Position numbers and translations under genes: made by a program
Shown here: positions 1-43,512 of the stretch, piece after piece
Layout: each line of letters starts with the position of its first letter
How positions within the stretch are numbered: the first letter of the stretch is position 1
The notes under the pieces: model-generated
Databases searched by the model: none
Told to the model about the DNA's origin: nothing
The model's input: the letters and a program-made list of their open reading frames with translations, nothing else
IMG/VR virus record: IMGVR_UViG_3300045988_100685
Origin: a virus
Strand: one strand, 5' to 3'
Length of the DNA: 43,512 nt

Positions 1-118
1 CAAAGGACACGCCGCCGCGCAGGGTAACGAGGGTCACGCCGCCGCGCAGGGTAACGAGGGTCACGCCGCCGCACAGGGCTACAAAGGACACGCCGCCGCG
101 CAGGGTTACGAGGGTCAC
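1..118 (+). repeat. 27-bp tandem repeat units encoding G-x-x-G-H-A-A-A-Q (continuation of 43365-43512)
   Basis: About 4.5 head-to-tail copies of ggywamrrrggwcacgccgccgcrcag are visible directly, and the last copy is degenerate. Confidence 0.9.
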
Positions 119-343
119 GCCTCTGTGGGCGGCAAAGATGCGATTGCCGCCGCCTTTGGCATAGAGGGCAAGGCGAGGGCTTGCCTTGGGTCTTGGATAA
201 TGCTTGCGGAGTGGAAATGCAAAAATGGAGAATGGCATATAGCCGATGTTAAGACCGCGAAGATAGACGGCGAAAAGCTGAAAGCGGACACTTGGTATGT
301 GCTTAAGAACGGAGAGTTTGACGAGGCGAGAGACTATTTTTGA
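1..343 (+). CDS. 3' part of the repeat-containing early protein that starts at 43050 (gene split by the window edge)
   Basis: The frame is open from nt 2 (KGHAAAQGNEGHAAAQ...) to the stop at 341-343. It is in phase with 43050-43512 once the 47-nt terminal overlap is merged. The C-terminal part is non-repetitive (GKDAIAAAFGIEGKARACLGSWIMLAEW...). Confidence 0.75.
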   Translation, partial: KGHAAAQGNEGHAAAQGNEGHAAAQGYKGHAAAQGYEGHASVGGKDAIAAAFGIEGKARACLGSWIMLAEWKCKNGEWHIADVKTAKIDGEKLKADTWYVLKNGEFDEARDYF

Positions 344-380
344 GAAAAAAATCTAAATAATAAACAAGGAGGACAAATCA

Positions 381-668
381 ATGGAAAAACAGAAATTTAT
401 CGTGAGGTGTGACAGAGCCGGAGTTTTTTACGGCGAAATTGAGGAGAGAAACGGCAGCGAGGTTAAGATGCGTAATGTCCGTTGCATTTGGTACTGGGAC
501 GGAGCGGCAACGCTTTTACAGCTTGCGGCAGAGGGCGTAACTAATCCTCAAAACTGCAAATTTACAATGACGGTCGATAGTCTCGAGGTACTGGACGCTA
601 TTGAGATTATGCCCTGCACCGCCGAGGCCATAAAGAGCATAGAGGGCGTGAAAGAATGGAAGAGATAA
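381..668 (+). CDS. Conserved phage hypothetical protein
   Basis: SD aaggagg lies 8 nt upstream of the ATG. The 95-aa ORF is globular-looking (FIVRCDRAGVFYGEI...WYWDGAATLLQLA) and resembles a small family seen in Firmicutes phages. Function is unknown. Confidence 0.6.
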   Translation: MEKQKFIVRCDRAGVFYGEIEERNGSEVKMRNVRCIWYWDGAATLLQLAAEGVTNPQNCKFTMTVDSLEVLDAIEIMPCTAEAIKSIEGVKEWKR

Positions 669-1228
669 AGGTTTTGGAGTTTATAAGCTCCGGCTCCGGC
701 GACGGCCTCGGCTCCGGCTCCGGCTCCGGCTCCGGCCTCGGCTACGACTACGGCTATGGCGACGGCTACGGCTTGAAGAGCATAAACGGTAAAAAAGTAC
801 ATGTGGCGGATGGTATTCCCACTACTATAAGTCATATACACGGAAATATCGCAAAAGGGACGATTGTAAATAATGACTTAACCGAAACACCGTGTTACAT
901 AGTCAAGGAGGGCAGATACTTTGCCCACGGAGAAACGCTTGCGGAAGCGAACGCCGCCTTGCGAGACAAGCTTTTTGAGGTGATGCCCACCGAGAAGCGT
1001 ATAGCGGCATTTTGGGAGTGCCACAAAAAAGGCGTTAAGTATCCTACCAAAGACTTTTTTGAGTGGCATCACAAGCTGACAGGCAGCTGCCTTATGGGCA
1101 GGCAGCAGTTTGCAAAAGACCACGGCGTTGACCTTGAGGGCAAGATGACGGTAGCAGAGTTTATAAAACTCACCAAAAACGCCTTTGGAGGAGAGATTAT
1201 AAAGAGATTGGAGGAGGACGAGCAATGA
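656..1228 (+). CDS. Hypothetical protein with N-terminal Gly/Ser/Tyr low-complexity tract
   Basis: 190-aa ORF with translationally coupled overlaps at both ends. Residues 11-40 read SGSGDGLGSGSGSGSGLGYDYGYGDGYG, and the C-terminal 140 aa are ordinary globular sequence. Confidence 0.6.
   Translation: MEEIKVLEFISSGSGDGLGSGSGSGSGLGYDYGYGDGYGLKSINGKKVHVADGIPTTISHIHGNIAKGTIVNNDLTETPCYIVKEGRYFAHGETLAEANAALRDKLFEVMPTEKRIAAFWECHKKGVKYPTKDFFEWHHKLTGSCLMGRQQFAKDHGVDLEGKMTVAEFIKLTKNAFGGEIIKRLEEDEQ
687..773 (+). repeat. GGCTCC/GGCTAC hexamer microsatellite inside CDS 656-1228
   Basis: Runs of ggctcc ggctcc ggctcc... followed by ggctac/ggctat units, all in frame. The tract is potentially length-variable. 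Confidence 0.8.
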
Positions 1229-1968
1229 CCGACATACAGATTTTTAAGAGCGAGCAATTCGGCGAGGTGAGGACGATTGCAAAGGACGGCGAGCCGTGGT
1301 TCGTGGCTGCTGATGTGTGCAAGGTTCTTGACCTGAGCAATCCGACGATAGCGGCGAGCCGCCTTGATGAGGACGAGCGGGCTAAGTTCAACTTAGGTCG
1401 TCAGGGCGAAACGACAATAGTCAGCGAAGCGGGCTTATACACGCTGGTGCTGGGAAGCAGAAAGCCGGAGGCGAAAGCTTTTAAGCGCTGGATAACCCAC
1501 GAGGTGATCCCGACCATCCGGCGGCACGGAGCATACGCCACGGAGACCACCATAGAGAGCATAATCGCAGACCCGGAGAGCGGCATAAAGCTGCTGCAAG
1601 CGCTGAAAGCGGAGCAGGAGCGCCGCAAGGAAGCCGAGAGCATAGCAAGGGCACAGCAGCCAAAGGTTTTGTTTGCGAACGCCGTAGCGGCAAGCAGCAC
1701 ATCGATACTTGTAGGCGAGCTGGCAAAGATACTGCGCCAAAACGGAGTGGAGACAGGACAAAACAGGCTTTTCCGCTGGATGCGGGACAACGGCTACATA
1801 ATGCGGTATACCAACGAGCCGACGCAGTACAGCATGGAGCGGGGGCTTATGGAGGTAAAGGAGCGCACAATAAACAACCCCGACGGCAGCGTGAGGATAA
1901 CACGCACGACAATGATATCCGGCAAGGGGCAGACATACTTTATCAACAAATTTTTGGGGGGCTGTTAA
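1225..1968 (+). CDS. Phage antirepressor (Bro-N domain plus KilAC/ANT C-terminal domain)
   Basis: N-terminus IQIFKSEQFGEVRTI..GEPWFVAADVCKVLDL.N...A..RLDEDE...GLYTLVL.SRKPEAKAFKRWITHEVIP is a classic Bro-N motif. The C-terminus LVGELAKIL...G..RLF.WMRDNGY matches the KilAC type. Confidence 0.9.
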   Translation: MTDIQIFKSEQFGEVRTIAKDGEPWFVAADVCKVLDLSNPTIAASRLDEDERAKFNLGRQGETTIVSEAGLYTLVLGSRKPEAKAFKRWITHEVIPTIRRHGAYATETTIESIIADPESGIKLLQALKAEQERRKEAESIARAQQPKVLFANAVAASSTSILVGELAKILRQNGVETGQNRLFRWMRDNGYIMRYTNEPTQYSMERGLMEVKERTINNPDGSVRITRTTMISGKGQTYFINKFLGGC

Positions 1969-2190
1969 ATGACACTTGAGGAGATAAAGAGGATGGACAA
2001 GGAGCTTTTGACGGTGCAGGACGTGGAGAAGCTGCTTAAAATCAACGGAACTACAATCCGCAAGGCGGCGAGGGAGGAGCCGGAGAAGCTGGGCTTCCCG
2101 GTGATGCTTTTCGGCAAGGGCGGCAAGCAGGTACGCATACCGCGCAGAGCATTCGTAAAATTTTTAGAGGGAGGCGGCGGCGATGGCTAA
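1969..2190 (+). CDS. Small excisionase/MerR-like helix-turn-helix DNA-binding protein
   Basis: 73 aa. LLTVQDVEKLLKINGTTIRKAARE followed by VRIPRRAFVKFLEG is typical of HTH_17/Xis-type proteins. The ORF starts directly after the stop of the upstream ORF. Confidence 0.55.
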   Translation: MTLEEIKRMDKELLTVQDVEKLLKINGTTIRKAAREEPEKLGFPVMLFGKGGKQVRIPRRAFVKFLEGGGGDG

Positions 2191-2437
2191 AAAGACACCG
2201 CATCGCCGAAGCAGGCTTGAAACAGAGCTTTTTGCGAACCGATACACCGAGGCGGATGTTGCAAAAGTTATAAAGCGCAGCGTGCCCTACATAAGCGACA
2301 GATTTAACGGCAGAGGGAGCTTTACCATAGACGAGGCATACAAGCTGCTTGAGCTGCTGGGGAGGGAGCCGGAAGAAATATTTACTTTCTTCCCGCCGGA
2401 ACAGAAAGGACGGTACAGACGGAATGAAAAGGATTGA
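2183..2437 (+). CDS. Small hypothetical protein, possible HTH
   Basis: 84-aa ORF that overlaps the upstream stop. The segment YTEADVAKVIKRSVPYISDRFNGRGSFTIDEAYKLLELLG looks like a short XRE-like HTH. Confidence 0.45.
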   Translation: MAKKTPHRRSRLETELFANRYTEADVAKVIKRSVPYISDRFNGRGSFTIDEAYKLLELLGREPEEIFTFFPPEQKGRYRRNEKD

Positions 2438-2660
2438 CATTATAACGGCGGTTATCGCCTTTTGCCTTATAGTTTTGATATTCGGGGCTATAGGAGGAGT
2501 AGACAACGAGACTCTTTCCGTGGGCGAGGGCATCGGGGCTGTGCTGGGGCTGACGGCGCTGCTGTTGGCTGACATAAGGATAAGCGACGCGCTTAAAAAA
2601 AGAGAAAGAAAGCGCATCAGAGCAAGGGAACGCCTAAACGAAATGAAAAAGGGGGCGTAA
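2424..2660 (+). CDS. Small membrane protein (two predicted TM helices)
   Basis: An internal ATG of track ORF 2349-2660 was chosen. The protein has two hydrophobic segments (IDIITAVIAFCLIVLIFGAIGG and IGAVLGLTALLLADI) and a basic C-terminal tail. Confidence 0.4.
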   Translation: MKRIDIITAVIAFCLIVLIFGAIGGVDNETLSVGEGIGAVLGLTALLLADIRISDALKKRERKRIRARERLNEMKKGA

Positions 2661-2664
2661 AGCC

Positions 2665-2925
2665 ATGGCGAAAAGGTGCAAGGGCTGCATACATCACCGC
2701 AAATTACAGTATTGCAGCACAACGCTTGCGTGCCACTACTGCATAGACACAGGCATGCTGCGCGGATGCAACCCGGAGGAATGCACACATTACTGCGATG
2801 ACCCGGAGAAGCTGAAAAAGATTTTGCGGGCGCAGAAAGAAGAAACCTTTGACAAAGCTTTCGGCAAGATGGGAGAGAGGAAAAGTTTCTGCTATCGCTT
2901 TGACGTGGAACCGTATTACGATTGA
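2665..2925 (+). CDS. Cys-rich small protein (possible zinc-binding)
   Basis: 86 aa with CKGC...C..C..C...C..C spacing. Function is unknown. Confidence 0.45.
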   Translation: MAKRCKGCIHHRKLQYCSTTLACHYCIDTGMLRGCNPEECTHYCDDPEKLKKILRAQKEETFDKAFGKMGERKSFCYRFDVEPYYD

Positions 2926-2962
2926 AAATATTAACAAAAATTATACAAGGAGTAATATTTTT

Positions 2963-3901
2963 ATGATTACGAAAACACCTATTAAGGACATGAGCCGCGA
3001 AGAATGGCTTGCAGAAAGAAACAAATCCATAGGAGGCAGCGACGCCGGAACGATCCTCGGCTTTAACAAGTGGAACAGCCCCTACGCCCTGTGGGCGGAG
3101 AAGAGCGGAAAGCTTGTGCCGGAGGACATAAGCGACCGGGAGGCCGTTCGTCTGGGCAACGACCTTGAGCAGTATGTGGCAAGCCGCTTTGAGGAGGCGA
3201 CCGGCAAAAAGGTACACCGGTGCAACTACATCATCCGCAACGACAAATTCCCCTTTGCCCACGCCAACGTTGACCGTATGGTCTACGGCGAAAACGCAGG
3301 GCTTGAATGCAAGACCACAAGCAATTACGAGTACGCAAAGCTTTTGGAGAGCGGGAGATTCCCGGAGACCTGGCTTTGCCAAATGACGCACTACATGGCG
3401 GTGACGGAGTCCGACCACTGGTATTTGGCGGCGCTGGTATTCGGCAAGGGCTTTTACTGGTTCGAGGTAAAGCGCGAGGACAGCGAGTGCGCCGCCCTGA
3501 TGGCGGTGGAAGCCGACTTTTGGGAGAGAGTGACCCACAACGCGCCTCCGGCGATTGACGGCGCAGAGGCCACCACAGAGGCGCTCAGGACGGTATTCCC
3601 GGAATCAGACGAGGGCAGAGCGGTTGATCTTTCCGGCTTTGCGGCAAATCTTGAGCTTTACAACGCGCTGGGCAGACAGATAAAGGAGCTTGAGGAGCAG
3701 AGAGACACCCAGGCAAACTACATCAAGGGCTTTATGGGCAGCGCGGAAAAAGGCGAGGCGGGCAATTACAGCGTAAGCTGGAAAAGCCAGAGCCGGAGCA
3801 CCTTTGACCGCAAAAAATACGAGCAGGCCTGCGGCGCAATTCCGCAGGAGTTCTTCAAAACATCCACATTCAGAGCATTCAAAATCACCGAAAGGAGCTA
3901 A
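2963..3901 (+). CDS. YqaJ-like (lambda Exo-type, PD-(D/E)XK) recombination exonuclease
   Basis: ATG at 2963 with SD aaggag 11 nt upstream, preferred over the track start at 2849. Motifs SIGGSDAGTILG.NKW.SPYALWAEKSG and NVDRMV...GLECKT are characteristic of YqaJ viral recombinase exonucleases. The gene is paired with RecT downstream. Confidence 0.9.
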   Translation: MITKTPIKDMSREEWLAERNKSIGGSDAGTILGFNKWNSPYALWAEKSGKLVPEDISDREAVRLGNDLEQYVASRFEEATGKKVHRCNYIIRNDKFPFAHANVDRMVYGENAGLECKTTSNYEYAKLLESGRFPETWLCQMTHYMAVTESDHWYLAALVFGKGFYWFEVKREDSECAALMAVEADFWERVTHNAPPAIDGAEATTEALRTVFPESDEGRAVDLSGFAANLELYNALGRQIKELEEQRDTQANYIKGFMGSAEKGEAGNYSVSWKSQSRSTFDRKKYEQACGAIPQEFFKTSTFRAFKITERS

Positions 3902-3906
3902 GTACA

Positions 3907-4452
3907 ATGACAGCACCCTGCAATTTGGTCGGTCAGCGCTTTGGCAGGCTCACCGTGGTTTCGGCAGCGGGCAGTAAGGGAGGAAAGAAAATATGGAAAT
4001 GTAAATGCGACTGCGGAAATTATACCGTTGTAACATCTTCAGACCTCAATAACGGTCATACATCTTCTTGCGGATGCTTTCACAGGGAACGCTGCGCAGA
4101 AACTCTTAGAGGCATATCTTCCGGAAGATTCGGAAAGCAAAATCCTGCTTATAAACACGGCGGTAGAAACACGAAGCTTTATTGGGTGTGGAGCTGCATG
4201 AAACAGCGCTGTGAAAATCCCAACAATAAGAGATTTGCCGGATGGGGCGGACGCGAAATTAAAGTCTGTGATGAATGGCACGAATTTTCAGCGTTTCAGG
4301 AATGGGCTCTTTCCTCTGGCTACAGGGAGGGGCTAACTATCGACAGAATAAACAATGACGGAAACTATTGCCCTGAAAACTGCAGATGGGCAACAGTAAA
4401 AGAGCAAAACAACAATAAACGAAAATACAAAAGGAGGACGCAGAATGTCTGA
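3907..4452 (+). CDS. HNH homing-type endonuclease
   Basis: N-terminal VGQRFGRLTVV...W.CKCDCGN....SCGC zinc-finger-like region. The C-terminal motif LTIDRINNDGNYCPENCRWATVKEQNNNKR is of the HNH_3 type. Confidence 0.8.
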   Translation: MTAPCNLVGQRFGRLTVVSAAGSKGGKKIWKCKCDCGNYTVVTSSDLNNGHTSSCGCFHRERCAETLRGISSGRFGKQNPAYKHGGRNTKLYWVWSCMKQRCENPNNKRFAGWGGREIKVCDEWHEFSAFQEWALSSGYREGLTIDRINNDGNYCPENCRWATVKEQNNNKRKYKRRTQNV

Positions 4453-5257
4453 TATTATTCAAAAAGCAGCTCAAACAAAGGTTGCGGCTTCAAACGAAAA
4501 GAAAACAATGCAAAGCTATGTCCGCTCTATGGAGGGTGAAATTGCAAAGGCACTACCCTCCGTTATTACGCCGGAAAGATTCAGCAGGATGGTGCTGTCT
4601 GCAATCAGTACTACCCCAAAGCTTGCATCCTGCACGCCGCAGAGCTTCCTCGGCGCAATGATGACGAGTGCACAGCTCGGCTTGGAGGTAAATACGCCGC
4701 TCGGGCAGGCATACCTAATCCCCTATGACAACCAACGCAAGGGCGTGACGGAGTGCCAGTTCCAGCTTGGTTATAAAGGGCTTATCGACCTTGCGTACCG
4801 CAGCGGCGAGGTGAGCATTATCCAGGCGCACGAGGTTTACGAGAACGACGATTTTGACTATGAGCTGGGCATGGAACCGAGGCTTCGGCACATTCCCGCG
4901 AGGAAGAACAGGGGCAAGGTTATCTACTACTATGCAATGTTTAAGACCAAGGACGGCGGCTACGGCTTTGACGTGATGAGCATTGAGGACGTGCAGGCGC
5001 ACGCAAAAAAATACTCCAAGGCATACGGCAGCGGACCGTGGCAGACGAACTTCGACGAAATGGCGAAAAAGACAGCGCTGAAAAAAGTGCTGAAATACGC
5101 GCCCCTTAAATCCGACTTTGTTCGGGCGGCGGCACAGGACGGAAGCATTAAAACCGAGATTGACGCGGATATGTACAGTGTGCCCGCCGAGGAGATCCCC
5201 TATGTGGAGGTGGACGAGAACGGCGAGGTAATGAACGACGAGGAGCAAAAGCAATAA
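4445..5257 (+). CDS. recT: RecT family single-strand annealing recombinase
   Basis: ITPERFSRMVLSAISTTPKL..CTPQSFLGAMMTSAQLGLE.....QAYLIPY......C.FQLGYKGLIDLAYRSG and PW......MAKKTALKKVLKYAP are textbook RecT motifs. Confidence 0.92.
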   Translation: MSDIIQKAAQTKVAASNEKKTMQSYVRSMEGEIAKALPSVITPERFSRMVLSAISTTPKLASCTPQSFLGAMMTSAQLGLEVNTPLGQAYLIPYDNQRKGVTECQFQLGYKGLIDLAYRSGEVSIIQAHEVYENDDFDYELGMEPRLRHIPARKNRGKVIYYYAMFKTKDGGYGFDVMSIEDVQAHAKKYSKAYGSGPWQTNFDEMAKKTALKKVLKYAPLKSDFVRAAAQDGSIKTEIDADMYSVPAEEIPYVEVDENGEVMNDEEQKQ

Positions 5258-5272
5258 AGGAGGGCACGCCTT

Positions 5273-5959
5273 ATGGCTGAGAGAAGGTGCTTTTGCATGA
5301 GCATAGTGGACAGCGACGCATTCATGGAGATGCCGCTGTCCACACAGTGCTTTTACTTCCACCTTGGGATGAGGGCGGACGATTACGGTTTTGTTAACAA
5401 TCCCCGGCGCATTGCTAAGCTTGTGGGCGCTTCCGACGACGACTTTAAGCTGCTGGTATCAAAGCGGTTCCTGCTGCTCTTTGACAACGGCGTGGTGGTC
5501 ATAAAGCACTGGCGGATGAATAACAACTTGCGTGACGACAGGCTTAAAGCGCCGCAATACCCTGATGTAGCAGCAAAGGTCTTTATCAAGGACAACGGAA
5601 GCTACACGGAAATACCGCACGATGGGCTTATTTCCCTTATGGATTTGTTCACTCATAAACAAATGACAGGCAAATGTCTGGCAGATGACAGACAAATGAC
5701 AGGCAAATGTCCGCATTGGCTCGGCGAAATCAAAAAGCTTATGGTAGAGCAGGGCGTAAACATCACTTTGGACGAGCTTGAAAGGCTGCGGTTCAACGAA
5801 AACGAGGTGATGGAAGCCCTGAGCGGGCTTACCCACGTCACCTGCGAGGACTGGTACGATACAGGCTATGCACTGGGCAGAGCACGGGGCTGGAACGACT
5901 GCCTCGATGAAATAAAAAAATTATTGGAGGGACAGAACGATGGATCAAAAGATAGCTGA
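5273..5959 (+). CDS. Phage replisome organizer / replication initiator-like protein
   Basis: N-terminal domain SIVDSDAFMEMPLSTQCFYFHLGMRADDYGFVNNPRRIAKLVGASDDDFKLLVSKRFLL.FDNGVVVIKHWRMNN resembles the replisome-organizer N-terminal domain. The gene contains phased direct repeats (see 5659-5711). Confidence 0.7.
   Translation: MAERRCFCMSIVDSDAFMEMPLSTQCFYFHLGMRADDYGFVNNPRRIAKLVGASDDDFKLLVSKRFLLLFDNGVVVIKHWRMNNNLRDDRLKAPQYPDVAAKVFIKDNGSYTEIPHDGLISLMDLFTHKQMTGKCLADDRQMTGKCPHWLGEIKKLMVEQGVNITLDELERLRFNENEVMEALSGLTHVTCEDWYDTGYALGRARGWNDCLDEIKKLLEGQNDGSKDS
5659..5711 (+). repeat. Direct repeats inside the replisome organizer gene (candidate origin iterons)
   Basis: ACAAATGACAGGCAAATGTC occurs twice (5659-5678 and 5692-5711, period 33 nt). 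The core ATGACAG occurs at 5663, 5685 and 5696 (spacings 22 and 11 nt). Confidence 0.6.
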
Positions 5960-6491
5960 ATGCCACAACCAAATACAGGAGGGTCTTGGATATTTGATGC
6001 TAAGGGCAAAATATGCAAACGACGAGCTCAAGCAATATGAGGCACTTAAAAAGGGGCTTGAAGAGCTACTGACTCATTACATGGGCACTCCTGATTGGAA
6101 CGAGCAATTCTATTATGATGCAGGATTGCGCAAGGGCTGGAACACAGCCCTTGACGAAATAAAAAAATTATTGGAGGGCACGACAATGGCAGATGTAAAT
6201 CCGAAGAAAGACAGAAGATTTGAAACAGTCAGCAAAGAGGGCAACACGACAATTATGCGCGTTGCTTCCGACAAACCACAGCCGAAGTGTTACGGGCACT
6301 ACAAAAAGATTGATCCGTGCGATGACAATGACAATGTCGGCAAGGTTCTCGAGGCGCTTGAAGATGCAATTAAAGGCATTTCCAACTTGCACGATGATGG
6401 CTTAGCGCACAAGGTCGAGTCTTTTACGCTTGTTATCAAAGATGAATCCATCGGCTGGAAAGCAGACATCCGGGGAGGCGAAAACAAATGA
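5940..6491 (+). CDS. Hypothetical protein whose N-terminal half duplicates the C-terminus of the replisome organizer
   Basis: 183 aa. The segment GWNTALDEIKKLLEG mirrors GWNDCLDEIKKLLEG of the upstream protein. The start overlaps the upstream ORF and is preceded by SD ggaggg. Confidence 0.5.
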   Translation: MDQKIAECHNQIQEGLGYLMLRAKYANDELKQYEALKKGLEELLTHYMGTPDWNEQFYYDAGLRKGWNTALDEIKKLLEGTTMADVNPKKDRRFETVSKEGNTTIMRVASDKPQPKCYGHYKKIDPCDDNDNVGKVLEALEDAIKGISNLHDDGLAHKVESFTLVIKDESIGWKADIRGGENK

Positions 6492-6673
6492 TTGAATTTT
6501 GGGCAGGAACGGTTTTGGGCGTGGCGATTTGGAGCGCGCTGAGCATGCTGAAAGAGCTTTGGAGGATATGGATGATGGACAAAATGACCGAAAAAATCCA
6601 AATGACCGAGCTTATGAAAATGCGCAGGATCGAAAAGGAGGAAAAGCACGATGATGACGAAGGACGAAATTGA
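6488..6673 (+). CDS. Small hypothetical membrane protein
   Basis: 61 aa with an N-terminal hydrophobic helix (FWAGTVLGVAIWSALSML) and a charged tail. The start forms an ATGA overlap with the upstream stop. Confidence 0.4.
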   Translation: MIEFWAGTVLGVAIWSALSMLKELWRIWMMDKMTEKIQMTELMKMRRIEKEEKHDDDEGRN

Positions 6674-6833
6674 CGCTTTTTGCGAGAAGTGCCCGGACTG
6701 CGGCAAGAGAGAGTGCAGCAGGATCGACAAATGCGCTAAGTGCAGCAGGGTTTGCGGCTGCATGGAGGTCTGCGTGCTGGAGCACAAGGGCTTCACATTC
6801 GCCGCGCCAAGCCTTGAGAGGAGGAGAACATGA
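6651..6833 (+). CDS. Cys-rich small protein
   Basis: 60 aa with a CEKCPDCGKRECSRIDKCAKCSRVCGC pattern. Function is unknown. Confidence 0.4.
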   Translation: MMTKDEIDAFCEKCPDCGKRECSRIDKCAKCSRVCGCMEVCVLEHKGFTFAAPSLERRRT

Positions 6834-7114
6834 ACGAATACAGGTTCCGGCAATGCCCGAAGGACGGGAATATACAGTGCAATAAGAGCAAAGACAAATG
6901 CGACGGATGCCCCATAGCAAAAGCCGCGCCCGCTCCGACGGAGGGAAAAGAAATTCGGCGGATGACAAACCCAAAGATAGCCGCGCGGCTTAGGGCTTAT
7001 ATTGCTGCCGGAGAGGCGGACAGCACGGAGCTGATGTACGAGAAGCTTTCCCGGTACGAGGACACAGGGCTTGAGCCGGAGGAAATACTAATCAGATGGG
7101 AGAGGACAAGATGA
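6830..7114 (+). CDS. Hypothetical protein
   Basis: 94-aa ORF with ATGA overlaps at both ends and a Cys-containing N-terminus (CPKDGNIQCNKSKDKCDGC). Confidence 0.45.
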   Translation: MNEYRFRQCPKDGNIQCNKSKDKCDGCPIAKAAPAPTEGKEIRRMTNPKIAARLRAYIAAGEADSTELMYEKLSRYEDTGLEPEEILIRWERTR

Positions 7115-7608
7115 ATTATGTGTGCTTATGCGGAAGGATAGGAAGCGACATCGAGCTTAAAAAGACCCAGAGCGGAGTATCGGTCATAAAATTCCCTTTG
7201 GCGGTTGACAGGCGGTATCAGCAGGACGGCGAGCGCATCACAGACTGGATTGACATAGAGGCCTGGCGCAGCACAGCGGAATTTATCGAAAAGTGGTTTG
7301 CCAAGGGCGACCCGATAATCCTTTGCGGCGAAATCCGGACGAGCGTTTGGACGGACAATGAAGGCAGCAAGCACAAGCGCGCTTATATGATGGCAAATGC
7401 CGCCGAGTTCGTACCGCAGAAGAAGAAACAGGACGCAAACGTGTTGAGCACGAACGCAGACGGGCAAGGAGCGACTTTCGCACCAAAGGCGGGAACTTTG
7501 CCGCCCACGAGCGAAAATGCAATACAGAGCCGCACAGCCGCATTTCCGACGAACCCAACAAAGGAGTGGGAACAGGTACAGCTGGAGGAAGAGGATCTTC
7601 CGTTCTGA
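7111..7608 (+). CDS. ssb: Single-stranded DNA-binding protein
   Basis: OB-fold N-terminus (NYVCLCGRIGSDIELKKTQSGVSVIKFPLAVDR...WIDIEAW...AE). A disordered linker leads to the acidic tail EEEDLPF, typical of bacterial and phage SSB proteins. Confidence 0.9.
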   Translation: MNYVCLCGRIGSDIELKKTQSGVSVIKFPLAVDRRYQQDGERITDWIDIEAWRSTAEFIEKWFAKGDPIILCGEIRTSVWTDNEGSKHKRAYMMANAAEFVPQKKKQDANVLSTNADGQGATFAPKAGTLPPTSENAIQSRTAAFPTNPTKEWEQVQLEEEDLPF

Positions 7609-7623
7609 GGGAGGTAACGCCGA

Positions 7624-7854
7624 ATGAGCAAGGGCAAGCATTTTTCCGAGGCGAAGTGCCCCTTTTATCGGAGCGACGCAGACAAAACGCTGCTTTGCGA
7701 GGGCGCGCCGAGCGGAACGGTAATGAAAATAGTGTTCCCTACCGCGGCGCGCGCGCTGCGGTACTTTAGGCGTTACTGCGCCGGGGATTACACAAAATGC
7801 GCTATGAACCGCATGCTTGAGGACAAATACGCGCCGACGGAGGGCGAGGAATGA
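7624..7854 (+). CDS. Hypothetical Cys-containing protein
   Basis: 76-aa ORF (KCPFYRSD...LLCEG...YCAGDYTKC). Function is unknown. Confidence 0.45.
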   Translation: MSKGKHFSEAKCPFYRSDADKTLLCEGAPSGTVMKIVFPTAARALRYFRRYCAGDYTKCAMNRMLEDKYAPTEGEE

Positions 7855-8222
7855 AAGCAAATTTTACGATAAACGGCAAGCTTCCGGGGCTCAATGACTA
7901 CACGCTGGACTGCAGACGCAACGCTTACAGCGGGGCTCAGATGAAGCGCATAGCTCAGGAGCGCTGCATGTGGAGCGCGAAGCAGCAATGCAAAGCCAAG
8001 TTTACAAAGCCGGTATGGATATACTACGACTTTTACGAGCCTGACCGCCGCCGAGACAAAAGCAATGTGGCGGCGTTTGCGATTAAAGTTATCGAGGACG
8101 CTATGGTGCAGCTCCAGATTATCCACGATGACGGCTGGAAGTACATCGAAAATTATACTCAGAGTTTTAACATCGACAAAGCTCGTCCGAGGATTGAGGT
8201 TTACATCACTGACGAGATTTGA
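7851..8222 (+). CDS. rusA: RusA-like Holliday junction resolvase
   Basis: 123 aa. The segment PDRRRDKSNVAAFAIKVIEDAMVQLQIIHDDGW matches the RusA acidic catalytic pattern (D-x-x-N ... D ... DD). Confidence 0.75.
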   Translation: MKANFTINGKLPGLNDYTLDCRRNAYSGAQMKRIAQERCMWSAKQQCKAKFTKPVWIYYDFYEPDRRRDKSNVAAFAIKVIEDAMVQLQIIHDDGWKYIENYTQSFNIDKARPRIEVYITDEI

Positions 8223-8281
8223 AGAAAATATGTAAACAAAAAGCCCCGAAGGGTTAAACTTGACGATAAGGAGATTTTATA

Positions 8282-8482
8282 ATGGCAACAGTTGAGCACT
8301 ATATATGCGATATGTGCGGAAAAGAAACAACTTATGAGGGAAAGTACGAGGCAACGTGGGAGCGTTTCGGGTACAAAGAAGAAGGCGGCATTCTCCACGC
8401 GGTGAGAGATTACAAATACGTTGACTTATGCGGAGGATGCTTCCACAAAATTTTTGACCTGGCAAAAAAGAATAAGAAATAA
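8282..8482 (+). CDS. Small zinc-ribbon protein
   Basis: 66 aa with CDMCGK ... CGGC pairs and SD aaggag upstream. It is the last gene of the early block. Confidence 0.5.
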   Translation: MATVEHYICDMCGKETTYEGKYEATWERFGYKEEGGILHAVRDYKYVDLCGGCFHKIFDLAKKNKK

Positions 8483-8484
8483 CA

Positions 8485-8518
8485 AAAGCCCCGAAGGATT
8501 AACCTTCGGGGTTTTTGC
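8485..8518 (+). terminator. Intrinsic terminator ending the early operon
   Basis: Stem GCCCCGAAGG (8488-8497) pairs with CCTTCGGGGT across loop ATTAA, followed by T5 (8512-8516). Confidence 0.8.
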
Positions 8519-8753
8519 TTAGAAAGAGGATAAAATTTGAAAAAGGAAAACATACCTATTACATTTTTGCTGCACCTATACTGTATCAGCTTTTTTGCAA
8601 AAGCGCAATAGGAAATAAAAAAATTATAACTGTCATGGGTTTTCGTAAAATTTTTTGAATTTTTTTTGCAAGAGCTTTTTTGAGGGCGGGGGTAGAGAAC
8701 AAGCGGCAAAGATATATACGATAGATGCAGACAAAATGAAAGGAGGCTCTGCT

Positions 8754-9395
8754 ATGGCAGCACCAAAGGGAATTGACTGGGATGAGATACGGCAAAAGTA
8801 TGTAACCGGAAAAAAGAGCGCAGCAAAGCTCGCCGCCGAGTATGGGCTGGAAACGCAGTATGTGTCACGACGATGCGCAAAAGGCGGATGGGTGGCGCAG
8901 CGGAAGGAGTATCGCCGCAAAGTTGCTGATACTGCGATAAAAAAAGCCGCCAAAAAGGAGGCGGACCGCCTTGCAAAGCTGATTTCTGCGGCTGGCACTG
9001 CCGGGAACGTCGCGGCACTGGGGCTTAAAAGGGCTGAAAAGGCGTGGAAAGAGCTGGACGGATGCGCTCCGGAGGACAAGGCCGAGCTTATCGGCTACAC
9101 CGACAGCAGGACGGCGAGGGACTACACCGCCATCATAAAGGAAGTTGTTTCCATTATGAGGGATTACTACGACATTCCCACCGCCGCGGAGCGGGAAGCC
9201 CGGGAGCTGGCAAAGGAAAGAGTTAAAATCGAGCGTGAGCGGATGGAAAAGGGCTTGAGCACGGACGATGGAGCCTTTGAGCACGGTGTTTGCCTTATTC
9301 CGGCAATTATGGAGGCTTCAAAACCGCCTATTGCGGATTTGAGCACCGATGAGCACGGGGAAGATGGCGGCGAGCACGGAATGAGCACGGAATGA
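8754..9395 (+). CDS. terS: Terminase small subunit (putative)
   Basis: ATG at 8754 with SD aaaggagg 7 nt upstream, preferred over the track start at 8655. N-terminal HTH-like IDWDEIRQKYVTGKKSAAKLAAEYGL..QYVSRRCAKGGW. The gene sits immediately upstream of TerL. Confidence 0.65.
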   Translation: MAAPKGIDWDEIRQKYVTGKKSAAKLAAEYGLETQYVSRRCAKGGWVAQRKEYRRKVADTAIKKAAKKEADRLAKLISAAGTAGNVAALGLKRAEKAWKELDGCAPEDKAELIGYTDSRTARDYTAIIKEVVSIMRDYYDIPTAAEREARELAKERVKIERERMEKGLSTDDGAFEHGVCLIPAIMEASKPPIADLSTDEHGEDGGEHGMSTE

Positions 9396-9495
9396 GCACC
9401 AACCAATTTCGTGACCTCACGAAATTGATAGTTTGAGCACGGAGGTGAAAAGCTTGGGCACAAGTTTGAGCACGGCGAGCACGGGGCTTGAGCAC
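9257..9495 (+). repeat. Array of 11 GAGCAC motifs spanning the terS 3' end, the intergenic hairpin and the terL 5' end
   Basis: GAGCAC starts at 9257, 9279, 9341, 9351, 9372, 9383, 9394, 9435, 9468, 9477 and 9490. Most copies are extended to TGAGCACGG. Confidence 0.85.
9404..9427 (+). promoter_or_regulatory. Perfect 11-bp inverted repeat between terS and terL
   Basis: CAATTTCGTGA cc TCACGAAATTG. No T-tract follows, so it is not a classic terminator. Confidence 0.6.
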
Positions 9496-10944
9496 CATGT
9501 TTTATGGCAGCCGCAGCCGAAACAGGCTATTTTTATGAGCCGATTTGAGGATGAGGCGCTTTACGGCGGCGCAGCCGGAGGCGGGAAGAGCGATGCGCTG
9601 TTGGCAGAAGCGCTGCGCCAGGTGGATATACCATACTACCGCGGGCTTATAGTCCGGCGCACATACAAGCAGCTTGAAGACCTAATAGATAAGTCGCGCA
9701 GACTTTATAAAGCCTGTTACCCTGGCGCAAAATACAATAAAACCGAACACATATGGTATTTCCCTTCCGGGGCGGTTGTTATTTTTGGTTCATGCCCGCA
9801 TAACGAGGATAAGTACAATTTTCAGGGCAAGCCGTATGACTTTATAGGCTTTGACGAGCTGACGCAATTTACATACGAGATATATGACTACTTGGCACAC
9901 TCGCGCAACCGTCCGAACGGACCGGGCACGAGGGTGTATGTAAGAGCAACCGCCAACCCCGGCGGCGTGGGTCATGCTTGGGTGAAGGAGCGGTTTATCA
10001 CCGCAGGAAAGCCGCTTGAAACGGTGTGGACAAAAGTAATGATCAAACAACAGGATCACAGCTTTAAAGAGGAATGGCTGAGCAGCGTTTTTGTGCCGTC
10101 GACAGTATTTGATAACCAGAAGCTGCTTGATAATGACCCGAAATATCTTATGCGTCTTGCTGCTTTGCCTGAGGCGGAGCGAAATGCGCTTTTGTACGGC
10201 AGCTGGGACAGCTTTGACGGACAGGTTTTCTGGGAGTGGAAGAACGACCCCGACCACTACATAGACGGCAAGTGGACGCATGTAATCAAGCCGTTTATGC
10301 CGCCGCGGCACTGGCTCTGTATCAGGGCGTTTGACTTTGGCTATACAAGGCCTTTTTCCGTGGGCTGGTATGTGGCGGACGAGCAGGGCAAACTGTACCG
10401 CATAAGGGAATACTACGGATGCACCGGCACGCCGAACCGCGGTTTACAGATTAACCCCGCGGAAATCGCTAAAAACATTCGCGAGATTGAGGACAGCGAC
10501 CCGCTGCTCAAAGGGCGGCAGATTATAGGCGTGGCTGACCCGTCAATCTTTGACCGCAGCCGCGGGCAGAGCGTGGCGGAGCTGATGGAGCAGCCGCCGT
10601 ATTATGTGGCATTTTCGCCCGGTGACAACACCCGCCTCGCAGGGCTTATGCAGGTGCATTACCGCTTCGCGTTCGACCAAAACGGAGACTGCATGCTGCA
10701 AATATTTGATACCTGCAAAAATTTCATTCGCACAATTCCGGCGTTGGTGTATGACGATGCAAACGTTGAGGATGTGGACACCGACATGGAGGATCACATC
10801 TTTGACGAGCTTAAATACTGTCTGATGGAGCACGTCATAAGCCCGCGGAAGAATGTGCTTGACAAGGAGTATGACCCGATGGATTACTTTGACCCGCTGA
10901 ACCAGAGGGCAGACGCTATAAGACCATACGGCATTTTTATGTGA
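9454..10944 (+). CDS. terL: Terminase large subunit
   Basis: Walker A motif YGGAAGGGKSDALL, motif DFIGFDELTQF, and a C-terminal nuclease region. TTG at 9454 was chosen because SD GGAGGTG lies 6 nt upstream. The track start TTG at 9433 is also possible. Confidence 0.9.
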   Translation: MGTSLSTASTGLEHHVLWQPQPKQAIFMSRFEDEALYGGAAGGGKSDALLAEALRQVDIPYYRGLIVRRTYKQLEDLIDKSRRLYKACYPGAKYNKTEHIWYFPSGAVVIFGSCPHNEDKYNFQGKPYDFIGFDELTQFTYEIYDYLAHSRNRPNGPGTRVYVRATANPGGVGHAWVKERFITAGKPLETVWTKVMIKQQDHSFKEEWLSSVFVPSTVFDNQKLLDNDPKYLMRLAALPEAERNALLYGSWDSFDGQVFWEWKNDPDHYIDGKWTHVIKPFMPPRHWLCIRAFDFGYTRPFSVGWYVADEQGKLYRIREYYGCTGTPNRGLQINPAEIAKNIREIEDSDPLLKGRQIIGVADPSIFDRSRGQSVAELMEQPPYYVAFSPGDNTRLAGLMQVHYRFAFDQNGDCMLQIFDTCKNFIRTIPALVYDDANVEDVDTDMEDHIFDELKYCLMEHVISPRKNVLDKEYDPMDYFDPLNQRADAIRPYGIFM

Positions 10945-10954
10945 GGAGGACACA

Positions 10955-12934
10955 ATGGACGACAACAACAATCTTGATTTACAGAGCCTTGCGGTGGAAG
11001 TAAAAGCCCCGAAAATAGGCAAGGAGCAGCTTTCGGCATTTATGCAGGTGCTTGAAAAGTACAAGAGCGGCAAGCAACGCCTTGAAGCTCGAGTGATTGA
11101 GAGCGAGGAGTGGTGGAAGCTGCACAATAATCAGATCGCCCGCATCAAGGACGGCATAGAGCAGCCGGGAGAGCTGCGGAACGCCTCCGGCTGGCTGCAC
11201 AACGTGCTTGTATCAAAGCACGCAGACGCAATAGAGGCATATCCTGAGCCTAACATCCTGCCGAGAGAGCAGGGCGACAAGGAGGAGGCGAAGCGGCTGT
11301 CCTCCATCCTCCCCTGCATATTGGAGCAAAATCATTTTGAGGAGGTATACGACGAGGCGCAGTGGCAGAAGCTCAAGACCGGCACAAGCGTATACTCGGT
11401 TGTGTGGGATCAGAATAAGCTTAACGGCTTAGGCGACATCAGCATAAGCAATGTAAACCTGCTCAACATCTTTTGGGAGCCGGGCATAAAAGACATACAG
11501 GACAGCCTCTATGTGTTCACAACGAAGCTTGTAGACAATGCCATTCTTAAAGGGCAGTACCCGCAGTATGCGGACAAGTTCGCGGCGCAGAGCAGCTTTT
11601 CTCCGGCGAAGTTCCTTTACGACGACCGCGTGGACACCACGGACAAGAGCACGGTTATAGAGGTGTACTACCACACCGCCAACAGCCAAGGAAAGCGCGT
11701 GCTGCATTACTGCAAGTTTGTCAATGATGTTGTATTGTACGCCACCGAGAATGACACGGAGCAGCCCACAAAGCCACAGACAATGGTAAACCCGGAGACC
11801 GGCGCGGCGGAGGTTGTGCAGGTTCCGGCAGGGCTTCCAGCATCGGAGCGGGGCATATACGACCACGCGCAATATCCGTTTGTGTTTGATGTGCTGTTCC
11901 CCATCGAGGGCAGCCCCTGCGGCTACGGATATGTTGACCTTTGCAAGGGCGCACAGGAGCAGATTGACACCATGGGTAAGGCTATGGTGGACAACGCCGT
12001 TGCAAACAGCACGCCGCGTTACCTCAGCAAGCAAGGCGGCGGAATCAATGAAGATGAATTTATGGATTTGCGCAGGCCGATTGTGCATTACAGCGGCGCA
12101 AGCGCGGACATTGTTCCTATAAGCACAACCGCATTGCAAGCAAACAGTCTAAATTACTACAACGCAAAAATTGAAGAGCTGCGGCAGGTGAGCGGCAACA
12201 CCGAGAGCGCCACGGGACAGGCTACCTCCGGCGTTACGGCGGCATCCGCCATTGCGGCGTTGCAGGAGGCAAGCGGCAAGGGTAGCAGAGCGAGCACGCT
12301 TTCATCGTACAGGGCGTTTGGGCGCATAAATGAGCTGCAAATTGAGCTTATCAGACAGTTCTATGATATGCCGCGCACCTTCCGCATTATCGGACAGCGG
12401 GGCGCGGAGGAGTATATAAGCTACAACAATGCACAGCTGCAGGCGCAGTATCAGGGCAGCATCGGCAATATTGATTTAGGCTTCCGCCTTCCGGTGTTTG
12501 ACATCAAGGTTTCGGCGCAGAAAAAGAATGTATATACCAAGGTGGCGCAAAACGAGCTTGCTTTGCAGTTCTTCCAGCTTGGATTCTTCAATCCGCAGGT
12601 TGCTGACCAAGCACTTGCGTGCATTGAAATGATGGATTTTGACGACAAGGACAAGATTTCGCAGATGATAGCGCAAAACGGCACTATGTATCAGCAGCTG
12701 CTTTTGTATCAGCAGCTTGCGCTTTCCCTGGCACAGGCGAGCGGCAGGACGGATATAGTACAGGGGCTTGCTTCGCAGATTACCGGGCGGCCGATTGAGA
12801 CGGTTTCGGGCGGCGGTGAGCAGGCGGCGAGCCTGCCGCAGAGCGACAACGTTGCCGGGATAGACAGCGAGGAGCACACCCGAGTAAAAAACGCCAGAGC
12901 GCAGAGCAATAAAGCAAGCCAGCCGGAGGAATAA
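10955..12934 (+). CDS. Portal protein
   Basis: 659 aa, directly after TerL. The N-terminal L..F..VLEKYKSGK..LE.RVIESEEWWKLHN motif is typical of a Firmicutes phage portal family, and the C-terminal tail is acidic and flexible. Confidence 0.8.
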   Translation: MDDNNNLDLQSLAVEVKAPKIGKEQLSAFMQVLEKYKSGKQRLEARVIESEEWWKLHNNQIARIKDGIEQPGELRNASGWLHNVLVSKHADAIEAYPEPNILPREQGDKEEAKRLSSILPCILEQNHFEEVYDEAQWQKLKTGTSVYSVVWDQNKLNGLGDISISNVNLLNIFWEPGIKDIQDSLYVFTTKLVDNAILKGQYPQYADKFAAQSSFSPAKFLYDDRVDTTDKSTVIEVYYHTANSQGKRVLHYCKFVNDVVLYATENDTEQPTKPQTMVNPETGAAEVVQVPAGLPASERGIYDHAQYPFVFDVLFPIEGSPCGYGYVDLCKGAQEQIDTMGKAMVDNAVANSTPRYLSKQGGGINEDEFMDLRRPIVHYSGASADIVPISTTALQANSLNYYNAKIEELRQVSGNTESATGQATSGVTAASAIAALQEASGKGSRASTLSSYRAFGRINELQIELIRQFYDMPRTFRIIGQRGAEEYISYNNAQLQAQYQGSIGNIDLGFRLPVFDIKVSAQKKNVYTKVAQNELALQFFQLGFFNPQVADQALACIEMMDFDDKDKISQMIAQNGTMYQQLLLYQQLALSLAQASGRTDIVQGLASQITGRPIETVSGGGEQAASLPQSDNVAGIDSEEHTRVKNARAQSNKASQPEE

Positions 12935-12937
12935 GCT

Positions 12938-13261
12938 ATGATTGAGATTACATATTATTCGCGGTTTAATGCGGTTATAATCAAGGGACATTCGGGATTT
13001 GCCGAGGAAGGAAAGGACATCATCTGCGCCGGAGTATCGGCGCTTGCGTGGACTTTTGAGGAGGCCGCAAGGCGTCTTGTAAGAGAGAACAAGGCACTTG
13101 AGCCGACAATAGTAATGGAGAACGGCAGGGCGGAAATTTCCGTTGATGCACGACCGGATTACGAGTATGAAATAAAGCAGATTTTATCGTATATTTGCGG
13201 CGGGTTTAAGCATATAGCGGAGCAATCGCCGGAGTATGTGCGATACATAGAAAGAAATTAA
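12938..13261 (+). CDS. prp: Prp-like cysteine protease (ribosomal-processing protease / DUF464 family)
   Basis: 107 aa. IIKGHSGFAEEGKDIICAGVSAL contains the conserved His...Cys dyad motif (GH.G.A..G.DI[VI]CA.VSA) of YsxB/Prp. The gene occupies the position of a head-maturation protease, between portal and scaffold. Confidence 0.85.
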   Translation: MIEITYYSRFNAVIIKGHSGFAEEGKDIICAGVSALAWTFEEAARRLVRENKALEPTIVMENGRAEISVDARPDYEYEIKQILSYICGGFKHIAEQSPEYVRYIERN

Positions 13262-13271
13262 AAAAATTTTT

Positions 13272-13305
13272 AATGCGGGGGTAGAGAGTGCCTCCGCATT
13301 TATTT
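13272..13305 (+). terminator. Hairpin plus T-rich tail (member of the GCGGGGGTAGA family)
   Basis: ATGCGGGGG (13272-13280) pairs with CCTCCGCAT (13090 numbering excluded; actual 13290-13298) including one G-U pair. The loop is TAGAGAGTG and the tail is TTTATTTT. Confidence 0.55.
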
Positions 13306-13364
13306 TATAGTGGGATTACAAGGAGCCGCGAGCCTAACTCGCAGATTAAAACGGAGGCATCTTT

Positions 13365-14441
13365 ATGCAGACAAACGAATTGCGTTACCTACAGCTTTTT
13401 GCCGATGGCGGAGCAGCCGCCGGAGCGGGAGCGGGAGAAGGAAGCGCCGCGGGCGATAACGGAGCTGTCGCCGCCGGACAGCAGCCACAAACGCAGGCAG
13501 ATGTGCTTGCAGCACTGGGAGTTCCGCCGAGTAAGATTCGGGCGAAATACAAAAACGCGGTTGTAAATGTGTCGAACGCGCAGCAAGCCGCACCGCAGGA
13601 CGCCGCTGCACAGACCGGAAGCGAACCAACCCAGCAGACGGATAACGGAGACACCGCGCAGCAGCCGCAGAGGATGACTTGGGACGAAATCAAAAAAGAC
13701 CCCGAGTACAATCGGCAGATGCAGGACATGGTGCAGAAGCGCGTACAAAAGTACAAGCAGCGCGAAGACCAAATCAGCGGGCTTTTGGGCATTGTTGCAC
13801 AGAGGTATGGCATTAATGCTACAGACCCCGAAAAGATTGACATTGACGCGCTGACAAACGCCGTTAGCGGAGATAACGAATACTACGAGAAGAAAGGGCT
13901 TGAGCTTGGCGTTTCCGCCGAAGTGGCAAAGCACATTGCCGACCTTGAGCGCAAGGCGGCAAGAGCTGACGCTATGGAGCGGGAAAACAGCGAGCAGAGA
14001 GCCATTGCAGAACATTTGCAAAAGCTTGAGGCACAGGCACAGGCTTTCAAAGCCACCGTTCCGGACTTTGACCTTCGGGCGGAGCTTTCCGACCCGACTT
14101 TTGCAAGGCTTACATCCCCTAATGTAGGGCTTTCCGTAGAGGACGCATATTTCGCTATGCACCGGCAGGAAATTCAGCAGGCGCAGGCACAGCAGGCGAG
14201 AGCGGCAGTGCAGGCGGCAGCGGCGCAAACCAAAGCAGCGGTCGCGAACAGTATTCAGGCGGGGCAGCGCAGACCCACCGAGAACACCGCGACCACGCAG
14301 GCAGGTTCCGTATTATCCGAACAAAACCCACGTGATTACACGCCTGAGCAGCGCGAAAGCATAAAAAGGCGCATTCGCCAGGCGGCAGCTCAGGGAGCAG
14401 TCCTCATGCCGGACGGCAGCTTTGTTCAGTACGGCAGATAA
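13365..14441 (+). CDS. Capsid scaffolding protein (putative)
   Basis: 358 aa, Ala/Gln/Glu-rich and predicted coiled coil, located between the protease and the major capsid gene. The N-terminus MQTNELRYLQLFADGG carries an L27-like Prp motif. Confidence 0.7.
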   Translation: MQTNELRYLQLFADGGAAAGAGAGEGSAAGDNGAVAAGQQPQTQADVLAALGVPPSKIRAKYKNAVVNVSNAQQAAPQDAAAQTGSEPTQQTDNGDTAQQPQRMTWDEIKKDPEYNRQMQDMVQKRVQKYKQREDQISGLLGIVAQRYGINATDPEKIDIDALTNAVSGDNEYYEKKGLELGVSAEVAKHIADLERKAARADAMERENSEQRAIAEHLQKLEAQAQAFKATVPDFDLRAELSDPTFARLTSPNVGLSVEDAYFAMHRQEIQQAQAQQARAAVQAAAAQTKAAVANSIQAGQRRPTENTATTQAGSVLSEQNPRDYTPEQRESIKRRIRQAAAQGAVLMPDGSFVQYGR

Positions 14442-14477
14442 TGCGGATTTCTCCTTTGAGCAAAGAAAGGAGAAAAT

Positions 14478-15605
14478 ATGAATACTTTTGATTATTTCGG
14501 TCTGCAGATGTTTGCAGACGAAGGCACTTACTTTAAGGTTTCCGGCGGTACTCTCGTAAATACCACCCAAAACTATGTAAACGCTTACACCGGAGCGGAA
14601 ACGGCATTCGGCAGCGGAAACCCCACACTTAATCCTCTTGTTAAGGATTTTTACGACACCGAGCTGCTCGAAAACACCAGAATGGGCAGATACTACGCCC
14701 AGTTCGCACAGCATCAGGCGCTTCCCGCAAAGCACGCAGGCAAGGTTCAGTGGCGCAAGTTCAACACCTTCGAAAAAGCTAAAAAGCTTCAGGAAGGTGT
14801 AATCCCCACCGGTCAGAAAATGGGCATGACCTCTGTCGAAGCGAGCATTAACCAGTACGGTACTTATGTAACCGTGTCTGATAAGCTCGAGCTTCGCGGA
14901 TATGACGATGTTATTCTTGCCGCCACCGAGGAGATGGGCGCAAGCTATAACGAGACCGACGAGACCCTTATTCGCGATTTTCTTATGACCGGAACCAACG
15001 TAATCTATTGCGACAATGTCAACACCACCAGCAATAACGCGGTTGTGGGCACTCCCACCGGTCCCACTCTTATGGGCGCAACCGCCGCGAGCTGGTCTCT
15101 GCTCACCCGCAAGATGATTAAAAAGGTCGTTACCAAAATGAAGAAAGACAAGGTGCCGAAGATTAACGGCAGCTATGTTGCCGTAATTCACCCCTCCGTG
15201 GCAGAGGATCTTCGCAACGACCCCCAGTGGGAAGACGCGCACAAGTATGATGCGACCACCGAAATCTTCACCGGAGAAATAGGCCAGCTTGAAGGCGTGC
15301 GCTTTATCGAAAATGCGGATGCGCCTATTCTCGGTGCTACTTCGGCGTATCAGAACGCCGCAAGCGGTGTGACCTACGCGACTTTCTTCTTCGGCGCAAA
15401 CGCATACGCAATGATTGACCCCGCAGGCGGCAACCTGCAGATGATTATTCACGATAAGGACGAGGCGGGCGGCCCTCTGAACCAGTTCAGCACCATCGGC
15501 TACAAGTTCGAGACCGGATTTGCGTTCCTTTATCCCGAGCGCCTTGTTCGTGTAATGAGCTGCAGCAGCTATTCCGCAAGCGACAGCGCCAACGGAACCC
15601 TTTGA
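14478..15605 (+). CDS. Major capsid protein (HK97-fold, resembles the N4 gp56-type family)
   Basis: 375 aa with a strong SD, followed by an attenuating terminator. The N-terminus MNTFDYFGLQMFADEG carries the Prp motif. The conserved stretch HQALPAKHAGKVQWRKF...QEGV.P is typical of this capsid family. Confidence 0.85.
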   Translation: MNTFDYFGLQMFADEGTYFKVSGGTLVNTTQNYVNAYTGAETAFGSGNPTLNPLVKDFYDTELLENTRMGRYYAQFAQHQALPAKHAGKVQWRKFNTFEKAKKLQEGVIPTGQKMGMTSVEASINQYGTYVTVSDKLELRGYDDVILAATEEMGASYNETDETLIRDFLMTGTNVIYCDNVNTTSNNAVVGTPTGPTLMGATAASWSLLTRKMIKKVVTKMKKDKVPKINGSYVAVIHPSVAEDLRNDPQWEDAHKYDATTEIFTGEIGQLEGVRFIENADAPILGATSAYQNAASGVTYATFFFGANAYAMIDPAGGNLQMIIHDKDEAGGPLNQFSTIGYKFETGFAFLYPERLVRVMSCSSYSASDSANGTL

Positions 15606-15619
15606 TAAGTTAAACCACA

Positions 15620-15650
15620 GGGAGGGAGGATTCTCCCTCCCACATTTTTT
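15620..15650 (+). terminator. Intrinsic terminator after the capsid gene
   Basis: GGGAGGGAG (15620-15628), loop GATT, CTCCCTCCC (15633-15641), then ACATTTTTT. Confidence 0.75.
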
Positions 15651-15663
15651 AGGAGGCTTTTTT

Positions 15664-15900
15664 ATGGCAGAAATTAAAGAAACCAAGCAGGCTAAAGAGG
15701 AAAGAGTGCCGGTTACTATCCCCTACGAAAAGGGCGACAAATTCGTTTCTGTAAACGGCAAAAACTTTATTCTCCCGGCAGGACAGACAAGCATGGTGCC
15801 GCCCGAGGTTGCCGCTGAACTTCGCAGAGCGATGGATGCGGAAAGCTACGCATACCGCCACAGCGACGAGCTTGCGGCGCAGGGCGCAATGGTGAAATAA
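15664..15900 (+). CDS. Small head-associated hypothetical protein
   Basis: 78-aa ORF with SD aggagg upstream, bracketed by two terminators. Confidence 0.5.
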   Translation: MAEIKETKQAKEERVPVTIPYEKGDKFVSVNGKNFILPAGQTSMVPPEVAAELRRAMDAESYAYRHSDELAAQGAMVK

Positions 15901-15901
15901 C

Positions 15902-15927
15902 AGGGGCACACAAGTGCCCTTTTTTTG
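15902..15927 (+). terminator. Intrinsic terminator
   Basis: AGGGGCAC, loop ACAA, GTGCCCT, followed by T7. Confidence 0.75.
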
Positions 15928-15944
15928 AAGCGGAGGGAAAGCGT

Positions 15945-16325
15945 ATGACCATACAGGAAGCGTTTGAAGAAACACAGCGAATGGAGCCGAACACCTACAC
16001 TGTGGAGGATATGATAGGGTGGCTTTCGCAGCTTGACATGAAGATTTGGAGAGAGGTCTTTTTGACCCACGAGGGACTTTCGGAGGGCGCGAAGTTTGAG
16101 GGCTACACGGCGGCGACGGAGCCCACGACGGAGCTTTTGGTAAAAGAGCCGGATGCGGAGGAAGTATATATCAACTACCTTAAAGCCATGGTAAACAAGA
16201 ACAACATGGAAATCGGCAAATATAATCAAAACATTACAGCGTTTAATGACGCTTATAACAATTTTTCGAGCTATTACACGAGAACGCACATGCCGCTGCA
16301 GGTGCTTCCGCATTTTCTTTTTTAA
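15945..16325 (+). CDS. Hypothetical structural protein (possible head-tail adaptor)
   Basis: 126-aa ORF in the structural block. The assignment rests on position only. Confidence 0.45.
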   Translation: MTIQEAFEETQRMEPNTYTVEDMIGWLSQLDMKIWREVFLTHEGLSEGAKFEGYTAATEPTTELLVKEPDAEEVYINYLKAMVNKNNMEIGKYNQNITAFNDAYNNFSSYYTRTHMPLQVLPHFLF

Positions 16326-16338
16326 GGAGGAACGGAAT

Positions 16339-18129
16339 ATGCCGTATTACTCTACGCTTGAGGAAACGAGCCAGTCAAGACAGATGTTCGATTCCTTCGG
16401 CGGGTACAATCACAACTTGAGAATAGCGGAGGGCGAGTGGTACGACACAAAGAACCTGACCTCCGACTACTACCCGGTTATGAGCCAGCGCGGCAAGCGC
16501 GGGCTTTATCTGACGCTTGACAAGCCGCAGGGGATTATTGCAAAGGACGCTATCGCGTACATAAACGACGGCGTGCTGTACTACAACAATATTTCGATGG
16601 CGAACTATATGCCGAATGTGCATATATCCGAGGGCGAAAAGACCCTTTTGAGCATGGGGGCTTACCTTTGCGTATTCCCGGACGGCATTTATTTTAATAC
16701 CGAGAACTTCGAGGACAACGGCTATATGGGCAGGACGAACGGCATTGTCGCCGCTTCCGACAATATAACCTATCAGATCTGCAAGATGAACGGCGATACA
16801 ATCACCGTTAAGACCGTAGGCGACACTGAGCCGGATAACCCCGCCAATGCGGAATACTGGCTTGATACCAGCAACAACGACAATCACGTGCTTAAGGTTT
16901 ACAGCAGCGCAACAAATATATGGGCGGAGGTTGCCACTGTATATGTAAAGATAAGCGCTACCGGGATAGGCACAGGGCTTACAAAATACGACGGCGTGAC
17001 CATCAGCGGCGCGGCGGCTCCGGAGGGCAGCGGCGAAAGCGTAAAAAAACAGATTGAGAAGCTTAACGGAACGGTGGTTATCTATGATTGCGGCGAAAAC
17101 TATATAACGGTTATAGGGCTTTTGGATGCCGTTGTTACCCAGACAAGCGGCACTCTTAAAATTGCGCGGGAAGTGCCGGATATGGATTTTGTAACGGAGT
17201 GCGGTAACCGCCTTTGGGGCTGCAAGTACGGAGTTGTGAACGGCAAAACGGTAAACGAGCTTTACTGCTGCGTGCTCGGGGACTTTAAGAACTGGCGGCG
17301 TTATCTCGGAGTATCTACGGACGCATGGAGCGCGGGGGTGGGCACGGACGGAAGATTTACAGGTGCGATTACGCACCTCGGCTATCCGCTCTTTTTCAAG
17401 GAGGACTGCGTGCATAAAATTTATCCCTCCGCCTCCGGTGCTCATCAGGTGGTAACCATCAACTGCCGCGGCGTTCAGCGAGGAAGCGAGCGCAGTCTTG
17501 CAATCGTTAATGAGGTACTTTATTACAAGAGCAGAACAGACGTGTGTGCCTTTGACGGAAGTTTGCCGCAGACGGTGAGCACGGCGCTCGGCAACGAGCA
17601 TTTTTCCGATGCTCATGCGGGCTCGTGCGGGGATAAATACTATGTCTCCATGAAAAATGAGCACGGAGAATGGAACCTGTTCGCCTATGACGTGCTCAAA
17701 AGCATATGGATAAAGGAGGACGGTGCTCAAGCGACGGCGTTCACCGAAAAGGGCAACGATTTGTATATGCTCACGGCGGATGGGCGCGTGCTCACGATTA
17801 AGGGCACAGCGGGAACGCCGGAGGAAACATGCGTTGAGTGGTTCGCGGAAAGCGGCGTAATCGGCTTTGAATACCCGGACAAAAAGTATTTGAGCAGGTT
17901 CAATTTCCGCATGAGCATGGCAAAGGGCAGCAAGGCGGATTTCTATTTGCAGTACGACAGCAGCGGCTTGTGGGAGCATATGGGGCATATAGAGGGCAGC
18001 GACCTTCGTACCTTTACCCTACCCATTCGCCCGCGGCGCTGCGACAATCTGAAAATGAAAATAAGCGGCAGCGGCGAATTTAAGCTTTACTCCATTGCAA
18101 GAATACTGGAAGTGGGGAGCGATTATTAA
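16339..18129 (+). CDS. Large tail/virion structural protein
   Basis: ATG at 16339 with SD aaggagg 8 nt upstream, preferred over the track start at 16246. The 596-aa protein is beta-rich, with repeated aromatic/Gly motifs suggesting a propeller-like fold. Function is inferred from position. Confidence 0.6.
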   Translation: MPYYSTLEETSQSRQMFDSFGGYNHNLRIAEGEWYDTKNLTSDYYPVMSQRGKRGLYLTLDKPQGIIAKDAIAYINDGVLYYNNISMANYMPNVHISEGEKTLLSMGAYLCVFPDGIYFNTENFEDNGYMGRTNGIVAASDNITYQICKMNGDTITVKTVGDTEPDNPANAEYWLDTSNNDNHVLKVYSSATNIWAEVATVYVKISATGIGTGLTKYDGVTISGAAAPEGSGESVKKQIEKLNGTVVIYDCGENYITVIGLLDAVVTQTSGTLKIAREVPDMDFVTECGNRLWGCKYGVVNGKTVNELYCCVLGDFKNWRRYLGVSTDAWSAGVGTDGRFTGAITHLGYPLFFKEDCVHKIYPSASGAHQVVTINCRGVQRGSERSLAIVNEVLYYKSRTDVCAFDGSLPQTVSTALGNEHFSDAHAGSCGDKYYVSMKNEHGEWNLFAYDVLKSIWIKEDGAQATAFTEKGNDLYMLTADGRVLTIKGTAGTPEETCVEWFAESGVIGFEYPDKKYLSRFNFRMSMAKGSKADFYLQYDSSGLWEHMGHIEGSDLRTFTLPIRPRRCDNLKMKISGSGEFKLYSIARILEVGSDY

Positions 18130-19710
18130 ATGGGCAGCTTACAAATTGCATATCCCGAAATTGCCGGGAGCGGCGAGCAGCAGCTTTTAGGCATAAAGAA
18201 ATATCTCTTTCAGCTTACGGAGCAATTAAATCTTGCGGATTGGAGTGCTAACGCCGTCTTTACGGAGGCGGCGCAGGCGGTTGACGCCGAAAAAGGAGCG
18301 GGAACGGGAGAAAACGAAACCGCCGGAAAGCTTGCGGAATATTCGGCGCTGAGAAGCCTTATAATAAAAACCGCCGACTATGCCATTGAGAACAGCGAAA
18401 GCATAAATCTTCGGCTTAAATCCTCAATGAAAGCTATATCCGACTTCGGCGAACTGGCAGAAAACCTGCAAAACGACATAACGGTTGCTTCCGACGGAAT
18501 AAATCAGCTTTTCGGTTATACTGCTGGTATAAACAACGACAAGGGCACTTGGAGCGTTGACACGAAGCAGTATATTAAGACCGGACTGCTCTATTATGAC
18601 AGCGGCTTGCCTGTTTACGGCGTGGGCGTGGGCATTATAGACACCACGCTGACAAACAACGAGGAAGTTATTGATATTGCGAAAAACAAGCTTGCAACAT
18701 TCACGGCAAGCGAGATTGCCTTTTGGCAGCAGGGCTTGAAGGTGGCGTACATAACCGCCGGAGCTATAAACTTCCCCGCTGCAAACATCACCGGCGGCAG
18801 CATTAACATAGGTGGCGGCAATTTCAGCGTGACGAGCGGCGGCTTGCTCACCGCAAAGGGCGCGAATATCTCCGGCACGGTGACCGCCACGGCGGGAACT
18901 ATCGGCGGATGCAGCATTATAAACGGCACCTTGAAGGTGGGAAGCGCAAACATAGATAATATTTCCGCCAACCAAATTACCTCCGGTACGCTTTCGGCAA
19001 GCAGGATTTCCGGCGGTGAGCTCAACTGCTCGACGCTTACCATAAGCGGCTTTAGCGTAACGGCAGGAATGATTGCAAACGGGCTTATTACCAGTGCAAA
19101 AATCAGCAGCCTTTCCTCTACAAAGGTCACTAACGGAAACTTTACGCAGATAAACAATATATATTTGCAGGACGACAGCTCCGCTTTTAACACAAATTAT
19201 TATAGAAATAAATCAGGGTACAGCATGCTGTCGGGCGTTGGGAACACGACGATATTTCTCGGCGAGGGTTTTTCTTCGGTTAACTGTTATGCGACTTATT
19301 TTAATCCGAAAACGAATGACTATGGCAATATAGGAACAGTATCAAAAGTTTGGAACTCGATTTTTTGTACGGTACTCAGCCAAAGCTCCGACCGAAAGCT
19401 GAAAAAAGACATTACAAGCCTTTCTGTGAGCGACTGCGCAAGCCTTGTGCGGGGTTTGCGCCCGGTAAGCTATAAGTGGAAGAGCGGCGAGGACACGGCG
19501 ACGCATTACGGCTTTATTGCACAGGAGGTGGACGAGGCGCTTTCTACGGCGGGAATCAGCGGGACAGGAATTGTATCGAAAACACACCTTGACACGGCGC
19601 ACACGGAGTTCTTTACAAAATACGGATTGGCGTACAACGAGGTTATTCCGGTGATAACAAAGTTTATACAGCAGCTTGACGCACGAATAACGGCGCTTGA
19701 ACAAAAATAA
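18130..19710 (+). CDS. Tail fibre/spike with C-terminal S74 intramolecular chaperone (autoproteolytic) domain
   Basis: The C-terminus SDRKLKKDI.....D...LVRGLRPVSYKWKSGEDTATHYGFIAQEVDEAL...YNEVIPV is the peptidase S74 chaperone signature. The central part holds Gly/Ser/Thr-rich beta-helix-like repeats (ITGGSINIGGGNFSVTSGG...). Confidence 0.85.
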   Translation: MGSLQIAYPEIAGSGEQQLLGIKKYLFQLTEQLNLADWSANAVFTEAAQAVDAEKGAGTGENETAGKLAEYSALRSLIIKTADYAIENSESINLRLKSSMKAISDFGELAENLQNDITVASDGINQLFGYTAGINNDKGTWSVDTKQYIKTGLLYYDSGLPVYGVGVGIIDTTLTNNEEVIDIAKNKLATFTASEIAFWQQGLKVAYITAGAINFPAANITGGSINIGGGNFSVTSGGLLTAKGANISGTVTATAGTIGGCSIINGTLKVGSANIDNISANQITSGTLSASRISGGELNCSTLTISGFSVTAGMIANGLITSAKISSLSSTKVTNGNFTQINNIYLQDDSSAFNTNYYRNKSGYSMLSGVGNTTIFLGEGFSSVNCYATYFNPKTNDYGNIGTVSKVWNSIFCTVLSQSSDRKLKKDITSLSVSDCASLVRGLRPVSYKWKSGEDTATHYGFIAQEVDEALSTAGISGTGIVSKTHLDTAHTEFFTKYGLAYNEVIPVITKFIQQLDARITALEQK

Positions 19711-19743
19711 GGGGCGGGGGTAGAAGATACCCCTGCCCTTTTT
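19709..19743 (+). terminator. Intrinsic terminator (GCGGGGGTAGA family)
   Basis: AAGGGGCGGGGG pairs with CCCCTGCCCTT, with one bulge and one G-U pair. The loop is TAGAAGATA, followed by T5. Confidence 0.65.
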
Positions 19744-19775
19744 ATATTATGGTGGCAGAAAGCGAGGTTGATTTT

Positions 19776-19967
19776 ATGAGCGAAAAGCAGAAAACGATAA
19801 CAGTGTTAATTTCCGAGTTTAAGACAAGCATTTTTAATGCGGTAAATGACAGCGGACTTCCGGCGGCGGTTATAGAGCCGATTTTGGGGAGCTTATATCA
19901 GCAGGTGGCGGCTATTGCCGCGGCACAGCTTGAAAAAGATAAATTGCAGGAGGAGGAGAAAGAATGA
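19776..19967 (+). CDS. Small hypothetical protein
   Basis: ATG at 19776 with a gcgaggt SD-like sequence 7 nt upstream. 63 aa, helical, with an acidic C-terminus. Confidence 0.45.
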   Translation: MSEKQKTITVLISEFKTSIFNAVNDSGLPAAVIEPILGSLYQQVAAIAAAQLEKDKLQEEEKE

Positions 19968-21064
19968 TTGCAGGAGGACGTTTTACCAACGTGGTGAATT
20001 ATAATGACGGCGGAGGCGGACGCTATAAAAAGAAGGATGAGTCGACAACGCCGCCGAAGCAGGACAGCGGAGAGTATAAGGGCTATTCTTTTGCGGGAAG
20101 CTATAAAGCTCCGAGTTATTCCTATTCGGTTTCCGGGTACGACCCCGCGAGCGACAGGGCGTACCAGCAGGCACTTTCCGCTTTGCAATCGGCATACGGA
20201 AACACCCCGACATACACCCCTACATACGACGCTCAGATTAACGATATTTATAACCAAATAATGAACAGGGGCAAGTTTAAGTACAGCCTTTCCAGCGACC
20301 CGCTTTATCAGGAAGCGCGGGAGCAGTACACCGGACAGGGGCAAATGGCGATGATGAATACCATGGGACAGGCGGCGGCTCTGACCGGAGGCTACGGCAG
20401 CAGCTACAGCCAAGCGGTGGGACAGCAGCAGTACAACGCCTACCTTCAAAACCTGAACCAGCTTGTTCCGGAGTATTACGACCGGGCATTTAACCAGTGG
20501 CAGGCGGAGGGCAGCGACCTTTACAATAAATACGGGCTTACCAAAGACCTTGCGGATACGGAATACGGCAAGTACCGCGACCAAATGAGCGACTACTGGA
20601 ACAATGTCGATTACCTTGCCAACCAAGAAAGCAGCGCCTACAACCGCGGGTTTGAAAACCACTGGAACACCGAAAATGCGAATATGAGCAACTATTGGAA
20701 CTCCGCCAACATTGCGAACACAAACTACTGGAAAAGCCAAGAGATGGCGTTTGATAACTATTGGAAAAGCGTAAACGCTGCGCTTTCGCAGCAGAAAGCA
20801 GCCGCAAGCGGCAGCGGCAGCGGAACGAGCGGCAGCGAGTATTCTTCTTCGCAATACAAGCAGTTCGTAGAAAACCTTGATAACATCAATTTGAACGTAC
20901 AAGCCAACGCCAAGGCGAGCGGTCAAGCGACGGCGGCAGCAAGAGCAAGAGAAATAAACTCTGCCGTTATGAGCGGAAGAATAAGTGAAAGCGATGCAGA
21001 CTTGCTTTTAAGAAAGTATGGCATAAGTTCGGACTACTTCGACAAAGTGAACGGCTATAAATAA
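19964..21064 (+). CDS. Hypothetical virion protein with N-Y-W repeat motifs
   Basis: 366 aa. It contains five copies of a [DN]-[YH]-W-[NK] motif (SDYWNN, ENHWNT, SNYWNS, TNYWKS, DNYWKS) about 11-14 residues apart, and is rich in Gln/Tyr/Ser. Confidence 0.55.
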   Translation: MIAGGRFTNVVNYNDGGGGRYKKKDESTTPPKQDSGEYKGYSFAGSYKAPSYSYSVSGYDPASDRAYQQALSALQSAYGNTPTYTPTYDAQINDIYNQIMNRGKFKYSLSSDPLYQEAREQYTGQGQMAMMNTMGQAAALTGGYGSSYSQAVGQQQYNAYLQNLNQLVPEYYDRAFNQWQAEGSDLYNKYGLTKDLADTEYGKYRDQMSDYWNNVDYLANQESSAYNRGFENHWNTENANMSNYWNSANIANTNYWKSQEMAFDNYWKSVNAALSQQKAAASGSGSGTSGSEYSSSQYKQFVENLDNINLNVQANAKASGQATAAARAREINSAVMSGRISESDADLLLRKYGISSDYFDKVNGYK

Positions 21065-21080
21065 TCGGAGGGCTTAATTT

Positions 21081-24000
21081 ATGAATTGGGCTGAAAGAAG
21101 AAGCATATACGAAAACAACCAGAAGACAGGCTCTAATACTACTGTAAGTTCAAGCGACCAATGGGCGGAACGCCGGAAGAAGTATAATTCCGGCGATATT
21201 ATTACTCCGCAGCAAAGAATGACGCAGGAACGAGTGCAAAGACAGCAGCAACAGTATTTGACGCAAAAAGCCGAATACGACAAGCAGCAGGCGGAGTATA
21301 ACCGCCTGCTGGGGCTTGACCTTGAAGAAGCGGGCAGACTGCGCACGAGCGCGAAAACCAGCCTTGATATGCTGAAAGATGCGAGAACCAAAATCGGGGC
21401 GGAGCTTAACACCCAAACTACAGGCATCAAGGCTTCCGGTATGAATCACAAAAAAATATCGGCGCTGCGAAATCAGATTAAAAGCCTTGATGAGCAAATT
21501 GCCGCAGCACAAAAGAGCTACGATGACAAAACATACGATTACCAGTACGCAAACCTATATCAAAAGCAAGCGGAACAGGAAAAGCTGATTAAGGAGCACG
21601 GCGATTATCAAGCGACCGTAAGCGATGCCATAGACGACCCTTATTATCGTAAAGTTAATAATCTTTTGGGCGTAAAAAGCAAAGCCGACCTTTACAGCAA
21701 AAGAAGCCAAAACAAGCTGCTGGGTGAAAACAGCGGCAAAATCATGTCGGAAATGACCGACGAGGAGCGCAACACCTATAATTACATTTTTGACACCGAG
21801 GGCAGAGAAGCTGCAAAAGAGTATATGGAAATACTTGAATACAGCCTTGCTTCGCGGTACAAAAAGAGCAGAACCGAGGACGCGCAGGAGATGGCGAACA
21901 GCGGCTTCGGAGGAGCGGCGGCGGGCACTGCACTGTCCATTATGGAGGGCGCAGTTAGCGACACCGGCGGAGGATTGGGCTTTTATCTCCAAAAAGGATT
22001 GAGGGATATAGGCTGGGCGGACGACAGCCTTCCTATAAACTACGAAAAAACCTTTGCGACTTCCACATGGAGCAATGCGCTTCAGGAACAGGTTTCGCAG
22101 AATATTACAGACAGCGGCAAAGACCTTTTCACTATCGGAGATTATACGTTCAACACCGGCAAAGCCGGAGCTTTTCTTTACGGCACAGGCGTTTCCATTG
22201 CGGACAACATGGCGCGAAATCTTATTTTTGCACCGTTTGGCAGCGCCGGAACACTGACCGTAATGGCGGCGAGAGTGGCAGGACAGAGCGTAAACGAGGC
22301 GCTTTCCCGCGGAGCTACGGAGGACGAGGCGGCCGCTTACGGCGTATCATCCGCAATAGGTGAGGTAATAGGCGAGGTCGCACCGCTTGATCATTTGCTT
22401 GGTATGGTAAACGCCGACCCTAAGACCGGGAAAGAGTGGCTTAAAGCTATTCTGAAACAGGCGGGGCTTGAAGCGTCCGGCGAGGCTATTACCACCGTGT
22501 GGAACGACCTTGTTTCCGCACAGGCGCTTGGCGATTTAAGCGACTACAATATGGCAAAAGCCGAGTATATACAGCAGGGCATGAGCGAAAAGGAAGCGGA
22601 AAAGCAGGCAACCAAGGACGCGCTGCACCAGATTTTCCTTGACGCGCTGGGCGGAGCGATTTCCGGTGTTGCAATGGGCGGCGGCGCTTCGGTTGTAAAC
22701 CGTACGGTTAGCCGCGCATCCGGCACGAGAGCGGAAAGCAATATAGCCTCCTCCCTTGTTTCCGACATTGACGAAAGCGAAGTTCAGAAGCGGGCGGCAA
22801 GGTATGAGAAAAAGGGCATGAGCACCGAGGAAGCCACTCAGAAAACCCGAGAAGACATCCAAAATAAAAAGGCAAAAGAATACACCGAGCGGGGAATGAG
22901 CGCCGAGGAGGCCGCAGGGGCGGTCAAGGCGGACGATATTGCCACGGAGGAAAGAAACAAAAAGCTGCGCGAGGAAATTCTTGACCGAGGGCTGAATGCC
23001 GAGGAAGGCAGCAAAGCCAACACCGCCGCAAAAGCAATTCAGGAAAAGCTGAAAAGCGGCGAAAGCGTGAGCGCCGACGAGTGGAAGAACCTTATCAAGA
23101 GCACCAGAGCGCAGGTCAGCCTTGCCGAAACCAAGGACGCCATAAAAAAAGCCGCCCAAAATAGCGGAGAAAGCCTTGCGGACACCGATGTTGACGTTAT
23201 GGCGGCGGCGATGGAAAAGAACTTCCAGGGCAAGAATATGTCCGAGGCGGAAAATAAGCTGATTAAGGGCAGCGAGGCGGCGAAAAAGGCTTACAGCGAG
23301 CTTACCGGGCTTAATTACGAGACGGGCAAGGTTATCCCCGAAATTGTTGAAGAAAAGAAAAAAGCGGCTATAAGGGACATTCTGGGCGAACAGGTGACCG
23401 ACTATGCCGGAGAGAACCGCAGCAACGGCTACAAAAACGCCCTTTCCAAGACATACAGGGCGTACCTGAGCCTTGTTGAGGAAGCTAACGCCGGAGATAT
23501 AGCGCAGTTACAGGCAAAGCTTAGCCCGGAGGGCTATGCGCAGCTTTTCAGCGAGTTCTACGAGTTCGGCAAAAGCGGTGAATATTCCGCTGATGTGCTG
23601 AAAGCAGACCTTGAAAAGCGCGGAGCAGTTCGCGGGGAAGCGCTGAAAGCCCTTGAAACCGCGTATGAGCTGGGCAGAAGCGAAGCTAAGAGCGGCGGAA
23701 TAAAGAACGCAAAGGTGCGGCAGGCGGAGCTTAACGCAAAAAAGCACGCCGAAAGGGAGAAAAAAGCGACTGCGCCGAAGGGCGTTGCACGCTCCATCAC
23801 CGAAAAAGAGTTTAAAACCGACGCGGCGAAGAACGCCGGGGCAAAGAGCATTGATATGAAGAAGCATTTTTCGCAGAAGCAGAGATATGCTATCGCTGTT
23901 GCACGCGAGTTTGCCAAAATGACCGACATAAACATTGTTTTTTATCAGACCGAGGACGGCAAGGGCGCGAACGGCTGGTATGACCGCGAAACGGACACTA

Positions 24001-27000
24001 TTTATATAGACCTTTTCTCCGGCTTTAACAATGAACAGGCAATGCTTAGAACCCTTTCTCACGAGCTGACGCACTTTATGGAGAAGTACAGCCCGGAGCA
24101 TTACGAGGAGTACAAGCAGTTCCTACTTGAGTATTACTACAACAAGGACAACGGCGAAACCCTAAGCAGGCTTGTTGAACAGGAAAAGAAGCTTGCGCCG
24201 AACCAAAGCGCCGAGTATTGGCAGAATGAAATCGTTGCGAACGCAAGCGAGATGTTCATAAACGACGAATCCGCTATGCGGGCGCTTATAAGCGAGCACG
24301 CGGACGTTGCGCAGACGGTCGACAACTGGTTCAAAAAGATGAACTATGCCCTGCGCCGGGCGTTCAAGGGCGTTGTGACGAGCGGCAGCGCCGAGGCGGA
24401 CGCCGCGAAGGAGCTGCAAGCAAACGTTGAAGCTTTTTCCGAAGCGCAGAAACGATGGAGCGCCCTGCTGAAAGAAAGCGTTGAAGCGAAAAAGGCGGTC
24501 GGTACGGCGGAGGAGAGCGGAGATGTAAGGTTCTCAAAACGAGTTGATTCCGACTACATGAAAGCCGTTGAAAACGGCGATACAGAAACCGCGCAGAAGC
24601 TTGTGGACGAAGCGGCAAGGGCGGCGGGGTATGATTCCGAACCGATCTATCACGGGACACAAAACTTCGGCTTTACAAAGCTTGATGTGTCAAAATCTGA
24701 TGATGAAATTTCTTTCTTTGCGACTTCAAACCTCGATATGGCGCAAACATACAGCGGTAAAAGCGGAACTAAGAAAATAAATGAAGCTCTTGGCGATATA
24801 AACAGTCTTACGGAAGAAGAAGTTGTTGACAGATTAAACAAAGAATCTGTGACGGACGGCTATGGGATGGGAAGCAAATACCGCATTATGCGCCCGGCGG
24901 ACGTAAAGGCGTTTTTGGCTGATGTAGACAAGAGAATTGAAAAGCTTGATGATGTTGTGGAAAGAAAAACCACGGAATATGCCGATAGGCTTGCAACGGA
25001 TTTTAACGATGCGAATTTACGAGCGCACAGTAAACTTGTTGCACTTTCTGAGGCTTTGCAATTTTATAACTACGACAAGATGTCAACGCCGCTTTGGATG
25101 CTGCTAAATAATACAGATGTGTTTAACAGCGCCGAAAAAAAGCGTTATGGTAATCTTGAAGCTGATATAAGGCTAAGAAACGGACTTACGGCGAAAAAAG
25201 GTATTGACGAAGGAGCGGTTATAAGAGAAAGCCTCGACCGTTACGAAATAAGAGTTAAAACCTTTGAGGAAGCAAAAAACGAGCTTGCGGCAAACGCCGC
25301 TTCCGGCAACTATGTTCTTCGCGGCAAAACGGATGGATTGCTCGAAATCGACGGCAACGGTCACAACTGGAACGATATTTTTGCAACGCTTGAACCGAAA
25401 GGCGGAAATACATTACGGGCGGAGTATGACTTTTCGACAAGTTCCGTTAAATTGAGCGACAAAAACGGAGAATTTGCGAATATCCCGGCAAGAACCCTTT
25501 CGGAAGCTGAGCCTGCTATGGCAAGGGCAATAACAAAGCATTACGGAAGTTATTTTGCTTCAACGGTTTTTGCGCAGGCAAGAGACCAACTTCGCAGCAG
25601 TGCAACCGCAAAGGTTGCTATAAAAACAACCGGAAAAACCGATACGCGAAATATTGCACAGTTTGCAAAAGAACAGGGCTACCGTGGAGTTAAAATTACT
25701 GATATTTACGACAACGGCGGCAGGGGCGCGAATGCAGACGCAGGAAATGTATACATATATTTTAATCCTCAAGAAGACGTTAAATCCGCCGACGCAGTAA
25801 CCTATGACGACGAGGGCAAGGTTATCCCGCTTTCCGAGAGGTTTAATGCGAAGAATGATGATATTCGGTATTCGATGCGGGGCGAAAATTGGAAGCCCAC
25901 TCTTGACAAAGTGGAGTGGAGAATTGTAAACTATGCTATAGAAAACAAAACCGGCAAAGAGCTTACGGAAACGACAGACTACTTTTTCCGCAAAGAAAAA
26001 GGAAAAACGGTGTTCGGTATTTACAGCACAGACGATTCAACACTGCTTTATGCCGTGCACGGAGAAAGAGCGACAAGTGAACACGACTTTTTAATCTTTG
26101 TTTTGGAGGCAATGAGCAATGAGAATATCGATAGAAAAAATGCAGGAAATACTGGTACGCTGCTTAGCCAGATTGGGTTGCAGCAAAATAGGCGTTCTGG
26201 TAATAATGGCGGAGCTGCAGAACCCGGACGATACGTGGGAAATGTTAACGTATATTTCGGAAAATCCAAAAGCGACGCCAGCGGAGCTTTACGAAATGTC
26301 CTCAAAAATATCTTCGGCGAGAGACAGACTGATGGAAGCAGAGAAAGCGGAGAACCCGGAGGAAGCAGAGGATTAACCGTTTCCGATCTCGGCAAAATCC
26401 AATACCAGCTCCGTATTGAGGACAAGAACCGCCTTGACATTCTGGATAAGCAGGAAACGAGGCTGACCGCAGACCTTAAAACCCTTGAAAAAGCGTATGC
26501 GGAAGCAATCAGAGCCGAGTACGAGCGCAGCATAAAGCCCAGCGAGGAAACGAGCAGACGCGCCGCAGAAATAAACAAAAAAGCGGCGAAGCGCTATATG
26601 AACGAGGTGGGCGCTACATTCCACGTGCCGAAGGACGAAAGAAGCCTGTATCTGCTGCCGATAATCAACGAGATAATCGACAAGGGACCTACCATAAGCG
26701 AAAGTGAGGGGCTGATTGAGCAGCTTTACAGAGAGGCTTACCGCCATTCGCAGGAGTATATTGTGGACGACGGAGGACTTTATAAAAAGGAGCGGGACGC
26801 TCTGCGCAATATGGCGATATATGTTGACCCCGGCACGAGGAGCGACGTTGGCGATTACGAAAGATTCCGTAAAAATAATATGGGAAGCTTGAAGCTTACA
26901 GGTGACCCAAGCGCAAACTCCCTTGACGGTTTGTATGATATGCTTGCGAACAACTACCCCGATTTTTTCAGCGGCTCTACCGACGGCGCAGAACAGCTTT

Positions 27001-30000
27001 ATGAGCTTTCCGCTTTTATGAAGAACAAGGGCAGAGTTGAGAGCATCGGCGACTATATGACCGAGGACGAGTTTGTGAAATGGGCTATGAACGGCGACAG
27101 CGGTCTTGACACGGAGCTTGATAATCTGTTCGACAAAACCGTTGGCAGCTTCCTTTCCGAGGCGAGCCGAAAGGAAAAAGAACGCACGAAAGCGGCAAAG
27201 GTCAACAACGCAATGGAAAATGTCCGCAACGCGGTGGAACATTACGGCGCGGCACAAGACTACGCCAGAGCAGAGAGTTTCCTTGCAGGTCAGATTGAAC
27301 AGGGCGCCAAGGACGCGGCGAAGCTGCGTGTTACCATCGAAAACTACGAGAACAGAATTAAGGCTTACCGTAACAAGCTTAGCGAAGTGCGGGAAAAACG
27401 CGACGCGGCGCTTAAAGCACGGCAGGAAGCTTTTGAAAACTACAAAGCGGAGAGAGCTGACAGCGCCAGACGCGAGGTGCTGCGCAAGCGTATAGCCAAG
27501 GGCGTTAAGTCTCTTAATACTATGCTGCTCAATCCTACGGACAACAAGCACATCCCACAAGACCTGCGCGGCGCTGTGGCGGGCTTCCTAAGCAACTTCA
27601 CCGACAACTCGAGTGTTTTCTCGAAGAGCAAGCTGGACGCGCTTGCAAAGGCGTACAGCAAGATTGCAGATGAAAGCAGCGACCTCAACGACCTTTACGA
27701 CCCCGACATTAAGGATTACCTTGACAAAATGGAGAAGACCGTCGGGGGCAAGCGGCTTTCGGAGCTTTCCGCAGATGAGCTGGAGCTTGTAAACGATGTT
27801 ACAAATTACTTTACTCACATTGTCCGAGACGGAAACAAGCTGCTTGTGGACGGCAGACGGCAGAATATTTCCGAGCTTGCTTCCGAAACCGTGAGGGCGG
27901 CGGAGAACCACGGATATAAGACCTATCGCGGCGGTACACTCAGCGGAGCGGTAAACTGGGCGGACAAATATCTCAATTACGATAATATAACGCCGTATTA
28001 TTTCTTCAACCGAATGGGCGGCGGTATGAAACGGCTGTATAACGATATGCTGTACAACAGCCAGCTTAAATATTCGCAGGATATAAACGAAGACCAGAAG
28101 TTTATGGCGAGTGTTTATGAAAAGTATCACGTCTGGGATTGGTCGAGCGCTAACCAGAAGAATAAGAATGACATTTTGAGATTTGAAACCGCAAGAAAAG
28201 GCGCGTGGCTTGAAATGACCCGAAACGAGGTACTTACGGCTTATGCTACCTATAAGCGCGGCAAAGCTCTCGGCGATGGCGCGGCGCATATGAAGGAGGG
28301 CGGTATAGTCGTAAAATCAAAAACGCCCGAAAAGTTTATGCAAGAGTATGTGAAAAGCTCTAAGGGCGTGCAGCTTGACATTGCGGATATTCAAAAAATG
28401 TTCGGATTCCTTACCGACGAGCAGAAAGCTTGTGCAGATGCGGTGGTTAATTACCTTACCACGGTGGAGGGCGCACGAAGAAATGAAACTTCTATGGTGC
28501 TTTACGGCTATAAAAAGTTTAACGAGACCTACTATTTCCCCTACCGTGTTGCAAGCGATTACACTAAGAGCCACGCCGGGCAGGAAGTGAGCCCCGATGG
28601 TGTGAAGCAGGTCGGCGGAAGCAAAATGCTTAAAAATATGGGCAGCGCGAAAACGCTTACCCCGAACGCGAACGCCGCAATCGTGATTGACGACTTTTTC
28701 AAGGTTGTTGCGGAGAGCATGAACGACACTGCGCGCTACCACGCCTTTGCGGTGCAGCAGGATAACTTTATGAGGGTGCTCAATTACAAGGATACGGTTG
28801 ACGCGGAGCACGGCAGCACAAGCGTTAAACAGGCTATTCGGGACAGCTACGGCACGGAGGGTATTAACTACATCACCGGGCTTATGGGCGACAGCTTTGG
28901 CGGAGCGGTGCAGCTCAACGACGATAATGTTTTTGGCAAGCTTTTCGGCAAATTTAAGAAAACCGCGGTTGCGGCCAACCTTTCCGTTGCGATTCAGCAG
29001 CCTTCGGCGATTATGAGGGCAACGGCTATGATTGACGGAAAGTATCTTGCCAAAACCGTACGTCAAAAGAACGCGCTTGAAGAAATGTACGATTACAGTT
29101 CCACGGCGTTCCTGAAAAATATGGGGCGGTTTGACATAGGCACAGGCAGAAGCGCGGAGCAGTACATTTTGAAGCCGGAGCTGAAAGGCAAGGACTATGT
29201 TAGACAGCTTTTTGCGACCGGAGAATACAGCACCGGAGAGCTGGACGACGTGACCGGGTTCCTCTCCGAAAAGGCAGACTGGGTAACCTGGGGGCACATT
29301 ATGAACGCCGTTATGGCGGAAATTGAGGACACCACGGATCTGAAACGCGGAACGGAGGAGTTTAAGCGGGCGGCAGGACGGCGGTTTGATGAGGTCGTGA
29401 ACGCAACGCAGGTATACGACAGCATACTTGTAAAAAGCCCAATGATGCGGGACCAAAGGGGAATTGCACAGATAATATCGGCGTTCAAAATGGAACCAAC
29501 GCTGAGCTACAACCTCTTTGTAGATTCCATCAGCAAGGAAAAGGTGGCTGCCAAAAGTGCGGCACGCGGGCTTTCGGCGCTTGCGCTTAATGTTCTTGCA
29601 AATGCACTGCTTAAATCTATAATCGGAGCATTGCGCGACCGCGACGAGGACAAAACCTACCTTGAAAAGTACACCGAGAAGCTGGTAAACAACATAGTAA
29701 GCGACCTTATTCCGATTCTTAATTTGCCGGGCGTAGACGCAATCTCCGAAGCGATTCAGGGCTTTACGACGGAGCTTCCCGAAATGGGTATGATTTCGGA
29801 CACCGTGAGCGCGGGCAATAAAGCACTCAAAAAAATAAGCAAAGGCGACTGGGGCGGTGCTTTGGGAGAATTGACCGTCGTATTCAACCTTTTCGGACTG
29901 CCTGTACGGAACGTTTACAGAGACTTTGCGGCAATCTTCAACACAGCGGTCAATACCAAGCCGCTGAAAGATACAAGCTTCGCGGGGATATATGAAGCGG

Positions 30001-30350
30001 CGGTTGACGGTTTTTTGGATTCGAGCACTATTTACGGAGCCGGAAAAGCTTTAGGACTTATAGACACGAGCAAGGCGGCAGGAATTAAAAAGGCAATGCG
30101 AAAAGGCGATTCTACAGAAATTCGCAAAGCTACAAACAAGCTTATCAAAGAGTATGTTGCGAGCGGTAAAAGTGAGAATGAAGCTAAAGGCTATATCAAA
30201 GGAGCTTTGACGAACTACTGGAAGCCACTGTACCAGAACGCGAACAGCGCGGAACGGGCAAAAATCCGCAAGGCGCTTTACGCTACCGGAATTTACGAGA
30301 ACACCGATGCGGTCGTGAAGATGTGTGACAACTGGCTTAAAGACGATTAA
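21081..30350 (+). CDS. Giant (3,089 aa) polyvalent-type virion/ejection protein
   Basis: A single uninterrupted ORF. It has an N-terminal coiled coil and a Gly-rich hydrophobic block (about aa 275-560). An HExxH segment follows (GWYDRETDTIYIDLF...LRTLSHELTHFMEK, H994-H998, nt 24060-24074). Next comes a segment DSDYMKAVENGDTETAQKLVDEAARAAGY...IYHGT..FGFT.F...FFATS...AQTY...NVYIYFNPQEDVKSADAVTYDDEGKVIPLSERFN, like the ADP-ribosyltransferase modules of polyvalent proteins. The C-terminal region is long and carries hydrophobic helices. Confidence 0.85.
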   Translation: MNWAERRSIYENNQKTGSNTTVSSSDQWAERRKKYNSGDIITPQQRMTQERVQRQQQQYLTQKAEYDKQQAEYNRLLGLDLEEAGRLRTSAKTSLDMLKDARTKIGAELNTQTTGIKASGMNHKKISALRNQIKSLDEQIAAAQKSYDDKTYDYQYANLYQKQAEQEKLIKEHGDYQATVSDAIDDPYYRKVNNLLGVKSKADLYSKRSQNKLLGENSGKIMSEMTDEERNTYNYIFDTEGREAAKEYMEILEYSLASRYKKSRTEDAQEMANSGFGGAAAGTALSIMEGAVSDTGGGLGFYLQKGLRDIGWADDSLPINYEKTFATSTWSNALQEQVSQNITDSGKDLFTIGDYTFNTGKAGAFLYGTGVSIADNMARNLIFAPFGSAGTLTVMAARVAGQSVNEALSRGATEDEAAAYGVSSAIGEVIGEVAPLDHLLGMVNADPKTGKEWLKAILKQAGLEASGEAITTVWNDLVSAQALGDLSDYNMAKAEYIQQGMSEKEAEKQATKDALHQIFLDALGGAISGVAMGGGASVVNRTVSRASGTRAESNIASSLVSDIDESEVQKRAARYEKKGMSTEEATQKTREDIQNKKAKEYTERGMSAEEAAGAVKADDIATEERNKKLREEILDRGLNAEEGSKANTAAKAIQEKLKSGESVSADEWKNLIKSTRAQVSLAETKDAIKKAAQNSGESLADTDVDVMAAAMEKNFQGKNMSEAENKLIKGSEAAKKAYSELTGLNYETGKVIPEIVEEKKKAAIRDILGEQVTDYAGENRSNGYKNALSKTYRAYLSLVEEANAGDIAQLQAKLSPEGYAQLFSEFYEFGKSGEYSADVLKADLEKRGAVRGEALKALETAYELGRSEAKSGGIKNAKVRQAELNAKKHAEREKKATAPKGVARSITEKEFKTDAAKNAGAKSIDMKKHFSQKQRYAIAVAREFAKMTDINIVFYQTEDGKGANGWYDRETDTIYIDLFSGFNNEQAMLRTLSHELTHFMEKYSPEHYEEYKQFLLEYYYNKDNGETLSRLVEQEKKLAPNQSAEYWQNEIVANASEMFINDESAMRALISEHADVAQTVDNWFKKMNYALRRAFKGVVTSGSAEADAAKELQANVEAFSEAQKRWSALLKESVEAKKAVGTAEESGDVRFSKRVDSDYMKAVENGDTETAQKLVDEAARAAGYDSEPIYHGTQNFGFTKLDVSKSDDEISFFATSNLDMAQTYSGKSGTKKINEALGDINSLTEEEVVDRLNKESVTDGYGMGSKYRIMRPADVKAFLADVDKRIEKLDDVVERKTTEYADRLATDFNDANLRAHSKLVALSEALQFYNYDKMSTPLWMLLNNTDVFNSAEKKRYGNLEADIRLRNGLTAKKGIDEGAVIRESLDRYEIRVKTFEEAKNELAANAASGNYVLRGKTDGLLEIDGNGHNWNDIFATLEPKGGNTLRAEYDFSTSSVKLSDKNGEFANIPARTLSEAEPAMARAITKHYGSYFASTVFAQARDQLRSSATAKVAIKTTGKTDTRNIAQFAKEQGYRGVKITDIYDNGGRGANADAGNVYIYFNPQEDVKSADAVTYDDEGKVIPLSERFNAKNDDIRYSMRGENWKPTLDKVEWRIVNYAIENKTGKELTETTDYFFRKEKGKTVFGIYSTDDSTLLYAVHGERATSEHDFLIFVLEAMSNENIDRKNAGNTGTLLSQIGLQQNRRSGNNGGAAEPGRYVGNVNVYFGKSKSDASGALRNVLKNIFGERQTDGSRESGEPGGSRGLTVSDLGKIQYQLRIEDKNRLDILDKQETRLTADLKTLEKAYAEAIRAEYERSIKPSEETSRRAAEINKKAAKRYMNEVGATFHVPKDERSLYLLPIINEIIDKGPTISESEGLIEQLYREAYRHSQEYIVDDGGLYKKERDALRNMAIYVDPGTRSDVGDYERFRKNNMGSLKLTGDPSANSLDGLYDMLANNYPDFFSGSTDGAEQLYELSAFMKNKGRVESIGDYMTEDEFVKWAMNGDSGLDTELDNLFDKTVGSFLSEASRKEKERTKAAKVNNAMENVRNAVEHYGAAQDYARAESFLAGQIEQGAKDAAKLRVTIENYENRIKAYRNKLSEVREKRDAALKARQEAFENYKAERADSARREVLRKRIAKGVKSLNTMLLNPTDNKHIPQDLRGAVAGFLSNFTDNSSVFSKSKLDALAKAYSKIADESSDLNDLYDPDIKDYLDKMEKTVGGKRLSELSADELELVNDVTNYFTHIVRDGNKLLVDGRRQNISELASETVRAAENHGYKTYRGGTLSGAVNWADKYLNYDNITPYYFFNRMGGGMKRLYNDMLYNSQLKYSQDINEDQKFMASVYEKYHVWDWSSANQKNKNDILRFETARKGAWLEMTRNEVLTAYATYKRGKALGDGAAHMKEGGIVVKSKTPEKFMQEYVKSSKGVQLDIADIQKMFGFLTDEQKACADAVVNYLTTVEGARRNETSMVLYGYKKFNETYYFPYRVASDYTKSHAGQEVSPDGVKQVGGSKMLKNMGSAKTLTPNANAAIVIDDFFKVVAESMNDTARYHAFAVQQDNFMRVLNYKDTVDAEHGSTSVKQAIRDSYGTEGINYITGLMGDSFGGAVQLNDDNVFGKLFGKFKKTAVAANLSVAIQQPSAIMRATAMIDGKYLAKTVRQKNALEEMYDYSSTAFLKNMGRFDIGTGRSAEQYILKPELKGKDYVRQLFATGEYSTGELDDVTGFLSEKADWVTWGHIMNAVMAEIEDTTDLKRGTEEFKRAAGRRFDEVVNATQVYDSILVKSPMMRDQRGIAQIISAFKMEPTLSYNLFVDSISKEKVAAKSAARGLSALALNVLANALLKSIIGALRDRDEDKTYLEKYTEKLVNNIVSDLIPILNLPGVDAISEAIQGFTTELPEMGMISDTVSAGNKALKKISKGDWGGALGELTVVFNLFGLPVRNVYRDFAAIFNTAVNTKPLKDTSFAGIYEAAVDGFLDSSTIYGAGKALGLIDTSKAAGIKKAMRKGDSTEIRKATNKLIKEYVASGKSENEAKGYIKGALTNYWKPLYQNANSAERAKIRKALYATGIYENTDAVVKMCDNWLKDD
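26119..26376 (+). CDS. Candidate embedded 85-aa ORF in an alternative frame of the giant gene (uncertain)
   Basis: GGAGG (26105-26109) lies 9 nt upstream of the ATG. The product MRISIEKMQEILVRCLARLGCSKIGVLVIMAELQNPDDTWEMLTYISENPKATPAELYEMSSKISSARDRLMEAEKAENPEEAED looks like a real helical protein. Over the same nucleotides the long frame is low-complexity and GGA-rich. Confidence 0.35.
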   Translation: MRISIEKMQEILVRCLARLGCSKIGVLVIMAELQNPDDTWEMLTYISENPKATPAELYEMSSKISSARDRLMEAEKAENPEEAED

Positions 30351-30359
30351 AAAAATATG

Positions 30360-30393
30360 AGTGCGGGGGTAGAAGCTCCCGCACTTTTATTTT
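30360..30393 (+). terminator. Intrinsic terminator after the giant gene (GCGGGGGTAGA family)
   Basis: AGTGCGGGG pairs with TCCCGCACT, with loop GTAGAAGC, followed by TTTTATTTT. Confidence 0.7.
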
Positions 30394-30423
30394 ACACTGA
30401 GATTGTAAGGAGGCGGTTTATGT

Positions 30424-30795
30424 ATGGCAACGGCAATTCCAAGGGCGGAGACCTCGCCCCGAAATGAAAACGGAGTTTTGAAGTTCTACAAGGGAAACAC
30501 TTTTCAGTATTACATTCATTTGTTTTTGAAAGACCAGGACAACGAGGAAATAAACTTTAACAACGATACAGACACCTTGACGGTAAAGTTTTTCAGTGCC
30601 AAAAACGACCTTGTAAAGACTTTTGAGTTTGGAAAAGGAAAAAATCTTGCACTGAAAAATAATATCGCAGAATTTGATTTTACGGACGAGATTACGGCAC
30701 TTTTTGACCGTGGGCGTTACCGCTATGTAGGCGATTATGAAAGCCCAACACTGGGGCGCAGAACCGTTATAAACGCGCCTATGCTTGTAGAGTAA
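30424..30795 (+). CDS. Hypothetical tail-associated protein
   Basis: 123-aa beta-rich ORF with SD aaggagg upstream. It is the first gene of fibre cassette 1. Confidence 0.5.
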   Translation: MATAIPRAETSPRNENGVLKFYKGNTFQYYIHLFLKDQDNEEINFNNDTDTLTVKFFSAKNDLVKTFEFGKGKNLALKNNIAEFDFTDEITALFDRGRYRYVGDYESPTLGRRTVINAPMLVE

Positions 30796-30805
30796 GGAGG
30801 ACGAG

Positions 30806-31813
30806 ATGGCAGATAACCTTTTTGAAGCAAAAGTTGACCTTGAACTGCCGGTACAAGTGTTTGCGGACGCATACGGAAATATATCCCGAGGGCTGAAACG
30901 CATATACGCTAAAGAAAACGGCGATGTTGTGTTTGTGCTCACAGACGGTACGGAGCACATAGTGGGTAATGTTGTGGGTCAACAAGGGCCAACCGGACCG
31001 GCTTCCACCGTTCCGGGTCCAACGGGCCCCACGGGAGCGACAGGGAAACAAGGCAAACCGGGCAAGGACGGTGAAAACGGCAAGGACGGTGAAAACGGCG
31101 CGCCGGGAATATATTACGGCAGCACGCAGCCGAGCGGACCTGATTTCCCGGTTTGGATTGACCCGACAGGCGCGGAGGGAATTCCTCTTTCCGTTACGGG
31201 TCCTACCGGGGCAACCGGAAGCCCCGGCAAGGACGGCACAACGCCGAATTTGACCATAGGCACTGTTACGACACTTGATGCGGGGCAGAACGCAACGGCG
31301 AGTATGGGCGGCACTGCGGAAAGCCCGGTGCTGAACCTCGGCATTCCGAGAGGAGCAAAGGGCGAGCCGGGCAAGAACGGCGGCGGTACATATTATGTGG
31401 AGCTGGTCGGCAAATTTCCTAATTACACGCTGTCCGAGACAACGCCGCTTGCGGATATAGTGGCGGCATACAACGATGGCAAGGCGCTGTTTTGCAGGTG
31501 CTCAATGGGGGTATACACAGCAACACTGCCGCTGTTTGTTCCTATGCCTGCAATGAACACGTGGATTTTCAGCGGAAGCGGCGGCGTCGCAAAAATGAAC
31601 TTCCCGGCACAATATTTTACGATTGCGGTAACGGCGCAGGGAGTGAGTGCAGAGAATGTTCAGCTTGCTACACAGACAAGCGTGAATGATATGCTTACTA
31701 CAAGCAATATTGTAACCAGTGTATCTTCCGCAAGCACAGACGGCGAAGTACCGTCGGCGAAATGCCTGTATGACCTTGTAGGGAATATAACGGCGCAGAT
31801 AGACGCAATGTAA
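30806..31813 (+). CDS. Collagen-like repeat tail fibre protein 1
   Basis: Gly-X-Y tracts (GQQGPTGPASTVPGPTGPTGATGKQGKPGKDGENGKDGENGAPG and GPTGATGSPGKDG) are followed by a globular C-terminal domain. Confidence 0.8.
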   Translation: MADNLFEAKVDLELPVQVFADAYGNISRGLKRIYAKENGDVVFVLTDGTEHIVGNVVGQQGPTGPASTVPGPTGPTGATGKQGKPGKDGENGKDGENGAPGIYYGSTQPSGPDFPVWIDPTGAEGIPLSVTGPTGATGSPGKDGTTPNLTIGTVTTLDAGQNATASMGGTAESPVLNLGIPRGAKGEPGKNGGGTYYVELVGKFPNYTLSETTPLADIVAAYNDGKALFCRCSMGVYTATLPLFVPMPAMNTWIFSGSGGVAKMNFPAQYFTIAVTAQGVSAENVQLATQTSVNDMLTTSNIVTSVSSASTDGEVPSAKCLYDLVGNITAQIDAM

Positions 31814-31835
31814 AAGCGAAAGGAATGAAAACATT

Positions 31836-32162
31836 ATGAAAAAAGCAATGTTAAGCCAGCCTATGGCAGGAAAAAGTGATACGGAAATCGTAGAAACAAG
31901 AGAAAAAGCAATTAAAGCTCTTGAAGAAAAGGGTTATGAAATTATAAACACCCTTTTTACCGATGAATGGTATAGCAAAGAGCAAATGGAGCAAAGGGGA
32001 GTTGTACAAATACCGCTTTGCTTTTTGGCAAAGTCGCTTGAAAATATGAGCCTTTGCCACGCAGCTTACTTTTGCAAAGGATTTGAAAAGGCACGAGGTT
32101 GCCGCATTGAGCACGAAGCGGCAAAAGCATATGGTCTTGAAATCATATACGAGGAAGAATGA
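31836..32162 (+). CDS. Hypothetical protein, possibly with a nucleoside 2-deoxyribosyltransferase-like (DUF4406-like) fold
   Basis: 108 aa. The N-terminal strand-loop-helix MLSQPMAGKSDTEIVETREKAIKALEEKGYEIINT resembles that fold family. This is a tentative call. Confidence 0.35.
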   Translation: MKKAMLSQPMAGKSDTEIVETREKAIKALEEKGYEIINTLFTDEWYSKEQMEQRGVVQIPLCFLAKSLENMSLCHAAYFCKGFEKARGCRIEHEAAKAYGLEIIYEEE

Positions 32163-32163
32163 T

Positions 32164-32853
32164 ATGAGCAACAACATAGCAGAGGCAATAGCGGCAAAGA
32201 ACGAGGTTATAGCCGCACAGGGCACAAGCCTTGATACAGTGCTGTCAGCACTGGAGGGTAAAGCGGCGGGGAGCGGAAGCGATATATCCCTTGGGATTAC
32301 ATCTGCGGCAGTCGGGCAGACAATCAAAGTCAAGGCGGTAAACGAGCAGGGTATGCCTACTGCGTGGGAAGCTGCGGATATGTTTGCGGACGAGCAGTGG
32401 GAACTCCTCGGAACTCTTGATGCAAGCACAGGAGATGTTTTGCAACTCGATTTTTCTAATCCAGTCAAAAAACTTTATTTTTACAGCTCATTGTGTGACA
32501 CCGCCGGGGAACAATATAGTGCTTCAACGACCGTATACAGGCAAGTGGCATTCAAAGTAGGTGATACATGGAGAGATGTTAACAGCTTTAAGATTGGATG
32601 TTGCAAGCATAATTGGAGTTGGAAGACCAGATATTGGCTGGAATGCGGAGCGAACTTGCCTTATCCAAAAGGAGAATGGACTGAAACTCTTTCTGCTGGT
32701 AATGTTGCAATAAAATTAACACCGCTTGTGATTGGCAATAATAATCAATATTCCAGCGGACTCGTATCAGGAATACGCTTTAGCTTGGTACTCCCAGATG
32801 GCACAGAAAATACGGCATTGGGAACCATTAAAGTTTGGGGTGTAAAAGCATGA
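32164..32853 (+). CDS. Hypothetical fibre-associated / receptor-binding candidate
   Basis: ATG at 32164, two nt after the upstream stop, preferred over the track start at 32083. 229 aa with an N-terminal helical region followed by a beta-rich region. Confidence 0.5.
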   Translation: MSNNIAEAIAAKNEVIAAQGTSLDTVLSALEGKAAGSGSDISLGITSAAVGQTIKVKAVNEQGMPTAWEAADMFADEQWELLGTLDASTGDVLQLDFSNPVKKLYFYSSLCDTAGEQYSASTTVYRQVAFKVGDTWRDVNSFKIGCCKHNWSWKTRYWLECGANLPYPKGEWTETLSAGNVAIKLTPLVIGNNNQYSSGLVSGIRFSLVLPDGTENTALGTIKVWGVKA

Positions 32854-32918
32854 GCACTGTTGATATTCGTATAAGCAAGTGCCCGAAAAGTGGAGGGCAA
32901 AGGTGGAGGAGGTGCTGA

Positions 32919-33617
32919 ATGAGCCTTAACGACAACACAAGCAAAATAGCAAGCGTGCTTGCAAAGGTGAACGCACTGCCCGCACAGCTTGACACTTCCG
33001 ATGCCACGGCTGTGGCGGAGGATATAGTCAAGGGGCAGACTGCGTATGTCGACGGAGTAAAGGTGACGGGAACGCTGGAGAAAGCAACGCAGATTACCGG
33101 AAACGTGACGAGCACAGCAATACTGACCCCGAGGGTGATGTTTTCCGGCAAGACAAGCGAAGCATTTGCTATAGACGCAAACAAGGGCATAACGCTCACG
33201 ATGCCCGCGGTTGACCTCGGCGATGCGGGAGACGCGGATGTGGCAAAGGGCAAAACCTACACGAGTGCGAACGGATTTAAGCGGACGGGGACGAAAGAGG
33301 AGGCTGTTATAGAGACGGCGGCTCTTACCCTGACAGGAAACGCCTTAGCTCCAGGTGTTACGGTATGGTATATAAACGGTAGTGGGAACCTACAAACTGA
33401 AACTTATACCGCAGACGCTGTGCTCACGGTAAAGAAATTTAACATAGTGTTCTTTGCGGGGCAGCAGCTTACAACAGTTGTGGACGGAGCCGAGGAAAAC
33501 TACCTTGTTTCGGCGATGGGCGGAACGCCGCAGCCGTTCGTTATGACGGATGGTATAAGCTATTCTTCCGTTATGGTTGAGGGAGACTTGACGGTTAATG
33601 CGGCAGTGAAAGTTTAA
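32919..33617 (+). CDS. Tail fibre-like protein
   Basis: 232 aa. Repeated motifs DATAVAEDIVKGQTAYVDGVKVTGTL and GDADVAKGKTYTSANGFKRTGT are typical of Firmicutes phage fibre proteins. SD ggaggagg lies upstream. Confidence 0.6.
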   Translation: MSLNDNTSKIASVLAKVNALPAQLDTSDATAVAEDIVKGQTAYVDGVKVTGTLEKATQITGNVTSTAILTPRVMFSGKTSEAFAIDANKGITLTMPAVDLGDAGDADVAKGKTYTSANGFKRTGTKEEAVIETAALTLTGNALAPGVTVWYINGSGNLQTETYTADAVLTVKKFNIVFFAGQQLTTVVDGAEENYLVSAMGGTPQPFVMTDGISYSSVMVEGDLTVNAAVKV

Positions 33618-33638
33618 GAAGCATTTTTCGATAACTTC

Positions 33639-33667
33639 TTGACAAAAGCATTACACAGTGCTATACT
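33639..33667 (+). promoter_or_regulatory. Near-consensus sigma70/SigA-type promoter with extended -10
   Basis: TTGACA (33639-33644), a 17-nt spacer ending in TGC, and TATACT (33662-33667). Confidence 0.75.
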
Positions 33668-33673
33668 ACAGTC

Positions 33674-33830
33674 AAGGGTTAATCCCTTTTGTCACCGCGT
33701 GAGCGCTGATTTTTCCCCGCGTAAGCGGGGGTGGCTCGATCAGAGCGCAAGCGCACGCGGTTGTGGATTGAAATCTTAGTGCGGCGAAAGCTGTGAAGTA
33801 AAAAGCTCTATCGCAAGATAGGGCTTTTTG
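33674..33830 (+). ncRNA. Structured non-coding RNA (about 155 nt) containing a type I-C CRISPR repeat-like module
   Basis: It is bounded by the promoter above and a terminator at 33804-33829, and no credible ORF is present. There are three GNRA-capped helices. The core reads GTC-ACCGCGT ... ACGCGGT-T-GTGGATTGAAAT (33691-33774), whose 3' 12-mer equals the conserved tail of type I-C repeats. Confidence 0.6.
33804..33830 (+). terminator. Intrinsic terminator of the ncRNA
   Basis: AGCTCTATC, loop GCAA, GATAGGGCT (one G-U pair), followed by T5. Confidence 0.75.
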
Positions 33831-33847
33831 CTTATAAAAATATTTTT

Positions 33848-33879
33848 AGTGCGGGGGTAGAAGCCCCCGCACTTTTTTT
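33848..33879 (+). terminator. Second, tandem terminator (GCGGGGGTAGA family)
   Basis: A perfect 10-bp stem AGTGCGGGGG/CCCCCGCACT with loop TAGAAG, followed by T7. Confidence 0.75.
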
Positions 33880-33908
33880 ATACACTGGTGCTGTAAGGAG
33901 GGGTGATA

Positions 33909-34751
33909 ATGCCGATAGGAGTAATCAAAATTTATAACCCCACAACCGGAAAGTATGAAGAGTTTCCGGCGTATATGGGGCCTACCGGGCCGACGGGCCC
34001 AGCGAATGGACCTGCGGGACCGGCGGGCGCTACAGGCAGCCCGGGCAAAGACGGCGAAACGCCTTACATCGGCGACAACGGAAACTGGTTTGTCGGAAGC
34101 AACGACACCGGAAAGCCAAGTCGTGGTGAGAAAGGCAGCGATGGTAGCCCGGGTAAAGATGGCACGGACGGAAAAGATGGCAGCCCGGGCAAAGACGGGA
34201 CGGACGGGCACACGCCTGTAATAACCGCCACGAAAACAAACGGCGTGACTACCGTAAAAGCCGACGGTGTAGAGATAGCAACAATAAACGATGGCGCAAA
34301 GGGTGAGCAGGGCGATCCAGGCAAAGATGGCAGCGCTGGAAGTGTGGGGCCTACCGGGCCGACTGGACCAGCGGGACTTAATCAGATAGGCGCGACGACC
34401 ACGACCACCTTTGCGAACGGCAAACTGTTAAAAGCTCAGGGCGGAAAAATCGTTGAGGCTGTTGCGGGAACGGATTATATTGTTCCGCCAACCAAAGTTA
34501 CGGGAACAGGAGCTGTAACGGCTACGCTCGGAAACGGCAAGGAATACAGCTATGCGGCGGTAACGTCTATTACCTTAACCGCCGGAGAGGGCGAAAGCCA
34601 CGGATTTATACGGTTCGGAGCGTCAAATCCGACAGTAACACTCAGCGGATTCAGCGCAGCGGACGGCGATATTACTTCCGCAGCCGCGTCAACTGTGTGG
34701 GAGTTCAGCGCGGTGGACGGATATATAATCTTTAAGAATTGGAGTGCTTAA
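33909..34751 (+). CDS. Collagen-like repeat tail fibre protein 2
   Basis: ATG at 33909 with SD aaggagggg upstream; the track start is GTG at 33903. Gly-X-Y tracts are present (GPTGPTGPANGPAGPAGATGSPGKDGE, GEKGSDGSPGKDGTDGKDGSPGKDGTDG, GAKGEQGDPGKDGSAGSVGPTGPTGPAG). Confidence 0.8.
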   Translation: MPIGVIKIYNPTTGKYEEFPAYMGPTGPTGPANGPAGPAGATGSPGKDGETPYIGDNGNWFVGSNDTGKPSRGEKGSDGSPGKDGTDGKDGSPGKDGTDGHTPVITATKTNGVTTVKADGVEIATINDGAKGEQGDPGKDGSAGSVGPTGPTGPAGLNQIGATTTTTFANGKLLKAQGGKIVEAVAGTDYIVPPTKVTGTGAVTATLGNGKEYSYAAVTSITLTAGEGESHGFIRFGASNPTVTLSGFSAADGDITSAAASTVWEFSAVDGYIIFKNWSA

Positions 34752-34752
34752 T

Positions 34753-35556
34753 ATGATGAGCACAAGGCGAAGACTGCTTATGCAAAGCAAAAAAGCATCG
34801 GCGGCAGAAACAATAGTTGTTTACGATTACGATACCGCACCGCAAACGCTTAACGGAACCGTCTTGAGCGGCAGTTATACGGAGCTCGGAAGCGCCGGAC
34901 TTAAAATGCGTGTTATTGGCAGTGACAGCTTGTCCTGCGTAATAGGCACTTATGATTTGACCGGCTATACAATGCTTGAGGTTGTCGGCGGCAAAAAGGA
35001 TTACGCAATAAGTACGCTGAGCGTTGCAATTCAGAACGCCGTTGGAGCGATATTAAAGACATTAGACCTTAAATCTGTTTTGGCGTCAAATGATATGAGC
35101 AATTTTACGGCGGCAAACGGCAGCTATTCCACGCATTATCTCGATTTGTCCGATGTGAGCGGCGAATGCAGCATTAAATTAGCAATTTCGGCGAGCGGAA
35201 CAACGCAGACCAACGTTGCAGCGTACAAGTACATTGCATTTTTAGCATCCGGCAGCACGGATCCGACGGTTGACCGCATAACGGTTACGGGTGTGGGAGA
35301 CGAAACAGCGGGATATGTTATGATTGACGGCACTAACATTTATCAAACTACGGTGCTTGATGTTGCGCACGGCGCACACACCGTTAAAGCGGTAGCATAC
35401 AAGGTTGTTATAAACGGTGCCGAACACACGGCGGGCAGCACGGATGCGCTGATAGAGCGTACAGAGGTTATAAGCGGCAATATAACAGTGAATATTGAGA
35501 AAACAGTTGAAGGTGGTTTCTTCGGAAACACTTATTATACTATAACGATTACATAG
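34753..35556 (+). CDS. Hypothetical fibre-distal / receptor-binding candidate
   Basis: ATG at 34753, just after the upstream stop. 267 aa, beta-rich. Function is inferred from position only. Confidence 0.5.
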   Translation: MMSTRRRLLMQSKKASAAETIVVYDYDTAPQTLNGTVLSGSYTELGSAGLKMRVIGSDSLSCVIGTYDLTGYTMLEVVGGKKDYAISTLSVAIQNAVGAILKTLDLKSVLASNDMSNFTAANGSYSTHYLDLSDVSGECSIKLAISASGTTQTNVAAYKYIAFLASGSTDPTVDRITVTGVGDETAGYVMIDGTNIYQTTVLDVAHGAHTVKAVAYKVVINGAEHTAGSTDALIERTEVISGNITVNIEKTVEGGFFGNTYYTITIT

Positions 35557-35567
35557 GAGACAGAAGT

Positions 35568-35930
35568 ATGGGAATGAGCGTAAAGTTTGCGGGCGACAAT
35601 AAAAGTTATGCTCTTATAAATGCAGAGGCACTCAGCATCGAGAAGGGACGCAGTGGAGTAAAGCTTATTATTGACGGCGGCAATTTTGAAGATATAAAAG
35701 AGCGTTTTATGAGCCCGGAAGAATACGATTTGCTTGACCCGGACGGTCCGGAGCCCCAAATAAGCCTTACGGAGTTTTGCGTGCTGTACGAAATTATGTA
35801 CAGTAACGGCAGATTTTATGTGACGATGGCGCAAAAGACCGCAGACGAGCGTATAGAGGAGCTTACTCAACAGGTGTCGGAGCTTAATGCGGAAGTGATG
35901 AGCTTGCAAAGCGGGGCGGAAGTAGTATGA
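35568..35930 (+). CDS. Hypothetical protein
   Basis: 120-aa ORF with SD aggaga upstream and a C-terminal coiled-coil-like segment. Confidence 0.5.
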   Translation: MGMSVKFAGDNKSYALINAEALSIEKGRSGVKLIIDGGNFEDIKERFMSPEEYDLLDPDGPEPQISLTEFCVLYEIMYSNGRFYVTMAQKTADERIEELTQQVSELNAEVMSLQSGAEVV

Positions 35931-37036
35931 CGAACAGAAAAATAGCTGTTTATACTATTTGCAAAAACGAAGAAAAAAACGTGCAGGCGTGGCTTGAAAA
36001 CGTTAAAAACGCAGATTATATATGCGTTCTTGACACCGGAAGCACGGACAAAACGAAAAAGCTTTTTGAAGAGGCAAAAGAAGCTTTTGGCGACAAGCTT
36101 GTTTTTGCAGAAACGGATTACGGAAATGATTTCCGCTTTGACAGAGCGAGAAACGATTGCTTAAAGCTTGTCCCGAATGACGCAAAAATTTGTGTTTGCC
36201 CCGACCTTGACGAACGGCTTTCCGACGGATGGAGGGAAGCAATATTAAAGGTATGGCGAAACAACACATCAAGAGCGCAGTACAAGTACATCTGGAACCA
36301 CAACGAGCACGGAGGCGAGGGAGTAACTTTTGACGCTGACAAAATCCACGCCAACGACGGCACTTACAAGTGGGTGAACCCGGTTCATGAGATTTTAGAG
36401 CGGGAGTGCCTTGAGGAATATGTGTATGTTGACGGTATGGTGCTTGAGCACTGGGCGGATGCAACGAAAAGCAGAGCGCAATATCTTGACCTTTTGGAGC
36501 TTGCAGTAAAGGAAAACCCGCACAACGACCGCAACACTCACTATTTGGGGCGAGAGTATATGTTCCGCGGCAGGTGGCAGGAAGCAATAAATATGCTTAA
36601 AAAGCATATTAGCATGCCGGAGGCAAAATGGGATTTGGAGCGCTGCGCAAGTATGCGGTTTATTGGTGATTGTTACTGCAAACTTTCTCAGCCTACAGAA
36701 GCAGAAAAGTATTATCTGCGTGCCTGCGCAGAAGGCTACAGAACCCGCGAACCGTGGTACGACCTTGAAAGGTTTTATTACGGGAGGCAGGACTGGGGCG
36801 GAGTAGTTTATGCCGGAGAAAAAGCAACGGCAATATCTGAAAAGGATGGCTCTTATATATGTGAGCAGGAGGCGTGGAGCGCCCTCCCATTTGATATGTT
36901 ATCTATCGGCTATTATATGACAGGGCGAAGGGCAAAAGCGCTCACAGCGGCGCACAGCGCCCTCTGCGCAGACCCCTGCAACGAGCGGATAGCTAATAAT
37001 ATAAAGCTTATGGAGGGAGACGCGAATGGACAATGA
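35927..37036 (+). CDS. Family 2-like glycosyltransferase fused to TPR-like helical repeats
   Basis: N-terminus IAVYTICKNEEKNVQAWLENVKNADYICVLDTGSTDKT plus an acidic DLDE motif is GT-A/GT2-like. The C-terminal half is TPR-like (YLGREYMFRGRWQEAINMLKKHI..., GDCYCKLSQPTEAEKYYLRA). Confidence 0.75.
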   Translation: MTNRKIAVYTICKNEEKNVQAWLENVKNADYICVLDTGSTDKTKKLFEEAKEAFGDKLVFAETDYGNDFRFDRARNDCLKLVPNDAKICVCPDLDERLSDGWREAILKVWRNNTSRAQYKYIWNHNEHGGEGVTFDADKIHANDGTYKWVNPVHEILERECLEEYVYVDGMVLEHWADATKSRAQYLDLLELAVKENPHNDRNTHYLGREYMFRGRWQEAINMLKKHISMPEAKWDLERCASMRFIGDCYCKLSQPTEAEKYYLRACAEGYRTREPWYDLERFYYGRQDWGGVVYAGEKATAISEKDGSYICEQEAWSALPFDMLSIGYYMTGRRAKALTAAHSALCADPCNERIANNIKLMEGDANGQ

Positions 37037-37334
37037 CCAGATTATAAAAGAGCTTACCGAAGTGGACGCGCGAAGCAAAAGCAATACAAAGCGGCTTGAC
37101 CGTTTGGACAAGCTTCTCGAAGAGCAGCAAAAAATGGCGGTCGCTGTGGAACGGCTTGCTACAAATATGGAGTATATGCTCGAGGAGCAGAAGAAGCAGG
37201 GCGCAAGGCTGGAAAGCCTTGAAAAAGCCCCGGTGGACGAGGCGGCATATTTTAAGCGCGTGACCGTCGGCTGCATTATCACAGGCGCAATCAGCGCAAT
37301 AATCAGCGCTGTTTTGGCATTTATCATTAAATAA
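37026..37334 (+). CDS. XhlA-like lysis-associated protein (coiled coil plus C-terminal TM anchor)
   Basis: 102 aa, with a coiled-coil N-terminal part and a C-terminal TM helix (VGCIITGAISAIISAVLAFII). It sits immediately upstream of the holin, as in the xhlA-xhlB-xlyA arrangement. Confidence 0.55.
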   Translation: MDNDQIIKELTEVDARSKSNTKRLDRLDKLLEEQQKMAVAVERLATNMEYMLEEQKKQGARLESLEKAPVDEAAYFKRVTVGCIITGAISAIISAVLAFIIK

Positions 37335-37350
37335 ACGGAGGAAAGAAAAA

Positions 37351-37632
37351 ATGAAAATCAACTGGAAAGTAAGACTTAAAAACGTGACCTTTTGGATGAC
37401 CATGGTTCCGGCAACAATCACCTTTATTTATGCGGTGCTTGCCGCATTCGGTATCACTCCGGGCTTGAGCCAGTCCACGGCAATCAATACGGGCGTTGCC
37501 ATTGTAACTGCGCTTGCGGCTCTCGGTGTGCTTGTAGACCCCACTACTGACGGCATTGGCGACAGTGAAAGAGCGATGAGATATGAAGTTCCGGCAAACG
37601 ACCACGAAGAATACCCGGACGCGGAGGCCTGA
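37351..37632 (+). CDS. Holin (phiLC3 / LL-H-type family)
   Basis: N-terminus MKINWKVRLKNVTFWMTMVPATITFIYAVL matches the INWKVRLKN..FW signature. It has two TM segments and a charged tail. Confidence 0.85.
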   Translation: MKINWKVRLKNVTFWMTMVPATITFIYAVLAAFGITPGLSQSTAINTGVAIVTALAALGVLVDPTTDGIGDSERAMRYEVPANDHEEYPDAEA

Positions 37633-37635
37633 CCT

Positions 37636-38304
37636 ATGCAGAAGCTTATTTTGCCGATTAAAGATTTTAAGCCTACGGCGGGCTATAAGAATTACAAGTA
37701 CCGCAAGTATTGGGGCTTTAGCCACTATGGAATTGACTGTGCAAGCCCTTCCAAGAACCGCGCGCTTTACGGTTTGGGCGACGGCGTTGTGGTTGCGGCG
37801 GGGCTTGACGGTCTGCATGGCAAAACCACCGGTAAAGGCAGCGGCTGCGGCTATTGCCTTGTTATCATTTACAAGGACTGCTATAATCGCAAGACGCAAA
37901 GCACGATGAATGTGGTGTGCACATATATGCACATGGCAGCGCTGCCGAAGGTGAAAGCCGGGGACAAAGTAACCACTAAAACGCTGCTTGGATATTACGG
38001 CAACACCGGAGCCGCCACCAGCGGGCCGCATTTGCACATCCAGTTTGACACGGACACGGCTCATCCGCTTTACTGCACCGGAATTTCGAGCCGCGGACAC
38101 GCTCTTCTGCGCCGCGGGAGCGTGGACAGCACTATAAACCCGGTGGAGCTGCTCAATATCGGCGAGGGGCAGACCATGACCTACACACATAACGATTGGT
38201 ATAACTATTTTGAGTTTAAGGCAATCGAGGCAAAGCCTGCGCCGCAAAGACCGAAGCAGGACGAGGAAATCACCGACGGAGTAATTCACGTAACCGTAAA
38301 TTAA
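37636..38304 (+). CDS. Endolysin, M23 (LytM-type) metallopeptidase
   Basis: The HxxxD motif (SHYGIDC) and HxH motif (GPHLHIQF) are separated by the usual Gly-rich beta region. The gene follows the holin. Confidence 0.85.
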   Translation: MQKLILPIKDFKPTAGYKNYKYRKYWGFSHYGIDCASPSKNRALYGLGDGVVVAAGLDGLHGKTTGKGSGCGYCLVIIYKDCYNRKTQSTMNVVCTYMHMAALPKVKAGDKVTTKTLLGYYGNTGAATSGPHLHIQFDTDTAHPLYCTGISSRGHALLRRGSVDSTINPVELLNIGEGQTMTYTHNDWYNYFEFKAIEAKPAPQRPKQDEEITDGVIHVTVN

Positions 38305-38345
38305 CCGCTTCTTCCGGCGCTACCGGCTTGCAGAATGGAGCGCGT

Positions 38346-38591
38346 ATGAGGGCGGAAAACCGCGAAAACAGAAAAACAATTAAGAGCGTGTGCTCGAAAG
38401 CAAAGCTACGCGAATACATAAGCGATTGCAGCTTTGAGCACGAGCACGATGCCGAGATTTTGAGTAGGATATATTTGCAGCATCAGGACTGCGGGTATAT
38501 TGCGGACAAGATAGGACTATCGTATTCTCAAACTATCGAGCGGCACAGGCAAGCTGCGAAGCGGCTTGCGGATTTGATAAAAACCAGATAA
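38346..38591 (+). CDS. Small sigma-70 region-4-like HTH protein (possible transcription regulator)
   Basis: ATG at 38346 with an SD-like ggag upstream. The segment DAEILSRIYLQHQDCGYIADKIGLSYSQTIERHRQAAKRL has the pattern of sigma region 4 / LuxR-type HTH. Confidence 0.45.
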   Translation: MRAENRENRKTIKSVCSKAKLREYISDCSFEHEHDAEILSRIYLQHQDCGYIADKIGLSYSQTIERHRQAAKRLADLIKTR

Positions 38592-38697
38592 TGACCCTAT
38601 AAAGTACAGAAAAACGCCCCCTTGAAATGTGGTACGATTAAACCGCAGACAAGAGGGCGCTTTATTACTGCAATAATTAAAGGAGGTACTTTATTAT

Positions 38698-39153
38698 ATG
38701 GAGTACGCAAGCAAAGGTATTGCAAATGCAGGACTTACCACAGGTATTATCGGCACTGCCCTTTCCGGCGTAATGGCACTCGGCGGACTTGTTGGCGGCG
38801 GCAGAATGGCAGCAGCAGGAGCGGCAGACAGTGAACACCTTGTGAGCCGTTATGAGCTTCAGCTCACTCAGGAAAACGCCGTTCTCAAGGCTCAGGCGGA
38901 TGTTGACAAAAAGCTCATTGAGGTTTACAACTCTATCAACGACAAAGCAAATTCCATTCGTGAAAGCTTCAACACTTTTGAGAAGGAGCAGCTTGTTTAC
39001 AACGGGGTAAACACCGCGACTATCGGCTGTATTCAAAATCAGGTCAATGCTCTTATGGGTATGACTCAGCTCGTTATCCCGAACAGCTCCGTTTGTCCCG
39101 GCTGGGGCAATGCGACCGTAACCGTGTCCCCCGGTACCACCACCACCGGCTAA
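38698..39153 (+). CDS. Hypothetical membrane-associated protein (Gly-zipper N-terminus, coiled coil)
   Basis: 151 aa with strong SD aaaggagg. The N-terminus GIANAGLTTGIIGTALSGVMALGGLVGGG is followed by a coiled-coil-like segment and a Cys-containing C-terminus. Confidence 0.5.
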   Translation: MEYASKGIANAGLTTGIIGTALSGVMALGGLVGGGRMAAAGAADSEHLVSRYELQLTQENAVLKAQADVDKKLIEVYNSINDKANSIRESFNTFEKEQLVYNGVNTATIGCIQNQVNALMGMTQLVIPNSSVCPGWGNATVTVSPGTTTTG

Positions 39154-39221
39154 ACCGGTTGTCAAACGCATGGGGCGGCTTTTGCTGCCCCATATTCTAA
39201 CAATAAAAAGGAGCGGTTGAA

Positions 39222-39554
39222 ATGGCAAACATAGAACAAGTCAAACACGGTGTATCGGAATATGTCAAAAACGATGTTCTTCCGCATTTGCCCACAGCAA
39301 AACAAATAGGTGTGAGCATTTATATCGGGCTTGTGATGGATAATGCTGCGGGAGCGGTGGAAAAGATTAAAAACCATCCTGCGCTTGGGCTGACGGGGAT
39401 TTTTAAGGATGATGATATTGATGTTGACAGACTTTACAGCGTTGCAAGGCCGCAATTTGAGCAACGAAGGACGATAGAGATTCCGATGATTGGAGAATTG
39501 ACCTTTGACGGAAACGATGTTGACAGGCTTTACAAATATATTAAGGAGTATTGA
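39222..39554 (+). CDS. Hypothetical protein
   Basis: 110-aa ORF with SD aaaggag upstream. Confidence 0.5.
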   Translation: MANIEQVKHGVSEYVKNDVLPHLPTAKQIGVSIYIGLVMDNAAGAVEKIKNHPALGLTGIFKDDDIDVDRLYSVARPQFEQRRTIEIPMIGELTFDGNDVDRLYKYIKEY

Positions 39555-39555
39555 T

Positions 39556-40059
39556 ATGGATAAATCGCTTATAGAGGAAAGTATTGAAAACGCAAAGAAA
39601 AGCGCTGAAAAATACAAAAAGCTATTTGACAGTTTAAGCGGCGAAAGCCCTTACTGCGGAATGGTGGAGGATATGCAAAAGGATTTACGCCAGCACGCCG
39701 AGTGTCTTAAAGAGATGTTGGGCGGCGAGAAAAAGCTTTCGGATAATGAGATCCGAGAGTGGAATGAGCAAATGGAAAACGAGGACGGCAGCACCGGCGG
39801 GCATTGGAATATTTCTCAGACAAATTCCGTGGCCGAAAGCGCCGGGCTCCGCTTTGACCACATTACCCCCGAGGAGTGGAACGTCACTATGAATATGATG
39901 TATTCTGATTATTCCGGGGTGGCGAACAAGTACGGGGTTGGTATGTCGGATTTTTATGCCGATATGGCAAAAGCTTTTCTTTTTGATAAAGACGCGGGAA
40001 GCCCGAAAGAGAAACTGGCGGGGTATTATAAAGGCGTTGTGGAAAGAAAGGAACAATGA
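39556..40059 (+). CDS. Hypothetical protein
   Basis: ATG at 39556 with SD aaggag upstream, preferred over the track start at 39505. The conserved-looking C-terminal block HWNISQTNSVAESAGLRFDHITPEEWNVTMNMMYSDY is of unknown function. Confidence 0.5.
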   Translation: MDKSLIEESIENAKKSAEKYKKLFDSLSGESPYCGMVEDMQKDLRQHAECLKEMLGGEKKLSDNEIREWNEQMENEDGSTGGHWNISQTNSVAESAGLRFDHITPEEWNVTMNMMYSDYSGVANKYGVGMSDFYADMAKAFLFDKDAGSPKEKLAGYYKGVVERKEQ

Positions 40060-40088
40060 TTTAGCACCACACTTTGCACCACACTTTT
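40060..40088 (+). repeat. Left copy of a 29-bp direct repeat flanking the attP region (internal tandem GCACCACACTTT x2)
   Basis: TTTAGCACCACACTTTGCACCACACTTTT is identical to 40270-40298. Confidence 0.9.
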
Positions 40089-40100
40089 TTGCTAAAGAAT

Positions 40101-40136
40101 TTTAATTTAATTATTTCTACATTTAATTAAATTAAA
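40101..40136. promoter_or_regulatory. AT-rich 13-bp inverted repeat in the attP region
   Basis: TTTAATTTAATTA (40101-40113) and TAATTAAATTAAA (40124-40136) are perfect reverse complements. This may be a bending or accessory-factor site. Confidence 0.5.
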
Positions 40137-40196
40137 GAAAAAGCGCATTATAATCAAATTATTTTGGCACGGGTAAAACAACCAGATTTATTAAAT

Positions 40197-40224
40197 AGGG
40201 GTTCGACTCCCGTTGCCTGCTCCA
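40197..40224 (+). other. attP core candidate: tRNA 3'-end-like segment (T-loop, acceptor 3' strand, discriminator, CCA)
   Basis: AGGGGTTCGACTCCCGTTGCCTGCTCCA contains GGTTCGACTCC (T-loop consensus) and ends in TCCA. No matching 5' acceptor strand (GCAGGCA) lies about 70 nt upstream, so it is a fragment and not a tRNA gene. Confidence 0.65.
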
Positions 40225-40229
40225 CAAGA

Positions 40230-40268
40230 AAACCGCTTGATTAAGCCAAAATCAAGCGGTTATTTTTA
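40230..40268. terminator. Bidirectional hairpin terminator (ends int on the - strand)
   Basis: AACCGCTTGAT, a 9-nt loop, ATCAAGCGGTT. It is flanked by an A-run on one side and a T-run on the other. Confidence 0.7.
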
Positions 40269-40269
40269 T

Positions 40270-40298
40270 TTTAGCACCACACTTTGCACCACACTTTT
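40270..40298 (+). repeat. Right copy of the 29-bp direct repeat (overlaps the int stop codon)
   Basis: Identical to 40060-40088. Confidence 0.9.
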
Positions 40299-41376
40299 AT
40301 TTTTTACTCTCTAAAATTGAGGAAAAAACACCGCTCAGGGCGTTAGCTGTTGTCTTTCCGTCTCCGGTTAAGGAATGACCATATACACCAAACGTGTCCA
40401 TATTGGCGGAGTGCCCCACGACAGATTTTACAAGACCTTCGGGCAAGGTTTTAGCGATTGATACAAAGGTGTGGCGCAAGCCGTAAGGCGTGACATGCGG
40501 CAAATCGTGAACCTCGCAGTATTTATAAAGGTGTTTTTCGTAGCACGCGGTTGATTCGATGGGAAATATATATTCCTCGGGCGAAAATTTTTTTATTTGC
40601 GCATTTATCGTTTTCTGCGCAAGAGGGGATAGGTAAATAATACGTTTTGCGTTTTTGTTTTTTCCCTCGGTTATTTTGCCCATTACGTCAATGGAGCGCC
40701 GAATAAACAATTTGTCTTTTTGATAATCGTTTAGCTTTAGCCCACGGAGTTCACCGGGGCGTAGCCCGGTAAGCACTTGCAGGCGATAGGCGTAAATATA
40801 CATTTCTTGCCCCGGTTGCCCGTTAAAAGTGGTCGTATCATCGGCGAACAGTATTTTAAGGTCATCAGGCTGCAAGATAGTTTGCTCTTTGTGCTGCGCG
40901 GCAGCGGGAATTGTTAGATCTTCAGGTACATACGAAGTGAGCTTTTGTTTGCGGCAATACTTAATAAAGCCCGTCAAGTCACCGCGAATATTCATAATGG
41001 TTTTCTTTGAAAGGTGGCCTTTTGTGTGGGCTTTATTGATTACGTCCTGCAAGTCTTTGTCCGACAGGGAAGCCACGGAACGGCAGCCTATGATAGGTTC
41101 GATATGGCAGCGCCAGCGCTGTTCTTTTGGGGTATAATTCCGTTCAGATGTAGTTTCTTTGACGAGCGCGAGATATTCAAGATAAACTTGATTGACTTTT
41201 GCATTTTGATTTTCTACGCCCTCATCGAGCCAGAGGTCTGCCTTGCGGTTTGCTTCGCGCTGCCCGGTGCGACCGGGCGTGCCGGAATAGAAGCTTTTGC
41301 GAACGCCGTCGCGTTGGACGTTTATTTTCCAGTATTGCTTGCTCTCGTCCCATTTTGCGGTGTTTGTTCTTTTCAT
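40297..41376 (-). CDS. int: Tyrosine recombinase (phage integrase) with N-terminal arm-type DNA-binding domain
   Basis: Catalytic motifs LRPGELRGL (Arg), LRHTFVS (His-x-x-Arg), GHS and VYGH (Tyr). The N-terminus WDESKQYWKINVQRDGVRKSFYS looks like an AP2/arm-binding domain. Confidence 0.93.
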   Translation of the reverse strand: MKRTNTAKWDESKQYWKINVQRDGVRKSFYSGTPGRTGQREANRKADLWLDEGVENQNAKVNQVYLEYLALVKETTSERNYTPKEQRWRCHIEPIIGCRSVASLSDKDLQDVINKAHTKGHLSKKTIMNIRGDLTGFIKYCRKQKLTSYVPEDLTIPAAAQHKEQTILQPDDLKILFADDTTTFNGQPGQEMYIYAYRLQVLTGLRPGELRGLKLNDYQKDKLFIRRSIDVMGKITEGKNKNAKRIIYLSPLAQKTINAQIKKFSPEEYIFPIESTACYEKHLYKYCEVHDLPHVTPYGLRHTFVSIAKTLPEGLVKSVVGHSANMDTFGVYGHSLTGDGKTTANALSGVFSSILESKK

Positions 41377-41415
41377 TCTTGCAATCTCCTTTGTAAAAGC
41401 TTATAATATAAAACA

Positions 41416-41480
41416 AGGAGCGGACTTTGCAATCTCGCCCGCTCCTTCCCCCGACGCGGCGAACGTCGGGGGTTTTTTTA
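41416..41480. terminator. Two adjacent GC-rich hairpins upstream of int
   Basis: GGAGCGG...CCGCTCC and CCCCCGACG-cggcgaa-CGTCGGGGG, followed by T7 on the + strand. They may insulate int from upstream or antisense transcription. Confidence 0.5.
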
Positions 41481-41485
41481 TTTCA

Positions 41486-41708
41486 GAGTTTTCAACTTTT
41501 CAACAAACTTTCAACAACCTAAAATTTGGGCTTGAACTGAGTTTTCAACTTTTCAACATTTTTTCAACATAGTTTTCAACAAGTTTTCAACATTTTTATT
41601 ATTTTGTAGGTTTAAGAAAATTAAAAAAACTTTAGTTCGGCAAAAATAAATTTTAGGGAGAATAAATGTAGGTTTATATAAACCGATTTCCCGAAAAGTT
41701 TTCAACAT
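41486..41708 (+). repeat. Array of nine direct TTTCAAC(A) motifs between the HTH-TM gene and int
   Basis: TTCAAC starts at 41491, 41499, 41510, 41544, 41552, 41563, 41575, 41586 and 41701. Five copies are extended to AGTTTTCAAC. The 20-mer GAGTTTTCAACTTTTCAACA occurs twice. Confidence 0.85.
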
Positions 41709-41764
41709 ATACTACTACTACTACTAAATTATTATATTATATATAGCGATTTAAGTGAATTTTT

Positions 41765-42130
41765 TTAATATCTTACCCATCCCACACCGGGAAGGATTAT
41801 ATCTAACGCAACAAAAATTAAAAGAAACGCCATAACAGCACAGGTGAAGATTAAGACGCGCTTAAACTGCCGGCGCTCGTGGGCTATGTCCTCGTGGCAC
41901 TGGTCAATCAGCTCGTCGCGATAATTTATCTTGTGAGATATTCCCGCGATTACATCGAGAGAACCACCCATTACAGAAACAAGCCTTGCAACGGTGGCAA
42001 AGGACGGGTCGGCTGTTTCGCCTGTCAAAATACGGCTAAGAGTGCTTTCCGACACATCGGCACGCTGTGCAATCTCTTTTGCGGTGAGATTTGCGGCTGC
42101 TTTTAATGTTGATAAATCTTCCGATAACAT
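41765..42130 (-). CDS. XRE-type HTH protein with C-terminal transmembrane anchor
   Basis: N-terminus LTAKEIAQRADVSESTLSRILTGETADPSFATVARLV is HTH_3-like. The C-terminus VLIFTCAVMAFLLIFVALDIILPGV is a TM helix. SD aggggg lies upstream. Confidence 0.75.
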   Translation of the reverse strand: MLSEDLSTLKAAANLTAKEIAQRADVSESTLSRILTGETADPSFATVARLVSVMGGSLDVIAGISHKINYRDELIDQCHEDIAHERRQFKRVLIFTCAVMAFLLIFVALDIILPGVGWVRY

Positions 42131-42415
42131 AAAAATACCCCCTATTCCAATATTTCAATTTTTACTTACAAAAATTGCATAAAAAACGGCAGAATTCCAA
42201 ATTTGCCGATTGCATTGCATTGCGGTTTGTCGTAGGCTTTAATTGCAAGCCGGAACACCGGACAAGCCGCCGAAAATATCTTCCGCAGCCGTCGGCGGCT
42301 GCACGCACGGCACGGACGCCCGGAGCGGGCAGACAGGAGGATATACATATGATGAAAAAGACAGAAAAAAACTTTTTGAGATTTTGCGAGAAGCACAAAG
42401 ACCTTAAAGCGGAAA

Positions 42416-42790
42416 TCACTCTTTCGGCAGATATGAGCGAACGACAGCCTCCAGCGCATCGAGCTGCTCGGGCGAAAGGCGCTCCATATCCGCAAAAAGA
42501 TTCTGCACCTGCGGCGGCAGGCTACTAAAAAACGCAAGCAATTTTTTATCATTTTCGGACAGCTCGCCGTTTTCGGCGGGCTTTTCTTTTATGTCCGTCT
42601 CTCCGCGCAAATACTCCGGCGTGGTGCCGAGAATATCGGCGATTTGTGCGAGGCGGTCGGGCTTTAGGGTGTTTTTGCCGCGAGCAATGTCTGTTAGATA
42701 ATTGTTTGCAACTCCGATTTGAGCGCAAATATAACTTAGCGACCGTTTTTGTTCTTTTGCGAGTTCTTTTATTCTATCAATTTCGCACAT
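42416..42790 (-). CDS. XRE-family HTH repressor (CI-like)
   Basis: RSLSYICAQIGVANNYLTDIARGKNTLKPDRLAQIADILGTTPEYL is a canonical HTH_3 domain. The gene is divergent from the early rightward promoter. Confidence 0.8.
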   Translation of the reverse strand: MCEIDRIKELAKEQKRSLSYICAQIGVANNYLTDIARGKNTLKPDRLAQIADILGTTPEYLRGETDIKEKPAENGELSENDKKLLAFFSSLPPQVQNLFADMERLSPEQLDALEAVVRSYLPKE

Positions 42791-42833
42791 ACAATCCGCT
42801 CCTTTCCAACAAAAGTTTGTGCATTGCTACAAT

Positions 42834-42848
42834 CTCGAACTTTTCGAG
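42834..42848. promoter_or_regulatory. Operator-like palindrome O1
   Basis: CTCGAA-ctt-TTCGAG, located 44 nt upstream of the repressor start. Confidence 0.6.
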
Positions 42849-42868
42849 GGGAAAATCCTAAAAAGCTA

Positions 42869-42897
42869 TTGCTTTCTCGAATAATTCGAGATATACT
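42869..42897 (+). promoter_or_regulatory. Rightward early promoter with operator O2 filling the spacer
   Basis: TTGCTT (42869-42874), the 17-nt spacer TCTCGAAtaaTTCGAGA (a perfect palindrome, 42875-42891), and TATACT (42892-42897). Confidence 0.7.
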
Positions 42898-43049
42898 AAG
42901 AGCACAGAAGCAAAAAGCAAGGCAAAAGAGGGCAAAGCAAAACAAAAGAGTGCTCAATAAACAAATACAAATATAAAGTAGCACAAAACAAGGCATTTGT
43001 CAACTTTTGAGAGCATTTTGCGACCTAAAAATAAAGGAGGACAAATTTA

Positions 43050-43512
43050 ATGAAAGGCTACAAGGCATTTGACAAGGGGCTTGTGTGCCGCGGAAAGCAG
43101 TATGCGGAGAACACGGTCTTTGAGGAGGACGAATCGGTTATTTGCAAAAATGGTATGCACTTTTGCGCAGAGCCGATGGACGTGCTGGATTTTTACCCGC
43201 CGGAGAGCGAGTTCGCCGAGGTGGAAGCCTTGGACGAAGTGGAAACCGACGATAACAGAAAGTATGTGACAAAAAAGCTTAAAGTTGGGTCGAAGATGAG
43301 CCTGAACGAGCTTATAAGCGCACAGGTCAAAATTGACCTTCAAAAAGCGAAAGAGGAAGGCAACGGCGGTTACGCACAGGGCTACAAAGGACACGCCGCC
43401 GCGCAGGGTAACGAGGGTCACGCCGCCGCGCAGGGTAACTATGGTCACGCCGCCGCGCAGGGCTACAAAGGACACGCCGCCGCGCAGGGTAACGAGGGTC
43501 ACGCCGCCGCGC
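43050..43512 (+). CDS. 5' part of the repeat-containing early protein (continues at nt 1 after circularisation; about 252 aa in total)
   Basis: SD aaggagg (43034-43040) with ATG at 43050. The N-terminus MKGYKAFDKGLVCRGKQYAENTVFEEDESVICKNGMHFC resembles a widespread phage family of unknown function. It is followed by G-x-x-G-H-A-A-A-Q nonapeptide repeats, and there is no stop before the window end. Confidence 0.8.
   Translation, partial: MKGYKAFDKGLVCRGKQYAENTVFEEDESVICKNGMHFCAEPMDVLDFYPPESEFAEVEALDEVETDDNRKYVTKKLKVGSKMSLNELISAQVKIDLQKAKEEGNGGYAQGYKGHAAAQGNEGHAAAQGNYGHAAAQGYKGHAAAQGNEGHAAA
43365..43512 (+). repeat. 27-bp tandem repeats (continue at nt 1-118)
   Basis: Units ggctacaaaggacacgccgccgcgcag / ggtaacgagggtcacgccgccgcgcag / ggtaactatggtcacgccgccgcgcag lie head to tail. 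Confidence 0.9.

Follow-up and report, generated by a model that had tools for sequence, protein, structure and literature searches.

The window analysed here, a 43,512-nt stretch of phage DNA, contains one giant gene (21081..30350, + strand) that encodes a protein of 3,089 aa, with an ATG start and a translation without internal stop. A ribosome-binding site, GGAGGG (21067-21072), lies 8 nt ahead of the ATG, and the preceding gene on the same strand ends at 21064, leaving a gap of 16 nt. The ORF occupies 9,270 of the 43,512 nt (21.3%), and the original prediction of one uninterrupted frame of this size, together with every motif position that it gave, proved exact. An equivalent frame of 2,415-4,106 aa (median 3,221) is found in 63 complete relatives from IMG/VR contigs. 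Because these contigs are independent and their ORF lengths equivalent, an assembly artefact as the source of the giant ORF was ruled out.

Upstream of the giant gene lie genes for TerS, TerL, a P22/SU10-type portal, a Prp peptidase and the major capsid protein, and the other upstream genes comprise an S74 fibre gene and one that matches phrog_511 ('internal virion protein'). Collagen-like fibre genes follow downstream, so that the giant gene is placed between fibre genes, and the portal, capsid and fibre genes share its strand. No tube, sheath, chaperone or tape-measure family was detected among the neighbours using PHROGs and Pfam, in agreement with the podovirus-like setting that had been proposed; given this and the P22/SU10 type of the portal, a tape-measure identity for the giant protein was rejected. 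The genome also carries integrase, anti-repressor, RecET, DnaD and SSB genes. Gene content and order support a temperate, podovirus-like (short-tailed type) phage of ~43 kb, with the giant gene inside the virion module, in the middle of the predicted late structural operon.

The gene immediately upstream, g366, has a homologue at 60 of 80 IMG/VR loci and lies on the same strand as the giant gene, 0.2-2.4 kb apart, in 58 of the 63 complete cases. Together with g627 it forms the conserved structural neighbourhood of the giant gene. Pfam, PHROGs and NCBIfam gave no family match for g366, whose search against phage records returned unannotated faecal contigs only, and NCBIfam gave nothing meaningful for the giant protein or g627. 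A nucleotide search of the giant ORF against 50,697 phage records found no match, the C-terminal half, searched as protein, had a single match (an unannotated faecal contig, 28% identity), and a search of IMG/VR with aa 1760-2100 found no close relatives. The features of the locus, with the evidence used to delimit them, are as follows.

19964..21064, + strand: g366 (366 aa), conserved upstream partner of the giant gene (locus comparison)
21081..21887, + strand: charged, Q/E/K-rich helical N-terminus, aa 1-269 (composition)
21888..22760, + strand: Gly/Ala/Ser-rich low-charge block, aa 270-560 (composition, hydropathy)
22761..23897, + strand: Ala/Glu/Lys-rich helical spacer, aa 561-939, poorly conserved (composition)
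23898..24485, + strand: predicted MPTase-PolyVal zincin-like metallopeptidase, aa 940-1135 (Pfam, conservation, ArdC alignment)
24228-24230, + strand: candidate third zinc ligand E1050 in NEIVANASE (invariant; aligned to the ArdC Glu helix)
24522..24542, + strand: junction motif 1, DVRFSKR, aa 1148-1154, where scaffold I ends and the slot begins (comparison with relatives)
24546..24632, + strand: lead-in helix DSDYMKAVENGDTETAQKLVDEAARAAGY, aa 1156-1184, of a type that precedes many ART-PolyVal modules
24633..24890, + strand: N-terminal half of the ART-PolyVal-like domain, strands 1-3, aa 1185-1270 (Pfam, local HMM)
24891..25622, + strand: insert of ~245 aa within the ART-like domain, aa 1271-1514 (local HMM halves, AF2)
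25623..25859, + strand: C-terminal half of the ART-like domain and tail VKSADAVTYDDEGKVIPLSERFN, aa 1515-1593 (local HMM)
25860..25880, + strand: junction motif 2, DIRYSMR, aa 1594-1600, where cassette A ends (comparison with relatives)
25881..26315, + strand: cassette B, a small domain (GENWKPTLDKVEW...), aa 1601-1745 (comparison with relatives)
26316..26420, + strand: Gly/Ser/Arg-rich linker, aa 1746-1780, ending in the junction-like IQYQLR, after which scaffold II resumes (comparison with relatives)
26421..27377, + strand: helical, charged lead-in of scaffold II, aa 1781-2099, moderately conserved (PHROGs, representatives)
27378..29930, + strand: universal C-terminal module of ~850 aa, mostly alpha-helical, aa 2100-2950 (PHROGs, representatives, AF2)

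The first ~110 aa of the giant protein are unconserved even among close relatives. E, K, Q, R and A make up 42-50% of aa 1-270 and of aa 560-930, and by composition alone aa 1-269 probably form the coiled coil that was predicted. The block at aa 270-560 is rich in G, A, S and T (43% versus 31% overall) and poor in charged residues (18% versus 29%). It includes four amphipathic-hydrophobic segments (aa 274-293, 377-401, 417-443 and 513-540) with Kyte-Doolittle peaks of 0.97-1.37 (19-aa window). The Gly-rich hydrophobic block described earlier is therefore real in composition, but it is only moderately hydrophobic, below the usual transmembrane thresholds. The block belongs to the conserved scaffold, the region aa 250-550 being common to 60-90 of the best 150 family representatives. 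Four short [RKQ]G[ML][SN]xEE[AG] repeats occur at aa 500, 579, 605 and 637.

The next conserved region contains GWYDRETD (from aa 965) and HELTH (aa 994-998, nt 24060-24074), which gives H994-E995-x-x-H998. The Pfam family PF18818 scored 29.3 bits (E 1e-6) on the excised segment aa 900-1160, above the cut-off of 27.5, and 23.0 bits on the whole protein, the match spanning profile positions 17-58 of 126; in the Pfam check suggested at the outset, the cut-off was thus exceeded on the excised segment but not on the whole protein. All 76 of 76 homologous regions contain HExxH, and H994, E995, H998 and E1050 are the sole invariant columns of homologue alignment A3. Among full-length family members, 130 of 132 have an HExxH versus 3.65 expected from shuffles. 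In MPTase-PolyVal, HExxH sits on the first C-terminal helix and the third zinc ligand is a Glu on the second, the place of the candidate E1050. The family profile matched ArdC (PDB 6i89/6sna) at E 0.007, and the alignment takes in the helix with HExxH as well as the one with the downstream Glu (E-E-[LI]-[IV]-A). The C-terminal metalloprotease of ArdC is the archetype of MPTase-PolyVal, and the similarity is marginal; ArdC itself, 297 aa long, is an antirestriction protein of plasmids whose N-domain binds ssDNA and which is delivered by conjugation. These data support aa 940-1135 as a predicted MPTase-PolyVal zincin with a complete H-E-x-x-H...E site, as the HExxH motif had first suggested. Such a strictly conserved site argues for a selected enzymatic function.

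Downstream of junction motif 1, DSDYMKAVENGD starts at aa 1156. The DSDYMKAVENGD...AAGY helix recurs as the N-terminal lead-in to ART-PolyVal modules. It is followed by IYHGT (aa 1189-1193; Y1190-H1191 at nt 24648-24653, H1191 at nt 24651-24653), FFATS (aa 1212), AQTY (aa 1221; Y1224 at nt 24750-24752), VYIYFNP (aa 1557) and SERFN (aa 1585). A local HMM of compact ARTs matches both halves of the domain (N-terminal i-E 2.5e-17, C-terminal i-E 1.7e-11). Conservation of the strand-1 His column (H1191) reaches at least 90% across 51 compact domains, and the column is invariant in alignments A1 and A4, so that YHGT, like HExxH, bears out the conservation among homologues on which the original prediction depended. 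Y1224, the Tyr of the strand 2 region, is invariant in insert-bearing relatives and 60-90% conserved in compact domains, and the aromatic position ahead of it is Phe (FFATS), as in many members. The family profile also aligns these motifs with exotoxin A (diphtheria-toxin type, H-Y-E), GYHGT (H440) with YHGT and AYGY with the Tyr motif. However, the likeness is limited to the N-terminal half, and no acidic residue stands here at the conserved position of the family. Overall, homology of the YHGT module to ART-PolyVal is supported.

Whether this homology extends to function is doubtful. The Pfam score for PF18760 (20.1 bits, E 1e-3) lies below the cut-off of 31.2 and covers profile positions 9-56 of 140 only. 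The domain is split by the insert, in which a long helical hairpin is combined with an alpha/beta subdomain (AF2 pLDDT 80-92); the insert has no PDB match by Foldseek and is found in only 3 of 150 representatives. In the C-terminal half, R1535 (nt 25683-25685) is found at the family Asp position, giving G-Y-R1535-G versus G-Y-D-G. This Asp is the only one at least 90% conserved in the 51 compact ART-PolyVal domains, and as deduced from its conservation would be the strand-5 Asp of the H-Y-D triad. Insert-bearing relatives show R, P, E or G at this position, with D kept only in P0010. D1544 (nt 25710-25712) is invariant within the insert-bearing subfamily and might substitute for the lost Asp. 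Because ART-PolyVal is an H-Y-D family, the 'candidate Glu' once put forward as a control is the wrong residue type. The AF2 model of aa 1150-1610 (13-sequence alignment) reached a mean pLDDT of 69 and a pTM of 0.45, with the ART core at only 40-66; Foldseek of this low-confidence model against PDB gave a best E of 0.29 and no ART among the matches. Thus, of the ART-like module originally predicted, the homology with its H1191 and Y1224 stands, whereas the sub-threshold Pfam score, the insert and Arg1535 in place of Asp mean that an active ADP-ribosyltransferase cannot be assumed.

Comparison with relatives shows that aa 1155-1770 form a variable slot between the metallopeptidase and the C-terminal module, with cassettes bounded by D[IV]R[FY]S[KM]R motifs. 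Across 150 representatives, 57 copies of the junction motif were counted where 1.8 would be expected. The nearest relative, P0029 (3,035 aa), shows 89% identity over aa 69-1154 and 87.5% over aa 1591-3089; between aa 1154 and 1591 it is unrelated and has a canonical ART-PolyVal (72.9 bits, full profile). Cassette A, which appears to be a split ART-PolyVal derivative with Arg replacing the conserved Asp, is shared by P0001, where MuF_C replaces cassette B. Other relatives hold MuF_C/PBECR or other modules at the cassette B position, and the cassettes of P0019 and P0022-25 include PBECR3/5, LPD3, acetyltransferase and MuF_C, the PBECR5 cassette reaching 118.9 bits. GC across nt 24700-26300 drops from 0.54-0.55 to 0.42-0.47. 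At the level of sequence comparison, mosaic cassette exchange on a conserved scaffold is shown. DNA repeats at the cassette seams, searched in the giant gene alone, are short and at chance level only, so no nucleotide-level recombination sites are seen within it.

The C-terminal ~1,500 residues, at first set aside as a remainder with no recognisable function, turned out to hold the universally conserved core of the family; by homology searches the C-terminal half is its most conserved part. The module at aa 2100-2950 matched phrog_22978 at E 2.4e-187, hit 3,502 protein clusters at E<=1e-3 (2,632 at E<=1e-30) and is common to 149 of 150 representatives. It terminates giant proteins of 2,300-4,900 aa, which are encoded by gut Clostridia phages and prophages of ~40 kb. 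Hydrophobic helices are concentrated at aa 2822-2946, and the only window above 1.6 on the Kyte-Doolittle scale in the whole protein lies at aa 2826-2853 (nt 29556-29639; 1.73, transmembrane-grade). The AF2 model of the module (pTM 0.75) matched BFVD entries with E down to 1e-32 and TM 0.75 by Foldseek, these being the last segments of giant viral proteins named for PolyVal ART, MuF_C, nuclease, LPD and acetyltransferase domains. Against PDB the same model gave nothing below E 0.8, and PDB sequence searches with aa 900-1640, aa 1600-3089 and a 13-sequence C-terminal profile returned spurious coiled-coil or designed-protein matches only. About 60% of the giant protein, namely the N-terminal block, cassette B and the C-terminal module, has no Pfam PolyVal/LPD match.

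By homology, at least two disparate activities are combined in this protein (MPTase-PolyVal and an ART-PolyVal homologue), and close relatives add nuclease and acetyltransferase domains. Together with the late-gene setting, this supports the membership in the known polyvalent-protein class (PMC5512222) that had been predicted. Like the proteins described by Iyer et al. (2017, J Bacteriol, PMC5512222), it is giant, multidomain and encoded among late virion genes. It likewise combines an MPTase-PolyVal zincin with an ART-PolyVal-type module, and its relatives add PBECR/MuF_C nucleases, LPD3, LPD23 and acetyltransferases. The orthologue architectures are mosaic, as described for Helicobacter pylori jhp1044 (PMC5512222). 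Unlike the class as presented in that article, the ART here is interrupted by the 245-aa insert, and Arg takes the place of its conserved Asp. Neither the D[IV]R[FY]S junction motif nor the conserved scaffold was found mentioned in the passages of the article consulted here (PMC5512222).

Similar phages have been described from C. (Enterocloster) clostridioforme LM41, whose phi1 and phi4 are ~41-kb temperate prophages, podovirus-like by prediction and electron microscopy, each with an 8-kb ORF that takes up ~20% of the genome and has LPD3 similarity (PMC11318856). A gut Clostridia host, a single ORF of ~20% and polyvalent-domain similarity are shared with the phage studied here, the likeness being one of published description. 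The LM41 ORFs are reported at the prophage 3' end and have an LPD3 hit, whereas the giant ORF here lies between fibre genes and lacks LPD3 (PMC11318856). That an ART can be packaged in the head and injected has its experimental precedent in T4 Alt (PMC5512222); Alt belongs to the R-S-E clade and is single-domain, unlike the giant protein. The virion RNA polymerase of N4 (gp50), a giant packaged podovirus protein with an MPTase domain, is the paradigm for co-injection. Unlike in gp50, no polymerase module was detected here, and phage lifestyle and genome differ.

It is probable, in our view, that the giant protein is a phage-type polyvalent protein in which exchangeable cassettes are carried on a three-part conserved scaffold and are presumably delivered by the virion. 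The putative scaffold consists of the Gly/Ala-rich amphipathic block (aa 270-560), the predicted peptidase (aa 940-1135) and the helical module (aa 2100-2950). We infer packaging, injection, processing and every activity of the protein, and the label 'virion protein' is drawn from gene order. The protein would be made late together with capsid and tail proteins and enter the short-tailed virion, from which it would be expelled before the DNA or along with it. Incorporation and passage through the envelope would be provided by the scaffold, while the peptidase may process the polyprotein, plausibly at the exposed junctions, or attack host proteins. The cassettes would then act on host targets early in infection; for the ART-like cassette, NAD+ binding or non-canonical catalysis would be likelier than a standard H-Y-D transferase.

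Another explanation, possible although on the whole unlikely, is a structural ejection or channel protein, a counterpart of T7 gp15/gp16 or of a tape measure, in which the Gly-rich block and the C-terminal helical module would form a conduit across the Gram-positive envelope and the enzyme-like modules would be decayed passengers. The universally conserved parts are indeed non-enzymatic (aa 2100-2950 in 149/150; aa 250-550 in 60-90/150), and the gathering of hydrophobic helices at aa 2822-2946, the missing Asp of the ART cassette and the conserved g366/g627 neighbourhood would all fit a conduit. Nevertheless, the metallopeptidase site is strictly conserved, and the cassettes of relatives have intact domains (ART-PolyVal 72.9 bits, PBECR5 118.9 bits, MuF_C) whose steady turnover is typical of arms-race effectors. 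Moreover, Foldseek of the C-terminal model against PDB revealed no structural likeness to solved ejection or tape-measure proteins.

It is much less plausible that virions do not deliver the protein and that its expression from the prophage benefits the lysogen, for which it would be a toxin, an exclusion factor or a weapon like the polymorphic toxins. The phage is temperate (integrase, anti-repressor), a relationship between ART-PolyVal and the Tox-ART-HYD2 clade of polymorphic toxins has been described (PMC5512222), and a 1,755-aa fragment, P0019, stands alone in a bacterial chromosome, adjoining type I-E CRISPR-cas, in three samples. However, the gene is embedded midway in the late structural operon, with which it shares its strand, and starts 16 nt past the preceding gene; its synteny with virion genes is kept in 58 of 63 relatives, and neither a signal peptide nor a secretion-system domain nor an immunity gene was recognised with Pfam and NCBIfam. 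Finally, a highly divergent N4-type virion RNA polymerase in the C-terminal ~1,500 aa is hardly credible: N4-like enzymes are described as giant (~3,500 aa), packaged and always fused to MPTase, sometimes also to ART (PMC5512222), but no RNA-polymerase family was matched in Pfam, NCBIfam or PHROGs, the 13-sequence profile had no PDB sequence match, no polymerase appeared among the Foldseek PDB matches of the pTM 0.75 model, and a temperate ~43-kb genome with RecET, DnaD and SSB is unlike those of N4-like phages.

Returning to the polyvalent protein with a delivery scaffold, a more ambitious version of it is speculative and, taken as a whole, improbable. The protein would be an effector polyprotein that processes itself, carried on a universal delivery scaffold not described before, with junctions of double role and a neofunctionalised ART. 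The C-terminal module and the Gly-rich block would serve thousands of gut phages of ~40 kb as their common packaging and ejection device. The D[IV]R[FY]S[KM]R motifs would be both recombination seams and zincin cut sites that free the cassettes after injection, and the Asp-less ART may be a NAD+-binding module, e.g., a decoy or sensor against NAD+-depleting defences. The junction motif did not co-occur with detectable homologues of the resident MPTase (odds ratio 0.93, p 0.86), which lends no statistical support to junctions as cleavage sites, the test being uninformative, since some HExxH occurs in 130 of 132 members.

Polyvalent proteins are predicted to be a main phage route for delivering counter-defence enzymes with the DNA. 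To our knowledge, almost no polyvalent protein has been studied experimentally. The temperate ~43-kb phage of gut Clostridia described here, with 21% of its genome in one polyvalent protein, offers a tractable example. Its map separates the constant parts (Gly-rich block, zincin site and C-terminal module) from the exchangeable cassettes between junctions. It also calls for caution in annotation, since the label 'PolyVal ADP-ribosyltransferase' can pass by homology to modules without a conserved catalytic residue. In addition, near-identical scaffolds with different cassettes, canonical and Asp-less ARTs included, represent a natural experiment, through which the part that cassettes play in host range and in evading defences can be tested directly.

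The giant protein is best read as a putative virion-delivered polyvalent protein, an account that is considered reasonably probable. Its gene is one open frame (21081-30350, plus strand; 3,089 codons, ATG start, 0 internal stops) that makes up 21.3% of the window, with a ribosome-binding-type box, GGAGGG, 8 nt 5' of it and an upstream gene ending at 21064. Frames of comparable length (2,415-4,106 aa, median 3,221) occur in 63 complete relatives from independent IMG/VR contigs, so an assembly artefact was ruled out. Translation confirmed the frame and every motif quoted in the original prediction.

Motifs in the translation of the giant protein, its cassette seams and its upstream neighbour
aa 994-998, nt 24060-24074, plus strand: HELTH
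aa 1189-1193, plus strand: IYHGT (Y1190-H1191 at nt 24648-24653)
starting at aa 1156, plus strand: DSDYMKAVENGD
aa 1212, plus strand: FFATS
aa 1221, plus strand: AQTY
aa 1557, plus strand: VYIYFNP
aa 1585, plus strand: SERFN
aa 1148-1154: junction motif DVRFSKR, at a seam
aa 1594-1600: junction motif DIRYSMR, at a seam
19964-21064, plus strand: 366-aa gene, conserved upstream neighbour

Four short repeats, [RKQ]-G-[ML]-[SN]-x-E-E-[AG], were also observed in an Ala/Glu/Lys-rich spacer (window 22578, 22815, 22893 and 22989; aa 500, 579, 605 and 637), two of them being also a 22-nt DNA repeat (22576-22597, 22813-22834). NYETGKVIP in scaffold I (aa 745-753) resembles YDDEGKVIP of the ART tail (aa 1575-1583), with 84% DNA identity over 25 nt (23314-23338 and 25804-25828), which may be an older module-end relic or chance.

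The C-terminal half, in which the original prediction had recognised no function, turned out to be the conserved core, matching phrog_22978 at E 2e-187. An exhaustive search with aa 1860-3059 returned 3,502 clusters, built at 50% identity, with E<=1e-3; 2,632 of these reached E<=1e-30. Almost all are proteins of 2,300-4,900 aa that match at their C-terminal end.

Regions shared among the 150 best representatives of the family
aa 2100-2950: 149 of 150
aa 250-550: 60-90 of 150
aa 950-1150: 75-80 of 150
ART insert: 3 of 150

The AF2 model of aa 2100-2950 is mostly helical (pTM 0.75) and found no structural counterpart in the PDB. In BFVD it matches the ends of giant uncultured-phage proteins (E down to 1e-32, TM up to 0.75), whose names refer to PolyVal ART, MuF_C, nuclease, LPD, restriction-enzyme or acetyltransferase domains. 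The sole transmembrane-grade hydrophobic window, aa 2826-2853, lies in this module, and in the N-terminal Gly-rich block hydropathy reaches no more than 0.97-1.37 at its peaks.

BLAST maps of homologues revealed that two conserved scaffolds flank one variable region. Among full-length relatives the nearest is P0029 (3,035 aa). Its identity to the giant protein is 89% across aa 69-1154 and 87.5% across aa 1591-3089, with no similarity detectable by BLAST in between; the slot of P0029 is occupied by a canonical ART-PolyVal scoring 72.9 bits over the full profile. P0001 carries a split ART 90% identical to that of the giant protein, and past DIRYS a MuF_C (PBECR) nuclease replaces cassette B (aa 1601-1745). 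P0019 has 713 aa extra (acetyltransferase, PBECR3 and compact ART) ahead of its split-ART copy, and the cassettes of P0022-25 are LPD3, PBECR5, MuF_C and ART. Therefore, the two slots assort independently. Each seam bears a short junction motif, P0019 having six, and D[IV]R[FYW][SQE] occurs 57 times in the best 150 family representatives against 1.8 expected, concentrated mid-protein. Nucleotide repeats at the seams were not seen within the giant gene. GC falls from 0.54-0.55 to 0.42-0.47 over nt 24700-26300, inside the variable cassette region (nt 24546-26420), and rises again beyond it, the two sides together spanning 0.51-0.55. This trough independently supports the view that the cassettes are foreign in origin. 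The intact canonical cassettes of relatives argue against the main rival, considered less probable, in which the protein serves mainly as a structural device for ejection and its modules have decayed.

The strictly conserved peptidase site also speaks against this rival. The proposed HExxH metallopeptidase was borne out: PF18818 (MPTase-PolyVal) scored 23.0 bits on the whole protein versus 29.3 bits (E 1e-6) on the excised aa 900-1160, the Pfam cut-off being 27.5 bits. HExxH is retained in 76/76 homologous regions from relatives, and the only invariant columns of a 14-sequence alignment, extending down to 21% identity, are H994, E995, H998 and E1050. These match the zincin signature, HExxH plus a Glu on the following helix, as given for MPTase-PolyVal domains by Iyer et al. 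(PMC5512222). A search with the profile of this alignment reached ArdC, a metalloprotease (6i89, 6sna; E 0.007), and lined up both motifs. Among full-length family members, 130 of 132 contain HExxH, compared with 3.65 expected from shuffles, the motifs being concentrated 30-40% of the way along the protein. Judged by sequence, this module is a genuine, probably active zincin. That the zincin might cut at the junction motifs is an attractive idea, supported only by where these motifs fall, in low-confidence linkers of the model.

The predicted ART-like module stood in part. PF18760 (ART-PolyVal) gives 20.1 bits over aa 1189-1236 (profile positions 9-56 of 140), below the Pfam cut-off of 31.2 bits, because the domain is split, as homologues show. 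The compact ART protein P0011 aligns twice by BLAST, to aa 1142-1230 and then aa 1557-1607. Likewise, the HMM of four compact ART-PolyVal domains gives two separate matches, one at aa 1154-1269 with i-E 2.5e-17 and the other at aa 1515-1592 with i-E 1.7e-11. An insert of roughly 245 aa, common to only a few relatives, therefore separates the two halves of the domain. The lead-in helix and C-terminal tail, not the catalytic core, supply part of these HMM scores. According to Iyer et al. (PMC5512222), the defining ART-PolyVal residues are a strand-1 His, a strand-2 Tyr and a strand-5 Asp. Across 51 compact domains of the giant-protein family, three positions reach at least 90% conservation: His in YHGT, Asp in G-Y-D-G and Lys in Q-I-K-S. 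H1191 and Y1224 are retained in the giant protein; the Asp position is R1535 (G-Y-R1535-G), and in other insert-bearing relatives R, P, E or G, with D in one. The Asp of I-Y-D1544-N-G-G is invariant within the insert-bearing subfamily, and D1544 could substitute for the lost residue. The compact-domain profile matches the catalytic domain of Pseudomonas exotoxin A (E 0.007-0.017), where YHGT pairs with GYHGT and the Tyr motif pairs with AYGY. This match ties the family to H-Y-E transferases, although the alignment ends before the catalytic acid. In the AF2 model of aa 1150-1610, pLDDT is 40-66 in the ART core and 80-92 in the insert, and Foldseek with this model, weak in its ART core, gave no PDB match. 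The module (cassette A) is, by homology, an atypical, split ART-PolyVal relative without one defining residue. Its ART-type activity is doubtful rather than excluded, because some natural H-Y-X transferases, e.g., several PARPs, function without the acid.

PHROG and Pfam scans assigned genes for an anti-repressor, RecE/RecT, a DnaD-like loader and SSB, for TerS, TerL, a P22/SU10-type portal, a Prp-like peptidase and the major capsid protein, and for a product of 627 aa that matches phrog_511 'internal virion protein'. Among the window genes these scans found no tube, sheath, tape-measure or chaperone families. A fibre gene with a Peptidase_S74 chaperone and the 366-aa gene precede the giant gene, and collagen-like and other fibre genes, a glycosyltransferase and an endolysin follow. 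The predicted placement, where a podovirus-like phage has its internal/ejection proteins, is thus supported, by gene order alone. With an integrase gene on the opposite strand (40297-41376, minus), gene content identifies the phage as temperate. The 366-aa gene matches nothing in Pfam, PHROG or NCBIfam; homologues occur in 60/80 IMG/VR loci of relatives (44/80 for the 627-aa gene), on the same strand and 0.2-2.4 kb from the giant gene in 58/63 complete cases, and its product is likely a structural or assembly partner. In addition, the Prp-like cysteine peptidase gene (12938-13261, plus; phrog_4478; its counterpart in the syntenic locus L005 matches PF04327) is immediately 3' of the portal gene, a position suggesting that a head protein matures by proteolysis. 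A beta-1,4-glycosyltransferase moron (35927-37036, plus; phrog_13126, E 1.5e-98) lies between the fibre genes and the endolysin. Over 39000-43512, GC drops to 0.41-0.44 and genes turn to the minus strand.

One degenerate pattern retrieved 145 relatives in species-representative genomes, almost all from gut Clostridia (Acutalibacteraceae, Oscillospiraceae, Lachnospiraceae, Roseburia intestinalis, Ruminococcus, Faecousia), and two patterns retrieved 305 in IMG/VR, on contigs clustering at 36-46 kb. The published analogue is the pair of C. clostridioforme LM41 prophages phi1 and phi4, about 41 kb and podovirus-like by prediction and electron microscopy, each with an 8-kb ORF similar to a large polyvalent-protein-associated domain (PMC11318856). 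P0019 is a 1,755-aa fragment of a close relative, standing alone in a bacterial chromosome (L001 10001-15268; also L002, L003), comprising the counterpart of aa 1000-1994 besides its extra cassettes. In all three samples it has a complete type I-E CRISPR-cas operon on one side and mntP/rplJ/rplL on the other, in an identical arrangement; it is the relic of a prophage or else a piece that has been domesticated. The relative at L005 10001-13771 (86% identity over aa 111-1238) breaks off after 1,256 residues, within its ART cassette, and is followed by the host genes ppx/gppA and acyl-ACP thioesterase; here a prophage is decaying and its giant gene has been cut short. P0026 (L004 10001-15301), a distant C-terminal-module relative (24% identity), lies just 3' of an rve transposase and 5' of Rep3, resolvase and M23 peptidase genes, with myovirus-type baseplate genes and a reverse transcriptase upstream. 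With such neighbours, the module may reach beyond podovirus-like phages, or the contig may join two elements.

In the putative virion-delivered polyvalent protein, the scaffold would serve to place the protein in the virion and to carry it across the envelope, the intact zincin would process the polyprotein or attack host proteins, and the cassettes would be fast-evolving effectors. It is unlikely that the protein is a lysogen-expressed toxin, and likewise that it is an N4-type virion RNA polymerase. The original prediction had recognised the polyvalent class and the peptidase correctly and the ART partly, and had missed the C-terminal half as the conserved core. While no new principle emerges, the giant gene is of value for its clear scaffold-and-cassette anatomy, the size of its family and its atypical ART.

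Follow-up and report, generated by a model that had tools for sequence, protein, structure and literature searches.

To our knowledge, RNA anti-CRISPRs were first described in 2023 and have been detected by way of intact solitary repeats. Phages employ solitary repeat units as RNA anti-CRISPRs, and units labelled as type I-C are frequent in the published list (PMC10651486). A sequence-only reading of the locus described below had taken such units to be known from other subtypes; their existence stands and the restriction does not, since a tested type I-C RNA anti-CRISPR, RacrIC1, has already been published from a prophage of Bifidobacterium pseudocatenulatum (Camara-Wilpert et al. 2023, PMC10651486). 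In type I-C systems, the determinants read by Cas5c are the base of the repeat stem and the handle, and the loop is not required for recognition (PMC8524198).

The window, i.e. the whole stretch of 43,512 nt analysed here (IMG/VR record IMGVR_UViG_3300045988_100685), is the genome of a temperate gut phage, in which genes for integrase, terminase, portal, capsid and tail fibres are present, and carries an RNA gene in the neighbourhood of collagen-like tail-fibre genes and a glycosyltransferase gene. Like RacrIC1, this RNA is a solitary I-C look-alike of a temperate phage, without array or cas genes, with a stem and a (G)UGGAU(U/C)GAAA(C/U) tail, and with Cas5c as the expected partner. With moderate confidence, we consider it a candidate RNA anti-CRISPR, namely a Racr-type repeat decoy directed against type I-C and possibly against two subtypes.

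The RNA gene and its genomic surroundings

The gene is preceded by a predicted promoter on the plus strand (33639-33667), composed of TTGACA at 33639-33644, a 17-nt spacer, TG at 33659-33660 and TATACT at 33662-33667 (TGcTATACT). It scored 11/12 plus an extended -10 element and was the top promoter-like site in a scan of positions 32500-35000. Moreover, no homologue departs from this -35 box and spacing or from TGCTATAMT, even though the promoter spacer has two unrelated sequences among them. The predicted transcript is a non-coding RNA of about 156 nt (about 33674-33829, plus strand) with a start deduced from the -10 box and an end deduced from the terminator; its predicted fold (-73.9 kcal/mol, z = -5.9) was equalled by none of 200 shuffled sequences. 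The intrinsic terminator (33800-33829, plus strand), recognised from sequence and fold, consists of a 13-bp stem (33800-33812 with 33817-33829), a GCAA loop at 33813-33816 and a U run, and in the alignment of homologues every cell of this stem is paired, with one-sided changes only. GCAA is one of the GNRA-type loops of the RNA, along with GTAA at 33721-33724 and GAAA at 33786-33789. The sequence-only reading had located the promoter, loops and terminator, as well as the GTC, stem arms, T and 12-mer described below, correctly to the base. A simple terminator scan did not list the terminator at 33800-33829; a second terminator, at 33848-33873, is part of a terminator/RBS cassette that also occurs at 30346-30413 and does not belong to the RNA gene.

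The unit is solitary and lies inside a 291-nt intergenic gap, with the predicted promoter about 25 nt 5' of the GUC, which corresponds to the Racr characteristics of a solitary intergenic unit and of a promoter at most 250 bp upstream. The sole ORF in the region has 46 codons and a TTG start; a coding reading was rejected, since indels of 1, 17, 26, 53 and 91 nt among the homologues are not multiples of three and break the frame. A role as cis-regulatory leader of the downstream fibre gene was likewise rejected, because different genes follow in different contexts and the RNA stops at a terminator of its own, and so was that of a phage attachment site, the integrase being 6.5 kb away. None of the 4227 Rfam families gave a match at gathering score in the window, nor did the minimal variant (see below) belong to any family; the sub-threshold matches were terminator-driven, apart from CRISPR-DR28 on the minus strand (E 0.86).

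PHROGs, Pfam and PADLOC analyses of the tested proteins revealed no anti-CRISPR or Aca match near the RNA gene; Racr units are often situated close to acr genes, although this is not obligatory. A GTDB scan with the upstream fibre protein returned distant relatives only (at most 43% identity) in Oscillospiraceae and other Clostridia, none of them with the RNA, and on a 62.8-kb contig with a fibre gene of 97% identity, the 10 kb flanking this gene held phage genes only. Judged from its sequence, 33674-33829 is a self-contained RNA gene with a predicted promoter and terminator of its own. The earlier claim of a stand-alone gene was thus upheld by boundaries that coincide with promoter and terminator across 15 variants, by the fold and by the non-coding character of the region.

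Type I-C-like frame and natural variants

The 5' half of the frame (33691-33700, plus strand) comprises GTC at 33691-33693 and the stem strand ACCGCGT at 33694-33700. Its 3' half (33755-33763, plus strand) comprises the complementary strand ACGCGGT at 33755-33761, a bulged U33762 and G33763, which pairs with C33693; both halves were delimited from sequence and alignment. Directly behind follows an exact match to the 11-nt type I-C 5'-handle, UGGAUUGAAAU (33764-33774, plus strand). The 12-mer GTGGATTGAAAT at 33763-33774, preceded by T at 33762, occurs exactly once in the window, where 87,024/4^12 = 0.005 occurrences are expected, in keeping with the rarity already claimed for it. A GU overhang, a C-G-closed stem and the tail UGGAUUGAAA(C/U) are present as in I-C repeats. 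The dimensions depart from the 6-7-bp stem, 4-5-nt loop and 32-33 nt of such repeats, with a 7-bp stem, a 54-nt loop and 84 nt in total. The unit is present as a single copy, and no array with spacers, cas gene or tRNA was found in the window; array and cas genes had been reported missing before. We infer that Cas5c would cut after G33763.

The I-C covariance model, built from 16 genuine I-C repeats and compared with a background of 659 kb of unrelated loci, recovered only the handle in the window (16.1 bits, E 0.16), because of the 54-nt insert. Since the model does not span this insert, the argument rests on natural variants and not on the score of the window. Phage contigs from the human gut yielded fifteen sequence variants of the RNA gene, which are preceded by at least eight different flanks and share a conserved block that begins at the -35 box and stops at the terminator. 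One of them, L136, is devoid of the insert and reads GTC-ACCGCG-TTCG-CGCGGT-T-GTGGATTGAAAT, which makes 32 nt with a UUCG loop and genuine I-C geometry. This unit, GTCACCGCGTTCGCGCGGTTGTGGATTGAAAT, matched the I-C covariance model from end to end and ranked first (21.2 bits, E 0.008); the best unbiased background match in 659 kb had 16.4 bits. The closest genuine repeat among those listed is I-C:19402, GTCACACCCTTCGTGGGTGTGTGGATTGAAAC. The idea of an I-C repeat look-alike with its loop replaced by an insert, put forward in the sequence-only reading, is borne out by this canonical unit. Across the homologues, the loop measures 4 nt (L136), 37-38, 54-55, 80 or about 145 nt.

The structure alignment covered 14 of the 15 variants (85-95% identity), with three compensatory pairs only, and 99.7% of its cells are paired over 45 pairs. 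At the nucleotide level, the RNA gene is 5-12 points better conserved than the adjacent protein gene. GUC is unchanged in all 14 sequences (0/3 columns variable), and the basal stem, in which ACCGCGU pairs with 33755-33761, shows one compensatory change from G-C to A-U in L037, of the type that had been proposed beforehand as evidence for this stem. In the handle (33764-33774), one of 11 columns is variable, the last base being U or C, and the terminal base of the genuine I-C repeats of set A3 is likewise T or C; the handle is mostly unpaired in the predicted folds. Most variants possess an extra U between the stem and GUGG, and canonical repeats are without such a U. The C33693-G33763 pairing spans this bulged U in the window; it is direct in L145 and L150, where U33762 is missing and the junction is canonical, and in all members of family B described below. 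The constraint pattern, with GUC, stem base and handle essentially fixed and loop and linker variable, agrees with the published Cas5c determinants (PMC8524198).

A search of the INPHARED phage collection with the locus gave no match. When IMG/VR was scanned for the exact patterns of the handle junction and of the 5' leader, the only matches were fortuitous ones inside coding genes; plasmids and phages, compared by BLAST with the 32-nt unit, yielded GC-rich chance matches only and no array. No part of the RNA's sequence was found in the accessible portion of the published solitary-unit lists (PMC10651486). Broken or rearranged gene copies were seen in L140 and L151. Relatives carry a tandem second small-RNA gene, and comparison of this second small RNA with a type I-B repeat for an antisense match gave a shared 10-mer only.

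Loop domain, second family and flanking hairpins

In place of the usual 4-5-nt repeat loop, the window has a 54-nt loop domain with a three-way junction (33701-33754, plus strand), the length of which is hypervariable among homologues. Within it, a covariance model of 12 I-E repeats matched over its full length, on the plus strand, the nested unit UUUUUCCCCGC-GUAA-GCGGGG-GUGGCUCG (33710-33738), with 22.2 bits and E ~6e-6; the next best match of this model in the window had 13.2 bits and the best one in 659 kb of unrelated loci 15.0 bits. This hairpin had been described as a second repeat-like one within the I-C layout; a likeness to I-C repeats was not upheld, as the hairpin scores I-E-like and is missed by the I-C model. 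Its U-rich 5' flank, CCCCGC/GCGGGG stem and tetraloop correspond to I-E repeats. The 7-8-nt handle AUAAACCG or GUGAUCC does not recur, GUGGCUC(G/A/U) being found in its position with agreement in GUG and one C. The nested hairpin is also close to the type IV-A1 repeat, so that its assignment to subtype I-E is loose. Mini-arrays of phages (L156-L158 and L160) have a near-identical hairpin as their repeat, and the loop of L161 holds two hairpins of this kind.

Furthermore, a second family (family B, as distinct from the variants above, family A) was recognised in five IMG/VR contigs with the same I-C frame and a different basal stem and surrounding sequence. Its stem, AAGGCAC/GUGCCUU or AAGACCUG/CAGGUCUU, stands between GU-C and G-UGGAUUGAAAU and includes three compensatory pairs, and an I-E-like hairpin is again located inside the loop, with GUGAC(U/C/A)C at the position of the I-E handle. 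The combined pattern of I-E hairpin and handle was found at five loci in IMG/VR, with a chance expectation that is, by rough estimate, well below one. Stable structure lies no more than a few bases away from the handle in both families. The members of family B, in addition, possess a motif directly 3' of the handle that can pair with it.

The 5' leader of family A has one variable column out of 17, with a change that keeps the pair (A-U to G-U), and forms the hairpin AAGGG-UUAAU-CCCUU (33674-33688, plus strand), supported by alignment and fold. UUAAUCC of this hairpin is also complementary to GGAUUGA of the handle; the local 5' hairpin is the minimum-energy fold in six of seven variants, and the window itself prefers the leader:handle pairing. 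A conserved 17-nt segment, UCAGAGCGCAAGCGCAC, is also present in the RNA. Downstream of the handle, an A/U-rich linker (33775-33780, plus strand), variable in all six columns, leads to the tail hairpin GCGGC-GAAA-GCUGU (33781-33794, plus strand), which was identified from the alignment. Compensatory changes affect two of its five pairs and leave no cell unpaired (GCGGC/GCUGC, GUGGC/GUCAC and GUGAC/GUCAC). Positions 7-20 after the handle are therefore a hairpin under selection for structure and not for sequence, as the compensatory changes suggest. The sequence-only reading had compared this part of the RNA with the handle, spacer and 3' hairpin of a mature crRNA, or alternatively a phage guide. 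The fully variable linker, followed by a covarying hairpin and the terminator, disfavours any such guide or spacer, and the search for a protospacer with 33775-33812 gave nothing above chance in the window or the phage collection.

Possible functions and comparison with known systems

As a repeat decoy, the RNA would be transcribed from a strong sigma-70-type promoter into a stable molecule of about 156 nt, protected by the 5' hairpin cap and the terminator hairpin. It would present GU, the C-G-closed stem and UGGAUUGAAAU, i.e. the elements read by Cas5c, the type I-C processing nuclease, with the loop, ignored by Cas5c, enlarged into a structured domain. Host Cas5c would bind the RNA, probably cut it after G33763 and remain on the 11-nt handle of the 3' product, where about six single-stranded bases are followed by a stable hairpin and the terminator. 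With only about six free bases before the hairpin, we propose that the Cas7 backbone could not form; its assembly would be blocked, and Cas5c and recruited partners would be trapped in dead-end particles and kept from real crRNAs. The I-E-like hairpin in the loop could likewise trap Cas6e in hosts with type I-E. Some observations count against a decoy: pairing of the handle with the 5' leader, and with the post-handle motif in family B, would hinder Cas5c binding, no recognisable acr or aca gene is nearby and the neighbours are tail-fibre genes, family A is shallow, and the extra U is atypical of canonical repeats.

In a more far-reaching version, which we put forward tentatively and regard as possible, if doubtful, the decoy would be modular and would address multiple subtypes. 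As Cas5c ignores the loop of the I-C repeat, the loop could be used as a docking bay for other repeat mimics (an I-E/IV-A-like Cas6-binding hairpin, two in L161), and the post-handle hairpins would block Cas7. If so, the recurrence of the nested design in two families and the second small-RNA gene that relatives carry in tandem would point to an anti-CRISPR island of gut phages made up of RNA genes only.

The RNA might instead be a structured phage small RNA unrelated to CRISPR, engaged in mRNA regulation or with another protein, its repeat likeness being a coincidence or a relic. The window alone, with its 12-mer and stem only, would agree with this, as would conserved parts beyond the needs of a decoy (the 17-nt leader and UCAGAGCGCAAGCGCAC) and a location among tail-fibre genes and not in an anti-defence island. 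We nevertheless consider it unlikely: the insert-free 32-nt variant fits the whole I-C repeat model, the unpaired 11-mer is near-invariant (1/11) beside a fully variable linker, and an independent family retains GU-C...G-UGGAUUGAAAU with a changed stem. Moreover, each family harbours a second type of repeat within the first, which makes repeated coincidence unlikely, and the five IMG/VR loci exceed the rough expectation for the combined pattern. Still less probable is a crRNA-like regulatory guide (Cracr/crlRNA), with Cas5c cutting the pseudo-repeat and a short downstream guide by which host Cascade would be led to repress the cas promoter, a toxin that guards CRISPR or some other gene of the host. 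The layout of CracrVA1 is alike (single pseudo-repeat, downstream sequence, rho-independent terminator), and some viral Cracrs are predicted to be directed at type I-C systems (10.1101/2024.10.29.618823). However, a seed directly after the handle would fall on the most variable part of the RNA (6/6 columns), positions 7-20 are the hairpin with compensatory changes, the remainder is the terminator, and the 21-38-nt stretch has no above-chance match in the window or the phage collection.

Two further explanations appear to us highly improbable, to about the same degree. A captured fragment of a host CRISPR array, either without a decoy role or useful as a patch of homology through which to recombine with host arrays, would be in line with the mini-arrays with an I-E-like repeat in the phages L156-L158 and L160 and with the broken or rearranged copies L140 and L151. 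A dedicated near-consensus promoter and a terminator, purifying selection across variants and contexts and an elaborated loop are unfit for a passive fragment, and 32 bases offer little homology for recombination. Alternatively, Cas5c could be borrowed solely for processing, releasing one or two functional small RNAs (the 5' loop-domain or the 3' fragment) without inhibition of CRISPR. This would explain why the cleavage site is kept and both predicted products are stably structured; against it, neither product has a candidate target or function, the loop domain is dispensable in L136, and the phage would depend on a defence system that many hosts lack.

Returning to the decoy, a host array with repeats of the type GTCACCGCG...CGCGGT(T)GTGGATTGAAAT would favour it. 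A repeat mimic split by a large insert can keep every feature that the processing nuclease reportedly reads. Searches for intact repeats probably miss such split units, and the number of RNA anti-CRISPRs may therefore be underestimated. If active, the nested I-E-like unit would be the first case known to us of one small RNA directed against two CRISPR subtypes, and would provide a natural map of the repeat positions tolerated by Cas5c. The natural loop lengths of 4, 37-38, 54-55, 80 and about 145 nt constitute a ready series for experiments on how Cas5c recognises its substrate and for developing compact, programmable inhibitors of type I-C editors.

A decoy would be a known kind of weapon, the nested form of which we did not find described. 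With genuine type I-C (Dvulg) repeats the RNA shares the GU overhang, the C-G-closed 6-7-bp stem and the 11-nt UGGAUUGAAA(U/C) tail, and in L136 the length of 32 nt. It differs from them as a single unit without array, spacers or cas genes, with 54 nt in place of the 4-5-nt loop in the window and a bulged U in most variants. Phage-borne mini-CRISPR arrays resemble it in bringing repeat-type sequences, including a near-identical I-E-like hairpin, onto phage genomes, whereas the RNA gene lacks a second repeat and a 32-33-nt spacer, and its I-E-like unit resides within the loop of another repeat. The viral Cracr/crlRNAs (Liu et al., 10.1101/2024.10.29.618823) likewise consist of a single pseudo-repeat with a segment downstream and a rho-independent terminator, and are predicted to exploit host Cas proteins. 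By definition, their pseudo-spacer matches a cas or creT promoter at 9 or more PAM-proximal positions; the corresponding bases of our RNA are hypervariable and lead into a covarying hairpin.

RacrIC1 is a plain 34-nt unit located 11 nt downstream of acrIC5 on a bicistronic transcript, whereas the RNA described here has a predicted promoter and terminator of its own and no acr neighbour. It further differs by predicted structures, namely a 54-nt loop insert that harbours an I-E-like hairpin, a cap hairpin at the 5' end and a tail hairpin with covariation. RacrIF1 and other solitary units are highly expressed repeat mimics that compete with crRNAs and yield aberrant Cas subcomplexes, and a promoter of their own within 250 bp is, by prediction, a shared feature. 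RacrIF1 acts via Cas6f on the hairpin and Cas7f on the 5' flank; here, in contrast, the corresponding element would be the stem base with the 3' handle, bound by Cas5c, and the structured flanks should exclude Cas7.

The RNA gene and its phage surroundings

The window, about 43.5 kb of human-gut metagenome sequence, has the appearance of a complete genome of a temperate phage and encodes an anti-repressor, RecE/RecT, terminase, portal, major head protein, a 3089-aa ORF (21081-30350), collagen-like tail fibres, an M23 peptidase and an integrase. Neither tRNA nor CRISPR array nor cas gene was found in the window, in line with the sequence-only reading for the latter two, and no acr gene was recognisable near the RNA gene. 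The only hint at a host is that distantly related fibres occur in Oscillospiraceae and other Clostridia. Both window ends (8-121 and 43392-43512) carry one and the same 27-nt tandem repeat (CACGCCGCCGCGCAGGGTAACGAGGGT, approximately four copies), which would fit end-to-end assembly of a circular or terminally redundant genome. It should be added that the relatives' version of the 3089-codon ORF has 2413 aa and a PBECR3 domain and is placed differently with respect to the fibre genes and the RNA cassette.

The promoter of the RNA gene consists of TTGACA (33639-33644), a 17-nt spacer, TG (33659-33660) and TATACT (33662-33667); with its extended -10 it scored 11/12 and was the top promoter-like site within 32500-35000. 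The core comprises GTC (33691-33693) and ACCGCGT (33694-33700) on the 5' side and ACGCGGT (33755-33761), T (33762) and GTGGATTGAAAT (33763-33774) on the 3' side, while the terminator has a 13-bp stem and a GCAA loop and ends at 33829. Checked base by base in the window, sequence, promoter, core and terminator were exactly as read earlier, and the 12-mer GTGGATTGAAAT was indeed present once against 0.005 copies expected. At up to one mismatch there were three matches (0.25 expected), of which GTGCATTGAAAT (12619-12630) and GTGGCTTGAAAT (28205-28216), within the portal gene and the giant ORF, are probably due to chance. The predicted transcript has a folding energy of -73.9 kcal/mol (z = -5.9 versus shuffles). 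Mostly single-stranded character is predicted for the 11-nt type I-C crRNA 5' handle (33764-33774). An Rfam search returned no family for the RNA gene.

The gene is flanked by a stop codon on one side and a terminator/RBS cassette on the other. This 68-nt cassette, a GC hairpin terminator and then ACACTG...GTAAGGAGG (ribosome-binding site), occurs at 30346-30413 and 33834-33901 with 82% identity between copies and precedes two late genes. Homologues of the upstream 232-aa fibre-associated protein number in the hundreds; their contigs, together with one pattern scan of metagenome contigs using the invariant 5' 20-mer, provided 15 distinct versions of the RNA gene. The conserved stretch runs from the -35 box to the terminator in a variety of contexts (at least eight unrelated upstream flanks, two promoter-spacer sequences, several downstream genes), and nucleotide conservation exceeds that of the adjacent protein gene by 5-12 percentage points. 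Situated between a stop codon and a repeated cassette, the RNA gene therefore behaves as a self-contained inserted cassette. A coding function was excluded, since variants differ in length by 1, 17, 26, 53 and 91 nt. In contig L033 (3247-4148), a HicA/HicB toxin-antitoxin pair replaces the RNA gene after the homologous fibre-associated gene, so that the slot accepts varied accessory cargo. Broken copies were seen in two 1.1-kb metagenome contigs: in L140, the inner hairpin joins sequence that L147/L148 have downstream in the opposite orientation, perhaps through inversion, and L151 runs from GGGGGTGGC straight into an unrelated ATPase-like gene. Rearrangement at the hairpin or chimeric assembly could account for both.

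A type I-C repeat frame

The variant in L136, a contig of NCBI assembly GCA_963616115.1, is without the entire 54-nt insert (33701-33754 in the window), and its 32-nt unit reads GTC-ACCGCG-TTCG-CGCGGT-T-GTGGATTGAAAT. It matches the published type I-C repeat geometry of a 2-nt 5' overhang, 7-bp stem, short loop and 11-nt 3' overhang, with cleavage after nt 21 (PMC8524198). An I-C covariance model was built from 16 I-C-labelled units: 14 from the part of the RNA anti-CRISPR (Racr) paper's supplement that gives a filtered list of phage solitary repeats with 93-100% identity to known repeats (PMC10651486), one further solitary unit and the PAO1 type I-C repeat. The model matched L136 end to end (21.2 bits, E 0.008), against 16.4 bits for its top unbiased match in a background of unrelated phage and prophage DNA (659 kb), which bears out the I-C anatomy (GTC, hairpin, handle tail) proposed from the window. 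In the window itself just the handle was detected (16.1 bits) because of the insert; the argument for the window therefore draws on its homology with L136 and not on the model score.

Structure was tested on a 14-sequence alignment, A4, for the 5' hairpin, basal stem, two junction helices (columns 30-34 with 194-198 and 87-90 with 187-190), inner hairpin, tail hairpin and terminator. Under the proposed structure 99.7% of 592 cells were paired, against 26-62% with shifted partners, and compensatory changes occurred at three pairs; because the family is shallow, these statistics are supportive rather than decisive. Covariation of the basal stem was found among homologues, with a compensatory G-C to A-U change in L037. 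The tail hairpin occurs as GCGGC/GCUGC, GUGGC/GUCAC and GUGAC/GUCAC, and loop lengths are 4, 37-38, 54-55, 80 and ~145 nt. None of the three GUC columns (33691-33693) varies and only one of 11 does in the handle (U/C at the last base, which in the I-C repeats of set A3 is likewise T or C), versus all six in the following linker (33775-33780). The frozen unpaired 11-mer beside a freely drifting linker looks like a protein-binding site. According to mutagenesis, Cas5c, the type I-C processing nuclease, recognises the stem base, U22-G23-G24 and the 3' overhang, and not the loop or 5' overhang (PMC8524198).

Most variants possess an additional U at the stem base. Further insertions within the loop domain were observed in L145/L150, where a 91-nt segment bounded by GACGG...CCGUC includes GGUUGUGGA, which copies part of the stem/handle junction, and the bulged U before GUGG is absent, and in L146, where a 26-nt extension forms a 9-bp hairpin. 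Outside the window, in L037 (3910-4012), L038, L133, L134, L136, L143, L145, L150 and L164-L167, a second small-RNA gene directly follows the first, with its own TTGACA-17-TAATAT promoter and terminator. Its core, GC(U)G-CGGGGU-UUAGUCC-ACCCUG-UGAUUUUAAC, is a 33-nt hairpin-plus-tail of repeat-like geometry; in L136 its stem differs from that of the other contigs by A-U/G-U and G-U/G-C changes. The core received no score from the I-C model, and a 10-mer is all that it shares with some I-B repeats, read as reverse complement.

An I-E-like hairpin inside the frame

A model built from 12 type I-E repeats scored the inner hairpin at 33710-33738 (UUUUUCCCCGCGUAAGCGGGGGUGGCUCG, + strand) at 22.2 bits over its full length, the next best match in the window reaching 13.2 bits and the top of the 659-kb background 15.0. 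The second repeat-like hairpin noticed earlier in the insert thus stood as repeat-like, and its type appears to be I-E-like; since agreement in the handle portion is limited to GUG and a type IV-A1 repeat is close too, we take the subtype no further. The inner hairpin recurs as the repeat of phage mini-arrays in L156-L158 and L160, which have a period of 61 nt. In L156 (8009-8090), L157, L158, L160, L154 and L155, the I-E-like repeat CCCCGC-GUAA-GCGGGG is common to solitary units and to mini-arrays made up of repeat, 32-33-nt spacer, repeat and terminator, and some of these sit inside a long-range stem that serves as terminator too.

Scanning IMG/VR for an I-E-like hairpin with an I-C handle at most 36 nt downstream yielded five contigs (L153, L159, L161, L162 and L163), here family B, as opposed to family A of the window. 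The families differ in basal stem and surrounding sequence and have in common the I-E-type hairpin and I-C handle, both required by the search pattern, so that the handle in family B is not independent evidence. In all five, GU-C is followed by an 8-10-bp basal stem and a loop domain of several helices, among them one or two I-E-like hairpins whose loops read GUAA, CCAC, CUUC or AGUG; G-UGGAUUGAAAU comes next, and there is structure immediately after the handle, as in family A. The basal stem covaries (AAGGCAC/GUGCCUU versus AAGACCUG/CAGGUCUU; three compensatory pairs, n = 5). Family B also has a conserved hairpin whose loop carries the motif CUGGAAUGG. The nested I-C-frame/I-E-insert design thus recurs and is no quirk of a single lineage.

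A probable decoy function and relation to known systems

Phage solitary repeat units are known RNA anti-CRISPRs: RacrIF1 leads to aberrant Cas6f-Cas7f particles, and RacrIC1, a type I-C unit, restored phage plating on a type I-C strain (PMC10651486). We therefore read the window gene, whose repeat-mimic anatomy had been recognised rightly, as an anti-CRISPR decoy of the type I-C repeat kind, its best-supported and a reasonably probable function. Strong transcription would supply an RNA with hairpin caps at both ends; Cas5c would bind it, probably cut after G33763 and stay on the 3' product, on which the Cas7 backbone presumably could not assemble, as only ~6 single-stranded bases precede a stable hairpin. 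The I-E-like hairpin may offer a second target, Cas6e, and a dual-subtype decoy would be a plausible, testable extension.

The sequence-only reading had also seen a handle-spacer-3' hairpin arrangement and hence a possible phage guide. Pseudo-repeat, pseudo-spacer and terminator do superficially fit the layout of a Cracr, a crRNA-like regulatory RNA, but variability is highest in the would-be seed, the remainder after the linker is selected for pairing and not for sequence, and a search of the window and the phage collection found no target beyond chance, which makes a guide unlikely. The decoy model, for its part, leaves one feature unaccounted for. The invariant leader UUAAUCC (within 33674-33688) is complementary to GGAUUGA of the handle (33765-33771; 7 bp, one G-U), a pairing included in the minimum-energy fold of the window RNA, and family B has a conserved AAUC motif, 2-3 nt beyond the handle, that is able to pair with it; either pairing would compete with Cas5c binding.

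No description of nested or split repeat mimics was found in the literature; as its coverage was incomplete, this is no proof of novelty. The window RNA gene would be a variation on the already known solitary-repeat RNA anti-CRISPRs, from which it differs in the nesting and splitting of the repeat.
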